Origin: a virus
Strand: one strand, 5' to 3'
Virus record (IMG/VR): IMGVR_UViG_3300036715_001783
Location: 1-64,000 of that record
DNA length: 64,000 bases
Shown here: positions 1 through 64,000 of the stretch, piece by piece
How the letters are laid out: each line of letters opens with the position of its first letter
How positions within the stretch are numbered: position 1 is the first letter of the stretch
Made by a program: the position numbers and the translations under genes
The notes under the pieces: generated by a model
What the model saw: only the letters and a program-made list of their open reading frames with translations
Databases searched by the model: none
Told to the model about the DNA's origin: nothing

Positions 1-210
<210 letters not shown>

Positions 211-294
211 TACCTGTATAATTAGTAATGTCCACAGTGGTGGAAGAGTATTAACTCTTCCACCTCTTATAAATTTACCATAAGGAATAAAAAT

Positions 295-936
295 ATGAAA
301 TTATTACAAACAATCGCATTGGCATCATTATTTGCAACATCTGCAATCGCATCAATCGCATCAGCTGCATCGGTAGGTGGCGACATTGCCACAAATGCTT
401 CGGTTCCGGTTACAAACAACACATTGGTTGATGCAGCAAATCGCAGCACTAATGTTAGTCAAGCAGCTGATTTATCGAAAGCTGTTGGTATAGCAACTGC
501 ACCTGCATTGACGACCACGTTGACAGAAACCTGTATGGGTTCAACATCAGTTGGTGGTGGTTTCTCAGGTGGTTCATTTAGTTTTGGTACAACTTGGCGG
601 GATATTGAGTGTGTTAATAGACTCAACGCAAGAGAGATTCACAGTTACGGTGATACTCAGGCAAGTAAAGAAATTATGTGTTCAAATGATGTCGTACGTG
701 AAGCGTTTAAACGTGTAGGTCGTCCATGTGCTGAAGATGGTGGCACTTATGTTGCTGTTAGTCAACAAACCACTGCTTCGGTTTCGCAACCTACACCGGT
801 AGTTGTTACTCCTCCTGTTGCAACTGATGCTACTGTTAAAGATGATGCAGATGCATCAGCACAAGACAGAGCTCGTATTATGTTGAAAGCAGAACAGGCA
901 AGTGCAGCAATGCATGCCCAGTTAGCTGGTAGATAA
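295..936 (+). CDS. Secreted protein with signal peptide and Cys-containing domain
   Basis: RBS AAGGA; MKLLQTIALASLFATSAIA signal peptide; TCMGS..GG.FSFGTTW.D.EC motif. Confidence 0.7.
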   Translation: MKLLQTIALASLFATSAIASIASAASVGGDIATNASVPVTNNTLVDAANRSTNVSQAADLSKAVGIATAPALTTTLTETCMGSTSVGGGFSGGSFSFGTTWRDIECVNRLNAREIHSYGDTQASKEIMCSNDVVREAFKRVGRPCAEDGGTYVAVSQQTTASVSQPTPVVVTPPVATDATVKDDADASAQDRARIMLKAEQASAAMHAQLAGR

Positions 937-1014
937 AAGCGCGCCGTTGAGATCACAACAAAAGCCAGAATTGGGAAACTGATTTTGGCTTTTGTTTATT
1001 TAATAGGAGGTAAT

Positions 1015-2274
1015 ATGGCAAAATCAAGAAAAAATACTGAACAGTTTATTGAAGAATCTGTAGTTATACATGGCGATAAGTATGACTATACATTAGTTGA
1101 ATATACTGGCACTTATAATAAAGTAAAAATAATATGCAAAGAGCATGGAATATTTGAACAAGTTGCAAAAAATCATACAGTGAGTAAAAGTGGTTGTCCA
1201 ATGTGTAAGAGTAAAAACACATTAGCCACTAATATGGAAAGATATGGTGCAGCTACCTTTATAACCTCAGCAGCAGGGAAGGAACAAGTAAAACAAACCA
1301 ATTTATCTTTATATGGGGTTGAAAATGCATTTCAAAATCCAGAAATACAGGAACGTCAGAGACAAACTAATTTAGAAAGGTATGGATACAAGATTGTGTG
1401 TAGTAGTCCTGTAATACAAGAAAAGCAACAACAGACAAAACTCGAACGATATGGAAATGCAAGATACACCAATAGAGAAAAAGCCAAGCAGACGATGGTG
1501 GCTAAGTATGGATTTGAACAAGCTCATCAAGTTGAACAATTCAGGGCTAAGTTTGAGGCTACGATGTTGGAACGATATGGTGTAACAAGTGCCCAACAAA
1601 ATGTAACTATACAAGAGCAAACTAAACAAACTAACCTAGTAAGGTATGGATTTGTCCATCCAAGAATGAGTAAGATTGTTCAAGATAAACAAAGACATAC
1701 AAATATCCATCGATATGGAGTGGAGTACTACACTCAAACCTCTGATATTAAAGAAAAGAGTGCAAAAACTAACCAACACAAGTATGGAGTTAATTATGCA
1801 AGACAGTCCCATTTAGTTGATGTTCTTCCACTAATAGAAGATTATAATTGGTTATTTGACCAATACATTAATCAAGATAAAACAGCTACTCAGATTGCAG
1901 CTGAAGTAGGGGCGAATGGGACCACTATTGGAAACTATTTGCGGTATCATGAAATTGAGATTAAACAGTATTTTTGGGCCTCGTATAAGTGTCAATTATG
2001 GTTAAATCAGCAGCCAGTTGAGATAATACCAGAGTGGAAGATACCTGGAACTAGATTTAGAGCAGATGGATATTGTGAGGCAACAAATACCATTTATGAA
2101 TTTCATGGTGATTATTGGCACGGAAATCCTGAAATATATCAACCAGATGAAATCAATGAAGTGGTTGGTAGGACTATGGGAGAGTTGTTTCAAAAAACCA
2201 CAGAAAGAGAGAACCAAATAAAGGCATTGGGTTATAATTTGGTGATTGTGTGGGAACATACATTTCAGTTGTAA
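1015..2274 (+). CDS. Putative homing endonuclease (HGDKYDY/Zn-finger, NLERYG repeats, C-terminal Vsr/PD-(D/E)xK-like domain)
   Basis: HGDKYDY..C..HG..GCP.C; repeated T.LERYG; RADGYC..YEFHGDYWHG; ATG after GGAGG; paralogue of 30703..31851. Confidence 0.75.
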   Translation: MAKSRKNTEQFIEESVVIHGDKYDYTLVEYTGTYNKVKIICKEHGIFEQVAKNHTVSKSGCPMCKSKNTLATNMERYGAATFITSAAGKEQVKQTNLSLYGVENAFQNPEIQERQRQTNLERYGYKIVCSSPVIQEKQQQTKLERYGNARYTNREKAKQTMVAKYGFEQAHQVEQFRAKFEATMLERYGVTSAQQNVTIQEQTKQTNLVRYGFVHPRMSKIVQDKQRHTNIHRYGVEYYTQTSDIKEKSAKTNQHKYGVNYARQSHLVDVLPLIEDYNWLFDQYINQDKTATQIAAEVGANGTTIGNYLRYHEIEIKQYFWASYKCQLWLNQQPVEIIPEWKIPGTRFRADGYCEATNTIYEFHGDYWHGNPEIYQPDEINEVVGRTMGELFQKTTERENQIKALGYNLVIVWEHTFQL

Positions 2275-2327
2275 CTCATTTGATTATGTAGTATAATATA
2301 ATTTTAAATTATTGGAGTAATGTTATT

Positions 2328-2876
2328 ATGAAACTAAACTGGTTATGTGTGTGTCTTTTAATGACTGGATGTGCTCCAGTCATTATTGATATTAATCCAT
2401 CATTACAAGAACGAGACAGAGCTAATAAGATAAAAATAGCTCAAGTTGCAAAAGTATATGGTATTGCTACACCAAATTATGTTAAAGTAGCTGACAAAGA
2501 TAATATCATTGTCACAGCAATCAAAAGTAATTCATCAACTGGTCCACAGAAAATTCAATTGGATACTTGGAAGGTTACAGCTGTTAATCATGGTATTGTG
2601 GCTAAATGTGTGACTATTGATTGGAAGTTGATGGATTTCGAGCTTACCACTAATTTACCTTATGAATTTTTAATTCGTTCCCAGGAAACGTTAAGTGTTG
2701 GCAAGATGACACAAACTATCTGGAGTTTTGATGACACTGCGCTTGCATTACCTCCATCAGGTTATATTGGTGGAATGTTAGTAAGGGATGCAGAATTCGA
2801 TAGAAAAACGCGTAAATTAACGTGTGATATGCTAGAAAATGACATACAAACTCCAACTCAGGAATCAGATAAATGA
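2328..2876 (+). CDS. Lipoprotein
   Basis: LLMTGC lipobox. Confidence 0.6.
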   Translation: MKLNWLCVCLLMTGCAPVIIDINPSLQERDRANKIKIAQVAKVYGIATPNYVKVADKDNIIVTAIKSNSSTGPQKIQLDTWKVTAVNHGIVAKCVTIDWKLMDFELTTNLPYEFLIRSQETLSVGKMTQTIWSFDDTALALPPSGYIGGMLVRDAEFDRKTRKLTCDMLENDIQTPTQESDK

Positions 2877-3352
2877 AATATTTATGGATGTTATTAATGT
2901 GTGGGGTGGTCCAAGCACAAGAATTACCTACTTTAACAGCTGATAAGGTTGCTGGTACATTAACTGTATTTTATCCGGATACTAAAGAGAGTAAGGTTGT
3001 ACCTGCTTTATTTGGTAAAGTAAAATCAGACAGGTTAAATATGGATAATTATAACATACCAGGGGTGGCAGCTGATGGTATTACCCCTGCCGGTAAGTAT
3101 AAAATCACCAAGATGTTTTCTTGGAGATTGAATGAACCTGTGTTGGTATTCATACAAGGAACCAACACAATTGAGGGTATTCATCCATTGTGGATGAACA
3201 ATCCTGAGCAACACCGAGTGGAGAGATTATTAAGTGTTACACCATCTGATAATAGAGTAACTGGTGGGTGTATTAATGTTGCACCTGATTTCTTTTATAG
3301 TGTGTTGAATAACCTACCGGATGGGGTAGAATTAACTATCCTATCTGAATAA
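2873..3352 (+). CDS. L,D-transpeptidase (YkuD-like) domain protein
   Basis: Signal peptide; ITPAGKY, GIH, TGGCINV motifs. Confidence 0.7.
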   Translation: MKYLWMLLMCGVVQAQELPTLTADKVAGTLTVFYPDTKESKVVPALFGKVKSDRLNMDNYNIPGVAADGITPAGKYKITKMFSWRLNEPVLVFIQGTNTIEGIHPLWMNNPEQHRVERLLSVTPSDNRVTGGCINVAPDFFYSVLNNLPDGVELTILSE

Positions 3353-3367
3353 CCTAAGGAGAATTAT

Positions 3368-3670
3368 ATGAAAAAAACTAACATGTTGTGTGCTATTGTT
3401 GTGATGGGGTGGGCTGGTGTTGCCACTGCTGCTCCCACAGATTTATTGAATACAGTCAATATATACGGTGTAGACCAAAACAGATTACCAGGTGCAGTAG
3501 TTGTACTCCAAAGTGAGCATCTGATTAATGAACCAAGCATTCCAGTTATTAGCAAGTTGCACAACAAGGCTCCTGTAAATAAGATCTATGATGGAAATGC
3601 TACTGCATTGCCTATTCCTCCATCATCAGTGGAACAATCACCAACTGTTCCTCAAAACATCGTTGAGTAG
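3368..3670 (+). CDS. Secreted hypothetical protein
   Basis: RBS AAGGAG; signal peptide. Confidence 0.55.
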   Translation: MKKTNMLCAIVVMGWAGVATAAPTDLLNTVNIYGVDQNRLPGAVVVLQSEHLINEPSIPVISKLHNKAPVNKIYDGNATALPIPPSSVEQSPTVPQNIVE

Positions 3671-3678
3671 GGCAAGGA

Positions 3679-4236
3679 ATGACTGAAAAAATCTATAGTG
3701 GAATTGGTTCGAGAGACACTCCTGCACCAATTCTATTACAAATGGAGCAGTTGGCTGTGTTAGCATCTGAACAGGGTTGGATTTTGAGGTCAGGAGGGGC
3801 GGTGGGTGCTGATTCGGCATTTGAGGCGGGGTGTGATAAAGTTAGTGGACAAAAAGAAATTTACATTCCATTCAAGTTATTCAATAACCACCATTCCTCC
3901 CTATACCCACCATCTGAACTTGCACACATGACTGCAAAATATGTTCATCCAAATTATACTGCGTTATCACGAGTTGCCAGATTATTAATTGGTAGAAATA
4001 TGCATCAAATACTTGGTTGGAATATGAGTCTTCCTGTGAGGTGTGTTGTGTGTTACACAAAAGATGGGTGTGAATCGTTTAAAACTTATAGTAGAGGTAC
4101 GGGTGGAACAGGTAGTGCTATTGCACTTGCGTCATATCTAAGTATTCCGGTGTTCAATTTATACCACAAAGATAGATATGATGCTGCAGTTAAATTTTTA
4201 ATGGACCCAGATGAATGTGAAATCATTCAATTATAG
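3679..4236 (+). CDS. SLOG/DprA-like protein
   Basis: YSGIGSR.TP, LRSGGA.GAD, GGTGSAI..A....IPVFNL. Confidence 0.8.
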   Translation: MTEKIYSGIGSRDTPAPILLQMEQLAVLASEQGWILRSGGAVGADSAFEAGCDKVSGQKEIYIPFKLFNNHHSSLYPPSELAHMTAKYVHPNYTALSRVARLLIGRNMHQILGWNMSLPVRCVVCYTKDGCESFKTYSRGTGGTGSAIALASYLSIPVFNLYHKDRYDAAVKFLMDPDECEIIQL

Positions 4237-4245
4237 GAGATTAGT

Positions 4246-4440
4246 ATGTCTAAGTACAAATTAGTAAGACACAGTGTTGTGAATTTACAAGTTTTGGAAG
4301 ATGAAGTAAATGAATTAATTGAGCAGGGGTGGGCTCCTGTGGGCAGTGTTATTCAAACAACTATTGATGGTACAATTGTGTTTGTCCAACAAATGAAATT
4401 TGTACAAGCTATTGATACTGCCACAATGTATGACACATAA
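4246..4440 (+). CDS. DUF1737-like small protein
   Basis: LE..VN.LI..GW.P.G....F.Q.M pattern. Confidence 0.55.
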   Translation: MSKYKLVRHSVVNLQVLEDEVNELIEQGWAPVGSVIQTTIDGTIVFVQQMKFVQAIDTATMYDT

Positions 4441-4864
4441 ATATATGTCTATTATAGGAGATATATTATGTTAACGGAACAAGAACCAATTCGATATCAA
4501 GTCACAATTAAGGGAGTGCCATATGGGTCTCCACAGCCAACTCGTCAATTAGCTGAACAGTTATTGTACAATTTATCTGTTGATCAACGTGTATTAACAG
4601 AAATCAAACAAGTAACACCAACTGGTCAAGAACTTTTGTTGGGATAAATTATCAATCCGTTGTAAATATAGGTTATTAACCTTTACAACGGAGATATACC
4701 CCATATGTTAGACTTACTTGGACCAGAAGAAATCCTCGAACAATTAGATTTAATTATTGAATCCCTTACACAATTTGAAAGTTGTTACGAGTGTGTTGAT
4801 ATTGCTACACATTTGAGGGACGAATTAGCTGACTCATTAGATATGTAATAAATACTATTACAAT

Positions 4865-5308
4865 TTGATTGGTGAGAAAGTTATGAAGTTACAAGAATTG
4901 TTGGAGATGTCCAACACAGAAATATCTGTCCTATCTGGACTGATTCAACGAATATTCAAATCACTGGTTCCAGTAGAGGTAGTTACGTCTGGACCATCTC
5001 AACATTCTCATTTGGTAGATCGATTAACTGGTAGGGAAGCAGAAGTTACTTTACCAGAAGTTACCAGTGCATTCACTAAAGCAAAACAAGTAGCTGGTAT
5101 GGAACTGTTTAATATTCCTGAAGATCAAACACAAATAAAATGGATAATCAAGGACACGGAATCAAATTTAAATATTGTGGTGGATGTGTTTGCACATCCT
5201 AGAATACCAGGTAAGTTTGTTATAAAGTGTGTTACAATTATGAGAAAAGATTGTCACAAATTTGGGTGTGATTATACGTCAGGTAATTACAAAGAGCTAT
5301 ATGTATAA
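4865..5308 (+). CDS. Late hypothetical protein; true start probably MKLQELLE at 4883
   Basis: ATAAATA late-promoter-like box upstream; H..DR, D..S.LNI, TIMRK pattern. Confidence 0.5.
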   Translation: MIGEKVMKLQELLEMSNTEISVLSGLIQRIFKSLVPVEVVTSGPSQHSHLVDRLTGREAEVTLPEVTSAFTKAKQVAGMELFNIPEDQTQIKWIIKDTESNLNIVVDVFAHPRIPGKFVIKCVTIMRKDCHKFGCDYTSGNYKELYV

Positions 5309-5378
5309 GTGTATCAAAACTTAGTAAAGAACTGGCTATGAATCATAAATAATTAATACAAATATACTGGAGCACAAC

Positions 5379-6758
5379 ATGCCACAACCACAAATAAAAG
5401 CATTAGCAAAAAAACGCAATACTGCCGTAACAGAATCTGAAAGCAGATGGAAAAAAGCACATAAAACTGCTATTAGAGAAGGTAAAGGTGATAACCTTGC
5501 TTATGTTACAAGTATCTACAAAAAAATGATGGGTGAAAGCTTTTCTAATGTAAGCTTGAAACAATTCTTAGCATTATCTGAAATGACAAATGATGTTGGA
5601 GATATTAGTTATAGCTCAAGAGATGATTTAGCATCAGATCACCAAGACAATCTTGACGACGAAGACAATCTTGACGACGAAGACGAGTTTGGTGATGAAG
5701 ACCAGGGCGAATTCGATGACGAAGACGAGTTCGGTGATGAAGACGAGTTCGGTGATGAAGACGAGTTCGGTGATGAAGACCAGGGCGAGTTCGGTGATGA
5801 AGACGAGTTCGGTGATGAAGATGGTTATGACGGTGAAGATGGTGAATTGGGCCATAAATTAGCTGGTATTGTTGACAGTAGCCGTGGGAACTTTGGTGAA
5901 AGTGCGTCTCCTAAAACATTCTTACAATCATTGAATAGAATCAATGAAGGTAAAGCAGCTAAGAAGAAAAAACCATCTATTAAAAAAGCAGCAAAGTCTG
6001 TATATCACCGTGACTATGTAAAAACCAAGAAAAAACCATATAGACAATATGATCCAAGTCAAATCAACGAAGGTCCAATGGATTATTTGAAAGGTGTGGG
6101 ACAACATATTGGTGGTAGAATTGCTTCAAAGATGGAACAACGTGGTAGACAAACTATGCAACCAATTCTAGCTGCTCATGCTGCTGGGAAACAAGCAAGT
6201 GCTCAAGGAGACAGACGTAAGTCAGAAAAGAGTACGCAAGAATGGAATACTCGCTGTCAAAATGCTTTATTGCCAACTGTTGCAGAATTAGGTAGAACTA
6301 TGGTTGATTTATATAATGCTGAAAAAGGTACAAAACAAGGTACAAATGAAGGTGTTATGGATTACATGAGAGGTGCTAGAGGTGCTGTCGGTGGTGCTGC
6401 TAGAGGTGCTGCAAGTTCAGTCAGAGGTGCAGCAGGACAAGCAGGACAAGCAGTTTCAGGAGCTGCAAGACAGATGGGAGATGCTGCTATGGGTGCTGCA
6501 GGCCAAGTTGGACGTTCAGCGCAACAAGCTGGAGGTGCAATTAAAGGTGCAGTTCAAAATGTACATCAACAAGGTCGTGCTAGTGATTTAGCAAGTCAAA
6601 AAACAATGTTAATGACTCGCTTGTGTAAAATATCAAAAGCATTGGGGCCACAAGTTGTACTTAAAGCAATGTCGTCTACATTTGCATCACGCCACATTAA
6701 TTTGTATAACAAAATGAAAAAAGAATTTACTGCAGCTTGCCAACAACAGCAAGGTTAA
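5379..6758 (+). CDS. Late acidic low-complexity protein, probable virion internal protein
   Basis: CATAAATA upstream; DEDEFG repeats; repeated (I/T)NEG motifs. Confidence 0.55.
   Translation: MPQPQIKALAKKRNTAVTESESRWKKAHKTAIREGKGDNLAYVTSIYKKMMGESFSNVSLKQFLALSEMTNDVGDISYSSRDDLASDHQDNLDDEDNLDDEDEFGDEDQGEFDDEDEFGDEDEFGDEDEFGDEDQGEFGDEDEFGDEDGYDGEDGELGHKLAGIVDSSRGNFGESASPKTFLQSLNRINEGKAAKKKKPSIKKAAKSVYHRDYVKTKKKPYRQYDPSQINEGPMDYLKGVGQHIGGRIASKMEQRGRQTMQPILAAHAAGKQASAQGDRRKSEKSTQEWNTRCQNALLPTVAELGRTMVDLYNAEKGTKQGTNEGVMDYMRGARGAVGGAARGAASSVRGAAGQAGQAVSGAARQMGDAAMGAAGQVGRSAQQAGGAIKGAVQNVHQQGRASDLASQKTMLMTRLCKISKALGPQVVLKAMSSTFASRHINLYNKMKKEFTAACQQQQG
5643..5822 (+). repeat. Coding tandem repeats of GAAGACGAGTTCGGTGAT (DEDEFG)
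   Basis: Visible 18-bp units with variants. Confidence 0.85.
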
Positions 6759-6759
6759 G

Positions 6760-6788
6760 TTGATTTAATCACTATGAAGTTGTATAAT
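6760..6788 (+). promoter_or_regulatory. Sigma70-like early promoter
   Basis: TTGATT-N17-TATAAT; similar promoters recur throughout the window. Confidence 0.75.
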
Positions 6789-6811
6789 ATCCTTTTAATC
6801 GAGGATATTAT

Positions 6812-7135
6812 ATGACAACAAAATCACTTTGGATTGATGACATTCGAACACCAGACAATCCTGATCAATATGATATTGCCCGCACTTATGATGAGGCAAT
6901 TGATTTTCTTTCAAAAAATAAGTATAATACAATTTTCCTAGATCATGATCTTGCTGATTTTAAAGATGGTAAAGAGCGGACAGGATATACAATTGTGTTG
7001 TGGTTAGCAGAACGAGCCCACAATGGCTTATATGTACCGCATGAATATAAATTTCTAACAGCTAATCCTGTTGGACGAAGAAATATGGCAGCGGTAATCG
7101 AAAAATACTTAACAAAAGAGGAATCATCAATATGA
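6812..7135 (+). CDS. Cyclic-phosphate-processing receiver-domain protein
   Basis: LWIDDIR.P, IFLDHDL, TGY, TANPVGR motifs. Confidence 0.75.
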   Translation: MTTKSLWIDDIRTPDNPDQYDIARTYDEAIDFLSKNKYNTIFLDHDLADFKDGKERTGYTIVLWLAERAHNGLYVPHEYKFLTANPVGRRNMAAVIEKYLTKEESSI

Positions 7136-8466
7136 ATAACGTAACAATCCCTGAACCAATCGTAAAATCGTTTGATTTGGTATTTGGTAACCGAGATGGT
7201 AGCATCGATAATGCTGCTGTACCTGTTCGCTGGTGTTTGACTCCAGCATTGCTGAAACAAATCAGAGATTCTGGGATGGTGAGTCCTAGAGTTGTTGTAC
7301 TAGTTACCTACTACTATGATTCCGACACTGATTATTCAATTGGGTTCAATGAAGAACGCCATGTATTTCCGTTGGAGCAATTTATTGCATATGTTCCATT
7401 GTCTCGTCCTGGTAATATACAAGTCAATGCTTACTTAATGTGTGCTGACAAAGTAATGAATAAAGCAGCCGAACACGAAATAGTGAAACGTAATTCGTAT
7501 GGTGATTATTATTGGGGCAGATTGTGGGTAAATGCTAAATTTGAATCAGGACAACGTGAAGTGAGTAATGGAGTTACTACCATGGAAATCGTTGCTTCGG
7601 CCGAAGATTACAGATTGAACATTCCAAAGGAATTATTTGGCAAGCCATTACCAAATTGGTTGGCTGGATTGGTTAATAGATACAATTCTTCCCCGGCAGT
7701 GGATCAATGTGAACAACGGAGACGGTTATTATTTTTTCCAATTAAATTGATGTTTATTGTGATTGAAGCCTTTATGCGGTGGATTGGGATTGCTGCAATA
7801 TATCTTTGGTTTAATATAATGGGATATGTTAATGTTGAAACTCGGTACCTCCGGCATCCGTTGATATATGGGTGGGATGCATACAGCAAAGGGGATTACA
7901 AATTTTGTATGGTGGCATTTGATGAGTGGGCAAAAGAAAGTGATGAAAATTCGTGGCAACAGATCTGTAAGCTAATTGTTGCTTTTTTTGTCATTCCATA
8001 TAGAATAGTTGTGGTTCCACTAGCTAGTATGGGGATTGGACTTATTGCTAATACAGCTGATAATTTGGATATAGTTTGGTGGTATGGGGCGGTGATACCT
8101 ATCGCAATTATGACTGCACTCGTTGTTGTATTGTTGGGGATGGTAGGTGTGGTTATGTTATATGAATCGGTGAAGACTGGTAGTATTGGTAGATTTAGTT
8201 ATAACTGGCTCTATCCAGTATTCAAACCAATTGATGATTTCTGTGATAAAATTGCAGATAAAGTAGATGCTTATCATGATAGAAAGTATAAAGCACAAGG
8301 TATAGCAGAAGCAGCTCATTTGGCCAAAGTTGAAAAGTATTTAACTTGTGACAATAAACCACATGATGTTGTGGCGGAACCTTCAGCTATCCCTTTCAAA
8401 GATCAAACGATGGCTTTGCGATACACCAGTATCAAAAACAAAGTATGTAAACCAATGGTGCACTAA
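7132..8466 (+). CDS. Membrane protein
   Basis: Several hydrophobic segments in the C-terminal half. Confidence 0.6.
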   Translation: MNNVTIPEPIVKSFDLVFGNRDGSIDNAAVPVRWCLTPALLKQIRDSGMVSPRVVVLVTYYYDSDTDYSIGFNEERHVFPLEQFIAYVPLSRPGNIQVNAYLMCADKVMNKAAEHEIVKRNSYGDYYWGRLWVNAKFESGQREVSNGVTTMEIVASAEDYRLNIPKELFGKPLPNWLAGLVNRYNSSPAVDQCEQRRRLLFFPIKLMFIVIEAFMRWIGIAAIYLWFNIMGYVNVETRYLRHPLIYGWDAYSKGDYKFCMVAFDEWAKESDENSWQQICKLIVAFFVIPYRIVVVPLASMGIGLIANTADNLDIVWWYGAVIPIAIMTALVVVLLGMVGVVMLYESVKTGSIGRFSYNWLYPVFKPIDDFCDKIADKVDAYHDRKYKAQGIAEAAHLAKVEKYLTCDNKPHDVVAEPSAIPFKDQTMALRYTSIKNKVCKPMVH

Positions 8467-8771
8467 TGGCAGAACAAAAAGAAAAGATTTTCTTAATGAC
8501 GTATTATGATGAAGATGTGTTTGGAGGTACTACCATGGTATCTCATGGAATAACAGAACATTCTCTCAAGAATGTGATTTTACCACAAGAAACATTGTCA
8601 TATTATATCAACAATATGCAAGCACAGTTAGATGAAAATACATCTGATTATTTTATTCAATAATTTGATATAGCCCAACACACAGGAGAAATGGTAACCC
8701 ATTTCTCCTGTTGTCGTTTAAGGGGATTAGGAGTATAATATGTTTTTATCGTATAGCTTTAGGAGATTAAT

Positions 8772-8819
8772 ATGACTGAATTTGATAACGACAATATTCA
8801 AGTGTATGTTGTTGGTGGT
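8772..8819 (+). pseudogene. Stranded former N-terminus of CCA-adding enzyme
   Basis: Promoter and AGGAG, then MTEFDNDNIQVYVVGG, matching MEVYVCGG of 9711; cut by the endonuclease gene. Confidence 0.75.
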
Positions 8820-9605
8820 TTAGAATACCTTACTTAATATATTAGCAATATTTTTCTTTTCTGTATAAGGAATACGTAATATTTTAATACTATTTTCAAT
8901 GCAATATCTATTTTTGATATCATCTCTATATTGAGTTTTGTCTAATAAATGTTGCATTTGTTCTTCTGTCATCTTTTGATGAAATTTAACAGGTTTAAAG
9001 TGTTGTTCTCCGTCATATTCTATTATCATATTGTGTGATGGAATAAACACATCAAATTTTAATGGATATTTAGTTTTAGGATTAATACAATCATTGAACT
9101 TGTGTTCAGTTAAATGTTCAATAGAATTAGTACTTAACCAGTTGGTGATAAGAGACTGACCTCTCGAATTCTTACACTTTGGACAACCAGAACCAGCTAA
9201 ATGGTTGCCCACCCTTTGTGTAAACTTTCCATGTATGCGACAACCAATAGTAATTTTTTTGAGATATGATTGGTATATGCAATCAGAATAATCATATTTA
9301 TCCCCATGTACTTCTTTAAAACGTAACAAGGCCTCTTCTTGTGACCAAGTACCGAGTTTATTTCGTTGTCTAGTAAATTCTCTACCACATGCCCCACACC
9401 CACATGGTCTATTTGAGTTGTCGGGATTATTCCAATTTTTTGTATGATTATTTGCTTCCACAGTAAACTTACCATGTATTGGACAAATAACTATAACAGT
9501 ATTCCACATAGTAGTGTATTTAGTTAATGAATAATCATACTTATGATTGTGAGCTATATTAGCTCTACTAATAAACTCTTCTTGTGATAACCGTTTTCTG
9601 CTCAT
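8820..9605 (-). CDS. Homing endonuclease (HGDKYDY repeats plus DUF559/PD-(D/E)xK-like domain)
   Basis: HKYDYS, HGDKYDYS, GCPKC, FDVF...IEYDGEQH; late promoter upstream. Confidence 0.8.
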   Translation of the reverse strand: MSRKRLSQEEFISRANIAHNHKYDYSLTKYTTMWNTVIVICPIHGKFTVEANNHTKNWNNPDNSNRPCGCGACGREFTRQRNKLGTWSQEEALLRFKEVHGDKYDYSDCIYQSYLKKITIGCRIHGKFTQRVGNHLAGSGCPKCKNSRGQSLITNWLSTNSIEHLTEHKFNDCINPKTKYPLKFDVFIPSHNMIIEYDGEQHFKPVKFHQKMTEEQMQHLLDKTQYRDDIKNRYCIENSIKILRIPYTEKKNIANILSKVF

Positions 9606-9710
9606 ATTTAATGCCTGTTATAAATAGTTGGAGGGTGTGTATATTTATGTATTGACTTTTTAGGGTAAAAATATTATAATATATTTTTTAAATTAAGAAA
9701 GGAGAATACT

Positions 9711-10826
9711 ATGGAAGTATACGTTTGTGGGGGAGCCGTTCGTGACGTGTTGATTGGAATTAAACCTAAAGACATTGATTATGTGGTAGTTGGTGCAACA
9801 CCTGAAGATATGGTAGCTCATAATTTCACTCAAGTTGGAATTGATTTTCCAGTATTTCTGCATCCGAAAACGGGTGATGAATACGCATTAGCGCGGGTTG
9901 AAAGAAAGACAGGAGTTGGATACACAGAATTTGACTGTAATACAAATGGCATTACATTAGAAGAAGATTTGAGTCGTAGAGACTTAACAATGAATGGTAT
10001 GGCAGTTCATATTGATGATTGGGAAACATTTGTTGAAACTGGATCCACTTGTTTATTAATTGATCCATTTCATGGATATGATGACATTATATCCAGAACA
10101 ATTCGACACATTGGACCTGCTTTCAGTGAAGACCCAATTCGGGTATTGCGGGCAGCAAGATTCAGTGGAAGATACGGTTTTGATATTTGTGCTCATACAA
10201 AAGTGTTAATGGCTGATGTGGTACAAGAATTAAACACTATATCCACTGATCGTATCTGGACTGAGTTTCAGAAAGGATTGGGTGAACAATATGCTTACAG
10301 AATGATTGAAGTATTAGAACAGGTTGGAGCATTTGATGTTGATATTATGTGTCCATTTAAGCAAGAACAAGAAGTAGATTTGTTTAATGGAAACGATCGG
10401 GTATTATCAATGAAATACTCACCAGTGAATATTCCTGTCAGATTTGCAATCATGGGTCAGCATTTTGACGAAACAACATTCAAGTCTCACCGCATCCCGA
10501 ATGACTGTGTCAAGTTGACTATGGCTGTTCAAAAGCATGGGACAACCTTAGTAAAATTTGATGAGCAACCAAAAGAGGTGCGGTTGAATATTATTGAACA
10601 GCTGAGAGCTGTTAATAGTTCTGAGTTTGTGGATACGGTATTCACTACATTAATGGTAATGAGTGGTAACTCGTTAGAAGGTCCAAGGCACCAATTTGCC
10701 CGTGATGTGAATGTGATTAGACATATTGGTTCTGATGGAACTATTGAACAAATTATAGCTGATACGCCAAAAGGTTCTGATATTAAACAAAAAATCAAAG
10801 AAGCTCGGTTAGCGGTTATGGATTAA
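9711..10826 (+). CDS. cca: tRNA nucleotidyltransferase (CCA-adding enzyme)
   Basis: GGAVRD..G..PKDIDYVV, EYALAR.E, EDL.RRDLT.N, EDP.RVLRAARF. Confidence 0.95.
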   Translation: MEVYVCGGAVRDVLIGIKPKDIDYVVVGATPEDMVAHNFTQVGIDFPVFLHPKTGDEYALARVERKTGVGYTEFDCNTNGITLEEDLSRRDLTMNGMAVHIDDWETFVETGSTCLLIDPFHGYDDIISRTIRHIGPAFSEDPIRVLRAARFSGRYGFDICAHTKVLMADVVQELNTISTDRIWTEFQKGLGEQYAYRMIEVLEQVGAFDVDIMCPFKQEQEVDLFNGNDRVLSMKYSPVNIPVRFAIMGQHFDETTFKSHRIPNDCVKLTMAVQKHGTTLVKFDEQPKEVRLNIIEQLRAVNSSEFVDTVFTTLMVMSGNSLEGPRHQFARDVNVIRHIGSDGTIEQIIADTPKGSDIKQKIKEARLAVMD

Positions 10827-10857
10827 TAAATACTGTAGTGCTTACAGAGGAAGTAAA

Positions 10858-11100
10858 ATGACTACAGTAAATTATTTATACAATATTGGTGTTGAAGTGT
10901 TTCATGTTGATCCAATAAAAGGAGTTCGTGATGCAGTTGTACGAGCTCTAACTATATCCGTTACACAAGCTGGACAAACCATTTCATATGAAATTGTATT
11001 TAAGAAGCCAGAAAATGGTAGTGCAATTGTACCAGAGCCCACATTATATGCTGATGTGGATTCTGCTCTAATTGCATACCGACCTTCTATTTTAGTATAG
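10858..11100 (+). CDS. Late hypothetical protein; C-terminus replaced by endonuclease insertion
   Basis: ATAAATA upstream; ends YRPSILV*, with a twin YRPTVVVP* at 11814-11840. Confidence 0.6.
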   Translation: MTTVNYLYNIGVEVFHVDPIKGVRDAVVRALTISVTQAGQTISYEIVFKKPENGSAIVPEPTLYADVDSALIAYRPSILV

Positions 11101-11788
11101 CTTTACAATACTCGTTGTGCCACCGTGTAATAACACTGGCACAACAAGTTAATCCACAGCGTGTGCATGTTTTTTGTTTCCTCACCTTGGGCTTTTTTAG
11201 TTTTGTTTTTTGTTCATCTGTCCAAACTCTTCCTTTCTTAGCTTTTGATATTTTCTGTCTTGTTTCTTCTGATACTATCTTCCCTAAATGGGCATCTCTA
11301 AATATTTTTTTATATTCTTCAGTTTGTCGTTTTTGTCTTGTTTCTTCTGTCTGTGAGGAACCCAATCTAGCTTTTCTTATTTTCTGTCTTGTTTCTTCTG
11401 TTTGTATCCGCCTTTTCCCTGCTTCACTTAACTTCAATCTGGTTTCATCTGATATATTTTGTTTTGTTACTGATAGTAAGCGTTTGGTTTCGTCTGAGTG
11501 ACGGTGGTTTAATCCTCCAGGTACTAAATTATACCCATTGGGAGTAAGTGTTTTATGTTCGTTAATGAAATGTTCTTCTAGCTTATTAGCTTCCTCTATT
11601 GTTAAATTTTCTGCCAGATATTCTTGAACAAACATATCCCATCCATATTTTTGTATGGCATTATTAAATGCTCTACATTTACTAGAAGGAGAAGCATGTT
11701 CCCTCATCCTTTTATTAAAATTAGATGTTTGTCCTATATAGGATTTGCCAGATGGACTTGTTATTTTGTAAATAGTATAATTGTGCAT
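11087..11788 (-). CDS. GIY-YIG homing endonuclease with NUMOD3 repeats
   Basis: IYKITSPSGKSYIGQT, NGYN, repeated SEETRQKIS. Confidence 0.9.
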   Translation of the reverse strand: MHNYTIYKITSPSGKSYIGQTSNFNKRMREHASPSSKCRAFNNAIQKYGWDMFVQEYLAENLTIEEANKLEEHFINEHKTLTPNGYNLVPGGLNHRHSDETKRLLSVTKQNISDETRLKLSEAGKRRIQTEETRQKIRKARLGSSQTEETRQKRQTEEYKKIFRDAHLGKIVSEETRQKISKAKKGRVWTDEQKTKLKKPKVRKQKTCTRCGLTCCASVITRWHNEYCKAILK

Positions 11789-11849
11789 TGTTTACTCCAG
11801 TATCACATATTTATACCGTCCAACAGTTGTTGTTCCGTAAAAATAACTG

Positions 11850-11877
11850 TTGACTTTTATCAAAAAATGTGTATAAT
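11850..11877 (+). promoter_or_regulatory. Sigma70-like promoter heading the tRNA cluster
   Basis: TTGACT-N16-TATAAT. Confidence 0.7.
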
Positions 11878-11959
11878 GCTCAAAATGAATTACGAAATAC
11901 ATTTTTCTCAGTTTTATGGGACGATGTACTAAATAGAATACCACAAAGAGAAAATTGAA

Positions 11960-12037
11960 ATGTTTATAATTACAACAACCATAGTAGCGAGAGCGAAAAC
12001 AACCAAGGTGAATAATAATTCATCAGGTCGGGTCTAG
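11960..12037 (+). CDS. Putative attenuator leader peptide MFIITTTIVARAKTTKVNNNSSGRV
   Basis: 25-codon ORF between promoter and terminator; its 3' end can pair with the terminator 5' arm. Confidence 0.7.
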   Translation: MFIITTTIVARAKTTKVNNNSSGRV

Positions 12038-12068
12038 TTGTAATTAAAATTTTTAATTGAACTTTACA

Positions 12069-12102
12069 GCCCCGGTCTTCTGAAAAGAAACCGGGGTTTT
12101 TT
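12069..12102 (+). terminator. Intrinsic terminator of the attenuator
   Basis: GCCCCGGT-CTTCT-GAAA-AGAA-ACCGGGGT followed by a T tract, just upstream of the first tRNA. Confidence 0.85.
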
Positions 12103-12133
12103 GTTATTTGGGTATAAGTTAAAAATAGTTTTT

Positions 12134-12206
12134 GGGGATGTATCTCAATTGGTAGAGCGGAACACTTGCAATGTTTAGGTAGCAGGATCATAGCCTGTCA
12201 TCTCCA
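12134..12206 (+). tRNA. tRNA-Ala(TGC), variant T-loop ATCATAG
   Basis: GGGGATG/CATCTCC acceptor with G3-U70; GAACA-CTTGCAA-TGTTT anticodon arm. Confidence 0.8.
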
Positions 12207-12981
12207 CAAAAAATACGGGTAGATCACGATAACCAGATTCCCATTTCGCTATACGTTGATATAATTCTTCTAATGTGATCATTGAGTGTTTACGTGATTT
12301 GTTGATGGTCCAAGGAACCAATTCAGCGTTAGCTGGATGAGACATGATATTGGGGTCGATATTATTACTAAATCCATCTTGGATTCTGTATAAATGATCC
12401 CAAGATAGTCCTGTAGGGTTGTATAGTCCTTTGTTTGAGGGAGTATACCACCCAAATTTGGATATTAGTGTGGAATTAAATAGCTGTGGGTGTTCTTTTT
12501 TGTTTATATTAAATTTACAAAGTGCTCGATATCTTATTTTACCATTTTTGGTTATATTGCAGGTTGGATGACAAAAGATGTGATTTTTGGAATTGGATAC
12601 AAATATTGAGTCACACGTGGGACACGTCTTGGAAATCTTGGGTTTAGGAATATATGTTCCATATGATTTGTTTTTTGTAGTTGGATTGTCAAAATGTATA
12701 GTTCCGAGTTTCTTGCGCCAGGTATTTTGGGTTTTAAAAATAAAGTTTGGATCTCTTGTATTATTAGTATATGTTGCAGAACAAGAAGAGTTGCAAAATT
12801 GTTGAGTTTTCTTCTCGTACGGTAAAGGAGAATCACACTGTTTACAGTAATTTAGATTTTTATTATATAATAATATTCTATCAGCTTTACTTTGAATAGT
12901 TTCTGGGTGTTTGGTAGTTTTGTGGCGATGCATCGCTTTATACGATTGATGTGATGAACCACAAGTTGGGCAGTTAAACAT
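12175..12981 (-). CDS. Zn-finger/HNH-like homing endonuclease; 3' end overlaps tRNA-Ala
   Basis: C2H2 and FC..SC motifs; SWDH....GF.NNI.P.IMSHPAN; CATAAATA promoter upstream. Confidence 0.75.
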   Translation of the reverse strand: MFNCPTCGSSHQSYKAMHRHKTTKHPETIQSKADRILLYNKNLNYCKQCDSPLPYEKKTQQFCNSSCSATYTNNTRDPNFIFKTQNTWRKKLGTIHFDNPTTKNKSYGTYIPKPKISKTCPTCDSIFVSNSKNHIFCHPTCNITKNGKIRYRALCKFNINKKEHPQLFNSTLISKFGWYTPSNKGLYNPTGLSWDHLYRIQDGFSNNIDPNIMSHPANAELVPWTINKSRKHSMITLEELYQRIAKWESGYRDLPVFFVEMTGYDPAT

Positions 12982-13058
12982 AGTACAATGTCCTTATTTT
13001 AATGGGTATCTGTATTTATGAGTTCGAAAAGGGGAAGTTCCACATAAGTAGTATAAAT

Positions 13059-13131
13059 GGTTGTATAGCTCAATTGGTAGAGCACTAGTCTTTTAAACTA
13101 GGTGTTCGGGGTTCAAGTCCCCGTGCAGCCA
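13059..13131 (+). tRNA. tRNA-Lys(TTT)
   Basis: Canonical cloverleaf, CTAGT-CTTTTAA-ACTAG. Confidence 0.92.
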
Positions 13132-13172
13132 CATACAGATGTTGATTTTTAAATTGATATCGTATATAATAA

Positions 13173-13246
13173 GCTCTTATATTTTAGTGATAGAATAAAA
13201 CTTTGGTATAGTTTAGGCACCAGTTTGATTCTGGTTAAGAGCTCCA
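13173..13246 (+). tRNA. tRNA-Thr(GGT), AU-rich and atypical, encoded CCA
   Basis: GCTCTTA/TAAGAGC-T-CCA; AAACT-TTGGTAT-AGTTT; T-loop TTTGATT. Confidence 0.6.
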
Positions 13247-13248
13247 CT

Positions 13249-13320
13249 GGTCGTAACGCCAAATGGCATGGCAACGGTTTTACATACCGTCACAAGTAGG
13301 TTCGATTCCTACTACGACTA
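13249..13320 (+). tRNA. tRNA-Val(TAC)
   Basis: GGTCGTA/TACGACT; ACGGT-TTTACAT-ACCGT; GTAGG-TTCGATT-CCTAC. Confidence 0.85.
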
Positions 13321-13388
13321 CAAAATTTATCCACAGTTGATTTTAAATGATAATTGTGTATAATGTATTAAATGAGTTAAACAAATAT

Positions 13389-13471
13389 AACTGCTGCACT
13401 GACAACCTAGGGTTACTTCACGCTTCTTAGAAGGCGTCACCCCCCCTTAATTGTTAATAATTAGCTCAGTT
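13389..13471 (+). ncRNA. Short Y-RNA-like gene 1 (no tRNA domain)
   Basis: AACTG-CTGCA...GGGTTACTTC-hairpin...CCC...TAGCT-CAGTT, same scaffold as the other four copies. Confidence 0.6.
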
Positions 13472-13474
13472 TAT

Positions 13475-13546
13475 TCCATCCAATGCACAAGGTGTGCAGA
13501 CTGACTGTTAATCAGTTCGAGCCGGGTTCGATTCCTGGGGATGGAG
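13475..13546 (+). tRNA. tRNA-Asn(GTT), atypical (A8-A9, D-loop CAAGGTG)
   Basis: TCCATCC/GGATGGA-G; ACTGA-CTGTTAA-TCAGT. Confidence 0.8.
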
Positions 13547-13640
13547 CAAAATGGTTATTCGGCGCTTACGTTGATGTCGTAGAGTGTACAGACACAGATA
13601 AGTGTAGGTTAAACGCCTGGCGCGTCGCTAACCATTTTAT

Positions 13641-13712
13641 TCCGAGGTAGTTCAGCGGTAGAACATCGCACTGTTAATGCGCTTGTCGGGGGGTCGATCC
13701 CCTCCCTTGGAG
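13641..13712 (+). tRNA. tRNA-Asn(GTT)
   Basis: TCCGAGG/CCTTGGA-G; CGCA-CTGTTAA-TGCG. Confidence 0.88.
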
Positions 13713-13734
13713 CTTAATAAAAAGGAGTTATATA

Positions 13735-14259
13735 ATGGTTGTTATTAATATTTTTGGTGCTCCTGGTAGTGGTAAATCAACGGCTGCAGCTGGTTTATTT
13801 CATTTAATGAAATTATCTGGATTTTCAGTGGAGCTTGTTACAGAATATGCAAAAGATATGGTTTGGGAAGAAAGAGGTAATATTTTCACGGACCAATTGT
13901 ATATGTTAGCTAAACAAAATCGTAAGTTGTTGCGATTGGATGGTAAGGTTGAATATGTTATTACTGATTCGCCTATCATAATGAGTGAAGCATATGTTAA
14001 TGATACACCTTACAGGGATACATTAACACAGTTGATTAAAGAAGTGTTTTTGAGTTATAATAACATCAATATCTTCATTAATAGAAGTCATGAATATCAA
14101 GAAATTGGTAGAAATCAGACAAGTGAAGAAGCAATGGAATTAGCAACACAAATTAAAACATTGTTAGTTAAACATGATGTTGAGTTTACAGAGTTTGATT
14201 CAGATAAAGTTACGCCAGAAGGATTATTATCCCACTTGTTGACATTATTTGAGAAATGA
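13735..14259 (+). CDS. NadR/Ttd14-like (AAA_28) P-loop kinase
   Basis: INIFGAPGSGKST, VTEYAK, ITDSP, GRNQ. Confidence 0.8.
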   Translation: MVVINIFGAPGSGKSTAAAGLFHLMKLSGFSVELVTEYAKDMVWEERGNIFTDQLYMLAKQNRKLLRLDGKVEYVITDSPIIMSEAYVNDTPYRDTLTQLIKEVFLSYNNINIFINRSHEYQEIGRNQTSEEAMELATQIKTLLVKHDVEFTEFDSDKVTPEGLLSHLLTLFEK

Positions 14260-14295
14260 GTATAATACTCCGCATAAGTTAGTAAAAGATTAAAA

Positions 14296-14368
14296 GCCAC
14301 ATTAGCTCAATTGGTAGAGCAGTTGATTTGTAATCAACAGGTTGGGGGTTCGAAGCCTCTATGTGGCT
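14296..14368 (+). tRNA. tRNA-Thr(TGT)
   Basis: Canonical, GTTGA-TTTGTAA-TCAAC. Confidence 0.92.
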
Positions 14369-14372
14369 CAAA

Positions 14373-14518
14373 TGCAGTTGCAACAAGAAGAGTTACTTCA
14401 CTGTTAATGAAGTGGTCCGGGTTCGATTCCTGGGTTCTCCGCAAAATGTTTTACTTTTGGAGAATTGATGTAAATTGGGAGCACACTAAAAATCTCTCTT
14501 CTTAATTTTATCTCTGCA
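14373..14518 (+). ncRNA. Y-RNA-like gene 2 (YrlA-type permuted tRNA domain with Asn GTT loop)
   Basis: TGCAG/CTGCA terminal stem; GTTACTTCA-CTGTTAA-TGAAG; T arm, closed acceptor GTTCTCC/GGAGAAT, then D arm. Confidence 0.75.
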
Positions 14519-14545
14519 ATTTTTTAATAATAACAGGAGACAAAA

Positions 14546-14767
14546 ATGTCTAGTATGTTACAAGAAACCCCAGAAAATATTCTTGAATATGTTGGGTTAA
14601 TTGGTAAGAAAGTTAGAAAGGCAAAAAAACCCTTTTTATCGGGATTACAAATTAACACAGTTAAGGGTATTGTTATTGAGCAACACATTAACCGATATGG
14701 TTTTATTTTTGAAGAGGACGAATCGGTGGTTGAGTGTTGGCGTTGTGTTGGAGTTGATGATGAATGA
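14546..14767 (+). CDS. Hypothetical phage protein
   Basis: RBS AGGAG; KPF.SG...NTVKG motif. Confidence 0.6.
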   Translation: MSSMLQETPENILEYVGLIGKKVRKAKKPFLSGLQINTVKGIVIEQHINRYGFIFEEDESVVECWRCVGVDDE

Positions 14768-14918
14768 GCCAGGATTGAAGTGGGTTAATCATTCAGAATT
14801 GATGAAACTATCTCGTGATAGAGACGACAAGAAAATTGATTATGAGCTAGTAGCTTGGCCTACAGCTAATTCGCCTTACTTACTAAAGTTTTGTATTAAG
14901 GTGAAGTAAAAAGAATAT

Positions 14919-15052
14919 GTGGTTGCAATTTTGAGAGATACTTCGCCTATTAAGCGGGTGGCCGGAGGTTCGAGTCCTTCCAATATCAGTAATGATGTTG
15001 TAGCTCAGTTGGTTAGAGCACCTAAAACCTCTCTCGATAACTTTATCTCCAC
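14919..15052 (+). ncRNA. Y-RNA-like gene 3 (permuted tRNA domain, ATT loop)
   Basis: GTGG-TTGCA...GATACTTCGC-CTATTAA-GCGGG; GGAGG-TTCGAGT-CCTTC; AATATCA-GTAA-TGATGTT; GCTC-AGTTGGTTA-GAGC; ...TATCT-CCAC. Confidence 0.8.
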
Positions 15053-15071
15053 TAATATATTATAACGAAAC

Positions 15072-15207
15072 AAGCCGTTGCAAAGTATAGACATACTTCA
15101 AACAATCTGAAGGTCGCAGGTTCGAATCCTGCTCACTTATACGTAGGTGGTAACTCAGTCGGTAGAGTGTCTGACAATAAAAGAGTCTGTGCAATTATAT
15201 CTCGGTT
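15072..15207 (+). ncRNA. Y-RNA-like gene 4 (permuted tRNA domain)
   Basis: AAGCCG-TTGCA...CATACTTC; GCAGG-TTCGAAT-CCTGC; TCACTTA-TACG-TAGGTGG; ACTC-AGTCGGTA-GAGT; ...TATCT-CGGTT. Confidence 0.8.
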
Positions 15208-15211
15208 TATT

Positions 15212-15284
15212 TGGTAGAGAGCCTGTGGTGGCTAGGCGCTGGGATTTAATCCTTGAAGAATGTGGTTCGAATCCACATCTACCA
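15212..15284 (+). tRNA. tRNA with Gln-like acceptor and apparent TTA (ochre) anticodon
   Basis: TGGTAGA/TCTACCA; TGTGG-TTCGAAT-CCACA; weak anticodon stem CTGGG-ATTTAAT-CCTTG. Confidence 0.55.
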
Positions 15285-15319
15285 ACATTTTTACAACTAC
15301 ACAGTGGAGAGTATCGATA

Positions 15320-15633
15320 TGAATGATAACCAAATAATTGAACCCATTTCTCCTAATGACATTGATGCAGAAGCAGGAAAACAAATCCCATCTGTTGTTA
15401 TTGCAATTGTGAATACTCTATTGGCTGAAAAGTGGAAGGGGAAAAGTGCTACTATCAGACAAGATGACATCATTGAACAAATTGTTGCAAAGATGTCTGT
15501 TTCCAGAGAGTTTGTATTCCAATCCAATTGGTTGGATTTTGAAGGGTTATTTAGAAGTAAAGGTTGGAAAGTGAGTTATGAAAAGCCTTGCAGAGGTGAA
15601 AGTTTTGCAGCATTTTTCAGATTCGAAAAATAG
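15320..15633 (+). CDS. Hypothetical phage protein (start near MNDNQ)
   Basis: GGAG RBS; IP..VI..VN.L, WLD.E..F...GWKV.Y.KP. Confidence 0.6.
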
Positions 15634-15639
15634 AACAAA

Positions 15640-15755
15640 AAGCCTTGGTTGGGAATAAAATTCCTGCAGTGGTAGCACGGTGGTTCGATTCCACCTATGT
15701 CTGGACAGACTGCATAAATCCTTGGGAATATGGGGTTCAACTCCCCACAAGGCTT
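15640..15755 (+). ncRNA. tRNA-like structured RNA with two T-arm-like hairpins
   Basis: AAGCCTTG/CAAGGCTT ends; GGTGG-TTCGATT-CCACC and TGGGG-TTCAACT-CCCCA. Confidence 0.6.
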
Positions 15756-15757
15756 CT

Positions 15758-15906
15758 AAGAATGTAACACATGAAATGCCCATGTCCTGGCTGACGAGCT
15801 TACTTTTGAAATAGGTGGTACTATTTGAAGTGTAGCGCAGGGTGGTGAAGCTGGAGTACCGACTAGCTAATAAACAATGTTGGAAGCTTGCGCCCAACAC
15901 ATTCTT
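15758..15906 (+). ncRNA. Structured ncRNA candidate
   Basis: AAGAATGT/ACATTCTT ends enclosing several hairpins; GC-richer than flanks. Confidence 0.5.
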
Positions 15907-16156
15907 TTCAAATATTAGGAGATACGCCGTGACCGATTTAAGCACATTAGAATTAACAGTTGGAGTTACACATCCACGTCATCCAAAATGTAAGGGTGAA
16001 GGTTATACTGATCATGATGGGAACACTGAGTATGATTGTGGATATAATACCACTATTGAATGTGATGAATGTAAGTATTGTTTACATGATGATGGTCGCC
16101 CAGTGGGCAGAAAAGATCCAGCTGCAAAATGTAATCAAATGAAATAGGAGTTCAAA

Positions 16157-16447
16157 ATGTTTGGAGATGCTATATTTCAAGATGGTTATGGTGATGGATC
16201 TGGTGATGGATCTGGTGATGGATCTGGTGATGGTTGGAGTAGAGAAGATGATTATTGTTCATTTCAGTTATCCAATAACACATTTGTTAGAGACCCATTA
16301 TATTATCACAGTTGGTTTAAGTTTAAAGAAATAAGAGAAGAGACTGAAAAAGCTTACCTTATTAAAATTAAAGGATATAAACCATTTTGGGTAGCAAAGT
16401 CGTTGATTAAAAGAAAGAATGATAGTAAAATATTAGTTCATACGTAG
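16157..16447 (+). CDS. GDGS-repeat phage protein
   Basis: GYGDGSGDGSGDGSGDG; ETEKAYL motif. Confidence 0.6.
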   Translation: MFGDAIFQDGYGDGSGDGSGDGSGDGWSREDDYCSFQLSNNTFVRDPLYYHSWFKFKEIREETEKAYLIKIKGYKPFWVAKSLIKRKNDSKILVHT

Positions 16448-16512
16448 ATATTTACAAAATGCTTAAAAGAACATAAAAAGGTCAAGAAGTTAAAAATAGT
16501 GAATCGACCATT

Positions 16513-16591
16513 TCTACGGTAATGTCAACCTGGTAACAATGGGTGGGGTGAAATCTTATTCATATTGTGGGTTCAAATCCCACCCGTAGAG
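16513..16591 (+). tRNA. Atypical tRNA, extended anticodon stem, GAA (Phe) loop
   Basis: TCTACGG/CCGTAGA-G; GTGGG-TTCAAAT-CCCAC; TGGGTGGG-GTGAAAT-CTTATTCA. Confidence 0.55.
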
Positions 16592-16606
16592 CACAAAAAG
16601 TATTAT

Positions 16607-16681
16607 ACTCCACTAGCTCAATTGGTTAGAGCGTCCAACTCATAATTGGAGGGTTCTGGGTTCAAGTCCCAGGTCGGAGTA
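16607..16681 (+). tRNA. tRNA-CAT (Ile2 or elongator Met)
   Basis: TCCAA-CTCATAA-TTGGA; 1-nt bulge in the acceptor stem. Confidence 0.8.
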
Positions 16682-16762
16682 CAAAGTAGGGAGTCAAGAT
16701 GATAACTTGAAACAGCTGCATTAATCAGCATCAGCTTCCCTATTAATTTTAATTATTAGGAG

Positions 16763-17086
16763 ATGAATATGAGTGAACGACACCCATACACAGTTATTAT
16801 TGAAGGAGATGAGGGCGATGGTGATTATATCACTCACGAATTTGCTGCAACTGATGTTGATATGGCCTTATTGGTTAAATTTGTGGAATTAGCTAGACCA
16901 TTAAGAGGTAAGTTTCTTATTGGTGATTGTAGAATTAATGGGTCTAATCCAGAAGATATATATCCATCTTTGACGACCATTGAATTAGAACGACTTGCTG
17001 ATATGTTCCCTTGTGGCGAACATGGAATACACCAAGTTCGATCTATTAAATTTGCACCCATTGTTAACTGGGTGGAAATGTTATAA
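16763..17086 (+). CDS. Hypothetical protein
   Basis: ORF with RBS. Confidence 0.5.
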   Translation: MNMSERHPYTVIIEGDEGDGDYITHEFAATDVDMALLVKFVELARPLRGKFLIGDCRINGSNPEDIYPSLTTIELERLADMFPCGEHGIHQVRSIKFAPIVNWVEML

Positions 17087-17094
17087 CCAAATAT

Positions 17095-17172
17095 AAACTG
17101 TTGCACTGCACCGAAGGGTTACTTCACATATAATGAAACCAAACACCCTTTACCGCAATTATATCTCAGTTT
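17095..17172 (+). ncRNA. Short Y-RNA-like gene 5 (no tRNA domain)
   Basis: AAACTG-TTGCA...AAGGGTTACTTCA-CATATAA-TGAA...CCCTT...TATCT-CAGTTT. Confidence 0.65.
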
Positions 17173-17175
17173 TAT

Positions 17176-17247
17176 TCCAGCTAAATCACAAGGTGTGATA
17201 CTCGACTGTTAATCGATTTAAGCCAGGTTCGATTCCTGGAGTTGGAG
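17176..17247 (+). tRNA. tRNA-Asn(GTT), atypical (paralogue of 13475)
   Basis: TCCAGCT/AGTTGGA-G; D-loop CAAGGTG; TCGA-CTGTTAA-TCGA. Confidence 0.8.
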
Positions 17248-17272
17248 CATACATTAATTTTAGGAGACACAA

Positions 17273-17614
17273 ATGAGTAAAGTGGATCATTATAAAGGTA
17301 CAATTGTAAAAATACCTGATTTAGTTGGTAAATCGTTTACAGAATCGATTGATTGGTTGTTAGCTAATGGTCATGAGATTGAAGACTTCGAACTTGAAGA
17401 TGAATACATGAGTGATCCTAATGTGGTTGTTGTGAATGGTGAGTTTTATTTTATAACAAGAACAGAGCTGGATGACGATGATGATATTTTGTATGCAAAG
17501 TCAATTCCAGGTGGATATGAATTTGATGTGAAGTATTATAACGGTGGTGTAAGTTTTGACGAAGCACTAGAGGATGCAGTAATAGCTGCAACCAACCGGG
17601 AGATGTCTGAATGA
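17273..17614 (+). CDS. Hypothetical phage protein
   Basis: HYKG...YYNGG.SF.EALE motif; RBS. Confidence 0.6.
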   Translation: MSKVDHYKGTIVKIPDLVGKSFTESIDWLLANGHEIEDFELEDEYMSDPNVVVVNGEFYFITRTELDDDDDILYAKSIPGGYEFDVKYYNGGVSFDEALEDAVIAATNREMSE

Positions 17615-18340
17615 ATCATTTAATAGCGCAAGCAATTGTAGTTGCAGTTGTAATATTTTTACTGTACAAAGGAGCAAAAAACGCTCCATTGCAAATTACA
17701 CCTAAACCACAAAAAACCGAATCAAAATTGTTACCAGTATTTTTTGCGTCTGGTGGTGGACAGACAACTCCTATTCATTTTACAAGTTTGGAAGAATTAA
17801 GAACTCATCCAATGTTTGATATTTGGAACAGTGAGTATGTGCTTAAACAACCCGAAGACAGTGTTAGTGTTTTCATGGTAAAAGAGGGCGATGAAGTATC
17901 TGAAGGTACAGTGGTCGGTTGGTTAGTTGAAATATCAACTAAACGATATTTTTCATAATATAACGATCATTGGTGCAGCACATCTGTTAAACCAAGCTGG
18001 TTTGAGTCCAGAGGCCAATGTTAGTTAATTTTTCAATTTTTAGGAGATATTATATGTGGTTTTTAGTTTGGATTTTAGTAACAACAGTTGGTGGGTTTTA
18101 CTTTGGGCTTGATGTTGCTCCACCAGGGTCTGGTATGGAATGGGTTGGGGCAATTGTAGGCTTTGTGGTTGGGTTGTTGTTGTGGGTAATGTTTAAAGCT
18201 GCTTCTGGCGAATCACTTGGAGATGCATTTGGTAGCATCGGTGAATCATTTGGTGGTGATGGTTTTGGTGATGGTGGCGGTGATTAGTTCAACACATTAC
18301 TTTTATAATTAGGAGATGCAAATGCATAAGTAAAAAATCG

Positions 18341-18775
18341 ATGATACTTCTAGCCTTGGTTAGTGTTGTGACAGTATTAAGTGGGTGTAAACCAGACCAA
18401 CGATTTGACCATAGTACTTCAACCGCTGGTGCTCGAACATATGTGCAGTTTATCACAACAGTATTGGGGTGTTCCATTTACAAAGTGGTTGTTGAAGGTC
18501 CTACGTCAGATTTGTTTATCACTGTGTGCGACGACTCAACAAAAGCCTCTGCAGTTTCTTATATGAGTGGCAAGACTCCAGTGCATGTGGTATCAGGAAA
18601 TACCCCATCTCCAACATCCACCGTGGTTCCCACCACGGTGGATACTTCATTGGATTTTAGCACAGAAGAAAAGAAAGTATTAGACCAAGCAGACCAAATC
18701 CGTCACAAGTTTGAAATATTAGATAGGTTGTCCACAGAAGACAAGGCAACTTTAGGATTTGCAGTAAAAAAATAG
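18341..18775 (+). CDS. Lipoprotein
   Basis: VLSGC lipobox. Confidence 0.6.
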   Translation: MILLALVSVVTVLSGCKPDQRFDHSTSTAGARTYVQFITTVLGCSIYKVVVEGPTSDLFITVCDDSTKASAVSYMSGKTPVHVVSGNTPSPTSTVVPTTVDTSLDFSTEEKKVLDQADQIRHKFEILDRLSTEDKATLGFAVKK

Positions 18776-18782
18776 CAACAAC

Positions 18783-18856
18783 GTCCATGTAGCTCAACAG
18801 GATAGAGCAAGACTCTTCTAAAGTCTAGGTTGGTGGATCGTGCCCACTCGTGGATG
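18783..18856 (+). tRNA. tRNA-Arg(TCT), variant T-loop ATCGTGC
   Basis: GTCCATG/CGTGGAT; AGACT-CTTCTAA-AGTCT. Confidence 0.85.
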
Positions 18857-19714
18857 CTAAGGTATGTGTAAAAGTTGTTTGATCTCAGGTAGTTTTTGTT
18901 GTGATTGATATTCCCGATGAGTAACTCGAACAACTTTCCAACCTCTACCAGTCAAATAATCATCTCTAATATCGTCCAATTGTTTTCGTTTTTTGTGGTG
19001 TGAACCATCTAATTCTATTATTAATTTTAATTTTGGAAATACAAAATCTGCCCATCCATTCTTTTTTGTATCTGGATTAAAAAATCTAACTTCCATAAGA
19101 TAACCAGATAAACTATTAGTATAATTGTGGCTAATTAACCACTGCTCAAAAGAGTGTTCCATATAAGATTGTTGATGTGGTCCTCTGATGTGTTTTCTAT
19201 TTGAAACCAACCAAATAGACATCAATCTGGAGTTTCGTATTTTCATACACTCCATAGAACACAAAATGCGGTGTTTGTTTTCAGCTATAAAGCCGCCCCC
19301 ACATTCAGCACATATTAGAGAATGTTCGATTTTGGATTTAATTGGCCTAATTTTTTGCTTTAGTGTGGCAGATCTTTTTGTTTTTGATTCACTGGTGTGT
19401 ATTCGGGTTGTATTATTTGTAATGGTGGCACATGACCTGGAGCAGAAATTGTTGCCAGATACACTAATGTTACACTGCCTTACTGTTATGTATTTTCCAC
19501 AGTTGTGACATTGTATAGTTATTGGGGGCAATTTAATTGTAATTGGTAAGTTAGCCGCTGTTAATGCATCGTTCCAAGATCCAAATCTTTGTCTAATTAC
19601 AATGGGGGATATGCCTAACTGAGAGGCAGTTAAATTACAAGTTGGAACTTTGTTCGTTGTGTTGTAATAATCAACTAAACATTGTATAATAGCTTCATTG
19701 GTAAATTTTACCAT
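18857..19714 (-). CDS. Homing endonuclease (HN-associated repeat, Zn fingers, DUF559-like nuclease)
   Basis: RFGSWNDAL, FCSRSC, ADFVF....IIELDG..H, RD.YL..GWKVVR. Confidence 0.8.
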   Translation of the reverse strand: MVKFTNEAIIQCLVDYYNTTNKVPTCNLTASQLGISPIVIRQRFGSWNDALTAANLPITIKLPPITIQCHNCGKYITVRQCNISVSGNNFCSRSCATITNNTTRIHTSESKTKRSATLKQKIRPIKSKIEHSLICAECGGGFIAENKHRILCSMECMKIRNSRLMSIWLVSNRKHIRGPHQQSYMEHSFEQWLISHNYTNSLSGYLMEVRFFNPDTKKNGWADFVFPKLKLIIELDGSHHKKRKQLDDIRDDYLTGRGWKVVRVTHREYQSQQKLPEIKQLLHIP

Positions 19715-19756
19715 ACATAATCCTTCGAGTGACTGTGTATATTTATAACTATCAGC

Positions 19757-19786
19757 AGGTCTTGGTTCGATTCCACTCGTGGATGC
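19757..19786 (+). pseudogene. Stranded original 3' end of tRNA-Arg
   Basis: AGGTCTTGGTTCGATTCCACTCGTGGATGC; last 14 nt identical to 18844-18857. Confidence 0.85.
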
Positions 19787-19824
19787 ATAGTTTTATTCCC
19801 CAGTTATTTCAATAGGTCATTTTT

Positions 19825-20568
19825 ATGAATCGTCCAGCATTATATGTTCAAGCAGCTCCTTACAATAACAATTTAGCATTTGACTTTTGTTACTCAGCAA
19901 AGTTAGGAGCACAGGAAGCTGGAATTGAAGTATCTCATTTTGCCAACATTGTTGATGTTCCTCCTTCTCCATATAATATCATTGTGGGTTCTGTTGAAGT
20001 ATGTACACAATGGTTGGCTCAATCTAGTTTTACTGTTCCCCCTGTAATAGATCTATTATTATTTAAAGATTTCCTTGGAAGACAAGTTGAAGTCTTGCCT
20101 ATTTCCCAAGTCAACATTCCCGCCTTTATTAAACCTGCTTATCAACACAAAGCATTCACGGGCTTCATTGCTGATAGCAACTTAGCATTAGCAGTATGGA
20201 GTGAGGGATTTCAAGGTGACGTAATTTCACAACAAATCATCGATATTAAAAGCGAATATCGCATGTATATCAATTGCCAAAAGATTATTGGAATGAAACA
20301 CTATAGTGGGGATTGTCTTTTGTTTCCCAATAGCCAGTTCATTACGTCTTGTGTTGAAAAATCATATGAATTGTTGGATAATCATTCGTATACTCTTGAT
20401 TTTGGAGTATTAGAAGATGGGACAACTGTCCTTATTGAACCAAATGATGGGTGGGCTGTAGGAAATTATGGTTTGGACCCACTTGACTATTATTATTTTG
20501 TTCGTAATAGATGGTTACAATTAACAGGTGTACGAACACGAATGGAGCATAATTTACATGGCAGATAA
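19825..20568 (+). CDS. ATP-grasp (R2K/DUF4343-like) protein
   Basis: FIKP...KAFTG, SEYR, YTLDFG, LIE.NDG.A.G.YGL. Confidence 0.8.
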   Translation: MNRPALYVQAAPYNNNLAFDFCYSAKLGAQEAGIEVSHFANIVDVPPSPYNIIVGSVEVCTQWLAQSSFTVPPVIDLLLFKDFLGRQVEVLPISQVNIPAFIKPAYQHKAFTGFIADSNLALAVWSEGFQGDVISQQIIDIKSEYRMYINCQKIIGMKHYSGDCLLFPNSQFITSCVEKSYELLDNHSYTLDFGVLEDGTTVLIEPNDGWAVGNYGLDPLDYYYFVRNRWLQLTGVRTRMEHNLHGR

Positions 20569-20604
20569 CATTTATCCCAGAAAACCAGAATAAGGAAACA
20601 TACA

Positions 20605-20991
20605 ATGGAACTTAACGTATTACACGACCAAGAGATTTTAGTAATTGATCGACCTACTATTACAGGGCGAATATTTCCTCTACAAGTGTGTCAAGATATC
20701 GTGGACAAGTTTGAGGGGTGCTTTGGTCAACTTGGCATGTCGGATGACGGTAGGGTCAAAGTTGAATCTATTTCACACAAAGTAATTAACTTACGGATTG
20801 TCGACAATCAAATAATTGGTGATGTAAAAATTCTGAACACACCATTGGGACAAATTCTTCAAGAATTACATCCTGATCAGTATAATTTTAGAATAGCTGG
20901 TTTTTGTCATTATAAAAATGGCACATCAGAAGTTGCAGATTATCAGTTAATATCTATTAATGCGGTGAGTGTGTATGAAGTTTTGTGTTAA
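20605..20991 (+). CDS. T4 gp21 prohead-protease-like paralogue, likely inactive
   Basis: GRI.P, G.LG, SH.V..L, KILNTP.G.IL; catalytic His/Ser positions appear substituted. Confidence 0.6.
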   Translation: MELNVLHDQEILVIDRPTITGRIFPLQVCQDIVDKFEGCFGQLGMSDDGRVKVESISHKVINLRIVDNQIIGDVKILNTPLGQILQELHPDQYNFRIAGFCHYKNGTSEVADYQLISINAVSVYEVLC

Positions 20992-21152
20992 CGAAGTGGA
21001 ATATGACCTAGGTTGGGGGTCAAGAGTATTAGACACCAAAGAATTTGATACTCTACAAGAAGCAAATGATTATATCGCAGAATTTAACTCACAAAACACC
21101 TGTGATCGTGTACCTGATTGGTATATGGTGGCAGTATTAGCCGGAGACTTAT

Positions 21153-21524
21153 ATGGATAAAAATCCAGTTACCCCATTACAAATGTTATTCATTAGGGCG
21201 TGTAAATCTAATAACCCACAAAAACGATTACAGCGATTGTATCATGCTTTTTATGGGTGTTCTATAGATATCCCACAAGCTGAACTGAATATGCACATTA
21301 GTAATAATTTAATGGACATTTGTGAACGGTATGAATTAACCAAACTCAGGGATGTGATGGCAGTAATGAACCCATCTCATTATATATCTCGGGGATATGC
21401 GCCTGATACTCCATATTGGGAGATGGTAAGTATTACCATGTCCAATGTTATTAGATTTACAGAAGTTAAACAATTTCCTGGAATGCGATTACCTCGAAAA
21501 TTCAGGACCCCCACAAGCTCATAG
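21153..21524 (+). CDS. Hypothetical protein
   Basis: LFIRACKS motif; ORF. Confidence 0.55.
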   Translation: MDKNPVTPLQMLFIRACKSNNPQKRLQRLYHAFYGCSIDIPQAELNMHISNNLMDICERYELTKLRDVMAVMNPSHYISRGYAPDTPYWEMVSITMSNVIRFTEVKQFPGMRLPRKFRTPTSS

Positions 21525-21533
21525 GATGAACAA

Positions 21534-21971
21534 ATGTCAATACCAAAACAAGTAATAGTTATGAGAACTGATTTAAGAAATCAGGAAGGACATAAAATTA
21601 GAACTGGAAAATTAATTGCCCAAGGAGCGCATGCGTCCATGAAGGCAATTTTAGATGTTGGAACTGTTGTTCGCACGCATCCACAAGAAGATAATCAAAT
21701 GTTAATAATTGATATTACACCAGCACATTATCCTGAACGGTATGGGTGGCTAACAGACAAATTCACAAAAGTGTGTGTTAGTGTTAAGTCTGAAGAAGAA
21801 TTATTAGCAATACATCAAGCAGCAGTAGATGCTGGTATTAAATGCACGTCTTTAATATTGGACGCTGGGTTAACAGAATTTGGTGGAGTTGCAACATATA
21901 CTTGTTGTGCAATAGGACCAGATTTCCCAGAAAATATCGATCCCATTACATCCCATTTGAAGTTATTTTGA
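21534..21971 (+). CDS. pth2: Peptidyl-tRNA hydrolase 2
   Basis: KQVIVMR.DL, GK..AQ..HA, KV.V, DAG.TE, T..AIGP, IT..LKL. Confidence 0.92.
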   Translation: MSIPKQVIVMRTDLRNQEGHKIRTGKLIAQGAHASMKAILDVGTVVRTHPQEDNQMLIIDITPAHYPERYGWLTDKFTKVCVSVKSEEELLAIHQAAVDAGIKCTSLILDAGLTEFGGVATYTCCAIGPDFPENIDPITSHLKLF

Positions 21972-22124
21972 TATGGTGTAATTCCAGTTCCAATATGGGC
22001 TATTTAGTCTAACCATTATAGTAGATCGGTGTATGCCCAACGCATCTATTGCGTCTCTAACAGATTCAAACAGTACCCCATCTATATTAACTTGTTTTCT
22101 TAGGTGGGAGTGGCTTTCTGACAT
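21963..22124 (-). pseudogene. Homing-endonuclease relic (NUMOD1-like DNA-binding domain only)
   Basis: MSESHSHLRKQVNIDGVLFESVRDAIDALGIHRSTIMVRLNS; CATAAATA promoter; overlaps pth2 stop. Confidence 0.65.
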
Positions 22125-22446
22125 TTGGGGTTTTTGTGTATTACGTATTTATGAAAGTTAGAGTTGACATAATATAGAAATGCTGTATAATATAATTTTT
22201 AACAGGAGTAAAATATGAGTACAATTACTATCAATGTGTGTGGGACCTCCGGCACTGGAAAGACAACAATAGCCTATCTACTTGCAGACTTTTTAAGCAA
22301 CACTGGATTTGCGACAGAACTTAATGTCACTGAAGAGTTTGAATTAGAAACTTTCGAAGAGCATTTTGTAGACCGTCTGGAAGCACTAGAAGAAAAACAA
22401 TTAAAAATTGTTGTTAATGAAGTACAATTAGCAAGGGAATCTATTC

Positions 22447-22929
22447 ATGAATAATGATCTGTATACTTTCTTTTGGTCAGGAATGTTTTCACAGTGGTAT
22501 GCGTCTCCATTTAAAGTAGATGGAATTCAATACAATTGTGCAGAACAATTCATGATGCACAGTAAAGCCCTGATGTTTGAGGACTATGAGACTGCTGAAT
22601 TAATTATGAATACCCCTAACCCAAAAATTCAAAAGCAATTAGGTAGGCAAGTAAAGAATTTTAATGCTGATAGTTGGAATGCAGTGGCAAAAACTGTGGT
22701 GTATATTGCTAATATTGCAAAATTCACACATAGTCCGACCCTGTTAGAAGCATTATTGGCAACAGGAGATACTTTATTGGTTGAAGCATCTCCATATGAT
22801 ACCATTTGGGGCATTGGGATGGGTGAAGTAGAAGCAAGAAAAAGCACCAAAGAACAGTGGAGAGGAACTAATTGGTTGGGAGAAGTTCTTACTGCTGTTA
22901 GAGACGATATTCGTTCTGATACAGTGTAA
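22447..22929 (+). CDS. NADAR (YbiA-like) protein
   Basis: FSQWY, AEQFMM..KA..F.D, LGR.VKNF, LVEASPYD.IWGIG, G.NWLG..L. Confidence 0.92.
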   Translation: MNNDLYTFFWSGMFSQWYASPFKVDGIQYNCAEQFMMHSKALMFEDYETAELIMNTPNPKIQKQLGRQVKNFNADSWNAVAKTVVYIANIAKFTHSPTLLEALLATGDTLLVEASPYDTIWGIGMGEVEARKSTKEQWRGTNWLGEVLTAVRDDIRSDTV

Positions 22930-22991
22930 TTTGTTGATTTTAATGAATATTGTAGTATAATATAATTTTTAACTTGACGGAGAAATAAAAT

Positions 22992-23648
22992 ATGTTTTTA
23001 ATTGAAGGTACTGGCGCTATCTTAAGTGCGATGTTTTTGAGTGGTATGTGGTCTGGGATTTTATCAGCGGTGTTTATTATTGCTGCTATTTTATTGACAG
23101 CATCCAGAGATTTTAGTGTGGCATATGCAATATTTGTTATCTATTTAATGCTGTTTGCCTTGTTTGGGTCGGTTAACCCGTTCATGGTAATAATTCACAA
23201 TCCAGGTGATGTTATTTCATACTTTATCGGGTATTTTGTCGTAGGTGCAGCATATTCGGTCATCAAATTCTGGGATTTTGTAGCATCAGCTGTAAAAATC
23301 ACAAAGACCGCAAAACAAGCGTTTATTGAGTTTCATAAATTAAAAATTGGAGTACAAGATAATATTCCAGTGGAGTACGCTGAATCCTGGACTGTATCAA
23401 GACGACAAATTTTAAGACAGTACAGTAAACACAGTTGCAACGATTTATCAGATTTTCAACCATCCAACCAAAAATCACTGATTTTAAATTGGATTGCGTT
23501 TTGGCCATTTAGTGCTGTAGGTTTGTTTATTGCTGATCCATTGCAAGCATTGGTGGTTGGTATCTACAACCGGTTAGGTTCTGTATATGATCGCATTTAT
23601 AAGAACACTATTGCAAAAACGATCAATATGTCTGATTTGGATCAATAA
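22992..23648 (+). CDS. Membrane protein
   Basis: Several transmembrane segments; WI.FWP motif. Confidence 0.6.
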   Translation: MFLIEGTGAILSAMFLSGMWSGILSAVFIIAAILLTASRDFSVAYAIFVIYLMLFALFGSVNPFMVIIHNPGDVISYFIGYFVVGAAYSVIKFWDFVASAVKITKTAKQAFIEFHKLKIGVQDNIPVEYAESWTVSRRQILRQYSKHSCNDLSDFQPSNQKSLILNWIAFWPFSAVGLFIADPLQALVVGIYNRLGSVYDRIYKNTIAKTINMSDLDQ

Positions 23649-23737
23649 TTACCCCTTGTCCTATGTTGATTTTATTGTAGAGATGTGTATAATATGCATT
23701 TCTACATTAAACAAATTTAAAATAACTCTCAAAGGAG

Positions 23738-25273
23738 ATGCACATGTCTAAACTTAACAAAGCACCAAAGAAAGTAACCAAAACTGTTGCAGTAGTTGCT
23801 GCAAAACACAATCTAACAGTTGCACATTCAGCAAACGGCAATCTACAGTTCAAAAAAGAACCACTGCAACATTTGTATGAGTTAACTGTATCCACGTTGT
23901 TTGGTAGATCAACATTTTACCGTTCAAGTGATGCATTAGTACAAAGCTTACGAACAGAAGTACGGACTGCTGTTGAAATGGGTGCTCTTGATTTTGTCGC
24001 AAATCTTGCTATCCATGCAAGAGGTGAGATGAATATCAGAACAATTCCGATTGTTTTGGTTGTTGAATTTGCTAAAGCATTGCGTGAACAAGGTAAAACG
24101 TATCCACACTTAAGACACTTGGTTAGAGACGTTATTCAACGTGCTGATCAGATTACTGATATGTATGCTTATTCTCTTGACGTATTTGGAGAAAAAGGTA
24201 AAATCCCTATGGCCATCAAACGAGGTGTTGGTGATGCCTTCAATAATTTCGGTGAATATGCTTTTGCAAAATACAACAGAGCTGGTGCAATCACCATTAA
24301 AGACGTGTTGCGAATTGTTCACCCTGTGGCAAACGAAGCTAAACAAGGTGCTATTTTTCAAAAAATCATTGATGAGAACCTGGAAACTCCATACACTTGG
24401 GAAACAGAACTGTCAAGAAACGGCCAATTACCAGAAGCTGAGCGTAAAAGCAAAGCAAAATTATGGACTGAGTTGTTGACTTCGGAAAAATTGGGATACA
24501 TGGCACTGTTAAGAAACATGCGAAATATTCACGATGCAGGCGTGGCACACAATGTGGTTAAGACACATGTTGCTGATATTATTGCTGATGAACAACGAGT
24601 TGCTGCTTCAAGACAGCTTACGTTTGATTTTTTGCAGGCCTATGATGTGATCAAACCTCTGAATTCCAGTATGGCTACTGCAGTATCAAAAGCTGTGGAT
24701 ATCAGTGTTAAGTACTTACCAAAAGTTGGTGAAAAAATTTGGGTAATTATTGATTACTCAGGCTCTATGAGTGGTAAAGCAATTGAAACAGCAACGTTGT
24801 TGGCAGCAGCATTATTGAAAGCCAATGATGGATCAGAACGGTTAGCTGTAACTATGTTTGGTTCAGCAGCAAAGACCATTCATACTGTGGACACAAATAA
24901 CTCTGTGTTAGCTATCCAAAGAGAGTTGTTAACCCACCGTAGAGGGAACATTGCAGGCTCTACAGAGTTTCAAGCGGCAATGAGAGAATACCCAGGTTTA
25001 GGCTTTGTGCCTGATACCATCGTTGTGTTTACAGATGGCGAAATTAACAGATTTCACTACCCTGATTTGCAAAAAAATTCAGGCGATTCTAACACAGTTA
25101 AACTGGTAGTTAATTTAGATGGAGCACCAACTACTCCATTCATTAAACAAGCTGGATGGTATGCAATGGCTGGCTGGACTCCTGCCATGTTTAAGTGGGT
25201 GCCTGCAATTAGAAACAAAGAAACTGTAGTGGATGCTTTATCTGGTCCATACACAGAACGAAAATCTAAGTAA
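23738..25273 (+). CDS. rsr: Ro60/Rsr (TROVE plus vWA) RNA-binding protein
   Basis: LA..AR..MN.R, QRAD, F..Y...KY, KDVLR.VHP, TWETELS, LGYMALLRN.RN, D.SGSM, FTDGE. Confidence 0.93.
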   Translation: MHMSKLNKAPKKVTKTVAVVAAKHNLTVAHSANGNLQFKKEPLQHLYELTVSTLFGRSTFYRSSDALVQSLRTEVRTAVEMGALDFVANLAIHARGEMNIRTIPIVLVVEFAKALREQGKTYPHLRHLVRDVIQRADQITDMYAYSLDVFGEKGKIPMAIKRGVGDAFNNFGEYAFAKYNRAGAITIKDVLRIVHPVANEAKQGAIFQKIIDENLETPYTWETELSRNGQLPEAERKSKAKLWTELLTSEKLGYMALLRNMRNIHDAGVAHNVVKTHVADIIADEQRVAASRQLTFDFLQAYDVIKPLNSSMATAVSKAVDISVKYLPKVGEKIWVIIDYSGSMSGKAIETATLLAAALLKANDGSERLAVTMFGSAAKTIHTVDTNNSVLAIQRELLTHRRGNIAGSTEFQAAMREYPGLGFVPDTIVVFTDGEINRFHYPDLQKNSGDSNTVKLVVNLDGAPTTPFIKQAGWYAMAGWTPAMFKWVPAIRNKETVVDALSGPYTERKSK

Positions 25274-25302
25274 TACCCAACACTTCACCAGAGGTCAATC
25301 TG

Positions 25303-26388
25303 GTGAAGTTCCCTCCTATTAAGGACAATAACATGCAAGAAGACAAATCTCACGATATTCAACCATATATTGATATGGTATATACAAACCACCCATGCTT
25401 ACATCAATATAAATTAGGCAATTCTGAAATATTGGATGTGGATAATACCCCTACATTTGTATCAAACATAACATATGCAGTGTCCCGATTATTGAAAAAT
25501 CAATTAAATACGTTACTTCAACAAAGTAGTATTGCAATTGAGGAATATCCAGGAGATTATGTACATAAAGTAATGGTGATATCAGCTCATATAGTATCAG
25601 AAATTATTAATATGGATAGATTGATTGGATTACAAGCTATGCACATGCCAGTAGATATGGCATATATCATGCAAACAACCATGCAAGAAGTCACATTAAA
25701 AAATGAACAACAATCGTGGTTAGAGTGGCAAGTGGTAGGACATCCAGTGCAAGCACAATCTCATAAATTATCAATTGTGAGCAATTCTATTGACAATGTC
25801 CAACCCTTAGTTGTTTCCAAATTAATTATGTATACTTTTGTTGATATGTTGACAGAATATGCTGCAACTGCCCCTGATCGTAGTCATATTCACATACCAA
25901 CGGATAATTTTGATAAACTTTCCTCTGAAATTATTAAACAGTTGGAAATTAATATCAATGCACAATCGGTTAAAATTGCAGTTGGAACTAGTAGAGGAGT
26001 TGGCAATGTCATTTTAACTTCCCCAGCAGGATTTAAGGTACTGCAACAAGTATTTGTTGGGGATTATACTATTGAAATGGTGGATGGGGTGTGTAATGTG
26101 TTGTATAACAACAAAGTCAGATATACAGTGCTTGTGTCAGAGTCACCTGTGTTAGACGGCGAAACCCCAAAAGATATAAAATTTGTAGTTGGCTACAGGG
26201 GAAAAACAACAGTGGATGCTGGAGTGGTGTTTGCACCATATACACTATTAATACCACATATACAAATTAACCAAACTACGTTTGAACAAGAACTGACATT
26301 TTCTACTAGATTTGGTACATATTTTCCTAAAGAAGGCACACCTGGTGCACACACTTATAATTTATTAACTATTACTTGTTCAAAATAA
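25303..26388 (+). CDS. T4 gp23/gp24 major-capsid-like paralogue
   Basis: IGLQAM..P, T.RG.GN....SP, VGY.G....DAG..FAPY, F......F.TRFG. Confidence 0.75.
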   Translation: MKFPPIKDNNMQEDKSHDIQPYIDMVYTNHPCLHQYKLGNSEILDVDNTPTFVSNITYAVSRLLKNQLNTLLQQSSIAIEEYPGDYVHKVMVISAHIVSEIINMDRLIGLQAMHMPVDMAYIMQTTMQEVTLKNEQQSWLEWQVVGHPVQAQSHKLSIVSNSIDNVQPLVVSKLIMYTFVDMLTEYAATAPDRSHIHIPTDNFDKLSSEIIKQLEININAQSVKIAVGTSRGVGNVILTSPAGFKVLQQVFVGDYTIEMVDGVCNVLYNNKVRYTVLVSESPVLDGETPKDIKFVVGYRGKTTVDAGVVFAPYTLLIPHIQINQTTFEQELTFSTRFGTYFPKEGTPGAHTYNLLTITCSK

Positions 26389-26398
26389 GGAGACATGC

Positions 26399-27598
26399 AT
26401 GGCTGAATTTGAAGTAAAAATACAAAGAATTTATATTACTGAACACCCCAATGCAGATAGCTTACATATTGGACATATTGGCTCCCCTGATGGTTGGCAG
26501 GTTGTTGTTCGTAAGGGAGCATTTGCAGATCAATCTTTATGTGCATACATTGGAGAGAATGCAATTGTTCCTGATGAGATTTTACAAAAGTACAATTATT
26601 GGAACGAAGACCAAAATAAAGGTATGTTGGCTGGAAGTAAAGGTAACCGGGTCAAGATGATCAAACTCAGAGGAGAGCCCAGTATGGGCATATGTATTCC
26701 TCTGATTGAAGAATGTAGTTGGGACGAAGAGGGAGGCACTCAATTATACGCACACACCCTTGAAGGAGAATATGTAATTGAAGGAGAGGTTGTTACAGAA
26801 TTGTTGGGTGTATACAAACACGAGCCACCAATCCCAGTTGCGATGGCAGGTGAAGTCTACAACGGTGGTACTTCTATTGGTGTGAGTTACGATATTGAGA
26901 ACTCCAAAAACTATCCAAATGTGTTTACTGAAGGTGAAGAAGTACAAGCAACTGAAAAATTGCATGGCTCGTTTTGTCAGATTGTGGTACTACCACCAAC
27001 AGACGAATTTTACAATGAAAATCATGGAGTAGGATTAGCAACCTCCGGAAAAATGGCATACATAGCTGTCTCCAGCAAAGGACTAGGGTCAAAAGGCTTG
27101 TTTCTTAAGCAGAACGAGAAAAATAACAACAATGTGTATCTCCGAGTAGCAAGACCATTGTACAGTACTCTCACAAGTGCTACGGAACAATTGTCAGATC
27201 CACTTGTACCAATCACTGTGTGTGGAGAAGTATTTGGGCATGGAGTGCAAGACTTAACATATGGGTTTTCTCAGGGCAATGTTGGGTTCAGAGTGTTTGA
27301 TGTCTATGTGGGATGTCGTGGAATGGGATATTGGTTAAACGACGAAGAATTGGACGAGTGGTGTGCATTCACCTGTATTCCTCGAGTACCACTCTTATAC
27401 AGAGGGCCATTTAATCTTGAGAAAATCAATGAGTTGTCCCAGAATACCCATTCTACATTTGATAAGAAACAAATACTTGAAGGGCTGGTGGTTAAATCAA
27501 CGAAAGAGCGATTAGTTCATAATTTAGGTAGAGCGTGTTTGAAATACATTAATATTGCTTATTATTTACGTAAGGGCAATGCCACAGAGTTTAATTAA
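26399..27598 (+). CDS. ATP-dependent RNA ligase (DRB0094 family)
   Basis: N-terminal HPNAD.L tRNA-binding-like domain, KLRG..S.G, TEKLHG, GE.FG.GVQ, F.VFD, EG.V, LK.I...Y. Confidence 0.92.
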   Translation: MAEFEVKIQRIYITEHPNADSLHIGHIGSPDGWQVVVRKGAFADQSLCAYIGENAIVPDEILQKYNYWNEDQNKGMLAGSKGNRVKMIKLRGEPSMGICIPLIEECSWDEEGGTQLYAHTLEGEYVIEGEVVTELLGVYKHEPPIPVAMAGEVYNGGTSIGVSYDIENSKNYPNVFTEGEEVQATEKLHGSFCQIVVLPPTDEFYNENHGVGLATSGKMAYIAVSSKGLGSKGLFLKQNEKNNNNVYLRVARPLYSTLTSATEQLSDPLVPITVCGEVFGHGVQDLTYGFSQGNVGFRVFDVYVGCRGMGYWLNDEELDEWCAFTCIPRVPLLYRGPFNLEKINELSQNTHSTFDKKQILEGLVVKSTKERLVHNLGRACLKYINIAYYLRKGNATEFN

Positions 27599-27894
27599 AT
27601 GAACGTTGTGTTGTTTATTCTCGGTGCTACGTTAGTGGAAATAGGTATTTTTTGTATATGTGCTGCCGTAACCATATTTCAAATCCCACAGCACACTTGG
27701 ACTCAAATGGTAAGTTTTGACATGTGGAAAAATGCTGGACTTAAAAAGTATACTCCTGATTTGTATAATGACTGGAAGCAGTTTGTTAGAGATACTTGGA
27801 TAGAGTATTGGACATTCGGCCTTGGTGAGAAATTGTGTATATTTCTAACAATAGTATGGGGTGGTGTACTAATATTAATTTAATTTTTACCAAC

Positions 27895-27928
27895 AAACCA
27901 GGGGAGACAACTTGTCTCCCCTGGTTTT
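27895..27928 (+). terminator. Intrinsic terminator
   Basis: AAACCAGGGGAGACAA-C-TTGTCTCCCCTGGTTTT. Confidence 0.8.
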
Positions 27929-27952
27929 CTGTTTTGTATGAGACCAAAAAAT

Positions 27953-28108
27953 ATGAACAACTGTCCAATCTGTGCCCGTCCTCTGGATGGTAATTCAAAC
28001 ATTCAATTTCATCATCTCATTCCCAAGGCCTTTAAAGGCAAAGATGATATAAATATTCATGCTGTGTGTCATAATAAAATACACAGTGTGTATAAATACG
28101 TATATTAG
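27953..28108 (+). pseudogene. Stranded N-terminal half of the HNH protein at 29015
   Basis: MNNCPICARPL...HHLIPKAF...IHAVCHNKIHSV, broken at TATAAATA. Confidence 0.8.
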
Positions 28109-28124
28109 TTAAAAGGGCACAAAA

Positions 28125-29039
28125 ATGGGAACAAAATTATCGTTAGAAACTTTTGTTAATAAGTCCACAAAAGTTCATGGTGACACGTATGATTATTCTT
28201 TGTTTGATTATAAAAATTGGGACACTAAATCTATAATAATATGTAAGATTCATGGAAATTTTTTACAACAACCAAGACTACACATTGAAAGAAAAAGTGG
28301 TTGTCCCATATGTGGTAAACGCAAGCAAGGGATAACCAAGGCAATTAAAGAATCTGAGTTTATAGTTAAAGCAACCCAACTTCACGGTGATAAATATGAT
28401 TATTCTCAACTGGGCTATGTTAATATATCATCTCCTGTTAATATTATATGTCCCATTCATGGGATATTTCGGATTGAGTATGCATATGCTCATACCACAA
28501 ATAAAACCGGCTGTGCTAAATGTGCACAGGATAGTGGTAGAAATACTACAGAAGACTTTATAACTAAATCAAAATCGTTATATGGAGATGCATTTTCATA
28601 TGAGTTATCCCAATATGTTACTGTTCATACTCAGTTAACTATAAAGTGTGCTCAACATGGATATCAAGTAATAACGCCAGCAGACCATTATAGAATTGGG
28701 TGCTGGATATGTAAACGAAATAGATTACAAGATATTTGGTTAGATAGCTTAAATCTACCAAATACAAGAAATCACCGACAAGTTAGATTAAAAATCAACA
28801 ATAGACTACATATCGTAGATGGTTTCGACTCTACAACTAATACAGTTTATTTGTTTCACGGAGATTATTGGCACGGAAATCCAATATTATATAAACCAAC
28901 TGACGTCAACAAACGAATAGAAAAATCATTTGGAGAATTATATGTTCAAACGTTAGAATATGAAGATAGAATAAGGCACGCAGGATATAAACTTTTAGTT
29001 ATGTGGGAATATGAATGGCTACAACAGAACATTGTGTAA
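28125..29039 (+). CDS. Homing endonuclease (HG..YDYS repeats plus Vsr-like domain)
   Basis: HGDTYDYS, HGDKYDYS, VDGFD, FHGDYWHG. Confidence 0.8.
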   Translation: MGTKLSLETFVNKSTKVHGDTYDYSLFDYKNWDTKSIIICKIHGNFLQQPRLHIERKSGCPICGKRKQGITKAIKESEFIVKATQLHGDKYDYSQLGYVNISSPVNIICPIHGIFRIEYAYAHTTNKTGCAKCAQDSGRNTTEDFITKSKSLYGDAFSYELSQYVTVHTQLTIKCAQHGYQVITPADHYRIGCWICKRNRLQDIWLDSLNLPNTRNHRQVRLKINNRLHIVDGFDSTTNTVYLFHGDYWHGNPILYKPTDVNKRIEKSFGELYVQTLEYEDRIRHAGYKLLVMWEYEWLQQNIV

Positions 29040-29320
29040 TATGTGGAAGATTATTGGGAACTATAAATATCAGCAAACATCATTTAATTCCTAAAACATT
29101 TGATAAGAGTTCTCCAACTATAGTAATCCATAATATATGCCATTCCAAAATTCATGCATCTATGAGTGAACGAGAGCTTCAACATTATTATCATACTGTG
29201 GATAGGTTATTAGAGCACGCTGATATGATGAAGTTTGTGGAATGGGTGAAGAACAAGCCAACATCTTATTATGACACAAATAACGAAACAAAATCCAGAT
29301 ATAGAAAGCGGAGAAAGTAA
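29015..29320 (+). CDS. Small HNH protein (YisB-like)
   Basis: C.ICGR, HHLIPK, CH.KIH, F..WV. Confidence 0.8.
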   Translation: MATTEHCVICGRLLGTINISKHHLIPKTFDKSSPTIVIHNICHSKIHASMSERELQHYYHTVDRLLEHADMMKFVEWVKNKPTSYYDTNNETKSRYRKRRK

Positions 29321-29845
29321 TGAGTGCAGAACAAGATAAAATTATCAAGAAATTATCGAAAGATGTTCAGGATTTAAAAGTGATGGTATTAAGACAAAAT
29401 CGTTGTATAACAAACATGGATAAAGAAATCAGAAGGTTAAAACATCAATCAGTTGGTACAAAAAATGATATTGCAGCTATGAGGCGTACTTGATAGTTGG
29501 GACAATATATGTAATACTATAAATACCTCTATTGATATGGAGATGGTTATATGTTACTAATTGAATTGTTTGAAGAGGATAGGAGTTTGATGGGGACACC
29601 AGCAAAACCACTTACTCCCGAAAAAACCAAAATGTGTTTTCCTAAAAAAGAGGTATGGAGACATGTGTCCGCACCTGGTAAAAAATCTGGTTGGAAAGAA
29701 GTTCATATAAAAACGGGCAAAACAAATAATACAGAAAGTGCTAAAGAAAATCACTCTGTCAAAAAATTAAACCCAAATATACTAGAGACACCACTCCAAA
29801 AGGAAAAAGTCAACAGTATCGAAAGTATACAAGAGGAACAAACTA

Positions 29846-30601
29846 ATGAGCGGACCAGCTAAAGAAACAACTACAACAACACACAGCAAGGAAATGAATA
29901 ACGGTTCTATTCCTAAACAAATGGATAATAAGAATTTTGGAAAGAAACGTCAAGCTACATCACATAAATTTAGCGTGAAAAGCACGAAAGACGGAAAGAC
30001 TTATTGGATTCCAAGCATTAAGGAAGATAATACGTTTGTTGATTTTTTATTAAAAGAAGACCAAGATTCTAAGGCCCTTGAAAAACTCACAGTATTACCA
30101 CAAGCTGTCATAGGTGAGTTAAAGAAATTAATCAACAAAGGTGCAAAAGATTTGGAGCAGAATTGGTCTGATGCTGCAGAATTGGTAAATGTTGCATACC
30201 ACGTTGCTCAAATCCGTAGGCCCATACCTTCACAAAAAGGAGCATGGGCTCAATATACAGATTTGTTGAGACATGGAGTTCACCAATTGTGGAAAGAAAG
30301 AGGTAACTCAGGAGGGTGGAGAGTGGGAGCATCAAAGATGGATGAAGGGTATGTCCCCACTATTTCCCCATTGTATGAAGATATTACATCAGGGTCACGC
30401 TTTTTTGTAAAAATTCCTGGCGCAATCGATGTTGAAATTGATGGAAAGGATTTGTCTGGTGTGATTAAAGAGTTGTCAAATAAAATTCGAAGACAGGGAG
30501 GGAGTGTAGAAGTTAGGTACCGTACTCAAGAAGGGGCCGTATTAGTGGTTCACCGAAATGGTGAAGAAGTTGAAGAAATTATAATCCAAGCAGTATCTTA
30601 A
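29846..30601 (+). CDS. Late hypothetical protein
   Basis: Follows late-promoter ORF 29551..29862. Confidence 0.55.
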   Translation: MSGPAKETTTTTHSKEMNNGSIPKQMDNKNFGKKRQATSHKFSVKSTKDGKTYWIPSIKEDNTFVDFLLKEDQDSKALEKLTVLPQAVIGELKKLINKGAKDLEQNWSDAAELVNVAYHVAQIRRPIPSQKGAWAQYTDLLRHGVHQLWKERGNSGGWRVGASKMDEGYVPTISPLYEDITSGSRFFVKIPGAIDVEIDGKDLSGVIKELSNKIRRQGGSVEVRYRTQEGAVLVVHRNGEEVEEIIIQAVS

Positions 30602-30702
30602 TTGATTAATTGATTAATTGTGCAGTTGTCAATGGGTTCCCACACATAGTTGATTTTTGTGGTGCTATCTGATATACTATTACAACAATAATAGGATGTT
30701 AT

Positions 30703-31851
30703 ATGATTGATAAACAAGCTAATTGGTTAGCAAAGGCTAAAAAAATCCACGGAGACCTATATGACTATTCTCTTGTTGTATATGTGTCTCCAGATGTTCC
30801 AGTAATTATAAACTGCCCAATTCATGGACAGTTTCACAAAAGTCCAAATGGACATACCAACAAAAAGGCTGGGTGTCCTAAATGTGGATATCTAATTAGA
30901 GCAGTCAACAATCGGGAAAAATATGGGGTAGATAATCCAGCACAGTTGGCTATTATACAACAAAAGAAAAAACAAACTGTGTTAGCTCGGTATGGTGTGG
31001 AATATGCATCACAAAATGAAAATATACAAAACAAAACAAAACAAACTAATTTGGCAAAATATGGACACCAGAATATTGCCCACGGTACAAAGAAAGAGAA
31101 GGTGACACATACCAATTTAGAAAAATATGGCGGGCACCCAAGAAAAAATAAAGATGTACAAGAAAAACAAAAAAGAACAAATCTGGAACGGTATGGGTAC
31201 GAAAATGCTGCCCAATCAAATATTATCCAAAATAAAATAAAACAAACTAATTTAGAGCGATACGGAGTAGAGTATGCTTCGCAGAACAACATTATCAAAG
31301 AAAAAATAAAACAAACTAATTTAGAGCGATATGGAACACAATCTTACAGCCAACAACACTTGGTGGATATTCTCCCATTGCTTGAAGATTATGGTTGGTT
31401 ATTTGAACAATATATTACCCAAAATAAGACAGCTACCCAAATAGCAAACGAATTAGGGAATGTTTATTATGGAACTATAATTTCGTACTTAATGTACTAT
31501 GAAATAGAAATCCAACAATATTATTGGAGTTCATACAAATGTCGACTGTGGATTGCACAACAAGACGGTGCAATAATTGAAGAGTGGAAAATACCAAATA
31601 CAAGATTCAGAGCGGATGGATATTGTGAGGCAACAAATACCATTTATGAATTTCATGGGGACTATTGGCACGGAAATCCATCAATTTACCAACCAGACGA
31701 AATAAATGAAGTAGTTGGAAAATCCATGGGTGAGCTGTATCTGAAAACATTGGACCGAGAAAGCCTAATAAAATCATTAGGTTACAATCTAGTGGTTGTG
31801 TGGGAACATGATTTTGATACGTCCATAGAATTTATGGTGCAACAACAATAA
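30703..31851 (+). CDS. Putative homing endonuclease, paralogue of 1015..2274
   Basis: NLERYG repeats; near-identical C-terminal domain. Confidence 0.75.
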   Translation: MIDKQANWLAKAKKIHGDLYDYSLVVYVSPDVPVIINCPIHGQFHKSPNGHTNKKAGCPKCGYLIRAVNNREKYGVDNPAQLAIIQQKKKQTVLARYGVEYASQNENIQNKTKQTNLAKYGHQNIAHGTKKEKVTHTNLEKYGGHPRKNKDVQEKQKRTNLERYGYENAAQSNIIQNKIKQTNLERYGVEYASQNNIIKEKIKQTNLERYGTQSYSQQHLVDILPLLEDYGWLFEQYITQNKTATQIANELGNVYYGTIISYLMYYEIEIQQYYWSSYKCRLWIAQQDGAIIEEWKIPNTRFRADGYCEATNTIYEFHGDYWHGNPSIYQPDEINEVVGKSMGELYLKTLDRESLIKSLGYNLVVVWEHDFDTSIEFMVQQQ

Positions 31852-32245
31852 GTAATGTAAAGTTGACTATTCGACTCAATTATGATATAATTTCTCTTCA
31901 TTTGAGGAGAAATTATATTGACTACCCACCCAATCCCCCCATCACTATATTGGGAAATTCTTAAATGGTGTTCCTCATTATGTTATATAATTGGTACAAT
32001 ATTATTATTGTCTCCGGTTATAGCATCTACAGCAGTAACACCATGGATAGTTTTCATACTTGGAAACACTATCCAATTTGCTAATTTTGTACATCAACGG
32101 AACGTTCCATTCATATGTTTAAGTGTGTTTTTCTTTATTTGGGATTCTCTTATAATCACACAGCGCTTGACATCCATAGAAACATTGGGTATAATTAGCG
32201 AATTAATCAAACATTTAGACAATTTTATCATATAAAGGAGAACAT

Positions 32246-33079
32246 ATGAAAAACCTACCCACCACCCCTCAATTTTGTGTAATTGCTCCGACTAACTATT
32301 TACAATACGCCACGGGATCAGATACACATTTGGTATTAGCACATCTGGTTGCAACAGATATTACATATAGAGATTTTTATAAAAATCTCAGTGTTGCTGG
32401 AGACTTCATTATTATGGACAATGGAGCATTTGAGCTTGGACAGAGTTATGCTCCTGATAAATTAATTAAGTTGGCCCACTTATGTGGTGCTGATGCAATT
32501 GTGCTTCCTGACTATCCAGGAAAGCCTATTGACCAAACAATTGAAGCAGCAAAACAACTGATTCCCCTAGTCCAAGAATCTGGATTTAAAACATTCTTTT
32601 GCCCACAAGCAGAAGTGGGAGATACAGAAGGTTGGATTTCCTCTTATGTGTGGGCTGCAAATAATCCTGATATAGATATGATTGGTATGTCTATTCTTGC
32701 TATACCAAATGCATTACCTCACATTCCCAAGTCATATGCAAGGGTTGTTATGACTCAAATGTTGATGGACAGAGGTATTTTTGCTCACAATAAGTATCAC
32801 CACTATTTGGGCCTCAACTCAGCTCCTAATATTGAGCTTCCATCATTGCTGACAATGAACGCGTTAAATAGTTGTGATAGTTCAGGTCCAGTTTGGTCTG
32901 CTATATGTGGACATAGATATAACATCACTGGTGATAGTTTTATGCCTGTGCATAAGAAGTTCTTAAGAGAAGTTGATTTTGACTATCCTTGGACAATAAA
33001 AGATCACATTCATGAAGCGATTGATTTTAATTTACAAATTACATTTGACATTATGTGTGACCCAGAATCGTACTTATAA
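32246..33079 (+). CDS. TGT/DpdA-like TIM-barrel protein
   Basis: MDNGAFE, VLPD.P, H.LG, S.DSS; near queE/queD. Confidence 0.6.
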   Translation: MKNLPTTPQFCVIAPTNYLQYATGSDTHLVLAHLVATDITYRDFYKNLSVAGDFIIMDNGAFELGQSYAPDKLIKLAHLCGADAIVLPDYPGKPIDQTIEAAKQLIPLVQESGFKTFFCPQAEVGDTEGWISSYVWAANNPDIDMIGMSILAIPNALPHIPKSYARVVMTQMLMDRGIFAHNKYHHYLGLNSAPNIELPSLLTMNALNSCDSSGPVWSAICGHRYNITGDSFMPVHKKFLREVDFDYPWTIKDHIHEAIDFNLQITFDIMCDPESYL

Positions 33080-33115
33080 ATAGTTGACTAAAACACGAAC
33101 ACACTATATTATACA

Positions 33116-33838
33116 GTGTGTTCGTGTGGAAAATACGAATACCACGGAAGAAATAATATAACAAAGGAGAAAGTTATTATGTTTACAAACCCAAAAGATG
33201 TTATCAACAATAAATGGATTACACACCCAGATTGTACCACCCCACAACATTGGCTTGACAATAAATTTGTAAGTCCAAATGCCATCGATTTTTCCTTAGA
33301 TGAACTTCTATTGGTCAAAGATACGGACACTGCCTATATTTCAAACAACAAAAAACTTGTTAAGATGAAACAATTGGTATCTGTGCACAAAATTACAGAA
33401 GATACTGAAACTCCTTTTTGGGAATTAGAAGGTGGAAAGGTATATGATGGAACATCAAGTATGTATGTTGAAGTACCTGAAGGATATGTTTGTCTACCAA
33501 TGTTCACTCGCTCTACATTTGCTCGCAATGGAACGTTCATTATGAGTGGGATTTTTGATTCTGGATACAAAGGTCATATCGGTTTTACGATTTACACCAA
33601 TGGTGGACCAATTGATATTGAAGTTGGTACTCGTATTGGGCAAATTGGTTTTGTAAAAACTGAGTATGCTCACTTGTATGATGGTGGGTATAGCCACGAG
33701 CAAGGTACACACTATGCTGACCCTATTATTATACAACCAGCACATGTTGCAATAGGCGAGCGTCAAATTCAACACAACCCAGCTAGAACTGAACAAGGTA
33801 TGGGTCCAATTCTTAACACAAACAGTGAGTTCTTATAA
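33116..33838 (+). CDS. dCTP deaminase/dUTPase family (start probably 33179)
   Basis: PNAID, TRST..RNG, G.FDSGY.G, GTRIGQ. Confidence 0.85.
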   Translation: MCSCGKYEYHGRNNITKEKVIMFTNPKDVINNKWITHPDCTTPQHWLDNKFVSPNAIDFSLDELLLVKDTDTAYISNNKKLVKMKQLVSVHKITEDTETPFWELEGGKVYDGTSSMYVEVPEGYVCLPMFTRSTFARNGTFIMSGIFDSGYKGHIGFTIYTNGGPIDIEVGTRIGQIGFVKTEYAHLYDGGYSHEQGTHYADPIIIQPAHVAIGERQIQHNPARTEQGMGPILNTNSEFL

Positions 33839-33840
33839 TT

Positions 33841-34938
33841 ATGAGAAAAAGATGGTCTAATTTATTGGTTGATGAGTGGTTAATATCCCACAAGTTACCT
33901 ATAACTAGATTATCATTATTTGAAAATGTCAGTACTCCATTACAATATAAATGTGAAGTTTGTGATAATATATGGAGTACTGCTTGGGTTAATATATATT
34001 CCAGGGGCACTAGATGTCCCAAGTGTGCAATTGTACGAGTGGCACACTTACACACCAATTCGTTAGATTGGTGGAATGCTAAATTGGCATTGGTACATAT
34101 ACTAAATATGGAGCCTATTATACCTGGAGATAATTCAGCTATAACATGGAAATGTGAAAATTGTGAATATACTTGGATAGCAACCAAAAGCTCCATAATA
34201 TCTCCAAATTTTGGAGGATGTAAGTGTTGTACTGGAAAATTGGTTAATAACCAAATTATAGATACCAAATTATCTGATAGAAATATTACTAGGTTGGATG
34301 ATTTTATAGCAACAAATACTCCAATTAGTTGGAGTTGTAATGTGTGTGACCACAAGTGGAAGACATCTCCAACCAAAATTTTAAACGAAGGTACAGGTTG
34401 CCCAAAATGTTCTAATAGGGTTAGGCATACAAATGAAGACATTGACCACAGGTGTGGGGCTATTGGAATACGACGAGTGGGAAATTATGTTAATACCCAT
34501 ACTAAAATAGAGTGGTGTTGCAAAAAGTGTAACAATACATGGCATGCAAAACCATCTAATATATTAAACCAACATACTGGATGTCCCCATTGTCGAACTC
34601 CATCATATTCAAAGAAAGCTATCCGGTGGTTAAATCAAACGATGCAGACTGATTGTTGTTTTATTCAACATGCTGAGAATATTGGGGAATACTTAGTACC
34701 AGATATTTTAGTAAAAGTAGATGGATACTGCAAAGAAACGAACACTATATACGAATTTCATGGGGATATATTTCATGGAAATCCAAATAAATTTACAGCA
34801 GATGAAATGTGTAGTCCATTTCATAAATTAACAGCTGGTGAACTGTACAATAAAACTAAACACAAGGAGAGTAAAATAATGAAAGCGGGATATAAATTAG
34901 TAGTTATGTGGGAGAGTGAATATGACTCAAAAAAATAA
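33841..34938 (+). CDS. Zinc-ribbon-repeat homing endonuclease
   Basis: Repeated W.C..C...W....GCP.C; VDGYC..YEFHGD. Confidence 0.8.
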   Translation: MRKRWSNLLVDEWLISHKLPITRLSLFENVSTPLQYKCEVCDNIWSTAWVNIYSRGTRCPKCAIVRVAHLHTNSLDWWNAKLALVHILNMEPIIPGDNSAITWKCENCEYTWIATKSSIISPNFGGCKCCTGKLVNNQIIDTKLSDRNITRLDDFIATNTPISWSCNVCDHKWKTSPTKILNEGTGCPKCSNRVRHTNEDIDHRCGAIGIRRVGNYVNTHTKIEWCCKKCNNTWHAKPSNILNQHTGCPHCRTPSYSKKAIRWLNQTMQTDCCFIQHAENIGEYLVPDILVKVDGYCKETNTIYEFHGDIFHGNPNKFTADEMCSPFHKLTAGELYNKTKHKESKIMKAGYKLVVMWESEYDSKK

Positions 34939-35542
34939 CACAACAGGTTACATAACAAGGTTATTAGCGGTTGACACCGAAACTAGCGGGTTATTCTTTA
35001 ATGTAGACGATCCATCGTACAACCCAAAAACTAAACAGACTCACCAATTGTTGTCTATTGGGTTAATAGTCGTTGATGCAATTACTCTTGCACCCATTGA
35101 AGAGTTATATGTGGAAGTTAAATGGGATCCTTCTAACCAGTGGGATACCGGAGCTGAGAAGGTACATGGGTTGTCCCGTCAATACCTTGAGGAGAATGGA
35201 GTTTCAACATCTAAAGCGGTTGAGCTGATTGCTAATTTACTAATCAGTCACTGGGGTCCTTCTGCAGCTATTCATATTTTAGGACACAATCCACAATTTG
35301 ATTTAGCTTTCTTACGAAGATTATTGAGAACCGAAGAATTAGAATTTCGTTGGGGAAACAAAATGGTTGATACTAATAGTATCGGATTTGTTGTGTTTAA
35401 TACTCACAATTCAGATGATTTATTTGATATGATTGGTGCAAAACATAGAGGAGAGCATAATGCTCTTGAAGATATTAGAAACACATTAAAAGTGGTTCAA
35501 GTAACTAGACAACTTGCTGATGTTATGTTAGGAGCTGAATAA
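34916..35542 (+). CDS. DEDDh 3'-5' exonuclease
   Basis: DTETSGL, GHN.QFD, HNALED. Confidence 0.9.
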   Translation: MNMTQKNNTTGYITRLLAVDTETSGLFFNVDDPSYNPKTKQTHQLLSIGLIVVDAITLAPIEELYVEVKWDPSNQWDTGAEKVHGLSRQYLEENGVSTSKAVELIANLLISHWGPSAAIHILGHNPQFDLAFLRRLLRTEELEFRWGNKMVDTNSIGFVVFNTHNSDDLFDMIGAKHRGEHNALEDIRNTLKVVQVTRQLADVMLGAE

Positions 35543-36036
35543 TGTACCTCCCCAAATCCAGAAAGTATAATCCGTCATATGAAGATATTCACACAGCTTG
35601 TTGGAGTATTGCATATCAATGTAAAATGATGGGGTTAGATTTACAAGGGATAGTTGGGGTAGCAAGAGGGGGGTTAGTGCCAGGAGTACTAATCTCTCAC
35701 ATGTTACAATTACCCTTTTTCCCCATATCATATTCATCAAAAAAGGGGGTAGGAGATGATAGAAATCATGCAAATGATTTACCTGTAGTCCCATTTAGCA
35801 ATTTTTTGATTGTAGAAGACATTATTGATAGTGGACATACTATGGCAGAAATTGCTATACATTATACCAACACCCAATGTCAGCATGGTGAGAAGATTTA
35901 TACAGCTTGTTTATATTACAAGGACAATCCTCACATCTATCCTGATTTAAATTGGTTAACAATTGATGTGGACTCACCATTTGTCAACTTTCCCTGGGAA
36001 AATGCACAATTGGGTAATATACCATGTATAACATAG
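35542..36036 (+). CDS. Type I purine phosphoribosyltransferase
   Basis: GVARGGL.PG, LIVEDIIDSGHT, FPWE. Confidence 0.9.
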   Translation: MYLPKSRKYNPSYEDIHTACWSIAYQCKMMGLDLQGIVGVARGGLVPGVLISHMLQLPFFPISYSSKKGVGDDRNHANDLPVVPFSNFLIVEDIIDSGHTMAEIAIHYTNTQCQHGEKIYTACLYYKDNPHIYPDLNWLTIDVDSPFVNFPWENAQLGNIPCIT

Positions 36037-37213
36037 TTAATGTAATATGGGATTTGGTCCGTGGCAAAATTGAATTTGTAAGTTCAGTTGAAGCCACAGA
36101 CCGAATGGATATATGCAAAGGGTGTGAAGTTCGAAATAAAAGGCTTAATATTTGCACAGCGTGTGGGTGTTATCTCCCGTTCAAAACTAAACTCACGAAA
36201 GCTGAATGTCCAATGCAACTATGGTAATTGTTGATTAAAATACACATTTAACGTAAAATATCATTTTATATTAAGGAGAATAATAATATGATAGAATTTC
36301 CATTTATGTCATGGAATGATATGTTTGCGTTAATGGATCATCACCGGTTAACTGATGAACAATCTTGTTTAGTGTTTAATGTAACACTATCTAAGTTGAA
36401 TATGGCGAAGCAATTGAGATCAGTGGGAACATTTGCTCCCACTTATCCATTTGATTATACTGTATATCAAGAGTTAATGGTAGAGGCTATTGCATATGCT
36501 GATAAACAACTAACTACACAACAAACTGTCGTCCAACTACCAAGTACAACAAAAGAATTACCATTAACTGCAACACGAAAGGTTAAGGTAAAAGTTCCAA
36601 AGAAACGAGGAAGACAGAGTAATAGAATTGTAACTGCATTATTTGCTGTACCAAATGAACCTACTCCTATTGAACAATTTGCGATACAGCAAGAAGTATC
36701 TATTGCAGTCCTTCGCCAGTCTACCCGTTTTATGGAACATTTGTCACCAGAAGATGTCCAGAAAATTGGAAAAATACAAATCAAAAAAGTAAAACCACAT
36801 AACCAATTAATGATATGGAGAGAAGACCTACCGTGAAAACTAATTTAAACTTCAAAATTGGCGTATTCCGAGTGGAAATCTTACCAAAATTTAAAATAGT
36901 TTTTCAATACAGAAAAACTCTAACAAAACGGAGACAATAAAGTGCCAAAATATAAAGATTTAGATACCACATTTGATGGCAAGTGTACTATATCCATAAT
37001 GGGTAAACCATTTACGATTAGAATATTAGGTCAAAAATTTGACATTGGCCGTAATGTTAATGGAATTGCTTGGGAAGCATTAAATGCAGACGGAAAAAAG
37101 GATAAGTCACTTCAATATATTTTGATGGAAGATTATCGAGATGAAGTCGAAGAACAACTGCAAGCACATATAGATAAGCGTGAATCTTATCTTGACTAAT
37201 TAAGGAAAAACAA

Positions 37214-38107
37214 ATGGCAAAATATTCATGGAGTGAAGTATTCACTTCAATCGAAGGAGAAGGAATCTGGTCCGGAACACCCACAGTTTATGTTAGATTT
37301 ACTGGGTGTAATTTTACTTGTAGTGGTTTTAATAACCCTGAGAATGTAGATACCACCACAATTGAAACTTTAGGGTTTGATCCAAAAGATTACACTAACA
37401 TTTATGACATCCCTGTGATATCTAAGGGTTGTGATAGCATATATAGTTGGGACAATAAGTTTAAACATATGTGGGAAACTGGTGACGAAAATCAGTTAGC
37501 TGGAGCTATAATGGCACACGTTCCACGTGGTTCATGGCAACATCCTGTAACAGGGCAGCCTGTTATATTAAGTTTGACCGGAGGGGAACCCACATTACGA
37601 GCTAAACACCTATTAACAATATTGAATCACCCCGACCTTGTTGGCTTGACAAAATTGTTAATTGAAACAAATTGTTCAGTGCCATTAACAAGAGAGTTTA
37701 TTGATGGTTTATATGCTTGGGGGCAACAACGTCCAGATAGACAAGTAATTTGGAGTAATAGTCCAAAATTATCTGTTAGTGGTGAGCCTTGGGAAAAGGC
37801 TATTAGACCAGATATTGCATTACAACAAACTACTTATATGTTTTGTAGAGATGCAAATATACAACAATATTTTAAGTTTGTTTGTGGTCCATCATCAGAA
37901 GATTTTGATGAGGTGGATAGAGCAATGGAACAATATTATGCAGGTCATGTGTGTAAGGGTGTAGGTGTGTATATCATGCCTGTAGCATGTCAACAGTTAG
38001 ATCAAACAGAAATTTCAGCACAAGTTGCTCGTATGTGTATAGAACGTGGGTATACATATTGCCATCGAGTCCATCTGGACGTGTTTGGTAACGCTGTAGG
38101 AACCTAA
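37214..38107 (+). CDS. queE: 7-carboxy-7-deazaguanine synthase (radical SAM)
   Basis: E.F.SIEGEG...G.P...VRF.GCN..C, GCDS, TGGEP, ETN, SPKL, FKFV. Confidence 0.9.
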   Translation: MAKYSWSEVFTSIEGEGIWSGTPTVYVRFTGCNFTCSGFNNPENVDTTTIETLGFDPKDYTNIYDIPVISKGCDSIYSWDNKFKHMWETGDENQLAGAIMAHVPRGSWQHPVTGQPVILSLTGGEPTLRAKHLLTILNHPDLVGLTKLLIETNCSVPLTREFIDGLYAWGQQRPDRQVIWSNSPKLSVSGEPWEKAIRPDIALQQTTYMFCRDANIQQYFKFVCGPSSEDFDEVDRAMEQYYAGHVCKGVGVYIMPVACQQLDQTEISAQVARMCIERGYTYCHRVHLDVFGNAVGT

Positions 38108-38162
38108 ACATACTTTGTATTGGTGTGCATAAATACAAGCAACAGGCATTTAACTATAAATT

Positions 38163-39005
38163 ATGAAATTTATTATATATAAACACACCAATACAATAAC
38201 AAAAAAATCATATATTGGTTATACCAGTAGTACTTTAGAAAAGCGTTTAAATAGACATTTTCAAGACGCAAAAAGAGGTTCTAATCAATATTTTCACCGT
38301 GCTATCAGAAAATATGGACAAGATTGTTGGATAAGTGAAATACTTGCTGAATGTGAAATAATTCAGCAAGCTCATAAATTAGAATGTTCGTTGATATTAG
38401 AACACAACACTTTTGGAATAAATGGATATAACATGACTATTGGTGGGGAAGGTACAACTGGTAGAATAGTATCTGAGGAAAGTAGACAAAGGTTAAGAGC
38501 CCAGCATCTTAATTTTAGACATACAACCAAAAGTAAACAAACCATGGTTGAAAAATTTACTATATTAAGAGGACGAAAAGTAAATCAATATACCAAATCT
38601 GGACAATATATTGCTACATATGATTCATGCACACAAGCAGCTCAACAAGTATTAAATAATAAAAACTTGAGTGGTAGCATACACCAATTATGTGCTGGAA
38701 CTTTTTCTAATTGGAATCAGGAATTGGTTAAGGGATTTCAGTGGAAATTTGATAACCTAGACAATCGCACAGATGTATCTCCGATTGTCGGGTTAAAGGA
38801 TACTCATATAAAAAATCTGGTCAAGCGCAATAGCCAACAGGCCAAAAAAGTACAACAATTATCAACAAACGATGAATTGATATCCAGTTATACAAGCGCA
38901 AAAGAGGCCAGCCTACTTACAGGGATATACATATCAGGCATACAACGATGTTGTATAGGAAGATTATTAACAGCTGGTGGATATAAATGGGCCTATATCA
39001 ATTAA
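38163..39005 (+). CDS. GIY-YIG homing endonuclease with NUMOD domains
   Basis: IIYKHTN....KSYIGYT, GYNMT.GG, TAGGYKW. Confidence 0.9.
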   Translation: MKFIIYKHTNTITKKSYIGYTSSTLEKRLNRHFQDAKRGSNQYFHRAIRKYGQDCWISEILAECEIIQQAHKLECSLILEHNTFGINGYNMTIGGEGTTGRIVSEESRQRLRAQHLNFRHTTKSKQTMVEKFTILRGRKVNQYTKSGQYIATYDSCTQAAQQVLNNKNLSGSIHQLCAGTFSNWNQELVKGFQWKFDNLDNRTDVSPIVGLKDTHIKNLVKRNSQQAKKVQQLSTNDELISSYTSAKEASLLTGIYISGIQRCCIGRLLTAGGYKWAYIN

Positions 39006-39026
39006 CAATTACCAAGGAGAAATAAA

Positions 39027-39476
39027 ATGATGGATTTACCACAACCACACGACCACAAAATTTTGATTTATAGAGCTGGTCTAGTTCCATATATCATTGA
39101 AAGCGGTAAGATATTAATGATGTTTATGAAACCGTCTGATCCTGCGTTTGGAGGAGATGAGTTTCAAATAGCTAAGGGTAAAGTTGAGGACGAAGATGAT
39201 AGTTTTCAAGACGCTGCGCTCAGAGAAGCTAAAGAGGAAATTGGGCTATTTGAAGGAAATGTTATCAAAACCGAAGAAGTTGGAACATTTATGGGGCGAA
39301 CTACTGTATTTGTATCAAAAGTGAAAAACAAAGATATGTTTGGGATGCCTTCATTTGAAACTGGGGATGTTAGTTGGATGACTCCAGAACAATTTCAATT
39401 GGATGGTAGAATTCTTCACCGTCCTGTGATTGCTGCTGTTGTTCGTAAAATCAAACAAATGGAAGGTATGGAGTAA
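39027..39476 (+). CDS. Nudix hydrolase
   Basis: KGKVE......AALREAKEEIGL. Confidence 0.88.
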   Translation: MMDLPQPHDHKILIYRAGLVPYIIESGKILMMFMKPSDPAFGGDEFQIAKGKVEDEDDSFQDAALREAKEEIGLFEGNVIKTEEVGTFMGRTTVFVSKVKNKDMFGMPSFETGDVSWMTPEQFQLDGRILHRPVIAAVVRKIKQMEGME

Positions 39477-40203
39477 CATGAAACATCGAATAGTAACACA
39501 TTTTACTGCTCCGTTAGACCAACCTAATATTGTACAACAAAACTTAGCTGGTAATATTATTGAAGCAGATAATGTATCCATACAATTTGTTGATGATGTA
39601 CACACCAGGTATTCAGAAAATAATGGAAACATTGTTGGATTAAATATCAATGCTCCTGTGTGTTTAACTGGAAAACTAGTTAAGTGGTTAAACTATACTG
39701 GAGACCCAACCACAATAGATCAAGAAGCTACAAATTATGAGTATTTTGAAATGGTTAAATTATCTTAATTTATGAAAAAATTAATATTAGTATTGTTGTG
39801 GCTATGTTCTACGGCTGTGTTTGCCCATGGTAGTAGTCATGTATATCATTTTACAGCTGGCAAGGATAATATAGGAAATAGTTACTTGCATTGTAAAGAT
39901 ATTTACATTGCAGAAGTTGATTTGTTGTACTTAACTTGGAGTTATCCAACCCCACATGATTATAAGATACAACCTTATAAAGTGGCTTCACATCAATTAT
40001 CTAGGCTACAATCAGATTTTGATGATACCAATTGTCAAACATACAACACCCCAAAATATGACTTAAACCAATATCAATAAAACGGAATTTACTAAACATA
40101 TACCCAGCATTGGCTACAGTTAATGTTGGGATTTCAAATAAATGGGGCAGTTATTTGAAACTTTTATAAATATATGTTTAGAAACAATTAAAAGGAGATT
40201 TAC

Positions 40204-41049
40204 ATGAGTAACCCATGGGATTTAGAACATTTACGCAAAATTGCTGGTATTCCAGAAACCACACAATCAGTCCGTGCCTTACACGAAAGTTGGGACGATG
40301 GTGATGATGACGATGAAGATGAAGACGTAAAGCATGCTGACGATGAAGCAAAAAAACGTAAGATCAAATTACCAAGTGCTGGTAAGGTTGATCCAGATAA
40401 AGACCTGCACGATTTAGCAGCAAGTAAACAAAAAGCAAAAGCGAAAGTAGAAGAAGATAAGCCAAAACCAAGAGCTGGTGGAGTTGCTGATTTGGCTGCC
40501 CGCCAATCAAACACTGCTGAGTTTGAAAAAAAGCAACAAGCTAAAAAAGAAGCGGAAAAGGCAGCAGCAGCTGAAAAAAAGAAAAACGTGGATCCTGATG
40601 CACCAAAGAAAAAAAGAGGCAAAGCAGAAAGTGAAACTTCTAAATCTGGACAATTGCGTGCATTTATCCAACGTCATATTGATGATGGCCAAGACGCAAA
40701 GCAATTAAGAAAAGCAGCTTGGAAATGGGCTTCAGAAGAATGTGAACCACCTTTCACCCCAGCTGGTTTTAGTACTATCTTTCAAAGTATCAAATCAAAA
40801 AATGCAAAAAAACTTGCTGATAATGCAGAAGCAGCTAACGAGTGTTGGATTCTACGTCACCCTGCAATCCCTTCCTTTATTTTGAAAGAAGACACTGCAA
40901 TGGGTATGTATCAATGGATTTCAGACAATGATGTAATGGGTGAGCCATTAGTATTTGAATCAGAAGCAGAAGCATTACAAGTTGCAAATTATTTAAAACA
41001 ATTTAAAAACCAAAATGTTGATGTGGAATGGGTTGATTTAGATTACTAA
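40204..41049 (+). CDS. Late charged protein, probable virion internal protein
   Basis: TATAAATA upstream; LRKIAGI motif; LHES. Confidence 0.5.
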   Translation: MSNPWDLEHLRKIAGIPETTQSVRALHESWDDGDDDDEDEDVKHADDEAKKRKIKLPSAGKVDPDKDLHDLAASKQKAKAKVEEDKPKPRAGGVADLAARQSNTAEFEKKQQAKKEAEKAAAAEKKKNVDPDAPKKKRGKAESETSKSGQLRAFIQRHIDDGQDAKQLRKAAWKWASEECEPPFTPAGFSTIFQSIKSKNAKKLADNAEAANECWILRHPAIPSFILKEDTAMGMYQWISDNDVMGEPLVFESEAEALQVANYLKQFKNQNVDVEWVDLDY

Positions 41050-41142
41050 ACAACACCAGTCTCCAAAAAATCCCTATCATAGAAATATGGTAGGGATTTT
41101 TTTTGTTTATAAATACCAAGAATCATTTTATGTGGAGATTTT

Positions 41143-41640
41143 ATGAATATATTTTTATTACTTGGTCTATTAATCGCTATCCCAGCATCCGCTGATATAT
41201 CCCCTCCTATTTTACCTAGTCCGTTACTTACTCCTGGTGCTACTTATACATCTGATGCTACAGTCGCATGTAACACTAATACCGGAGGTGAATCTGATAG
41301 TATTAGATCTGTATCGGATAAAGTTAGACAGTCAGTATTTGCTGCATATAGTATACCAGCGGGAAACAAAACGGGATATTGTGAAGACAAGGGATGTGAA
41401 TTGGACCATTTAATTAGTTTGAAATTAGGTGGTAGCAACGATGAAAAAAACTTATGGCCCCAAAGCTATGCTGGTACAAAGAATGCTATTATGAAGGACA
41501 ATTTGGAAAAAAGGTTGATTGCTAGAGTGTGTAGAACTTCCAAATTGCATCCAGTACGCCTAAGTTTGAAAGAAGCGCAACATGCAATTGCCACTGATTG
41601 GGTAAAAGCATACAAAACGTATGTAACAAATAATCAGTAG
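41143..41640 (+). CDS. Secreted HNH-like protein
   Basis: Signal peptide; LTPGA, ELDHLISL.LGG.N...NLWP, KD.LE. Confidence 0.75.
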   Translation: MNIFLLLGLLIAIPASADISPPILPSPLLTPGATYTSDATVACNTNTGGESDSIRSVSDKVRQSVFAAYSIPAGNKTGYCEDKGCELDHLISLKLGGSNDEKNLWPQSYAGTKNAIMKDNLEKRLIARVCRTSKLHPVRLSLKEAQHAIATDWVKAYKTYVTNNQ

Positions 41641-41709
41641 AGTTGTTTTATTATCAAAATTATTGTATAATATTATTATTATTATTATTATCAACAAGGA
41701 GAGTATAAT

Positions 41710-42375
41710 ATGGCAACACACAAAATATCAAAGAGTATGAATTTTTCTTACGGACATCGGGTATACACCCAAAACTTAATTGAAGAATTTAGTTGCGATA
41801 CCTCGTGTAAATGTAAATATTTACATGGACATAACGCAGACGTAACGGTGTATTTCGAAGCTGAGGAATTGGTACGAGGGTTTGTAACAGATTTTAAACA
41901 TGCAAATTGGATCAATAAATTTTTGGACACTTATGTTGACCATAGATTTATTTTAGGGTTAGAAGACCCATGGTTTAATAAAATCATCAATGGACACATT
42001 GTTGGGCAGATGGAATTGTTGAATGGTATTCCAACAGGGAAATTTACTAAAATGGAATCTTTACAGCTTCCACGAGAAAACGGTGAGAATAGATATATTC
42101 CATTGCTGCCTGTATATATTCCTGAGACGGACGTAATAGTAGCACATATTCTTGATGTGAATGCATCGTGTGGGTTAGGTAAAGAAATTTTCCTAGATGG
42201 ACCTGAAAAAGAATTTTATGAAGGGTTTATTTTAGTTGATTTTGTTCCAACTAGTGAATATTTATCCAAATGGATATATGATTTAGTTACTGTGAAAATG
42301 GCAAAAATTGGAATTACCGTATCACAAGTTGATTTCAGTGAGACCCCAAAAACATTAGCATCATACATTGGGTAG
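41710..42375 (+). CDS. queD: 6-carboxy-5,6,7,8-tetrahydropterin synthase
   Basis: HR..C..LHGH, V.DF, DH.F, PTSE, ETP. Confidence 0.88.
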   Translation: MATHKISKSMNFSYGHRVYTQNLIEEFSCDTSCKCKYLHGHNADVTVYFEAEELVRGFVTDFKHANWINKFLDTYVDHRFILGLEDPWFNKIINGHIVGQMELLNGIPTGKFTKMESLQLPRENGENRYIPLLPVYIPETDVIVAHILDVNASCGLGKEIFLDGPEKEFYEGFILVDFVPTSEYLSKWIYDLVTVKMAKIGITVSQVDFSETPKTLASYIG

Positions 42376-42484
42376 AGTTAATTAACCAGTACATAAAAAG
42401 GAGCATTCATGCTCCTTTTTTGTATCTAATAGTTTTAAATCTTGAAGCATAAATATAGTATAATTATATTCAGGAGAATACCAA

Positions 42485-43603
42485 ATGTCATTTAAGTTAC
42501 TAACAGAAGCAATTCATGAAGCTCGTTTTGATGGGCAAACAAAACAATCCGTTAAGGTACTAGAAAAAGCTATAGGAAAAGATAAGGCCCGCCGCATAGT
42601 GGAAGGATATCAGATCTCACCTAAAGATTACAAAAAATGGTTAGGTGTGGTTAAGGGGTATGCACAAAGTGAAGGAATTAGATTGAGCACAAAAGCTGCT
42701 TTTGTTGAAGTTGCACACGCTGTACTCGAAAATGATCCAGCTCCAATTGATGTATCCATGCAAGATGCTATTGCTGAAACTTTATGGGCTCATTTTAAAG
42801 CTGAACAACAACACTCAAAAGTACAAAAAATTACCAGAGCACATGAGGAAGAAGAACAACTATCATATGCACTTAAACAGATGCGTGGTGGATGTGAGGA
42901 AGAGGAAGAGGAAGATTACCAATCAGATGACTTTGACGATATCGATAATGACGAAGAAGATTTTGATGACATTGGAGATGACGAAACTGATTTTGGTGGT
43001 AGTGGATTTGATGATGACCTTGATGATTTCGAAGACGATGATTTCGAAGACGATGATTTCGAAGACGATGATTTCGAAGACGATGACCAATTTAGTGACG
43101 AAGGCGAATTTGAGGACGATGATGAATTTGAAATAGAAGATGAAGAGGCTTCTAGTCCATTTACATATGGACAATTAGTTCAATATAAAAAGGACAACGG
43201 AACGTATAAAGTTGAAATCCCTGATGGTCCTGGAGATAATGTTGGTATTATGATGGGGAGCCGTATTAGAATGATTCCTAGTAAAGATTTGATTGTTCCA
43301 AAAGCTGACGAAGATGAAGAGGTAAATCAATTTACTAGTGAACGTCCAAAAATTTCTGGACTGTCTGATATTTTATCCGGTGCAAATTCTCAACAACATT
43401 TAAAACAGTTACAAAATGAAATTGAAACTACTGCAGCCAATGCTTGGACAAAACATCATGCTAAGTTGCCACCAAACCCACACCCAAGAGGTAGTTTAGC
43501 TGCAAAAGCCTGGGAACGTGGTATTAAAAAAGCTGCATCTGAAGTTTGGGCTCCGAAACCAGTTGTTGACCCAAAACTGAAACCAAAACCTAAGAAAAAA
43601 TAA
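42485..43603 (+). CDS. Late acidic-repeat protein, probable virion protein
   Basis: CATAAATA upstream; (FEDDD)n 15-bp repeats near 43023-43087. Confidence 0.55.
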   Translation: MSFKLLTEAIHEARFDGQTKQSVKVLEKAIGKDKARRIVEGYQISPKDYKKWLGVVKGYAQSEGIRLSTKAAFVEVAHAVLENDPAPIDVSMQDAIAETLWAHFKAEQQHSKVQKITRAHEEEEQLSYALKQMRGGCEEEEEEDYQSDDFDDIDNDEEDFDDIGDDETDFGGSGFDDDLDDFEDDDFEDDDFEDDDFEDDDQFSDEGEFEDDDEFEIEDEEASSPFTYGQLVQYKKDNGTYKVEIPDGPGDNVGIMMGSRIRMIPSKDLIVPKADEDEEVNQFTSERPKISGLSDILSGANSQQHLKQLQNEIETTAANAWTKHHAKLPPNPHPRGSLAAKAWERGIKKAASEVWAPKPVVDPKLKPKPKKK

Positions 43604-44043
43604 TTACCATTATCTCCCCCCACCATAATATACTAACCAACAGATACTTAATAATATTGTTGGTTGGTATTATCCACCCCCACCCCCACCAAGCATACCC
43701 ACCACTTTTTATATTATAGTACCAGTTCATGGACAGAACTGGTTTGGGTGTGGTGTATTTTATTAGCCATATAGACCCGGTTCAGGTTGGACTGGATAGG
43801 TCATGTCAATCGTTGCACCAGCTCAAATTGTATCCACTTTAAAAATTTTGAATTCCGTTTTCCAAAAATCAACCGATAAGTCAAATAGGGAACATTTTTT
43901 GTCCCCATTGACTTTATACTTCATTCGTGTATAATATGATTTTTCCATCAACAAATATATGAGAGAATATAACCATGGAATCAGTTGAGATTTTACCTAT
44001 TGAAGATGTATTGACAGTGTACCAAACTTGTAAACAAGGATAA

Positions 44044-44670
44044 ATGTTTGATGCTGGGGGCCATAGTTTCCGAGTCACTAAGCTACTTGCGGTTATTAGA
44101 AGAAATGGTATTACCTGTGCTGGATGTAATGCATCTGCACTATTTTTCACCACTGTTGACCAAAAACATCTTGCTAACAACATGGATGTAGGGTTAGCTT
44201 TGGTGTTTGAGCATACTGATCACGATAGTTCATATGTAGTAATGACAAAAGACCATATTATTCCAAGAGCTATAGGTGGTCCAAACAGTATGGTTAACTT
44301 ACAGCCAATGTGTAGTAAGTGTAACACCGATAAAGGACATGGATTTGATATTACCAATGTTCCCGATGCAGTTGCTCATTTACTTGATGACGATGGCAAT
44401 GTTAAGCCTCAAGTAACATCAACATCCAGTCACCCAAGTGCATTACAAATTATATTTTATAAGGGATATATTAGATGGTATACACAAGCGTGCCACCCAA
44501 ATACTACATTACATGGGTGGAACACAACGGTAAAACTCAACATAACAAAAAGACTCAAGGCAACGACCACAGACTTTAGCTCTGTGTTGTTTGAACTGGC
44601 ATTTAAACAATTACGCTACCAAATAGTCAATCAGACAAAAAAGCTAGACAACCAAAAACACACAACCTGA
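44044..44670 (+). CDS. HNH endonuclease domain protein
   Basis: C..C, TKDHIIP...GG.N...NLQ.MC..CN..K. Confidence 0.8.
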   Translation: MFDAGGHSFRVTKLLAVIRRNGITCAGCNASALFFTTVDQKHLANNMDVGLALVFEHTDHDSSYVVMTKDHIIPRAIGGPNSMVNLQPMCSKCNTDKGHGFDITNVPDAVAHLLDDDGNVKPQVTSTSSHPSALQIIFYKGYIRWYTQACHPNTTLHGWNTTVKLNITKRLKATTTDFSSVLFELAFKQLRYQIVNQTKKLDNQKHTT

Positions 44671-44759
44671 AACCAGCCAAGTGGTTTAAGTACAATTGAG
44701 TTGATTAATATTCAATTTGAAGTATAATAATGAAATATTCAATAACAAAGGAGTAATAT

Positions 44760-46886
44760 ATGACAGAAGTTACAAGTCCAAAAACCCACTATTTACGGAC
44801 GGGGAACAGTATTAGAGTGGTAAGTGCTGCAAATATCAACATTTGTGATGGGTTACCTCCTGGTAATTATATTGTACAGTTTGACCAACAATCTGGTGAA
44901 TATTTTTTGGAAACAGTTGATAACTTTACTATTCCAACAAAATTGTACGGTAATGTATTTGACCAAGCAGAGCGTATTATCTCTACGTTTATGGATCGGC
45001 CTAATACAACTGGAGTATTGTTAACTGGTGAGAAAGGTAGTGGTAAAGCACTTCGTGTTGACCAATCTGTGTATACTCCAATGGGAGAACGTAAAATTGG
45101 TGAGTTGGTTGTAGGTGATATGATTTATGGTGCAGATGGTAAATTAACAACTGTATTGGGAGTATACCCACAAGGTGTGCGAGATATGTTTGAAGTTACA
45201 TTTAACGATGGTAGCCAAGTTATTGCAGATGGTGAACATTTATGGGATGTAAAACAAACAACTCGTAGCCAAGTCGGATTTCCAAAACAATCCACCAAAA
45301 ATCGAATTAAATCAACTATCCCAAAAATTCTTACAACAGCACAAATTAAACAGGCACTAAACGCAGGGGTTAAACATGTGGTGCCTTTATGTGGCCCTGT
45401 AGAATTTCCAAAAAGTGATGTTGATGCTGATAGATATACAATTGGGTTGTTGATAGGGGATGGTTGTTTGTGTAATCCAACATTAACAATTAGCTCAAAT
45501 GATCCAGCTATCGTAGAACACTTACAGATAGACAATATAATTAAATATACAAGTGGTGTTGATTATAGATTTGTTGACTGTAAACATTTAGTGGACCAAC
45601 TAACTTTGTTGGGGTTAAGAGGTACAAGAAGTAATACTAAGTTTATCCCCGAAAAATTAAAGTACGATTCGGTGGAAAACCGTTTTGCATTATTACAAGG
45701 GCTAATGGACTCTGATGGAACAGTTAGTAAAAGAGGGGGCATTACATACACCACCGTTAGTAATATCTTAGCAAATGACATGGTGTGGTTGGCAAGATCT
45801 CTCGGATTCAGAAGTTCAATCCAACACACTCGTGCACCTTCATATACACACAATGGAATTAAAAAAATTGGACAATTAGCATATACAGTCCAATTAACTG
45901 GAGAGCATACTGATAAGGTCTTTCGTTTAGAAAGAAAACAGGCAAGAGTTAAACCATGCTCATCAAATACTAAAACTATTGTGGATATTAAATCAGTTGC
46001 TCCCGATGAAGCTGTATGTATTTTGGTAGACAATGAATCTCATTTGTTTGTAACAAACGATTTTACAGTAACTCACAACACAATGCTCACAAAAGTCATC
46101 AGTACAACATTAGCTGCCAAAGGAATTTCAACAGTCGTTATTAACGAGTGTATGTATGGAGACTTATTCAACAAATTTATTCAGATGATTGATTCTGAAT
46201 GTGTAGTGTTATTTGATGAGTTCGAAAAAGTATATCCAACAGATGTCCAAGAAAAAATGCTGACATTGTTGGATGGGGTATTTCCATCAAAGAAATTATT
46301 CTTATTCACTAGCAATTCATCTAGCCGGATTAATTCACACCTGATGAACCGTCCTGGTCGTATTTTTTATGTGTTGAAATATGCTGGCCTAGACAGTGAG
46401 TATATTACTCAATACTGTAATGATGTGCTTGTCGATAAGTCTTATATTGATGAAATTTGTCGATTGTCACTATTGTTCTCTGCATTTAACTTTGATATGC
46501 TTAAAGCATTAGTTGAAGATATGAACAGATATAACGAATCTCCAACTCAAGTTATGAAGCTGTTGAATGCCATTCCAGAAGATACTGGAAACAATAGTTT
46601 TGATGTTGAATTGTCGTACAAAGGTGAATGGTTTAACAAAGGTCAGTTGGATGATCATGGCGCTTGGAGTGGCAATCCACTGGATCCACGAGGGGTTGGT
46701 ATTGAATACCGCAATCCAAACCCAAACGAAGATAATGATTCCAATTATTGGTTAACAGTTCTCCTGTTTAGTGAGAACCTCACCAGAGTGGACATCGAAA
46801 CTGGTACGTTTGAATATGCAAAAGATGATTTTGTACTTCGACTGAAACGAAGCAAAACATTGTCGTACCAATACTCTGCTTTCTAA
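44760..46886 (+). CDS. AAA ATPase containing an intein
   Basis: GEKGSGK|intein|TML; LFDEFEK; LLDG; NRPGR. Confidence 0.9.
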   Translation: MTEVTSPKTHYLRTGNSIRVVSAANINICDGLPPGNYIVQFDQQSGEYFLETVDNFTIPTKLYGNVFDQAERIISTFMDRPNTTGVLLTGEKGSGKALRVDQSVYTPMGERKIGELVVGDMIYGADGKLTTVLGVYPQGVRDMFEVTFNDGSQVIADGEHLWDVKQTTRSQVGFPKQSTKNRIKSTIPKILTTAQIKQALNAGVKHVVPLCGPVEFPKSDVDADRYTIGLLIGDGCLCNPTLTISSNDPAIVEHLQIDNIIKYTSGVDYRFVDCKHLVDQLTLLGLRGTRSNTKFIPEKLKYDSVENRFALLQGLMDSDGTVSKRGGITYTTVSNILANDMVWLARSLGFRSSIQHTRAPSYTHNGIKKIGQLAYTVQLTGEHTDKVFRLERKQARVKPCSSNTKTIVDIKSVAPDEAVCILVDNESHLFVTNDFTVTHNTMLTKVISTTLAAKGISTVVINECMYGDLFNKFIQMIDSECVVLFDEFEKVYPTDVQEKMLTLLDGVFPSKKLFLFTSNSSSRINSHLMNRPGRIFYVLKYAGLDSEYITQYCNDVLVDKSYIDEICRLSLLFSAFNFDMLKALVEDMNRYNESPTQVMKLLNAIPEDTGNNSFDVELSYKGEWFNKGQLDDHGAWSGNPLDPRGVGIEYRNPNPNEDNDSNYWLTVLLFSENLTRVDIETGTFEYAKDDFVLRLKRSKTLSYQYSAF
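45048..46079 (+). mobile_element. Class 3 intein with LAGLIDADG endonuclease (344 aa)
   Basis: Ala1 (ALRVD), EHLWDV, IGLLIGDG, LQGLMDSDG, VCILVD, VTHN/T. Confidence 0.9.
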
Positions 46887-46949
46887 GTAAGGGTTAGTTA
46901 AAGCGGTGAGCATGCTCACCGCTTTCCTTTTATAACAATTCGGAAAACT

Positions 46950-47402
46950 ATGAAAAAATTAATGTGCTGTGTTTTATTGTGTATTTCCACCTCAGTAGCA
47001 GCATTTGATCAAGAATTAAATTCTGTTGCAGAACAAAATATTAAAACATTCAAGATGTCCCAGTCAGAACCTGGAGACATTCAATGTGGAGTTCAAAAAT
47101 TACCAATACACCAATTAAACAATACAATTGGTATTCAAGTATTCACATTAACTGAATGTGGTGGTGGCAACCATGCTGAGCAATATGTTATGGTTTTGAC
47201 AAAACACACAATGTGGAAAACAGCTATCATTTCTCTAGTTGGGAATGATATGGGATTTACGGCAGACTTCATCCGAACCAACTCATCCAATATATTTACA
47301 TTATATGGTTCAGTGCTCATGGAAAATGATGCACATTGTTGCCCTTCTGGAAAAACGCATCATACATACCAATGGAAGAACAATAAGTTGTATACAAAAT
47401 AG
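46950..47402 (+). CDS. Secreted LppP/LprE-like protein
   Basis: Signal peptide; GGGN, D.HCCPS. Confidence 0.6.
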   Translation: MKKLMCCVLLCISTSVAAFDQELNSVAEQNIKTFKMSQSEPGDIQCGVQKLPIHQLNNTIGIQVFTLTECGGGNHAEQYVMVLTKHTMWKTAIISLVGNDMGFTADFIRTNSSNIFTLYGSVLMENDAHCCPSGKTHHTYQWKNNKLYTK

Positions 47403-47405
47403 CCT

Positions 47406-47735
47406 TTAACTTTCTTTGTAATATTCAGCAATTAACTGTAAGTCACTTTCAGATGCGTTATTTTTCAGTCTATTTGCTTTCCAACTAATCACACAAATAT
47501 TATCTTTTGAGTATCCAAGAGATGAATCTTTCCTATCAATGCTGTATGAGTTATCCATAGCCTTTCCTCTATTAAACTTTAATGGTATATTAAGGATGGG
47601 GCAAGTAATAGGATAGCTTAACTCGTACAAATCTGTAACTTCCAAATCAAAAGATATGTTTCTTTTCTTCGCACTCATTTTCAATCTGTTATATATCAAC
47701 TTAATGTCTGGTAAATAATCCATTAACAACTCCAT
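47406..47735 (-). CDS. Small HNH-like endonuclease
   Basis: AK.R...F.L, CPIL, SIDR.DSS.GY..DN...IS..AN.LK. Confidence 0.75.
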   Translation of the reverse strand: MELLMDYLPDIKLIYNRLKMSAKKRNISFDLEVTDLYELSYPITCPILNIPLKFNRGKAMDNSYSIDRKDSSLGYSKDNICVISWKANRLKNNASESDLQLIAEYYKES

Positions 47736-47780
47736 TGTTTGTATAAATATTTAGTAAGATACATTAAGGGAGAATTTCAA

Positions 47781-48416
47781 ATGAACTATCTACAAACATA
47801 TCAACAAGCTCACGGATTAACACCAGATGGAGTTATTGGTAAACAAACAGCAAAAGTTATGATGGAAGACCTTGGCATTACGTCTATAGTGGAGTTCTGT
47901 CATTTTATAGCTCAAGTCGAACATGAATCTGGACACTTCACAGCAGGTAGAGAAAATTTAAACTACAGTGCAAATGGATTGGTTGCCACATTTGGAAAAT
48001 ATTTTAGTCCTGGTGAGGTTGCTAGTTATGCAAGACACCCAGAAAAGATTGCCAACCGAGTGTATGCAAATCGTATGGGCAATGGTGATGAGGCATCAGG
48101 GGATGGTTGGAGAAATAGGGGAGTTGGTGCACTACAGTTAACTGGTGCTGATAATATCCAACAATTTCTTAAATCAGAAAACTTACCATTGGATACCAAT
48201 CCAGAAGTGTTGATTCAACCAGATTTTTATTTTAAAACAGCAAAGTATTTCTTTGATGTTAATCAGGTGTGGAAAAACTGTCAAGGTGGTGCAGACCTTA
48301 ACATTATTAAAGTGTCTAAACATATTAATTTGGGTAATGCTGATAGTATCCGTAAGCCAAATGGGCTAGCTGAACGAATTACACTCACCAAAAAATACTT
48401 ACATGCATTAACATAA
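47781..48416 (+). CDS. Endolysin: peptidoglycan-binding domain plus GH19
   Basis: Q..HGL.PDG..G..T; F.AQ..HES, ENLNYS, ANRVY..RMGN, GDGW..RG.G..QLTG..N. Confidence 0.9.
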   Translation: MNYLQTYQQAHGLTPDGVIGKQTAKVMMEDLGITSIVEFCHFIAQVEHESGHFTAGRENLNYSANGLVATFGKYFSPGEVASYARHPEKIANRVYANRMGNGDEASGDGWRNRGVGALQLTGADNIQQFLKSENLPLDTNPEVLIQPDFYFKTAKYFFDVNQVWKNCQGGADLNIIKVSKHINLGNADSIRKPNGLAERITLTKKYLHALT

Positions 48417-48418
48417 TT

Positions 48419-48964
48419 ATGAAACTATCTGATTTGGGAGTACCTCCTTTACTTGAAATAATTCAAGGAGGTAGTCAACCATTGGGGTTGATAAATTCTA
48501 TGATACTTAAACAATTAACAAATACTGGGCAAACTATTGAAGGGTTAGAGTTGTATGCTGCTTCTTTTAACCAAGATGATATTATTTTTGCTCTTAAACA
48601 GAATAATAAATTTGTTACTTTATTGATTGGTGAATTTATTTCAGATTTCCCAGGTACTAAGAAAACAATAGTTATCCATAGAACATACACTACAAAATTA
48701 TTAAGAGGTAAAGGGTACTCTCCTGCACTGATGTATGGATTATCCCAATTGGGGTATAGGCTAATATCCGATGGTCAATTATCATCGGATGCTATGAAGG
48801 TGTGGAGTAAGTTAAAAGACAAAAAACCGGTAACAGCATTTGATACAGACACTCAACAATTTACTACACTTGACCCCCAACAATACCCATCTGTTCGATA
48901 TGTATTAGAAGCTACTTATATTAACAAGAATTTGCTATTACTAGATTCAAACCATTTTACATAA
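48419..48964 (+). CDS. GNAT-like protein
   Basis: LRGKGY...L, L.SD..LS.DA.KVW. Confidence 0.55.
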   Translation: MKLSDLGVPPLLEIIQGGSQPLGLINSMILKQLTNTGQTIEGLELYAASFNQDDIIFALKQNNKFVTLLIGEFISDFPGTKKTIVIHRTYTTKLLRGKGYSPALMYGLSQLGYRLISDGQLSSDAMKVWSKLKDKKPVTAFDTDTQQFTTLDPQQYPSVRYVLEATYINKNLLLLDSNHFT

Positions 48965-49121
48965 ACAATTGATTTGTTGACAACGATCGTGTATAATATC
49001 TTTTTATAAACAACATAGGGGATATTATACAAGGAGTTACATTTATTTGGTGCAGAAATACTGGTGTAACAATAAGTATTATTGTTAGATGTAAAATAAA
49101 TCAACGTTAAGGAATAACATT

Positions 49122-49856
49122 ATGAGCAGAGTTAAAGTTAAACGTAAATCCGAGATTAGAAGATACACCAACACCCAAGAGACAGAAACAACTTATGATG
49201 ACCACCAACCACATAGTTATCATGAAAAAGTAAGTTTTGAACCTGTCAAACCAATGAATAAATCACAGGAACGATACATCAATGCTATCAATGGAAATAT
49301 TATTACATTTGGAGTTGGTTGTGCTGGTACTGGTAAAAGTTTTGTTGCAGCAGGAGTTGCAGCAGATATGCTCAGAGAATGTCACATTGATAAAATCATC
49401 ATCACCCGTCCAGTATGTGAAACTGGTAGAAATCTAGGTGCCCTTCCTGGTGAATTAAATGAAAAATATGCTCCTTACATTGAACCTTTAATGGACGCCC
49501 TTAATAAACAATTAGGAGCTAGTTGGGTTCGCAATCTAGTTAAAAATAACAAAATTATTGCAGCTCCAATGGAGTTTATGCGGGGCAAAACGTTTGATAA
49601 TTGTGTTGTCATTATTGATGAAAGTCAGAATACCACACCAGAGCAAATGAAAATGATGCTCACCCGTATAGGCAAAAATTGTAAAATGGTAATCACTGGT
49701 GATACAAAACAAAGTGATTTAAAGCAACACAATGGATTAACTTATGCTGTTAGTAGAATAGGACGAGTTGATGGAGTTAGTGTTGTGGAATTTGGTCTCA
49801 ATGATATTGTTAGACATGGTATTGTTAGAGATGTCCTTATAGCTTGGGAGGACTAA
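49122..49856 (+). CDS. phoH: PhoH family ATPase
   Basis: G.AGTGKS, ITRP, LPG, FMRG.TF, DESQN, LTRIG, GD..QSD, DIVRH. Confidence 0.95.
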   Translation: MSRVKVKRKSEIRRYTNTQETETTYDDHQPHSYHEKVSFEPVKPMNKSQERYINAINGNIITFGVGCAGTGKSFVAAGVAADMLRECHIDKIIITRPVCETGRNLGALPGELNEKYAPYIEPLMDALNKQLGASWVRNLVKNNKIIAAPMEFMRGKTFDNCVVIIDESQNTTPEQMKMMLTRIGKNCKMVITGDTKQSDLKQHNGLTYAVSRIGRVDGVSVVEFGLNDIVRHGIVRDVLIAWED

Positions 49857-50617
49857 TCCCATTGACTTTTAATATATAATCCCATATAATCCTCTTTTAA
49901 TATATCTAAAGGGGATTATTATGAACGGCATTGAAATAGATAGTACAGTAACAGCACTTGTTGATTTTGGCGAAGTTAAAGCAGGTGATGTTGGAGCAGT
50001 CGAAGATATTCAACCCAACCCCACACCTGACAAGTGAGTATAAAATCAATGAAGATAAATCCAATTTTGATGTTGATTATACTCGTGATAGCTGCGGTAG
50101 CGACTGGCAAAAAGATAATCAACAATACTAATGCTAAATCTATTTGGCAAGATATTATCATTGTTATCACAAACGAATAACTTATTAAGGAGTTCAAATA
50201 TGTCTGACAATAAACATTATAAAATTAACTTGTGGAAGGTATTAGCTGTTGTGGTATTGTTAGCTGTTATTGACTTGTTAATTTCAAATTACACATCATA
50301 CCAATCAAAAATTGATTGGTATGATGTGTGGTATTCCATCACAAATTTCATATACGATGACAGTGTTCCTGTTGAAACTTGTATGAAAACTCAATGTGAT
50401 GACCCCAAGCTTCCTTTTTGGAGCAAATTATGACTGAAACAATTGATAGTAAACATAAGCAAGGCGATATCGTGTATTTTGCAACTGATAGCACCAGAAT
50501 GGTAGTGTTATTAGTTAAAAACCCTCAAGGTGATGTGTGATATATGTGTGGTTGATTATACACCCGTAACCATTATCAAATGGCTGATTTACCTGAGTGT
50601 GCATTACGGAGTAGAGC

Positions 50618-50887
50618 ATGATTACTAAAACTGATGGAACAAATCCATACGAAACTGGTGATGTAGTTCAATTAAAGTCTGGTGGTCCAGCAATGACAGT
50701 TATCTGGCCAAGTACTGTTCGACCTTCTTTATTGGAGTGTAATTGGTATGACATTAAAGGTAGGCTGCAACATGGCTCATTTCATTTTAAAATGTTAAGA
50801 ATTGTTCCCAATCAACATCTCAGTGATCGATGTCCCGACCAAACTTCTGTTGTGTTACATGGATATGCGTATCCTGTATACAAATGA
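50618..50887 (+). CDS. YodC/DUF2158 family protein
   Basis: GDVVQLKSGGPAMTV. Confidence 0.75.
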   Translation: MITKTDGTNPYETGDVVQLKSGGPAMTVIWPSTVRPSLLECNWYDIKGRLQHGSFHFKMLRIVPNQHLSDRCPDQTSVVLHGYAYPVYK

Positions 50888-50892
50888 TTTGT

Positions 50893-50958
50893 CCCCCTAT
50901 TGACATTTAATTTATTTCATGTATAATAGGGTTTTTAAATTAATCAAAAGGAGATAAT
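50893..50958 (+). repeat. 66-bp direct repeat, left copy (promoter plus RBS)
   Basis: 65/66 identical to 59057-59122; contains TTGACA..TATAAT and AAGGAG. Confidence 0.95.
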
Positions 50959-50959
50959 T

Positions 50960-52033
50960 GTGACAAAAGAAAAGGTTCCAAAGGTAAAAACCTGGGATGA
51001 GAAGTGGGGGAATTTAACAGATGATGCTATACTGGTGTCTGGTAATAATGCTGTTCACTATTCATTCAAATATATCAATTCAAACTTACAAGGTGGAATA
51101 AGATTATCTCCATCTGATGTGATATTAGATTCACCATATGTTTCTGGTATAACTGCTATGTGTTATCAACAACTACCTGTTGAATACTTTGCGTCATCTG
51201 TTATCACAATTTATAGTTATTTAGATTACCTTAATAACTCAAATCCAAGTCACCCACACGTTTCACTATTTACAACCAACCATACAGCTAGGTATGAATA
51301 TGGTACAACTGATTTATCTGGAACAAATTGTCGAATGAGACAAGTTTTGATACCTATTGGTGATGGGTACATAAGTGCTACACCAGTTAGTCCAGCAGGA
51401 TTTAATTACCTAATGAAACAATTGAATGACCAAATTGAACCCAAAGAACGGTTAACTACTTATTTCATCACGTATGGTGGTGCAAATGGACGGAATGTTG
51501 GGTGGGAAGCATGCAAAAAACATACCTATGCACTGTGTATGTCAGCTCCAACTGAGGATAGAAACATCCAACATGCGTATTCTATTTTTTACAAAGGTGT
51601 TGACTTGTCTTTGCCTAAACATATTGTACGTGAGTTATTTAATTTGCGACTACACCCCGACATGGTGGGATATACCAAAAAAGAAAATGATATATTATCA
51701 AGTTTCATCAATGTGGTGTTGCACAAAGCTGTATTAGCTCGAGACATATTAATATCACAGAAGGATGCATTATATGATGCAGAACTATTTGAAAATGTTA
51801 CTGCACCACATAGTTATATTTTTGAATTACATGAGTCAGTAACAAACGATCTTATACAAAGTGGACTAATAAATCCAACTAAACGGAATAAGGAATGGAA
51901 AGGGTTGTTGGCAACTAAGATTGTGAGCATGTTGGTGGATGAGAAGATCACTATTAGTGGGCAAACACGGTCATTAAATCTTGATGATGACCAAATTGCT
52001 GAACTATCAGATAAGATGAGAAAAATGCTATGA
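50960..52033 (+). CDS. cas8f: Type I-F Cas8f (Csy1)-like
   Basis: Operon position; H.SFKY, RQV.IP.GDGY...TP, YGGAN..NVG. Confidence 0.75.
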   Translation: MTKEKVPKVKTWDEKWGNLTDDAILVSGNNAVHYSFKYINSNLQGGIRLSPSDVILDSPYVSGITAMCYQQLPVEYFASSVITIYSYLDYLNNSNPSHPHVSLFTTNHTARYEYGTTDLSGTNCRMRQVLIPIGDGYISATPVSPAGFNYLMKQLNDQIEPKERLTTYFITYGGANGRNVGWEACKKHTYALCMSAPTEDRNIQHAYSIFYKGVDLSLPKHIVRELFNLRLHPDMVGYTKKENDILSSFINVVLHKAVLARDILISQKDALYDAELFENVTAPHSYIFELHESVTNDLIQSGLINPTKRNKEWKGLLATKIVSMLVDEKITISGQTRSLNLDDDQIAELSDKMRKML

Positions 52034-52833
52034 ACAATATATTAATAATTCCAAGAATTGAAGTGGTCAAATATAATGTATTGGCTTCTCAGTGGTTAAT
52101 TTCACCAACCCCTGTACATGCCATAAACATGTTTGTCCACAATTTACAACTTAAAACTGGTATTGTATGCTCACGGGTATCCATTGTGCACCATGATTTT
52201 TCATACAAGGCTGCTATTGGGAAATATAATGCACCCGCATTTGAAAAGCCAAAGGGAGCATCGTTTATTGATAAGTTAGATTATCCAAGTGACGGAAAGC
52301 CATTAATAGGGCCAAAATCACTATCATTTCAACCTAATTTTTATGGAGACATGACTATTAGTTTGATTATCGAAATTGACGATAGTGATAAGCACACAGA
52401 CGTGGAAGATTTTCTACATACAGCAAAAATTGCTGGTGGGGATATTATATCACACAAACCAATAAAGGTGTGTAATATCGCTGATGTATTTAACCACATC
52501 AAAACTGGTTTCTTCGTCGAAGATTATAGCCACCTAATTGACCCTTCAAAAAATCAATTAGAACAATTGGTTACAACAATATCTAATAGCAAAGATTGGA
52601 TAAGTGCTGCCACATTGGGGTATGCTAAACTAACACAAGAGATTCACAAGCCAGGAGTACGAAATGGTGTTAAACATTGTTTCGTAGAGCCTTTAGTGGG
52701 GCTAATAAAATATATTCCAATTCACAACACCAAGGATGTTTCTGATATTCGATTTTGGAATTATGAGTGGAACACCCCATCAACTTTTATATGCAAACAA
52801 GAAGCCCTAATTTTAAATTCAGAGGAGAATTAA
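52030..52833 (+). CDS. cas5f: Type I-F Cas5f (Csy2)
   Basis: I.IP.I.V..YN, F.H.L, KIAGG.I, GY..L, R..H.FVEP..GL. Confidence 0.88.
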   Translation: MNNILIIPRIEVVKYNVLASQWLISPTPVHAINMFVHNLQLKTGIVCSRVSIVHHDFSYKAAIGKYNAPAFEKPKGASFIDKLDYPSDGKPLIGPKSLSFQPNFYGDMTISLIIEIDDSDKHTDVEDFLHTAKIAGGDIISHKPIKVCNIADVFNHIKTGFFVEDYSHLIDPSKNQLEQLVTTISNSKDWISAATLGYAKLTQEIHKPGVRNGVKHCFVEPLVGLIKYIPIHNTKDVSDIRFWNYEWNTPSTFICKQEALILNSEEN

Positions 52834-52834
52834 T

Positions 52835-53890
52835 ATGTCAAAACAAGTTTTTAAAAAGACCCCAAGTGTGTTAGCATTTCAACGGGCTGTATTAGCAACC
52901 GATGCTTTAATTTACAGTGTGTTGGATACCGGTATTGAGTTACCAGTACAAGTGACAGAAGTTGGAATCAGAGGTACTCAAAATATTAATGGTTCAATAA
53001 AAGAAGAAGTGCGAAATCTTCAATTGGTGGACGCTGCTAAAACTGCACCAAATACAAAGTTTGTTAAATTTGTATTTGGTATTAAGTTTATTGATATAAG
53101 AAAATCATTACACTCCATCGCAAGTGGTAAAGAGGATAGCAAACAAGACGTAAGTGATTTCAAACAAAGTTTAGATGAATTTTTGAACAGAGTAACTGGT
53201 CAAGAAGATGGAGAATTAGAAATCACTGGTAGTGATGGAATTTTAGATGTTGCAACTCGTTATGCCAGAAATATTGCAAATGCAAAGTGGTTGTGGCGTA
53301 ATCGGTTATATGCTTCATCAATCACAACAACCGTTTCTGTTACTGATATCAAATCAAAACAGGCTCCTACAGTGTTTGTGTTTGATTCACTTGAGGTAGA
53401 ATCTAAACATTTTGATGATTTTACTAAGGACGAAGAAGAACTTGGTAAACTAATCAACGATAGCTTATTAGGTACACGATTGTTAACCATCGAAGTATCA
53501 AGTGTTGTGGATTTTGGGGTTACAGGCGTGTTTGAAGTATTCCCATCCCAGTTATTCATTGATACTGATGCACTACCAAAAAATAAAAAAGGTAAATTTT
53601 TGTATGCAATCAAAAATAGCAATGATAGCATTGGCCAAGCAGCCATTAGAGATCAAAAAATAACCAATGCGTTGAGAACAATTGATACTTGGTACAAAGA
53701 ATTTGATCAAGTAAAAGATCCTATTCCAGTTGAACCAAATGGTGCAAGTTTAACCCATATGGTCTTTTTTAGAAAAGGTGCAGAATCGTCCTTTGATATT
53801 ATTAAACGATTGAACACCATTGATGTTGATAGTGATGAAGGTAAGTTCTTTATATCCGCATTAATTCGTGGCGGCGTTTATTCATCATAA
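52835..53890 (+). CDS. cas7f: Type I-F Cas7f (Csy3)
   Basis: SVLAF.R, IRGT, NLQ.VD, A.RYA.NIAN..WLWRN, PSQ, QKI.NALRTIDTWY, LIRGGV. Confidence 0.95.
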   Translation: MSKQVFKKTPSVLAFQRAVLATDALIYSVLDTGIELPVQVTEVGIRGTQNINGSIKEEVRNLQLVDAAKTAPNTKFVKFVFGIKFIDIRKSLHSIASGKEDSKQDVSDFKQSLDEFLNRVTGQEDGELEITGSDGILDVATRYARNIANAKWLWRNRLYASSITTTVSVTDIKSKQAPTVFVFDSLEVESKHFDDFTKDEEELGKLINDSLLGTRLLTIEVSSVVDFGVTGVFEVFPSQLFIDTDALPKNKKGKFLYAIKNSNDSIGQAAIRDQKITNALRTIDTWYKEFDQVKDPIPVEPNGASLTHMVFFRKGAESSFDIIKRLNTIDVDSDEGKFFISALIRGGVYSS

Positions 53891-53901
53891 GGAATAATAA
53901 C

Positions 53902-54474
53902 ATGACAATTTTGCATTATGTTGATTTAACACACTCCCGGTTCAATAATATTCCACAAGATAAGTCTAATATATTCAGACTATTGCATGGTATTTTTAAA
54001 TCAGATAATCATTTATACAACGTATTCGGGTTAGCTTTTATTAAAAATGGAGTTAGAGTGTTTTGTGAAGATATTGGTGGGTTAGAAGATTTGTGGACAG
54101 AACTAAAAAATAACGATTCTGTAAAAGAATCATTTTATTTAGATAGACCAAATTCTGTTAATTTATCAAAATATATTGGCGGATGGATTTCGCATTCAAG
54201 GTTCTCTATCCCAACAAGAAAACAAGATAGACACCCAACAGGTCCACTACGAAGAAAACGATTATTAGAAGCAGATGAAAATCCTAACATTTCATATGTA
54301 AATGTTGGTTCAAAATCACAACAAACCCATTTCAGATATTATGTGAATCATCAATTCCATAATGATTGGAATTATGAGAGTGGTTGGGAAACTAATGGTT
54401 ATGGATTGTCATCATCTACAAGGTTGGTTGCTTTTCCATATTCAATTGGTAGAGAGTATCCGATTTATGAATGA
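53902..54474 (+). CDS. cas6f: Type I-F Cas6f (Csy4)
   Basis: HYVD, LH, S.S..T.F, N.YGLS.....P. Confidence 0.85.
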   Translation: MTILHYVDLTHSRFNNIPQDKSNIFRLLHGIFKSDNHLYNVFGLAFIKNGVRVFCEDIGGLEDLWTELKNNDSVKESFYLDRPNSVNLSKYIGGWISHSRFSIPTRKQDRHPTGPLRRKRLLEADENPNISYVNVGSKSQQTHFRYYVNHQFHNDWNYESGWETNGYGLSSSTRLVAFPYSIGREYPIYE

Positions 54475-55012
54475 CCCAACATTCACAGGGATAATGTTAT
54501 CTAAGCATTAGTCATCGTGTAGATGATTTAGAAATCCCATTGATAAAGTTAGAGGACAAGTGAACAAATCTACTAATGTGAATGAATTGATGGGACATGA
54601 AGGAGCATTTGCAAAGAAACTATTTTCACTGTTAGCAACTGGTTTCAACATAACTAATTTTTCAAGACAACGAAATGAACAAGATTCTACACAATCTATT
54701 AATGTTATGATTAATAACTATTTAGATTATGGTAATTATTTGGCCTATGGATACGCTGCTGTAGTTCTAAATGGGTTGGGATTGAATCATGGGTTTCCGT
54801 TGTTGCACGGTACAACCAGAAGAGATGCTTTAATTTTTGATGTAGCTGATTTATTCAAAGATGGGCATATAATGCCCACTGCTTTCGAATATGCTACATC
54901 AGGAACAAAACAAACAGGACAACTATATAGACAATTAGTTACCAAACATTGCTACGATTCAGGGGTGTTAGATGACGCATTTTTATCCATGAAATCCATC
55001 GTTTCTTTGTGA
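54467..55012 (+). pseudogene. cas1: cas1 (type I-F) disrupted by a CRISPR repeat and an internal deletion
   Basis: MNDPTFTGIMLSK, repeat, then ...LMGHEG..K.LF, F.R, N.YLDYGNYLAYGYAA, LHG.TRR.AL.FDVADLFKD. Confidence 0.85.
54507..54534 (+). repeat. Solitary CRISPR repeat inside cas1
   Basis: Exact ATTAGTCATCGTGTAGATGATTTAGAAA. Confidence 0.97.
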
Positions 55013-55027
55013 TTGTTACCTATGTTG

Positions 55028-55056
55028 TTGATTTTAGCAGTAAAATGTGCTAAACT
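55028..55056 (+). promoter_or_regulatory. CRISPR leader promoter
   Basis: TTGATT-N17-TAAACT, 5 nt before repeat 1. Confidence 0.6.
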
Positions 55057-55061
55057 ACAGC

Positions 55062-56049
55062 ATTAGTCATCGTGTAGATGATTTAGAAACGCATGAATAA
55101 CGCTACGCGGCATACCGTCATATTAGTCATCGTGTAGATGATTTAGAAATGACATGACAGTTGACATGACAGGTGATGTGAATTAGTCATCGTGTAGATG
55201 ATTTAGAAATGATGATGTGATGTTGTCATACAGTCGTGATAATTAGTCATCGTGTAGATGATTTAGAAACAAACAAACCATGCCTGTTTTACCCACTACT
55301 TATTAGTCATCGTGTAGATGATTTAGAAAAATTCGGTAGTGGCTCTTCAGCACAATCAATGATTAGTCATCGTGTAGATGATTTAGAAAACCATATGAAG
55401 GAGTGGTAGCACCATCGGGGCATTAGTCATCGTGTAGATGATTTAGAAACACTTGGAGGATATTTCTTAGATGGACACAAAATTAGTCATCGTGTAGATG
55501 ATTTAGAAATAGACCCATTGTCTGTTCCACCAGTATGGTAAATTAGTCATCGTGTAGATGATTTAGAAAATCAAATAATAAAATATTTTTGATTGATAAA
55601 TATTAGTCATCGTGTAGATGATTTAGAAAAATGGAGTAATAGTGAGTTTGACAGCTGATGTATTAGTCATCGTGTAGATGATTTAGAAATCAAAGTATCG
55701 CCATATAATCAGCTCCTTCTAATTAGTCATCGTGTAGATGATTTAGAAAATTATATGCAAAAGGTAGATTTACGTTAGTTGATTAGTCATCGTGTAGATG
55801 ATTTAGAAAACATAAGTACACATATGGGTATTTGGTTAATAATTAGTCATCGTGTAGATGATTTAGAAAAATCAATTTTTGATATAGATGTGTAATTTGA
55901 AATTAGTCATCGTGTAGATGATTTAGAAAAGCATACGGGTACAAAGGAGAAGTTGGATTCAATTAGTCATCGTGTAGATGATTTAGAAAACATGAATAAT
56001 ATACAATCATCGTCTGCAATAATTAGTCATCGTGTAGATGATTTAGAAA
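55062..56049 (+). CRISPR. Type I-F array: 17 identical 28-bp repeats, 16 spacers of 32 bp
   Basis: 60-bp period; TCATC-GTGTA-GATGA hairpin; repeat ends TAGAAA. Confidence 0.99.
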
Positions 56050-56073
56050 TGTTATAACAATCGGAGGGTAATA

Positions 56074-59052
56074 ATGTTTATAGTAATTGTATCATCATGT
56101 ATTAAGAAAGCAAAAGGTAGAACAAGAAGAGTATTAGATCAATATGCTACCCGGATAGAGTCGAATGCTTGGCAAACACCAATAACCAATATTGGATTAC
56201 AACAACTGCACAAGGACCTAAAAAAGGTAGCAACTAGACACACATCAGTAACTTGTTTTGTTAATAGTGGGTACAAACAACTTCAAAAATTATGGACTGT
56301 TGGATCTGAAGCTAGCAAATACAACTTCCAACAAAGTGTGTTCAAGACTAAAGATGGTAGCTCATACCGGTCAACTGTCCCACCACACATCCGCAAAATT
56401 TCATTATTATCCAAAACCGCTGGATATGCTCATGATTTGGGCAAAGCCTCTGTTAAATTTCAAAATAAATTAATAGGGAAGGGTTCCATTGGAGATGATA
56501 TCCGACATGAGTGGATATCAATGAGAGTTCTCCAACAACTTAGAAAAGGAAAATCTTGGCAACAGGCATGGGACTCCCCTATAAACATTGAGTTTGATGG
56601 GTTTATGAAAAATGGGATGACTCAGATCAACGATGTGTTGGATTTTTGTGTGGCTACTCATCATGGACTATTCTGCAAGTATGACACAGAGACTCGGGAA
56701 ATAAACAACGATGTAAATAATTTTCACGTAAGAAATGTAAATTTTAAATCATCAGATTTTCAAGTAGCTGGTAACATTGACCCTGATTTATTATCTAAAA
56801 TATCATCAGGTGAAAAAAGATTAAACAAAATGATTTCGGGGGCAACTCCTCTTGAATTGGAATACCTAGCTTGGATTTCCAGAGCTATGTTAATTATGGC
56901 AGACCAAGTTGTTTCTGCAACACACAAAAACAAATACAAAAAAAGTGAGTTATACGCTAATACCGATAGAATACTAGGTCAAAAAAATGGTCCACTTAAT
57001 CAACCATTAGATTATCATTTAACTAATGTTGGTGAGTATGCATCTAATTATGCATACAAGTTTCTAACAGAAGTTGACTATCCAGCTTTATCCTCACAAA
57101 CTATCAGCAATATTTTAACAAAATCAACAGATACCAGATTTGTTTGGCAGGATATTGCTTGTGAACATTTTATAGCTCAACCTGAATCAAATTTTTTAAT
57201 TTTCAATATTGCAAATACAGGATGTGGGAAAACTCTAGCAAACCTAAAACTTGCAACAACTATTTCAAAAAATGAAGAACAAACAAGAATATCTATCTGC
57301 CTCAATTTACGCTCTCTAACTCTACAAACTGGTAGAGAATATAACCGTATATTGAACCCACATGAAATAGACGCATTTGCTGTCCTTATAGGGGACAAAA
57401 CTACCCAACAACTATTTGATAATGACTGCGACGAAAATATTACCGAACCTAATATTGACATCGACGAAAACTTCCATATAAACAAGGAGTTACCTGAATG
57501 GTTGGAATTATTTTGTGATCTGTCATCAAATAGGAACACTATATTAGCGGCACCATTATTAGTGTCCACTGTAGATTATTTAATAAAAGCAGCTACCCCA
57601 AGTGCACAAGGCCACCATGTTGCAAGTTTAATTAGAGCAGCCTCATCTGATTTAATATTAGATGAAGTTGACGGATATGAACCTAATCAATTGGTAATTA
57701 TATGTAAATTGATTGAATTAGTTTCTTTTTTCGGTAGAAACGTAATATGCTCGACCGCTACTTTATCCACACCTGTTGCTGATTTAATATTGATAGCGTT
57801 TAATAGAGGTAGAGAAGCTCGACAATTGTTGATTGATAGTAATCACACATCCCAATTTGGAATTGTGGATAATATAATTAAACCATCATCAATATCATTT
57901 GGGGAAGATGTAAAAACTCATTACATGAACACAATAACAACCAAAAATAATTTAAACAATCAAGTAATAACAAAACTTGCAAAATTAACTCGTGTTCCAG
58001 AGGTAACAGAAGAATGTTGGTTTAATTCAATAGCAGAGGATTGTGTTGAACACCATAACAACCACCAGTGGATATACAAAGAAGCAACAGTTTCAATTGG
58101 ATTGATACGAGTTGCTAATATTAAACATGGAATTGCCTTATCCAAATTCTTGACACAAACCCTATCAAACGTAAAGGTATGTTTTTATCACGCAAATGAT
58201 TTCAAAATCGCTAGGTTTCACAAAGAACAAATATTAGATAGATTATTAACTAGAAAAAATCCCAACAAGGTGTATTCGGATTTGGATAGTGAATTGGAGC
58301 CTGGAAAAGATATAATGTTTATAGTTGTAGCAACTCCTGTTGAAGAAATAGGAAGAGACCATGATTTTGATTGGGCTATTATTGAGCCATCAAGTTGCTC
58401 ATCTATTATACAAACAGCTGGTCGAGTCAATCGACACCGTCTAATTAAGCAAACAGTTCCTAATATTAGTATATTGCAATACAATCATCGAAATATTAAC
58501 AACCACAACAAATCAACAAAGATATCATTTGTGAGACCTGGATTGGAATGTCAATTAATTGGAGGAACATCTCACCCATCCAAAGATATAGAACAATTAT
58601 TGCCATGGGATAATGATGTATTGCAAATATCGTCAACGTTAAGATTTAATAGTGTGTTTGCAAGTTGTGATGATACAGCAATATCAAATACCACTACTCA
58701 CGCTATTAAAAGGTTTTTTTCTACTAAGCACACCCTATTATTAAAAAATAAATTTTATAATGACTATAGGTTGCGTGATAATGAACAACAAACTGAAATT
58801 ATATTAGGCTGGGAAAATGGTGACACTTATAAATTTTGTGAGTATAAACAACTACCCGTTATAAGGACCAATAAAGTATTAGTTGATCCACCATATGGAA
58901 ATACTTGGCTATCATTATCACACCTCGAGTTGAATAAAAAATGTAAGGCTAATGATGTTCCATACTATATTGGTAAATCATTATCCGTAAGAAAAGTTAA
59001 AGACGAAACAAGCCTTCACCACGATTGGTCATTTGGTTGGTGGATGGAATAA
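56074..59052 (+). CDS. cas3: Cas2-Cas3 fusion (type I-F)
   Basis: VS.C.KKA..RTRRVLD.YA, WQT.IT..GL; HDLGK, RHEW.S; A.TG.GKT, DEVD, ATPV.E.GRD.DFD, Q.AGRV.RHR. Confidence 0.95.
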   Translation: MFIVIVSSCIKKAKGRTRRVLDQYATRIESNAWQTPITNIGLQQLHKDLKKVATRHTSVTCFVNSGYKQLQKLWTVGSEASKYNFQQSVFKTKDGSSYRSTVPPHIRKISLLSKTAGYAHDLGKASVKFQNKLIGKGSIGDDIRHEWISMRVLQQLRKGKSWQQAWDSPINIEFDGFMKNGMTQINDVLDFCVATHHGLFCKYDTETREINNDVNNFHVRNVNFKSSDFQVAGNIDPDLLSKISSGEKRLNKMISGATPLELEYLAWISRAMLIMADQVVSATHKNKYKKSELYANTDRILGQKNGPLNQPLDYHLTNVGEYASNYAYKFLTEVDYPALSSQTISNILTKSTDTRFVWQDIACEHFIAQPESNFLIFNIANTGCGKTLANLKLATTISKNEEQTRISICLNLRSLTLQTGREYNRILNPHEIDAFAVLIGDKTTQQLFDNDCDENITEPNIDIDENFHINKELPEWLELFCDLSSNRNTILAAPLLVSTVDYLIKAATPSAQGHHVASLIRAASSDLILDEVDGYEPNQLVIICKLIELVSFFGRNVICSTATLSTPVADLILIAFNRGREARQLLIDSNHTSQFGIVDNIIKPSSISFGEDVKTHYMNTITTKNNLNNQVITKLAKLTRVPEVTEECWFNSIAEDCVEHHNNHQWIYKEATVSIGLIRVANIKHGIALSKFLTQTLSNVKVCFYHANDFKIARFHKEQILDRLLTRKNPNKVYSDLDSELEPGKDIMFIVVATPVEEIGRDHDFDWAIIEPSSCSSIIQTAGRVNRHRLIKQTVPNISILQYNHRNINNHNKSTKISFVRPGLECQLIGGTSHPSKDIEQLLPWDNDVLQISSTLRFNSVFASCDDTAISNTTTHAIKRFFSTKHTLLLKNKFYNDYRLRDNEQQTEIILGWENGDTYKFCEYKQLPVIRTNKVLVDPPYGNTWLSLSHLELNKKCKANDVPYYIGKSLSVRKVKDETSLHHDWSFGWWME

Positions 59053-59056
59053 TATA

Positions 59057-59122
59057 CCCCCTATTGACATTTAATTTATTTCGTGTATAATAGGGTTTTT
59101 AAATTAATCAAAAGGAGATAAT
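59057..59122 (+). repeat. 66-bp direct repeat, right copy
   Basis: See 50893-50958. Confidence 0.95.
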
Positions 59123-59853
59123 ATCATGTGGAACAGAGTTTTAAGATTAGCAGCCTTTCTTGCACTATTGTGGTTAATCATCACAGTATTTTTATGTGTT
59201 GGAATGTGGAATAATGGTTTTGCTCCTCATGATTATCTCGAAAATGAGCATGTCGATCGTTCATCTTTCATCAAACAAAAGAAAGCAGAACAAGACCAAC
59301 GATTCAGAGACAGAGGATGGATTAAATAATGAATTGAAATATTTTGTGGGCAATTGCTATAGTTGGGTGGTTAGCCATCACCTGTGATTTAATATGGGAA
59401 GATGTGTTTCATTCATCCAACACCACTATCCAACTGCAGCAGAGAGCAATAAACTATGAGCCAAGATATATTTGGTCTAGTTGAAGATATTAATAACCAA
59501 CTAGGAACGAAATTAGATTCAGTTGGAAGTTATTATTTGACTTCGTATGCTCACAATGGATTACAATGTTATGCACTGAGAACTATTGTGTTTAATGAAC
59601 CGCAATAACGTTGACATTAATGCAAAATTAGATGATGGGGACTATACAGTTCCTGATGGAATGTTGTTAGTTGTTTGCATCCAGAGTTAATTGGTTTTGT
59701 AATTGGTAACACACCTGATTGGTGTGCTGATCACTTAGATCAAATTTGTGCTTTGATGCACAAACATAAAGTGATAAATAAGGTGTGTGATGTATATAAC
59801 ATTACATATTGTAAGTATGATGTGTGGGCTCGATTAAGAGTGTATAGTTAGCA

Positions 59854-60125
59854 ATACCCTGACTGTTGTCTACTAATGGAAATTAGTAGATAATAACTAA
59901 AATTATAAGAATGATTGTGATGACTCAATCGGCAACAGGTGATACCCTTCTCCCTGTCAAGTAGGAACAGAAGTGCAAGGATGCACTTAACGTAGCCTTT
60001 AGGATGATGCCTATAAAGTTGACCTACTTGGGAGCTATGTCAACTATAGTTAAATATAATAAACATGTGATATTCATGTCGCCAGGTACTTCCAATCAAC
60101 TGCGTTAATGTGGGGGCAGGGATAT
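59854..60125. ncRNA. Candidate structured ncRNA, about 270 nt
   Basis: ORF-free; CCCTG/CAGGG closing stem; several hairpins. Confidence 0.45.
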
Positions 60126-60161
60126 GTTTTAAGAGCAGATATTATTAGTTAATTAGTAAAC

Positions 60162-60212
60162 AAGATAACCAATTAACTTTCGCATCAAATGCGAAAGTTA
60201 ATTGGTTATCTT
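60162..60212. repeat. Perfect 24-bp inverted repeat, 3-nt loop
   Basis: AAGATAACCAATTAACTTTCGCAT-CAA-ATGCGAAAGTTAATTGGTTATCTT. Confidence 0.95.
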
Positions 60213-60532
60213 ACGCAGTCAGATGTATTGATTGTGTCTAAATCAAAACCATTACTCATAAGGAATCATTATGGTTGAAACACCAACACCAATACCAATT
60301 ACGGAAATATTATCTTGGTTGATACATGAACCAGTAGCTTATTATCCACATGTGGATTTTTTATTCCATTCCACCATATTTGATTTGGTCATTAGATAAT
60401 AAACTCATTACCCATATATATGTGGAAGATGTTGAGGGTATTGAAGTCGTTATAATGGAGGTCCATCTGATTTTCGATGTGATGTAGCAGGTGTAATCAC
60501 ATCGGTTAAAAATTTACACAGAACAAAAATCA

Positions 60533-60808
60533 TTGTTCAGTCATATTTTAACTGGTTGTAAAGCACAACAAAAACCACGAACTGGTTTTAATATTTTTGC
60601 TTACTTGACAGAAGAATTTGGTGAGGTAGCCACAGAAATTAATATTGAGCAAGGATATTCAACAAAACCACCTGGTAAAGATGGTATTATTGGTGAATGT
60701 GTTGATGTTATGGTATGTGTTATTGATTTGATTCGCCATTATTACCCAGACGTAACTGAACAAGAACTAGTTGATATAGCAACCAACAAATTAGCCAAGT
60801 GGAAATAA
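60533..60808 (+). CDS. MazG-like nucleotide pyrophosphohydrolase
   Basis: EEFGEVA, GE..DV, K..KW. Confidence 0.75.
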   Translation: MFSHILTGCKAQQKPRTGFNIFAYLTEEFGEVATEINIEQGYSTKPPGKDGIIGECVDVMVCVIDLIRHYYPDVTEQELVDIATNKLAKWK

Positions 60809-61011
60809 TATGACAGGACAATATAGAAATTTGCGAGATTTACTAGGAAACTCTCCAAGTGTAGTTATCACTAATCCTAAGAACACACTGTTTGATATCG
60901 GTGCTATTGGTGAATTAACACATATTACAAGAGGTGAATTTCCAATCCAGGTATGGGCAGTAACAAAAACAAATCGTGGCTGGATTAATATTGAAAATGT
61001 GGAGGTGATTA

Positions 61012-61530
61012 ATGACTCCAAATCAATTAATTGATTTACTGAGACAAGATTTGTGCCCAGGAGAACCAACTAATACCTATCTTGCCTCTTGTTGGAAAGC
61101 AGGGGCAAGATTTTACAATTATCCAATAACACAAATCTGGACATTGGATGATGAAGTAATAACACATATTTGTGTGGTTCGAGATGCACGTAGCAATCCA
61201 ATATTATTAGTTGTTGGATATGATGACACGAATAGCGTGTTTTTGTTTACTGAAAATATTGATGAAAATCGTATTAGAATTTACACAGACAACCTGGCCG
61301 AAAAACAGCTCAGCACAAACCAAATAAGTGCACCTGATTGGTCTGATGCTCCTGAATGGGCCACATTTCTTGCCCAAGACCAGAGTGGTGATTGGTATTG
61401 GTTTTGGAAAGAACCTACCATATCAGATACAGGTATGTGGGAATCGGACACAATTTATTGTAAAGCGTATAGGGTCTCTAATTGGGAGGACACCTTACAA
61501 CCTAAACCTATCGAAGAGGGCAAAAAATGA
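61012..61530 (+). CDS. Hypothetical protein with DWS.APEWA..AQD..G.W domain
   Basis: Domain repeated in a frameshifted ORF at about 61527-61741. Confidence 0.55.
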   Translation: MTPNQLIDLLRQDLCPGEPTNTYLASCWKAGARFYNYPITQIWTLDDEVITHICVVRDARSNPILLVVGYDDTNSVFLFTENIDENRIRIYTDNLAEKQLSTNQISAPDWSDAPEWATFLAQDQSGDWYWFWKEPTISDTGMWESDTIYCKAYRVSNWEDTLQPKPIEEGKK

Positions 61531-61931
61531 CCGAATTAGAAAATTCAATAATTGGTGGGAAAAATACTATGACAAATATGATTTTCATGGACCCGAATGG
61601 TCCATAGCACACAGTGTGTGGATGGCAAGAGCCACACTTATTACTCCATTTCCTGATTGGACTGGTGCACCTGATTGGGCTAATCATGTTGCCCAAGACG
61701 GAAATGGAAAGTGGTCTCAAGGTTTGTACTCGTGTAGATGAGGCCTGGCAGGTTGGAACCATGACAGAAGCTGATTTCTTGAATGCAGATGACGATATGG
61801 ATACCATTCATAATGTTGAGGCATTAATAAGAGAGTTAATCGAAATTTTGTAACCCGTTGAAGTAATTTAATTTTACTGTATAATACTCTTCATCAGTTA
61901 AGTAATTCAATTCACACAAAAGGCATTCATT

Positions 61932-63080
61932 ATGAGTAATAAAACATCTAAATCGGCTCCAGTTGTAATTGATGAAGTAGAGCTCTTTGGGGAACGTGCG
62001 GTACGGTGGTATCAGATAGCAGCCAGAAATGAGGTGGCTGAAGCATTGGAAGAAAATCCAGTTGCTCGTATTTTAGTTGTGATGCCAACAGGTACTGGTA
62101 AAACAGTAACATCTGGTTTAATCTTCTCTTCTGAACGTGTTCGTGCTGCAATTGGTGTTAAGCCTGGTGCTCCACTCAGATTGTTGTTCATTGCACATAA
62201 ACACAGATTATTGACTCAAGCAGAACAAGCATATGCTGATGCTGAGAATGTTACATTCATTCAACAAAGTGCCTTTTCTGATATTCCACAATCTGTATTG
62301 GATGCAGATTGGGATATTACTTGTATTGATGAGGCACATCATGAAGCTATGTCATCTATCCAATACCACTTGGAACTATTAGGTGAAAAACCATTAATTG
62401 GTTTAACAGCAACACCTGACAGAGCTGATGGATGTTTAATCAAATTTGACATTGTTGTTAATCCAATTTCAAGAGAACAAGCAGTGGCAGAAGGTCATTT
62501 GGCTGAAACAAGAATTCATACATTTGTTGATGTACCATCTAAATCAAAAACAGTTGTATTGACTGACTTGTTGGAGAATTACATTCACCAAATGGGTCAA
62601 ACAATGATTTTTGTTAAGACCAAACAAGAAGTTCGTGAAATAACAGCTGTTATCAATGAACTTGGTTACATTGCGGTTGGTATTTTAGACCAATCAAACA
62701 AAGAATTGGATGTTATTCTGAATTTGTTCTCAGAAGGAAAAATAGAGTTCTTAGTTAATTGTGCCAAAATATCTGAAGGAGTGGATGTTAAGGGGTGTAC
62801 TGATGTTATCCTTGGTAGACAAATTGGTTCATACTCACAACTGAACCAAATTATTGGTCGTGCAGCACGACCAGATTCAACCTGTAATGTTTGGGAACTT
62901 ATCAATCCATTATCTGGTACAAATCTTGATTCAACTGTTGTGGTTGGGACTCCAGCCTTTCACAGATTGGTATCAAAACGCAAAGACAATTGGGTCGAAA
63001 ATGTATTCGACTATGTTACACACAAAACCAGTAAACAACTTGGTATTGCATCTGGTATCAGAATTGGTGCAGGTCGGTAG
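61932..63080 (+). CDS. SF2 DEAH-box helicase
   Basis: PTGTGKT, DEAHH, GLTATP.R.D, EG.D, Q.IGR..R. Confidence 0.92.
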   Translation: MSNKTSKSAPVVIDEVELFGERAVRWYQIAARNEVAEALEENPVARILVVMPTGTGKTVTSGLIFSSERVRAAIGVKPGAPLRLLFIAHKHRLLTQAEQAYADAENVTFIQQSAFSDIPQSVLDADWDITCIDEAHHEAMSSIQYHLELLGEKPLIGLTATPDRADGCLIKFDIVVNPISREQAVAEGHLAETRIHTFVDVPSKSKTVVLTDLLENYIHQMGQTMIFVKTKQEVREITAVINELGYIAVGILDQSNKELDVILNLFSEGKIEFLVNCAKISEGVDVKGCTDVILGRQIGSYSQLNQIIGRAARPDSTCNVWELINPLSGTNLDSTVVVGTPAFHRLVSKRKDNWVENVFDYVTHKTSKQLGIASGIRIGAGR

Positions 63081-63174
63081 TCACACCAACCGGGGGGATT
63101 AATTATCCCCCTTTTCTTTTGTGTAAAATGTAGTATAATAGTATTTTATTCATCATTAATAGGAAGTACATCAA

Positions 63175-64000
63175 ATGTTATTATCTAAACAATTATTAAA
63201 AAATCTGCAAGCCTGTGATACTGGCATTGCTTTTTGTGAACGAAACCAGTTGTTCGGATTTGATTTAGATCTGTTGCACACTGTTACTGGTGACTATCAC
63301 TTTTTTGTATCTTGGCTAAGAGACAATTTGGGAGAGAATGAGTTTGATAATAATGAGAATCGTATCAAACGAGTTAATGGATCTGACCAACCAACATTGT
63401 GGGTGTATGATGATAACCGTAACTTGTTATCGTACACCAATGGTAGTATACATGAATTATACACTTACAATGAGTTTGGTAAACTATCAACTTTTGTTGA
63501 TAGAACAAAATCAAAAACCTTCAAATATGATGATGACCAAAATATGGTTCGATTTGATTCCTATATGGGCCAACATCACTATTGGGAAGAATGGACATAT
63601 AGTAAGACTGGTAAAGAATTAACATACCTGGATTCATACAAAAATCAACATGTGTGGACGTATGATGAACATGACAATCAGGTGTCTCAGAGTACCACCC
63701 GTGGTGTTAATGGAAGTATTGAATTAATTGAGGCAACTTATGATGATAAAGGTAGAGTAGCCTCAAAAACTCATAACTCTGGTAAAGAAGAATATTGGGA
63801 GTATGATGACATGGACAATGTCTTATCATACAAAGAAGTGTATCCTGATCCTAATGGTGAAGTGTATCATCTAACACAAACATTTGATTCCAAAGGAAAC
63901 AGATTAACTGCATGTTGGAATGGTGACGGTATTGAGCGGTGGGTATATGACGACCACAACAACATAGTTTCATACTTCACCAATGATGATCCAGTTGATC
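63175..64000 (+). CDS. YD-like repeat protein, runs off the window end
   Basis: MLLSKQLLKNLQACD.G; repeated W.YD..(D/G)N units. Confidence 0.65.
   Translation, partial: MLLSKQLLKNLQACDTGIAFCERNQLFGFDLDLLHTVTGDYHFFVSWLRDNLGENEFDNNENRIKRVNGSDQPTLWVYDDNRNLLSYTNGSIHELYTYNEFGKLSTFVDRTKSKTFKYDDDQNMVRFDSYMGQHHYWEEWTYSKTGKELTYLDSYKNQHVWTYDEHDNQVSQSTTRGVNGSIELIEATYDDKGRVASKTHNSGKEEYWEYDDMDNVLSYKEVYPDPNGEVYHLTQTFDSKGNRLTACWNGDGIERWVYDDHNNIVSYFTNDDPVD

Follow-up and report, generated by a model that had tools for sequence, protein, structure and literature searches.

A codon-matched candidate attenuator in front of the tRNA genes of an uncultured phage

Phage tRNA genes have been explained as codon compensation and, more recently, as replacements for host tRNAs cut by defence systems, but how a phage decides when to make them is not described in any paper that we could find. 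An uncultured phage places a tiny reading frame, written almost entirely in the codons that its own tRNAs read, together with a potentially switchable transcription stop, in front of its tRNA genes. Does this arrangement couple the production of the tRNAs to the speed at which ribosomes decode the codons that they serve? On present evidence, which is computational only, we consider that it probably lets slow ribosomes turn tRNA production on, a control for which we found no precedent in the literature.

The window analyzed here is a stretch of 64 kb, the first part of an 80.7-kb IMG/VR virus record of about 36% G+C and an estimated completeness of 30%. Sequencing runs that hold it come from microbial-mat, sediment, and freshwater metagenomes, and no RNA run was listed among them, so that there is no evidence on expression either way. 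The region is a translation and RNA-repair neighbourhood that holds a CCA-adding enzyme, eleven tRNA genes between 12134 and 18857, two sub-threshold YrlA-like RNAs, a NadR-like kinase, a Ro60-like protein, and an RNA ligase. Three reverse-strand ORFs in it are homing-endonuclease-like.

The leader and its codons

A preliminary description of this locus had reported a promoter, a 25-codon ORF, and a strong terminator just before the first tRNA, with two competing pairings, and this observation was confirmed, all of the sequence elements being found in place (Table 1). The segment GGTCGGGTCT (12026-35) can pair with AGCCCCGGTC (12068-77), in the 5' arm of the terminator, at -7.7 kcal/mol, and the extended duplex reaches -10.9 to -14.9 kcal/mol. 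The second pairing, 11968-76 with 12037-45, is the core of a 22-bp helix that encloses the whole ORF, with the AUG in one arm and the stop codon at the foot of the other. The leader folds much better than shuffled sequences (z = -4.4). The promoter is one of the three best in the 12-kb stretch scanned (9000-21000), and the terminator, which is not bidirectional since there is no U-run on the minus strand, ends 31 nt before tRNA-Ala.

Table 1. Coordinates of the leader elements and of neighbouring features (window numbering).
Position	Strand	Feature	Observations
11850..11877	+	Sigma-70-type promoter TTGACT-16-TATAAT	11 of 12 matches; inferred transcription start about 11884-11886; no differences listed in variants X4 or X6 where their contigs cover it
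11898..11928	+	5' hairpin of the leader RNA, 11 pairs	Present in the MFE fold; could be a stabiliser or a pause element; variants keep every pair: 11907C>A with 11920G>T is compensatory, 11919G>A and 11923G>A turn G.U into A-U, 11899A>G turns A-U into G.U
11946..11951	+	Weak Shine-Dalgarno-like AAGAGA	8 nt before the ATG; anti-SD duplex of -2.9 kcal/mol against a median of -5.6 for 65 long + strand ORFs taken as the phage's genes
11953..11976	+	5' arm of the 'protector' helix (segment 1)	Contains the spacer, the AUG, and codons 2-6; 11957G>A in X6 turns G.U into A-U
11960..12037	+	Leader ORF, 25 codons plus TAG (12035-37)	Peptide MFIITTTIVARAKTTKVNNNSSGRV; 75 nt after the inferred start; in variants only an in-frame 3-nt deletion (one ACA) and ACC>ACT, synonymous and read by the same tRNA
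11966..12019	+	Regulatory codons 3-20 (inferred)	17 of these 18 codons (all but ATT) are read by the phage tRNAs Thr-TGT, Thr-GGT, Val-TAC, Ala-TGC, Arg-TCT, Lys-TTT, Asn-GTT, and CAT (taken as the ATA reader)
12025..12043	+	5' strand of the predicted antiterminator	Last four codons, stop codon, and GUUGUAA; duplex of -14.9 kcal/mol with 12064-12080, matched by 3.7% of random genome segments and 1.6% of shuffles; in silico, forms in nascent RNA only when a ribosome sits on codons 1 to about 18
12037..12058	+	3' arm of the protector helix (segment 2)	Starts at the last base of the stop codon
12064..12078	+	3' strand of the predicted antiterminator, also 5' arm of the terminator (segment 3)
12068..12102	+	Intrinsic terminator	13-pair stem (12068-12098) with one bulge and a GAAA loop, then T6 (12097-12102); -19.4 kcal/mol; strongest on the + strand of the whole 80.7-kb record
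12134..12207	+	tRNA-Ala(TGC)	First gene behind the terminator
13059-13321	+	tRNA-Lys, Thr-GGT, and Val	No credible promoter of their own
13142		Promoter-like site	Ends 3 nt before tRNA-Thr; probably not a promoter
13337		Internal promoter	10/12
14239		Internal promoter	12/12
9711-10826		CCA-adding enzyme
10858-11100		80-codon ORF after the CCA enzyme	A real gene; in variant X5, 9 of 10 listed differences fall on third codon positions
11087-11788	-	GIY-YIG/NUMOD3 homing-endonuclease gene	Segment 11076-11819 absent from variant X5, in which a contig joins 11075 to 11820 with 7 other letters between
12175-12981	-	268-residue ORF (phrog_23051, function unknown)	Weak C2H2 zinc-finger hit; overlaps the 3' 33 nt of tRNA-Ala and separates it from tRNA-Lys
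14931-15040 and 15086-15194		YrlA (Y RNA-like) family, sub-threshold matches	34-35 bits, E about 2e-4; among the tRNAs, upstream of the Ro60-like and RNA ligase genes
15212-15286		tRNA with anticodon TTA, ochre-suppressor type	ARAGORN; Rfam 35.5 bits
16607-16682		CAT-anticodon tRNA	A1-U72, C4-G69, and C5-G68; no run of three G-C pairs in the anticodon stem
23738-25273		Ro60-like gene
26399-27598		RNA ligase
1-200		Tandem 9-nt repeat (GCTACTGGT)n, then (GACAAAGGC)n	Collagen-like Gly-X-Y coding
56074-59052		Cas2/3-like helicase	About 28-30% identical to those of Vibrio phage ICP1 and an Acinetobacter phage; points to a phage-borne type I-F CRISPR-Cas locus

ARAGORN found the same 11 tRNAs in the whole record, namely Ala-TGC, Lys-TTT, Thr-GGT, Val-TAC, Asn-GTT (three copies), Thr-TGT, a TTA-anticodon tRNA, CAT, and Arg-TCT. 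With strict wobble rules, these tRNAs read 30% of the codons in the phage's genes, but 17 of the first 20 codons of the leader (17 of 25 overall), and all eight sense anticodon species of the phage are represented. The preliminary description had matched all of the first 20 codons but ATT, that is 19, an atypical GAA tRNA being among the anticodons. This tRNA appears only at a relaxed ARAGORN threshold, overlaps tRNA-Thr, and lies in a Y-RNA-like element, and is thus not credible, so that TTT is not matched. The count is 17 if the CAT tRNA reads ATA, or 16 if it reads ATG. The CAT tRNA is not an initiator, and its acceptor pairs resemble the lysidine (ATA-reading) type, although this assignment remains tentative. 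The TTA-anticodon tRNA would read TAA, which is the commonest stop of the phage's long + strand ORFs (52 of 86), and the leader itself ends TAG-TTG-TAA.

The leader ranked first of 682 short ORFs in six frames, where the next best scored 12. Among 59,221 open 20-codon windows, only one other locus reached 17, the collagen-like tandem repeat at the start of the window. None of 20,000 mononucleotide and 20,000 dinucleotide shuffles of the 60 nt reached 17 (maximum 15), and the other two frames of the leader scored 4 and 5. The refuting condition set beforehand, a codon match no better than in random AT-rich ORFs, was therefore clearly not fulfilled, and the codons are enriched and cognate to what the phage tRNA genes supply. 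However, the match is at the amino-acid level and synonymous choice adds little. Six of the 17 matched codons belong to tRNAs that lie behind the promoter at 14239, and with the five proximal tRNA species alone the match is 11/20, reached at 28 loci, showing that the signal concerns the whole repertoire and not just the proximal block.

The possibility that there is no regulation, an ordinary terminator closing the upstream CCA-enzyme operon with a promoter lying before it by chance and an ORF of coincidental codon content, is very unlikely in our view. In the variant without the homing endonuclease (X5, from a groundwater metagenome), the 80-codon gene ends about 35 nt before the promoter, and thus the terminator could serve that operon; the endonuclease gene is a recent mobile insertion between this operon and the leader promoter. 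Some selection bias also exists, since the feature was chosen after 64 kb had been read. Against this reading stand the joint improbability of the codon match, of the switch contrast described below, and of the position, directly before the first tRNA, and the conservation of the promoter and helices in variants.

Alternative pairings and natural variants

To analyze the effect of ribosome position, the nascent RNA was folded from 11885 to 12088, that is, before the 3' arm of the terminator emerges, and the probability that the CCCCGG core of the terminator is held by 12020-45 was taken as the measure of the antiterminator. This probability was 0.014 with no ribosome and 0.6-0.87 with the A site of the ribosome on codons 1-17, fell around codons 18-20, and was 0 from codon 20-21 to the stop codon, for three footprint sizes. 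In silico, this is the classical three-state logic. When 11945-12063 was replaced with 557 random segments of the same genome, none gave as large a contrast, whereas the bare complementarity alone is only modestly unusual (p about 0.02-0.04). The codons where a stall is productive (up to about 18-19) are those matched to the phage tRNAs (up to 20), and the five unmatched codons (TCA TCA GGT CGG GTC) are the antiterminator strand itself, the two boundaries having been derived independently. The only triple codon run (AAT, codons 18-20) sits, however, at the edge of the productive window, and most codon classes occur only 1-3 times, which predicts low sensitivity per tRNA. At equilibrium the full-length RNA always favours the terminator (P = 0.95), and the decision must therefore be kinetic, as in the classical attenuators.

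Contigs from two freshwater metagenomes (variants X4 and X6) overlap the leader at 95-97% identity. Seven of the eight substituted positions lie in predicted stems and all keep pairing, including one compensatory double change, three G.U to A-U improvements, and two changes to wobble pairs, while the eighth is in a loop. Single-base deletions occur only upstream of the ORF (11902 and 11929), and 11981-12080 is identical in X6. These results point to selection on the RNA structure, although they rest on two partial and near-identical variants. They are compatible with a kept frame, but the in-frame deletion lies in an ACAACAAC repeat, where slippage gives 3-nt steps anyway, and is thus weak evidence for coding. 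An in-frame ATG at the inferred transcription start (11885, 15 codons) was rejected as coding, because the variants carry 1-nt deletions inside it.

The weak ribosome-binding site, already mentioned as a caveat in the preliminary description, stands: the Shine-Dalgarno sequence is weaker than about 77% of those of the 65 long + strand ORFs and unremarkable among random short ORFs. Moreover, it lies with the AUG in the 22-bp helix of the finished RNA, and in nascent RNA the initiation region is only about half open (0.55 against 0.30 unpaired). These features would fit the main rival reading, a self-contained small RNA gene, non-coding or encoding a 25-residue peptide, from which a stable structured RNA of about 215 nt would end at its own very strong terminator and act in trans, the tRNAs behind it being made from leak-through or weak promoters. 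The quality of the fold and the compensatory and wobble changes in the variants also agree with it, and terminated attenuator RNAs are known to act as sRNAs (rnTrpL, PMC6614838), so that the two readings do not exclude each other. However, it does not explain the frame-specific codon match, nor why the complement to the terminator arm lies exactly over the stop codon, and tRNA-Ala and tRNA-Lys have no promoter scoring 9/12 or better of their own, the best candidate, at 12099-12128, matching 8/12 by eye. We regard it as doubtful.

A translation-independent switch, in which the leader would bind a protein or an RNA (for example a tRNA, Ro60, or the CCA enzyme encoded upstream) that decides between terminator and antiterminator, as in T-box or protein-mediated attenuation, appears very unlikely. 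Alternative pairings, the conserved 5' hairpin, and the many RNA-binding proteins encoded in the neighbourhood are in its favour, but it leaves the codon match unexplained, no specifier-like or T-loop-binding motif was seen, and no Rfam family, T-box and the amino-acid leader families (Thr_leader, His_leader, Leu_leader, Trp_leader, and others) included, matched the leader at the gathering score; at E <= 5 only chance-level L10 and L20 leader hits were obtained.

Searches in other phages

Beyond these variants, no relatives, closer or more distant, and none with a different small tRNA set, were found in the collections searched. A blastn search of 11700-12250 against isolate phages gave no match, nor did exact-pattern scans for the terminator, tRNA-Ala, ORF core, and promoter in IMG/VR, or exact-pattern scans in metagenome contigs, and no look-alike stretch was found in the other windows of the same survey. 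The CCA-enzyme protein, which falls in a 3-member cluster, had no close relative in IMG/VR and JGI metagenomes, and its best homologue in 5.8 billion proteins is 49% identical. Of 80 distant CCA-enzyme loci, five have tRNA clusters, and none of these has a codon-matched short ORF, indicating that the method does not produce matches routinely.

A homologue of the NadR-like kinase led us to a complete 453-kb phage with an analogous unit (locus L127, 16750-16975, minus strand; also locus L118, about 7030-7260). About 330 nt before a cluster of roughly 34 tRNAs, two of which appear to carry introns, it has TTGACA-17-TATAAA, a good SD (AAGGA), and a 25-codon ORF containing 19 different amino acids, found in 7 of 82,512 windows (P = 8.5e-5 per window). 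A hairpin predicted to act as antiterminator joins the last codons of the ORF to the 5' arm of the terminator, and a CCCCGG/CCGGGG-U6 terminator follows. In this phage the antiterminator is, in silico, the default and only a ribosome on the last codons melts it, and the codon-level match is not enriched (14/25 against a mean of 17.8). Since alignment of the two leaders shows only promoter-consensus similarity, we treat this unit as an analogue and not a homologue, which supports the general design and suggests that it may be recurrent, but is not proof. A possible further analogue lies in a 183-kb phage with 46 tRNAs (locus L002, 8762-9012), where a consensus promoter precedes a 20-codon ORF (MTSKANDELQHRYYRQGSDK), whose stop overlaps the start of a second 15-codon ORF (TAATG), followed by a strong terminator, an HNH endonuclease gene, and the tRNA cluster; with its 46 tRNAs this locus is uninformative for codon co-variation.

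A ribosome-mediated attenuator as the most likely reading

Taken together, the most likely reading, which we hold with moderate confidence, is a leader-peptide transcription attenuator at the head of the tRNA cluster. In this view, a ribosome would translate the 25-codon frame while RNA polymerase, having started at the leader promoter, moves towards the terminator. If the codons read by the phage's own tRNA species (Thr, Ile-ATA, Val, Ala, Arg-AGA, Lys, and Asn) are decoded quickly, the ribosome would reach the last codons or the stop and cover the 5' strand of the antiterminator, the terminator hairpin would form, and transcription would end before tRNA-Ala. If decoding of any of these codons is slow, the stalled ribosome would hold the protector helix open, the antiterminator would form, and polymerase would read on into tRNA-Ala, Lys, Thr, Val, and beyond. 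Without any ribosome the protector helix would form and termination would be the default. The net effect would be feedback, phage tRNAs being made when ribosomes are short of exactly those tRNAs. Our analysis establishes the elements, the codon statistics, the alternative pairings with their in silico dependence on ribosome position, and the keeping of the helices in the natural variants, whereas translation of the frame, the operation of the switch in vivo and its response to decoding speed, and how far the read-through transcript extends are inferred.

The interpretation given in the preliminary description is thus only partly supported. The attenuator architecture and the codon-tRNA match were supported by every computation that we could run, but the GAA tRNA was not, and to describe the architecture as established thr/ilv-type overstates the case, since there is no Rfam leader match and no sequence homology, so that this is an analogue and not a member. 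The proposed trigger, destruction of tRNAs by host anticodon nucleases, is speculation, and the proposed output on Y RNAs and repair genes is likewise inference. The preliminary description had cautioned that internal promoters near 13142 and 13338 could bypass the leader; those at 14239 and 13337 can drive the distal tRNAs and Y-like RNAs independently, and the 268-residue ORF, probably another mobile endonuclease-like insertion inside the tRNA operon, would be transcribed against the read-through transcript. Simple feedback on tRNA supply explains the same anatomy and is the more economical version. It remains possible, although unlikely on present evidence, that the leader is a multi-codon alarm: when a host defence nuclease cuts any of the tRNAs for Lys, Asn, Thr, Arg, Ile, Val, or Ala, ribosomes would stall on the matching codon and switch on nuclease-resistant replacement tRNAs and, through a long read-through transcript, the Y-like RNAs and RNA-repair genes, which would make it a phage-encoded sensor of tRNA-targeting immunity.

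If the attenuator reading is correct, a leader frame written in the phage's own tRNA repertoire would be a self-tuning supply loop, extending classical attenuation from amino-acid supply to tRNA supply, and from one or two amino acids to eight codon classes. It would also give a sequence signature (promoter, codon-matched short ORF, terminator, tRNA) for finding regulated tRNA islands in metagenomic phages.

Phage tRNAs are known as a counter-defence, as for T5 tRNA-Lys, which neutralises PARIS (PMC11464382), and for anticodon-loop variants (PMC10264068). Here too the genes that would be regulated are phage tRNAs (Lys, Asn, Thr, Arg, and others), in a neighbourhood with CCA enzyme, Ro60-like, and RNA-ligase genes, but those papers, to our reading, describe the tRNAs and not any sensor or attenuator controlling them. 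As with the attenuator-derived sRNA rnTrpL and the peptide peTrpL of Sinorhizobium (PMC6614838, PMC7298713), a terminated leader transcript with a strong structure could persist and act in trans, a comparison that is a possibility only, as no target or trans function is indicated here. T-box riboswitches share the logic that the supply of a particular tRNA decides between terminator and antiterminator upstream of genes that restore that supply, but a T-box binds uncharged tRNA directly and needs no ribosome or ORF. Compared with the thr operon leader (thrL; Rfam Thr_leader) and the ilvGMEDA / ilvBN leaders of enterobacteria, the present leader sits in a phage and would regulate tRNA genes and not amino-acid biosynthesis enzymes, has eight codon classes, mostly of 1-3 copies each, instead of long runs, has a weak SD and an extra conserved 5' hairpin, and shows no sequence or covariance-model similarity to them. 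It shares with them a promoter-proximal short ORF, several kinds of putative regulatory codon in one frame, predicted protector, antiterminator, and terminator helices, a stop codon inside the antiterminator strand, and termination as the predicted default without translation, and the peptide even looks alike, being rich in Thr, Ile, and Val.

What the first reader, a model, noticed from the sequence alone, without database searches (positions are those of the whole stretch)
13389..17172. Five Y-RNA-like genes, some retaining anticodon loops, interleaved with tRNAs upstream of a phage Ro60
Seen: five elements (13389, 14373, 14919, 15072, 17095) share stem-(T/C)TGCA...stem-TACTTC-hairpin...stem...TA(T/G)CT-stem. 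Three carry a circularly permuted tRNA (T arm, acceptor stem closed by a loop, D arm). Copies 2 and 3 keep a 7-nt anticodon loop after TACTTC (CTGTTAA = Asn GTT; CTATTAA = ATT). Their 5-bp anticodon stem is completed by bases after the D arm, so the tRNA is opened within the 5' anticodon strand. The short copies carry CATATAA or CTTAGAA-like loops. Established: YrlA-type Y RNAs bind Rsr/Ro60 and mimic tRNA, typically without an anticodon loop. Inference: these are non-chargeable, anticodon-displaying RNAs on Ro60 that could act as decoys or sensors for anticodon nucleases, or gate Ro60-dependent RNA repair.
Basis: partly seen in the sequence, partly recalled or inferred. Interest (0 to 1): 0.85.

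Follow-up and report, generated by a model that had tools for sequence, protein, structure and literature searches.

The report
Phage Y RNAs with anticodon arms
Five small RNA genes in this phage's tRNA cluster are partner RNAs (Y RNAs) of the phage's Ro60 protein, and three are inside-out tRNA look-alikes that still display a tRNA anticodon hairpin, which described bacterial Y RNAs lack; about a hundred relatives beside Ro60 genes share this, so something probably reads the anticodon loop.

Summary
All five elements share one handle: a terminal stem, YUGCA opposite UAKCU, a second stem, then WUACUUC. E2 to E4 carry a permuted tRNA body (T arm, 7-bp acceptor stem closed by a loop, D arm). E1 and E5 are short, and each abuts an atypical tRNA-Asn gene.

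A covariance model built here finds 111 distinct relatives in phage contigs, MAGs and cultured phages. They nearly always sit in arrays directly upstream of a TROVE/Ro60 gene on the same strand. None reaches Rfam's YrlA cut-off.

In 52 of 95 relatives with a tRNA body, a 5-bp stem with a 7-nt loop lies exactly where a tRNA anticodon arm would. U33 is present in 81%, a purine at 37 in 98%. The middle triplet differs between copies and changes about 2.4 times faster than the rest.

Best reading: a divergent YrlA/YrlB branch that kept the anticodon arm, bound by phage Ro60 within an RNA-repair island. A decoy or sensor role against anticodon nucleases is plausible but untested. "Non-chargeable" is doubtful family-wide, because many relatives keep N73-CCA.

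Earlier agents of this scan noted the same family and the same loop feature on other DNA. I rate it a new variant of a known kind.

The parts
13389..13471 (+). E1, short Y RNA (handle plus small hairpin, no tRNA body)
   Evidence: Motifs CTGCA 13394, TTACTTC 13413 and TAGCT 13462. Fold. A promoter-like site lies at 13337-13364.
13475..13547 (+). Atypical tRNA-Asn(GUU)-like gene abutting E1 (compact D arm, U1-G72, C73)
   Evidence: ARAGORN; no Rfam tRNA hit on this strand at E<=10. Fold z = -3.1. It is duplicated together with E1, with compensatory stem changes.
14296..14369 (+). tRNA-Thr(UGU) ending 3 nt before E2, behind a consensus promoter-like site at 14239-14266
   Evidence: Co-transcription with E2 is inferred.
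14373..14518 (+). E2, long Y RNA: handle plus permuted tRNA body with an Asn-type anticodon arm (loop 14401-14407 CTGTTAA). The acceptor stem has 7 bp and is closed by an 18-nt loop.
   Evidence: Model R1 96 bits; Rfam tRNA partial hit 25.6 bits; fold; stretches shared with tRNA-Asn genes; acceptor analysis.
14918..15053 (+). E3, long Y RNA: handle plus permuted tRNA body. The anticodon-type loop is 14947-14953 CTATTAA. Its stem is CC (after the D arm) plus CGC, paired with GCGGG.
   Evidence: R1 104.6 bits; Rfam YrlA 34.6 bits.
15073..15207 (+). E4, long Y RNA: handle plus permuted tRNA body. It has a 5-bp hairpin with a 7-nt loop, 15101-15107 AACAATC, that is not anticodon-like. The acceptor stem is capped by a UACG tetraloop.
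   Evidence: R1 93.7 bits; Rfam YrlA 33.9 bits.
15212..15286 (+). tRNA with a UUA anticodon, starting 5 nt after E4
   Evidence: ARAGORN; Rfam tRNA 35.5 bits.
17095..17172 (+). E5, short Y RNA (handle plus a 4-bp hairpin with loop 17127-17133 CATATAA)
   Evidence: Motifs; fold; alignment with E1.
17176..17248 (+). Second atypical tRNA-Asn(GUU)-like gene, abutting E5
   Evidence: ARAGORN; Rfam tRNA 30 bits; fold z = -2.6.
23738..25273 (+). Ro60/Rsr-type protein (TROVE plus vWA), the presumed protein partner
   Evidence: Pfam TROVE 1.8e-23 and VWA_2 1.4e-7. A TROVE gene is linked to this RNA family in 14 of 15 viral contigs tested and lies adjacent in more than 25 loci.
26399..27598 (+). RNA ligase with an N-terminal OB domain (context: RNA-repair island)
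   Evidence: Pfam RNA_ligase 6.9e-23 and PHA02142 OB 3.7e-11.
9711..10826 (+). CCA-adding-type nucleotidyltransferase (context)
   Evidence: Pfam PolyA_pol head 1.4e-16 plus its RNA-binding domain.

Best explanation
The five elements are genes for Y RNAs of a divergent, mostly phage-borne branch of the YrlA/YrlB family, the partner RNAs of the phage's Ro60 (TROVE plus vWA) protein. All share a handle: a terminal stem, a conserved internal loop (YUGCA opposite UAKCU), a second stem, and conserved junction strands (WUACUUC on the 5' side, YUAAAAY on the 3' side). In E2 to E4 the handle is grafted onto a complete tRNA shape. That shape has a T arm, a 7-bp acceptor stem closed by a loop, a D arm and an anticodon arm. 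The anticodon stem is built from positions 27-28 (just after the D arm) and 29-31 (just after UACUUC), so the handle leaves the tRNA body as a side branch of the 5' strand of the anticodon stem. E1 and E5 are handle-only forms, each made next to an atypical tRNA-Asn. Shown here: the structure with covariation, the linkage to Ro60, and the anticodon-loop geometry with a fast-changing triplet. Inferred: Ro60 holds the handle, and the tRNA-shaped head offers an anticodon loop to a factor that reads anticodons. I think that factor is most likely a host anticodon nuclease, so the RNP would act as a competitive decoy or as a damage sensor for the neighbouring RNA-repair genes (RNA ligase, CCA-adding enzyme, cyclic-phosphate receiver, PTH2). 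My odds: Y RNA identity 0.9; real anticodon arm 0.85; loop read by some anticodon-recognising factor 0.55; nuclease decoy or sensor specifically about 0.3. The overall confidence given (0.5) is for the statement as a whole, up to 'read by an anticodon-recognising factor'.
For: Structure: RNAalifold on 9 copies recovers five helices, and 21 of 26 pairs show compensatory changes. On 56 distinct copies, 89.8% of cells are paired against 43-48% when partners are slid; 25 of 26 pairs change on both sides; the covariation score is 0.72 against 0.10-0.16.

Family: model R1 finds 111 distinct elements in viral contigs, MAG contigs and the cultured phages Xanthomonas MET23-P3, Caulobacter CcrPW and Streptomyces BRock.

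Ro60 linkage: 14 of 15 viral contigs carrying the RNA encode TROVE, against 0 of 5 contigs that only matched the pattern by chance. In more than 25 loci the TROVE ORF lies directly downstream on the same strand.

Anticodon arm: 29 of 49 junctions give a 5/5-bp stem with a 7-nt loop. Other loop lengths give 6-12, and shuffles give a mean of 3.1 and a maximum of 9. In the full set the figure is 52 of 95, with U33 in 42 of 52, R37 in 51 of 52 and A38 in 44 of 52. Bases 27-28 after the D arm pair with 42-43 in 40 of 76 elements, against 5-19 when slid, using more than 12 pair types.

Triplet: copies carry many different triplets (UUU, GUU, UCC, UAG, GCU and others). Among 31 related pairs the triplet differs at 0.39 per site, against 0.16 at the other loop positions and 0.16 elsewhere. 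The trio L019, L025 and L133 is 89-94% identical yet carries GCU, UCC and UUU.

Context: cREC_REC, a CCA-adding enzyme, PTH2, NADAR, Ro60 and an RNA ligase lie on one strand.

Literature: YrlA binds Rsr and mimics tRNA (PMC4201824). A phage Ro60 binds phage Y-like RNAs (PMC12135203). YrlA has been proposed as a competitive inhibitor of an anticodon nuclease (PMC7790460). The Ro60-like gp130 of phage Bas63 counters a defence system and sits beside tRNA genes (PMC11482910).
Against: There are no expression, end-mapping or binding data for this phage, and no RNA run holds the stretch.

The published Rsr-binding motif GNCGAAN0-1G is absent from all five elements, so the Ro60 contact site is assumed from its position.

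In the window the RNAs lie 6.6-10.3 kb from Ro60, not within the 4 kb used in the literature.

Only 2 of the 5 window copies have a true anticodon-type loop, and about 45% of relatives with a tRNA body lack a clean 5-bp/7-nt arm.

Loop sequences may partly reflect recent descent from tRNA genes: E2 shares exact stretches with the phage's tRNA-Asn genes.

No anticodon nuclease or host is known for this phage. The related pairs used for the rate comparison are not independent. The alignments used for pair counts were fitted to the model.
Confidence: 0.5

Rival explanations
1. Evolutionary relic. The RNAs are ordinary Ro60-tethering Y RNAs, for example for PNPase. The anticodon arm is only a leftover of their birth from tandem tRNA genes, with T arm and anticodon arm from the upstream tRNA and D arm from the downstream one. 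The loop would then have no function of its own.
For: The layout fits the dimeric-tRNA origin model quoted in bioRxiv 10.1101/312249. In 19 of 58 acceptor loops, N-CCA or CCA still sits where a tRNA 3' end would be. E2 shares 11 and 18 exact bases with neighbouring tRNA-Asn genes. Some copies lack the hairpin (L018, L047:4537). A phage Ro60 with its Y RNAs binds host PNPase in vitro (PMC12135203).
Against: U33, R37, A38 and the 7-nt loop length are kept across copies that otherwise differ at most positions, while only the triplet varies. A relic should decay evenly. Close orthologues swap the triplet but keep the frame.
Confidence: 0.2
2. Processed two-piece tRNAs. RNase P and 3' trimming or CCA addition open the acceptor loop. 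This gives a Ro60-held split tRNA with a free CCA end and a real anticodon, which may be aminoacylated or bound by its synthetase. The ligase next to Ro60 might even seal the nick at 28/29 after the handle is removed.
For: The acceptor-like stem has exactly 7 bp in 50 of 77 copies, and U8-A9 follows in 52 of 77. N73-CCA or CCA is encoded in 19 of 58 loops, against 1.7 expected. M. smegmatis YrlA is cut by RNase P and gains CCA in vivo while bound to Rsr (PMC4201824). The phage encodes a CCA-adding enzyme and a ligase of the RNA_ligase (PF09414) family. E2's loop is 18 nt and begins with G73.
Against: E3 and E4 close the stem with only 6 and 4 nt, and several relatives have UUCG, UACG or GCAA caps, which leaves no leader. 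No cut sites flanking the handle are evident. A tRNA carrying a 20-bp side branch plus Ro60 is unlikely to enter a ribosome (inference).
Confidence: 0.12
3. Tether to other anticodon readers. The head recruits an aminoacyl-tRNA synthetase or an anticodon-loop modification enzyme to Ro60, or titrates it, rather than a nuclease.
For: The evidence is the same loop geometry and triplet diversity. Y RNAs are known tethers between Ro60 and an effector, and the conserved tRNA elbow of YrlA has been proposed as a protein-binding site (10.1101/312249).
Against: The fast turnover of the triplet between close relatives fits a conflict better than binding to conserved housekeeping enzymes. No such enzyme is conserved next to the arrays.
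Confidence: 0.15
4. Not Y RNAs at all. The elements are decayed tRNA genes, or tandem tRNAs misread as permuted mimics.
For: They sit in a tRNA cluster. ARAGORN calls the 5' part of two relatives (L022:1742-1809 and L047:5032-5099) tRNA-Asn. Chen et al. warn that dimeric tRNAs can score as YrlA (PMC4201824).
Against: The handle stems covary strongly. The handle also occurs without any tRNA part (E1, E5, L040:1954-2018). The family tracks TROVE genes. No full tRNA flanks E3 or E4 in the way a dimer artefact would need.
Confidence: 0.02

Closest known systems
YrlA (Y RNA-like A; Rfam RF02553; S. Typhimurium, M. smegmatis, mycobacteriophages; Chen et al. 2014 PMC4201824; structure in bioRxiv 10.1101/312249)
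   Same: It is encoded with a Ro60/Rsr gene on the same strand. It has a stem module with the RNA ends plus a permuted tRNA-like head in the order T arm, closed acceptor-like stem, D arm. The core tRNA tertiary nucleotides are kept (U8, G18G19, the 15:48 pair, GTTCRA). Some members have a 7-bp acceptor stem and an RNase P/CCA history. Multiple Y RNAs per locus occur.
   Different: Published YrlA 'lacks the anticodon loop': its anticodon stem simply runs on into the Rsr-binding module. Here a 7-nt anticodon-type loop is kept, and the handle branches off the 5' strand of the anticodon stem between positions 28 and 29 (or 29 and 30). The GNCGAAN0-1G motif is replaced by YUGCA, and WUACUUC is a new invariant. 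Rfam scores are 33-52 bits against a cut-off of 69. Arrays hold up to 5-6 copies with different triplets. The stem-loop that Chen et al. call 'V' may be the same hairpin, read differently.
YrlB and other short Y RNAs (Salmonella, M. smegmatis; Yrl1/Yrl2 of Thermus phage phiLo bound by phage Ro60, PMC12135203)
   Same: E1 and E5 are short Y RNAs that share the handle of the long forms but lack the tRNA body. They are encoded in the same cluster.
   Different: They have no CGAA-type bulge motif; only E5 contains CGAA at all. Each abuts an atypical tRNA-Asn gene. E5 caps the handle with a 4-bp hairpin and a 7-nt loop.
D. radiodurans Yrn1
   Same: Chen et al. model a possible 'anticodon arm' with a 5-bp stem in this Y RNA (PMC4201824).
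   Different: The Yrn1 loop has 6 nt, the arm order differs, and no D arm or V region is evident. Here the arm has tRNA geometry and sits 4-5 nt before the T stem.
Circularly permuted tRNA genes (Cyanidioschyzon merolae) and split tRNAs (Nanoarchaeum); recalled from my own knowledge plus the mention in 10.1101/312249
   Same: The 3' half of the tRNA is encoded before the 5' half. The acceptor ends are joined by an intervening loop, sometimes with CCA. A helix formed by the transcript ends sits at the junction.
   Different: Those are precursors of working tRNAs, processed at a bulge-helix-bulge motif by the archaeal/eukaryal splicing endonuclease. No such motif or enzyme is evident here, many acceptor caps are tetraloops, and the elements track Ro60.

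Membership tests
YrlA (Rfam RF02553 / Chen et al. 2014) | Permuted tRNA-like domain: T arm, then a closed acceptor-like stem-loop, then a D arm, inside a stem formed by the RNA ends | tested here: met
   E2-E4: folds, Rfam YrlA alignment of E3 and E4, covarying helices. E1 and E5 lack the domain.
YrlA (Rfam RF02553 / Chen et al. 2014) | Score at or above Rfam's gathering cut-off (69 bits) | tested here: not met
   E3 scores 34.6, E4 33.9, and E2 has no YrlA hit. No relative reaches the cut-off in 12 viral loci. In the cultured-phage loci the best score is 52.3.
YrlA (Rfam RF02553 / Chen et al. 2014) | GNCGAAN0-1G motif near the 5' end (presumed Rsr contact) | tested here: not met
   There is no match in any of the five elements; YUGCA occupies the equivalent place.
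YrlA (Rfam RF02553 / Chen et al. 2014) | Encoded within 4 kb of the Ro60 orthologue, on the same strand | tested here: inconclusive
   In the window the strand is the same but the distance is 6.6-10.3 kb. In more than 25 homologous loci the array lies directly upstream of TROVE on the same strand, and 14 of 15 contigs encode TROVE.
YrlA (Rfam RF02553 / Chen et al. 2014) | No anticodon loop: the anticodon stem continues into the Rsr-binding module | tested here: not met
   E2 and E3 keep 7-nt anticodon-type loops, as do 52 of 95 relatives with a tRNA body. The handle joins through 6-7-nt single strands.
Y RNA in general | Bound by Ro60/Rsr in vivo | not testable with these tools
   Only genomic linkage is available. 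No RNA data exist.
tRNA gene | Cloverleaf with free 5' and 3' acceptor ends, scoring above the Rfam tRNA cut-off or called by ARAGORN | tested here: not met
   E2-E4 are not called by ARAGORN. The Rfam tRNA hits are partial, at 25.6 and 22 bits against a cut-off of 29. The acceptor stem is closed and the order of the arms is permuted.
Permuted tRNA precursor genes (C. merolae type) | Bulge-helix-bulge motif at the junction of the transcript ends, and processing into a working tRNA | not tested
   No bulge-helix-bulge motif was looked for in a formal way. Tetraloop caps in E4 and several relatives argue against opening of the acceptor stem.

The most novel reading that the evidence does not exclude
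Phage Ro60 particles carry a panel of exchangeable anticodon baits. Each Y RNA in an array mimics a different tRNA's anticodon arm on a body that need not enter translation. The particle would block host anticodon nucleases, or report their attack to the adjacent repair genes. The fast swapping of the triplet between close relatives would then be the trace of an arms race with those nucleases.
Probability: 0.3. Interest if true: 0.85.

Novelty: new variant of a known kind. Interest (0 to 1): 0.64.

Why it matters
Twelve years after their discovery, it is still unknown what the tRNA-like head of bacterial Y RNAs binds. A large, Ro60-linked branch that keeps a proper anticodon arm, changes only the triplet, and comes in arrays of different 'anticodons' points to partners that read anticodon loops. 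That makes the question directly testable in cultured phages that carry the family: Xanthomonas phage MET23-P3, Caulobacter phage CcrPW and Streptomyces phage BRock.

The layout also looks like the predicted intermediate of the proposed origin of YrlA from tandem tRNA transcripts. It has the anticodon loop and T arm of one tRNA, N73-CCA and a spacer, then the D arm and the first anticodon-stem bases of the next.

On the practical side, Rfam misses these RNAs, and tRNA finders sometimes mislabel them as tRNA-Asn.

Tried and rejected
- Close relatives of the phage. blastn of the region against 50,697 phage records found only tRNA-sized matches. tblastn of Ro60 found nothing above 32% identity. 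The search for related loci with Ro60 in viral contigs found nothing. A DNA pattern search succeeded instead.
- Expression. No RNA holder is listed for the stretch. Laying contigs of four runs showed only the same phage at low depth, plus unrelated tRNAs giving false 'joints'. This is uninformative.
- MAFFT alignment of the copies misaligned the hairpin region, so the anticodon-arm statistics were computed with my own scripts rather than on the alignment.
- About 20 of the 51 viral pattern hits, and most of the 120 genome pattern hits (for example eight Acetobacterium loci), are not matched by the model. They are chance or coding matches. About 150 chance hits are expected in 596 Gb by my estimate.
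- Conserved neighbours. tblastn of 14 window proteins against all loci shows that only Ro60 recurs. The CCA enzyme, kinase, PTH2, NADAR and ligase appear once each.
- The dimeric-tRNA artefact was considered and rejected; see the rival explanations.
- I considered that UU of UACUUC, rather than bases 27-28, completes the stem. This was rejected because 42-43 covary with the post-D-arm bases (CC/GG, CG/CG, AC/GU, CU/AG and others).
- The weak R1 hit at 12786-12818 (E = 1.3) and the pattern hit at 18323-18350 were not pursued; both are probably chance.
- Two review papers (PMC10870794 and PMC6047535) and the supplements of PMC4201824 are not held. I therefore could not check whether individual phage YrlAs listed in 2014 already show this loop.

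Full report
**What is in the window.** The window is the first 64 kb of an 80.7-kb IMG/VR virus record estimated to be about 30% complete. It has 36% G+C, and DNA runs from microbial mats and sediments hold it. Between 12.1 and 18.9 kb lies a cluster of tRNA genes.

Each carries YTGCA, WTACTTC and TAKCT in the same order. The pattern TGCA-N8-20-TACTTC matches 12 times in the window against 2.15 expected, and all five elements are recovered.

Minimum-energy folds give the same plan for all five: a terminal stem, an internal loop, a second stem and a small hairpin. In E2 to E4 the folds add a T arm, a closed acceptor-like hairpin and a D arm. Rfam's YrlA model aligns E3 and E4 end to end, but at 34.6 and 33.9 bits, far below its cut-off of 69. 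For E2 the tRNA model aligns the hairpin plus T arm as an anticodon arm plus T arm.

A TROVE plus vWA protein (Ro60/Rsr type) is encoded at 23738-25273 on the same strand. E4 also has a 5-bp/7-nt hairpin, though its loop is not anticodon-like. E1's loop is 6 or 8 nt, not 7.

**A large family tied to Ro60.** No close relative of the phage is in the phage collection. A pattern made of the two motifs plus the T loop gave 51 viral loci, of which about 30 were clearly homologous.

Nine copies aligned by MAFFT already let RNAalifold recover the five helices, and 21 of 26 pairs showed compensatory changes. The covariance model R1 built from them finds only E2 to E4 in the phage's own record. Elsewhere it finds:
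- 67 hits in 35 viral loci, typically in arrays of 3-6 copies;
- 29 hits in MAG contigs;
- 27 more, including copies in the cultured phages Xanthomonas MET23-P3, Caulobacter CcrPW and Streptomyces BRock.

This gives 111 distinct sequences in all. On the 56 distinct copies of the first set, 89.8% of cells are paired against 43-48% with slid partners, and 25 of 26 pairs change on both sides. These counts come from a model-fitted alignment.

Fourteen of 15 viral contigs carrying the RNA encode a TROVE protein, against 0 of 5 contigs that matched the pattern only by chance. With an HMM built from these TROVE ORFs, more than 25 loci show the gene directly downstream of the array on the same strand. 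In L029 a block of tRNA genes lies between array and gene, as in the window. No other window protein recurs beside the arrays. None of the relatives reaches Rfam's YrlA cut-off; the best is 52 bits. This is therefore a Ro60-linked Y RNA family that the curated model does not capture.

**The anticodon arm.** Published YrlA has no anticodon loop: its anticodon stem runs on into the Rsr-binding module (bioRxiv 10.1101/312249). Chen et al. describe a poorly conserved 'V' stem-loop before the T arm (PMC4201824).

In this family the hairpin sits 4-5 nt before the T stem, the length of a class I variable loop, often of NGGUC type. I asked, for every element, whether five pairs can be formed between two parts. 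One part is the five bases before that variable loop. The other is a 5' strand made of the bases after position 26 plus the bases before a loop of given length.
- With a 7-nt loop, 29 of 49 distinct junctions give 5 of 5 pairs. Loop lengths of 4-10 nt other than 7 give 6-12. Shuffles give a mean of 3.1 and a maximum of 9.
- In the full set the figure is 52 of 95. U33 is present in 42 of 52, a purine at 37 in 51 of 52, and A38 in 44 of 52.
- Without any selection, the two bases after position 26 pair with the two bases before the variable loop in 40 of 76 elements. Slid registers give 5-19. More than 12 dinucleotide pair types are used (CC/GG, CG/CG, AC/GU, CU/AG, AU/AU and others).

E3 uses CC plus CGC against GCGGG, and E2 can use CU plus UCA against UGAAG. 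E2's loop region shares 11 exact bases with the phage's canonical tRNA-Asn. Its T arm shares 18 exact bases with the atypical tRNA-Asn at 13475.

**Triplets differ and turn over.** The loop triplets across the family include UUU (7), GUU (5), UCC (5), UAG (4), GCU, UUG, UGG and AUG (3 each), and many others. Copies within one array differ; in L038, for example, they are GCU, GAA, UAG, UUU and GUA.

Among 31 pairs of related elements (72-99% identical), the triplet differs at 0.39 per site. The other four loop positions differ at 0.16, and the rest of the RNA at 0.16. The three orthologues L019, L025 and L133 are 89-94% identical but carry GCU, UCC and UUU. These pairs are not independent, so this is an indication and not a test.

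**Acceptor end.** The acceptor-like stem has 7 of 7 pairs in 50 of 77 elements, and U8-A9 follows in 52 of 77. In 14 of 58 closing loops of at least 4 nt, the loop begins with N-CCA; in 5 more it begins with CCA. Shuffles give a mean of 1.7 and a maximum of 8.

This recalls M. smegmatis YrlA, which RNase P cuts in vivo and which gains CCA while staying on Rsr (PMC4201824). It also fits the proposed origin of YrlA from tandem tRNA transcripts (quoted in 10.1101/312249). In the window, E2 has an 18-nt loop starting with G73, E3 has 6 nt, and E4 has a UACG tetraloop. 'Non-chargeable' is therefore likely for E3 and E4, open for E2, and unsafe for the family as a whole.

**Short forms.** E1 and E5 have the handle but no tRNA body. 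Each is followed after 3 nt by an atypical tRNA-Asn(GUU)-like gene with a rod-like D arm, U1-G72 and C73. The whole module is duplicated, with compensatory changes in every stem. Short handle-only copies, some abutting tRNAs, also occur in relatives: L040:1954-2018, L011:10526-10611 and L011:257-339. They correspond to YrlB-type short Y RNAs.

**Context.** These genes lie on the same strand:
- a cyclic-phosphate receiver domain protein (6812-7135);
- a CCA-adding-type enzyme (9711-10826);
- a P-loop kinase among the RNAs (13735-14259);
- an R2K ATP-grasp protein (19825-20568);
- PTH2 (21534-21971);
- NADAR (22447-22929);
- Ro60 (23738-25273);
- an ORF with a partial gp23-like match (25303-26388);
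- an RNA ligase with an OB domain (26399-27598).

A consensus promoter-like site precedes tRNA-Thr plus E2, and another precedes E1, though such sites are not enriched overall in the region.

**Interpretation.** Three things are shown: the fold, the family and its linkage to Ro60; the anticodon-arm geometry; and the variable triplet. The rest is inferred.

I infer that Ro60 binds the handle. The site is guessed from position, because the published GNCGAAN0-1G motif is absent. I also infer that the head offers an anticodon loop to a factor that reads it. I favour host anticodon nucleases, with the particle acting as decoy or sensor, for four reasons:
- the repair-gene context;
- the triplet turnover;
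- the published suggestion that YrlA could competitively inhibit an anticodon nuclease (PMC7790460);
- evidence that a phage Ro60-like protein counters a defence system (PMC11482910).

That specific step deserves only about 0.3. The rivals are a functionless relic of tRNA origin, processed two-piece tRNAs, and tethering of synthetases or modification enzymes. They are set out in the rival explanations with their tests.

**Standing.** The elements fail several formal YrlA criteria: the Rfam score, the 5' motif and the absence of an anticodon loop. They meet the architectural one, and through their relatives they meet the Ro60-linkage one. I class them as a new variant of a known kind.

I found no paper describing anticodon-type loops on Y RNAs. 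Two reviews and the 2014 supplements could not be read.

Earlier agents of this scan reported the same UUACUUC-handle family, and the same anticodon-loop feature with fast triplet change, in other genomes. My tests here were run independently on this window's family set and agree with them.

Noticed in passing
window 15640-15757 (+): A 118-nt structured RNA candidate. An 8-bp terminal stem encloses two T-arm-like hairpins (GGTGGTTCGATTCCACC and TGGGGTTCAACTCCCCA) plus two other hairpins. The fold z-score is -2.3. It is not called by ARAGORN or by Rfam at threshold.
   Followed up: partly
window 16513-16591 (+): A tRNA-like element just below the Rfam tRNA cut-off (27 bits against 29) with an odd, long anticodon region. 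It lies directly upstream of tRNA-Met.
   Followed up: no
window 15212-15286 (+): A tRNA with a UUA anticodon (ochre-suppressor type), 5 nt after Y RNA E4. ARAGORN labels it tRNA-Stop; Rfam tRNA gives 35.5 bits.
   Followed up: no
window 13475-13547 and 17176-17248 (+); also L022:1544-1659 and L047:4837-4949: A compact D arm (5-6-bp stem with a small AAGG-containing loop) replaces the normal D arm in the two atypical tRNA-Asn genes. The same kind of arm appears in permuted Y RNA heads of distant phages, so it may be a recurring alternative module.
   Followed up: partly
window 25303-26388 (+): The ORF between Ro60 and the RNA ligase has only a partial match (residues 195-340) to the T4 gp23 major capsid family in Pfam and PHROGs. 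That is an odd place for a capsid gene. No homologue lies next to Ro60 in the related loci.
   Followed up: partly
L038:283-412 (+): In one relative the same handle encloses a non-permuted tRNA-Ser(GCU)-like body (D arm, anticodon arm, T arm in normal order), which ARAGORN calls a tRNA at 308-380. The handle can therefore be grafted onto tRNA parts in more than one topology.
   Followed up: no
L022:1742-1809 and L047:5032-5099: ARAGORN labels the 5' part of two Y RNAs as D-armless tRNA-Asn(GTT). Automatic annotation can therefore mistake members of this family for tRNA genes.
   Followed up: partly
L009, L011, L022, L026, L029 and the window: In the limited DNA held, the Y-RNA triplets mostly differ from the anticodons of the real tRNA genes nearby (for example Ser-GCU in L009 and Lys-CUU in L011). 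The exceptions are Asn in the window and Gln in L029. The sample is too small and the loci too incomplete to draw a conclusion.
   Followed up: no
L179 (Bacteroides phage crAss001) 5810-6716: A 900-nt gene-free gap lies downstream of the crAss001 TROVE gene. It holds a weak R1 hit (5904-5990, 26.5 bits) and a long Rfam tRNA-model hit (6084-6227). These may be partner RNAs of a different handle type.
   Followed up: no

Follow-up and report, generated by a model that had tools for sequence, protein, structure and literature searches.

A type I-F CRISPR-Cas cassette in a phage genome

The window, that is, the whole stretch of 64,000 nucleotides that was analysed, comprises the first 64 kb of an 80.7-kb virus record of IMG/VR. 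The phage DNA has a GC content of 36%. The CheckV completeness is about 30%, and hence the phage genome probably measures roughly 270 kb. The window contains one co-directional CRISPR-Cas block of 8.1 kb, flanked by two almost identical direct repeats (Table 1), and recombination between these could mediate loss or gain of the cassette.

Table 1. Features of the CRISPR-Cas block, with positions in the window.
Feature	Position	Strand	Evidence or remark
66-bp direct repeat, copy 1	50893..50958	+	promoter TTGACA-16-TATAAT and RBS, directly 5′ of csy1
csy1/cas8f-like, 357 aa, very divergent	50960..52033	+	tblastn, position
csy2/cas5f	52030..52833	+	PF09614, E 3e-12
csy3/cas7f	52835..53890	+	TIGR02566, 224 bits (cutoff 157.6)
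cas6f, Csy4-like endoribonuclease, divergent	53902..54474	+	PF09618, weak, E 0.0055
cas1 5′ stub, 13 codons plus C	54467..54506	+	start overlaps the cas6f stop (ATGAATGA)
Lone CRISPR repeat (R0)	54507..54534	+	28/28 identical to the array repeats
cas1 3′ remnant, Cas1f C-terminal catalytic domain	54535..55012	+	frame open, in phase with the stub; possible GTG start at 54560
Leader-like gap, 49 nt, ends in AGC	55013..55061	+	motif TTGATTTTAG at 55028-55037
CRISPR array, 17 perfect repeats and 16 spacers of 32 nt	55062..56049	+	60-nt spacing
cas2/3 (Cas2 domain, HD, helicase)	56074..59052	+	TIGR02562, 621 bits (cutoff 566); PF21384
66-bp direct repeat, copy 2	59057..59122	+	same promoter and RBS; 65/66 identical to copy 1

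The cassette is of type I-F, as judged by the Cas2-Cas3 fusion (Cas3f), by Csy2/Cas5f, Csy3/Cas7f and Cas6f encoded in a row, and by the format of repeats and spacers. The repeat is 28 nt long with a 5-bp stem, a 5-nt loop and an ...AGAAA handle, which together with spacers of 32 nt is the type I-F form. The PF21384 Cas2 domain occupies residues 1-78 of the cas2/3 product. Two of the genes are divergent. The csy1-like protein matched nothing in Pfam or NCBIfam, and its identity is based on its position and on a weak tblastn match to the csy1 position of Acinetobacter loci (26-27% identity, E 1e-18 to 1e-23). Cas6f was linked by BLASTP (E 1e-9) to the syntenic Acinetobacter protein, Csy4, which itself matches PF09618 at 6e-23.

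A promoter scan of the locus found a consensus promoter (12/12) at 50900-50927, and a scan of the block, including the region before cas2/3, found no terminator-like site. With a promoter at the head, no terminator-like site and gaps of only 49 and 24 nt around the array, the cassette is probably transcribed as one long RNA from the promoter at 50900 and cut by Cas6f at every repeat. The last array repeat (56022-56076 region) is perfect rather than degenerate, and cas2/3 starts 24 nt later, with a GGAGGG RBS in between; the 5′ end of the cas2/3 mRNA would be made by Cas6f.

Spacer 14 (55870-55901) matches the phage's own genome at 50283-50319 on the minus strand, next to the correct CC PAM. 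Identity to the self-site covers spacer positions 1-14 and 18-32; between them the spacer has ATA and the phage TGGTAT. A small ORF (about 50199-50433) contains the site, which falls inside a palindrome with 18-nt arms just upstream of the cassette. This spacer looks like one derived from a close relative's allele, in a conflict between phages, or like an escaped self-target.

The cas1 remnant and the lone repeat

Searching for the 28-nt repeat with up to three mismatches retrieved 18 copies, all perfect and all on the plus strand, with 17 in the array and one, R0, standing alone. None was found in shuffled sequence or in the rest of the 80.7-kb record. The original prediction, made from the letters of the sequence, had described a cas1 gene with a Cas1f-like start at the ATG at 54467, interrupted by one perfect 28-bp repeat that contributes two stops and followed in the same frame by the C-terminal half of Cas1f, with about half of the protein missing; each of these points was borne out. 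Translated in a single frame, 54467-55012 reads MNDPTFTGIMLSKH, a stop, SSCR, a second stop and FRNPIDKV..., the stops being the TAG and TGA of R0. The first 13 residues, MNDPTFTGIMLSK, align with the N-terminus of full-length Cas1f, and GIMLSK is the consensus, which reads GIMLSKRAN there. The left border of R0 is ambiguous by 3 nt, as the AGC before it can be read as cas1 sequence (AAG-C) and equally as the leader end.

Downstream of the repeat, the frame aligns with full-length Cas1f homologues from about residue 158-160 onwards. A profile of 25 full-length proteins aligned from model position 160 to its end (190 bits), the NCBIfam Cas1f model TIGR03637 matched at positions 167-305 of 307 (E 5.8e-40, with a score of 137.6 that is below the cutoff of 150), and Cas1 chains of I-F systems in the PDB matched at their residues ~154-306. 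The comparison with intact Cas1f homologues, which had been suggested as a check, thus identified both flanks of R0 as cas1. The remnant retains the columns E176, H243, D254 and D257 (P0003 numbering), which we take to be the Cas1 active-site residues. About 145 codons, the whole N-terminal domain, are absent from the gene, and tblastn of six intact homologues against the 80.7-kb record did not detect this domain at any other place. The product hence lacks the two-domain architecture of Cas1f, an N-terminal beta domain and a C-terminal catalytic domain, but keeps the active site of the latter. In structures such as 3GOD, the N-terminal domain of Cas1 forms the dimer and the Cas2 contacts. Judged by its sequence, cas1 is a real pseudogene that encodes no working integrase, because the N-terminal domain is missing. 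Recoding of the stops or ribosome bypass was considered and rejected: the repeat supplies both TAG and TGA, cas6f and cas1 themselves end in TGA, a CAT-to-CAT hop would land before a TGA, and the N-terminal domain is absent either way.

A search for close relatives whose cas1 is intact returned none; at the protein level, identity to the best full-length Cas1 homologues is 52-54%, and among 401 sampled genomes of the Acinetobacter order it was at most 43%. There was no exact copy of the repeat in IMG/VR, protein-pattern scans with the Cas1 remnant and Csy3 returned nothing close, and GenBank phages matched neither the locus (megablast) nor the array (blastn). No truncated twin of the remnant was present among the proteins of similar length that were searched. 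Another IMG/VR record, IMGVR_UViG_3300006000_000003 (L020:9700-10430), carries only the C-terminal part of cas1 (query residues 162-307), followed by cas2/3. This partial gene lies ~270 nt past the end of a putative repressor-type gene, and may mark a provirus boundary or an insertion inside cas1.

R0 is predicted to fold, in its local context, into a hairpin of the Cas6f type. Since it lies inside what is probably a single transcript, Cas6f should cut it as well, and from the position of the cut at the hairpin base in I-F systems the cleavage should fall after 54526. The operon would in this way have gained an extra Cas6f site, 32 nt past cas6f; an added cut site in the operon mRNA was part of the original prediction. 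The csy mRNA would then end in a Cas6f-bound 3′ hairpin, 52 nt beyond the cas6f stop, and the released RNA of ~555 nt would resemble an oversized crRNA, with a handle of 8 nt at its 5′ end and a hairpin at its 3′ end. As studies of RNA anti-CRISPRs have shown, Cas6f and Cas7f are recruited by RNAs with a terminal I-F hairpin (PMC10651486), and by analogy a cost or a regulatory effect of R0 is conceivable. The closest promoter-like site 5′ of R0 scores 9/12 (54315-54342), with none between it and R0. A reading of R0 as part of a mini-array or guide was also discarded, since by-eye alignment revealed no second repeat in the next 28 nt and the 32 nt that follow R0 are conserved cas1 codons. As a guide, these 32 nt match no promoter, and their sole other match (3834-3852) lacks the seed.

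Possible origins of the interrupted gene

The main clue to the origin comes from the left junction. AGC precedes R0 and repeat 1 but no other repeat, and such sharing of an AGC suffix has a probability of 0.0096 (0.96% of random positions of the genome). Between the 25 nt before R0 and those before repeat 1 there is no homology beyond AGC, and the AGC before R0 consists of the bases expected in cas1 (the Lys codon AAG and the C of an Arg codon). On balance, we favour the view that this is a real cas1 pseudogene in a phage I-F operon which arose by a microhomology-mediated rearrangement with the array 0.5 kb downstream. During replication or repair, a strand would have left cas1 after ...AAGC, re-primed on the AGC at the leader end and, once repeat 1 had been copied, returned to cas1 near codon 158. 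Alternatively, a 555-bp duplication (repeat, cas1 C-terminal half and leader) could have been followed by a deletion between the two AGCs. By either route ~145 codons, the N-terminal domain, would be lost and one perfect repeat would be left behind. In the Acinetobacter relatives the gene order is csy1-4, cas1, leader, array. An arrangement with cas1 beside the leader is hence probably the earlier one, and the donor would have lain 0.5 kb from the break. Three shared nucleotides are nonetheless a thin basis for a mechanism, and the full identity of R0 together with the open C-terminal frame could also mean selection and not a recent event. We also considered microhomology at the right junction, where the last 8 nt of the repeat would overlap the ancestral F-R-N codons, and rejected it, as the profile alignment starts at N23.

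The full identity of R0 and the open frame would suit an alternative, selection of R0 as an RNA element. R0 could mark a boundary, dependent on Cas6f, by which the csy mRNA is stabilised or tuned, or act as a Racr-like decoy for the host's Cas6f and Cas7f; the 150-aa C-terminal domain of Cas1 might likewise decoy the host's adaptation proteins. In line with this, R0 is identical to the array repeats at 28/28 positions and forms the hairpin in context, 150 codons are still open in DNA of 36% GC, a weak SD-like AGAGGA lies 3 nt before the GTG at 54560, and solitary phage repeats are known to act as RNA anti-CRISPRs through Cas6f and Cas7f (PMC10651486). All of these points, however, are equally expected of a recent neutral scar. 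R0 moreover has no promoter of its own, whereas the solitary repeat units described are often placed directly after a promoter and apart from cas genes; a decoy would drain the phage's own Cas6f and Cas7f as well; and no conservation in related phages was found. We therefore regard selection of R0 as unlikely.

The exact borders of the repeat would need no further assumptions if cas1 had been repaired on an array template, with two adjacent cas1-derived spacers (the phage's own or a relative's) serving as 32-nt arms and the repeat between them replacing the DNA between the protospacers. Recombination between spacers and protospacers has been reported between phages and arrays in staphylococci, which speaks for such an exchange. 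The near self-match of spacer 14, with its CC PAM and only 4 kb from cas1, shows that self- or relative-derived spacers occur, and they could have primed acquisition from the cas region. The details fit poorly, though, and the original prediction, which had proposed repair from a spacer-repeat-spacer segment, loses ground here. The left 32-mer (54475-54506) is preceded by GA and not by the CC PAM of I-F systems, and all 16 spacers are exactly 32 nt long, so that a slipped spacer would be needed. A search of the array for spacers equal to either flank (54475-54506 and 54535-54566) gave none among the 16. As the left protospacer would survive the repair, the spacers must also have been lost, and the AGC match to the leader end would have to be due to chance (P ~0.01). 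Taken together, these points make array-templated repair improbable.

An ectopic integration by Cas1-Cas2/3 followed by a deletion had been put forward as well. Integration duplicates its target site and imports no canonical repeat, and what the locus displays is one canonical repeat with neither duplicated cas1 sequence nor a spacer, unlike a neo-CRISPR. A variant in which Cas1-Cas2/3 joined the broken ends of cas1 to both borders of a repeat, and so killed its own gene, would account for both junctions falling on integrase cleavage sites (the left one within 3 nt). By strand-polarity reasoning, two break ends attacking one repeat would yield deletion and duplication products and not the order stub-repeat-remnant, and a further exchange would be needed. 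Microhomology of the AGC kind is not expected of transesterification, and we found no precedent for an integrase-made scar of the stub-repeat-remnant kind. We thus think it improbable that the integrase made this scar.

The junctions themselves were examined in public data. Four public sequencing runs of microbial mat and sediment (2020), which come from four studies, contain the stretch with 0 differing letters; they were compared as Logan contigs (k=31). No contig bridges R0, because the 31-mer composed of AGC and the repeat occurs at both R0 and repeat 1. In run X1, one contig extends over 53729-54533 with 0 mismatches and runs into R0, and a second leads from 54505 through the cas1 C-terminal half and the leader into repeat 1. 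The depth of the shared word in this run (12.5) is about the sum of 6.1 and 7.5, and no loose end leaving at 54506 or entering at 54535 was seen. As the piece with the remnant and the leader is attached only via the shared word, the order in the window is the sole path that uses each piece once. Run X1 may be the source sample of the record, and it accordingly serves as a check of the assembly and not as an independent replication. The proposed check by reads across both junctions was therefore answered in part: contigs support each junction, but no contig or read spans R0 with at least 31 nt on both sides. Runs X3 and X4 (2-5x depth) have uncovered stretches within the cas1 remnant. In run X2, a contig of 148 nt aligned at window positions 54498-54535, with 2 differing letters in the aligned part, contains repeat-spacer-repeat units whose two spacers do not occur in the phage array, and may stem from a variant phage array or from a host array with a GTTCG-type repeat. 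An assembly chimera, in which two true contexts were fused through the 28-nt repeat, had been listed among the possible origins, and the unbridged R0 and the twice-occurring 31-mer, at which short-k graphs branch, would allow for it, but we consider it highly improbable, given that the X1 junction contigs cross 54506 and 54535 unbranched, that their depths fit one copy per context and that cas1 stays broken in the alternative orders too.

Spacer acquisition and comparison with known systems

With cas1 interrupted, we infer that the phage cannot add spacers alone and that its array is frozen unless another Cas1 acts. Interference presumably persists, as the Csy genes, Cas6f, Cas2/3 and the 16 spacers are intact. 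The array itself hints at where another Cas1 might come from. The phage repeat is identical at 26 of 28 positions to the Acinetobacter I-F repeat GTTCGTCATCG...AGAAA, and the exact sequence of its final 23 nt recurs in the I-F arrays of Acinetobacter genomes as well as in metagenome contigs that carry Acinetobacter-like loci. In the phage leader, the 10-mer motif TTGATTTTAG stands 34 nt ahead of repeat 1, the offset at which Acinetobacter leaders have TTGATTTTA[AG]. The remainder of the 49-nt leader is unlike Acinetobacter leaders, and the Cas proteins of the phage are 26-44% identical to those of the Acinetobacter loci. The repeat and the leader motif thus fit an Acinetobacter-like host, whose Cas1-Cas2/3 could still extend the phage array in trans. 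The suggestion in the original prediction that adaptation depends on the host gains support from this resemblance of repeat and leader motif. A more far-reaching reading is that memory-writing has been outsourced: the phage would have lost its own cas1 by rearrangement with the array but kept a leader motif and repeat that suit the host, the Cas1-Cas2/3 of an Acinetobacter-type host would add the spacers, and R0 would be a boundary between csy mRNA and guides made by Cas6f. With a live Cas1, near-self matches such as spacer 14 might prime self-acquisition, and loss of cas1 might have been favoured since such priming would be lethal. We put this reading forward as a speculation of low probability.

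CRISPR systems carried by phages are almost always devoid of adaptation genes, and the route by which these genes are lost has not been documented. In this locus the scar of the loss is preserved, and its junctions suggest recombination with the cassette's own array. The locus also offers natural tests of three questions: whether Cas6f processes its own operon mRNA at the lone repeat, what effect a crRNA-like RNA with a 527-nt 'spacer' has on Csy assembly, and whether a host integrase can write into a phage array with which it has the repeat and leader motif in common. The main interest of the R0 locus lies in its being a snapshot of the loss of an adaptation module and a natural test of how Cas6f processes RNA; only a demonstration of trans-adaptation or of a regulatory role would make it alter the general view of CRISPR biology.

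Two classes of lone repeat have been described from viruses and from cas loci, RNA anti-CRISPRs and regulatory mini-arrays (PMC10651486, PMC10120712), but we found no published description of a cas1 pseudogene with one canonical repeat in place of the deleted part. Like the solitary repeat units and Racr (PMC10651486), R0 is a single viral repeat that, by analogy, Cas6f should bind and cut. Unlike Racr, it interrupts a cas gene at a distance of 555 nt from a full array, in a phage that owns the cognate Cas proteins, and without a promoter of its own; unlike the regulatory mini-arrays (PMC10120712), it lacks a degenerate partner repeat and a guide that matches a promoter. R0 thus falls outside the definitions of both classes. 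In Acinetobacter calcoaceticus (L031:2972-2999), a lone repeat-like extended hairpin, CTAAATCATCGTGTAGATGATTTAGAAA, precedes cas2/3 by ~124 nt and shares its strand. It adjoins an oppositely oriented array, and is probably the autoregulatory mini-array region of Acinetobacter I-F1 loci (PMC10120712).

The Acinetobacter I-F loci resemble the phage cassette in the order from csy1 to the array, in the repeat (26/28), its hairpin and 8-nt handle, and in the motif 34 nt before repeat 1. They differ from it in that their Cas1 is intact (317 aa), their leader measures ~100 nt as against 49 nt here, and their cas2/3 is upstream and divergent. Among phages, ICP1 of Vibrio has an intact Cas1, acquires spacers and carries its genes in the order cas1-cas2/3-csy1-4. 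In the phage studied here, by contrast, the order is csy1-4, cas1 remnant, array and cas2/3, and Cas1 is dead. Both are lytic-type phages with Csy genes, Cas6f, Cas2/3, 28-nt repeats and 32-nt spacers (Seed et al., 2013); their Cas2/3 proteins are 28-30% identical, and the Cas1 of ICP1 (4w8k) matches the remnant. Nearly all phage CRISPR systems lack Cas1 (PMC7162821). As in the systems of huge phages (Al-Shayeb et al., 2020, PMC7162821), interference and the array are kept here while the Cas1 function is absent, the repeat resembles that of the presumed host, and at least one spacer is aimed at a related phage. The huge-phage systems, however, simply lack cas1, whereas the present cassette still shows a remnant and a scar, and has kept the Cas2 domain as part of Cas2/3.
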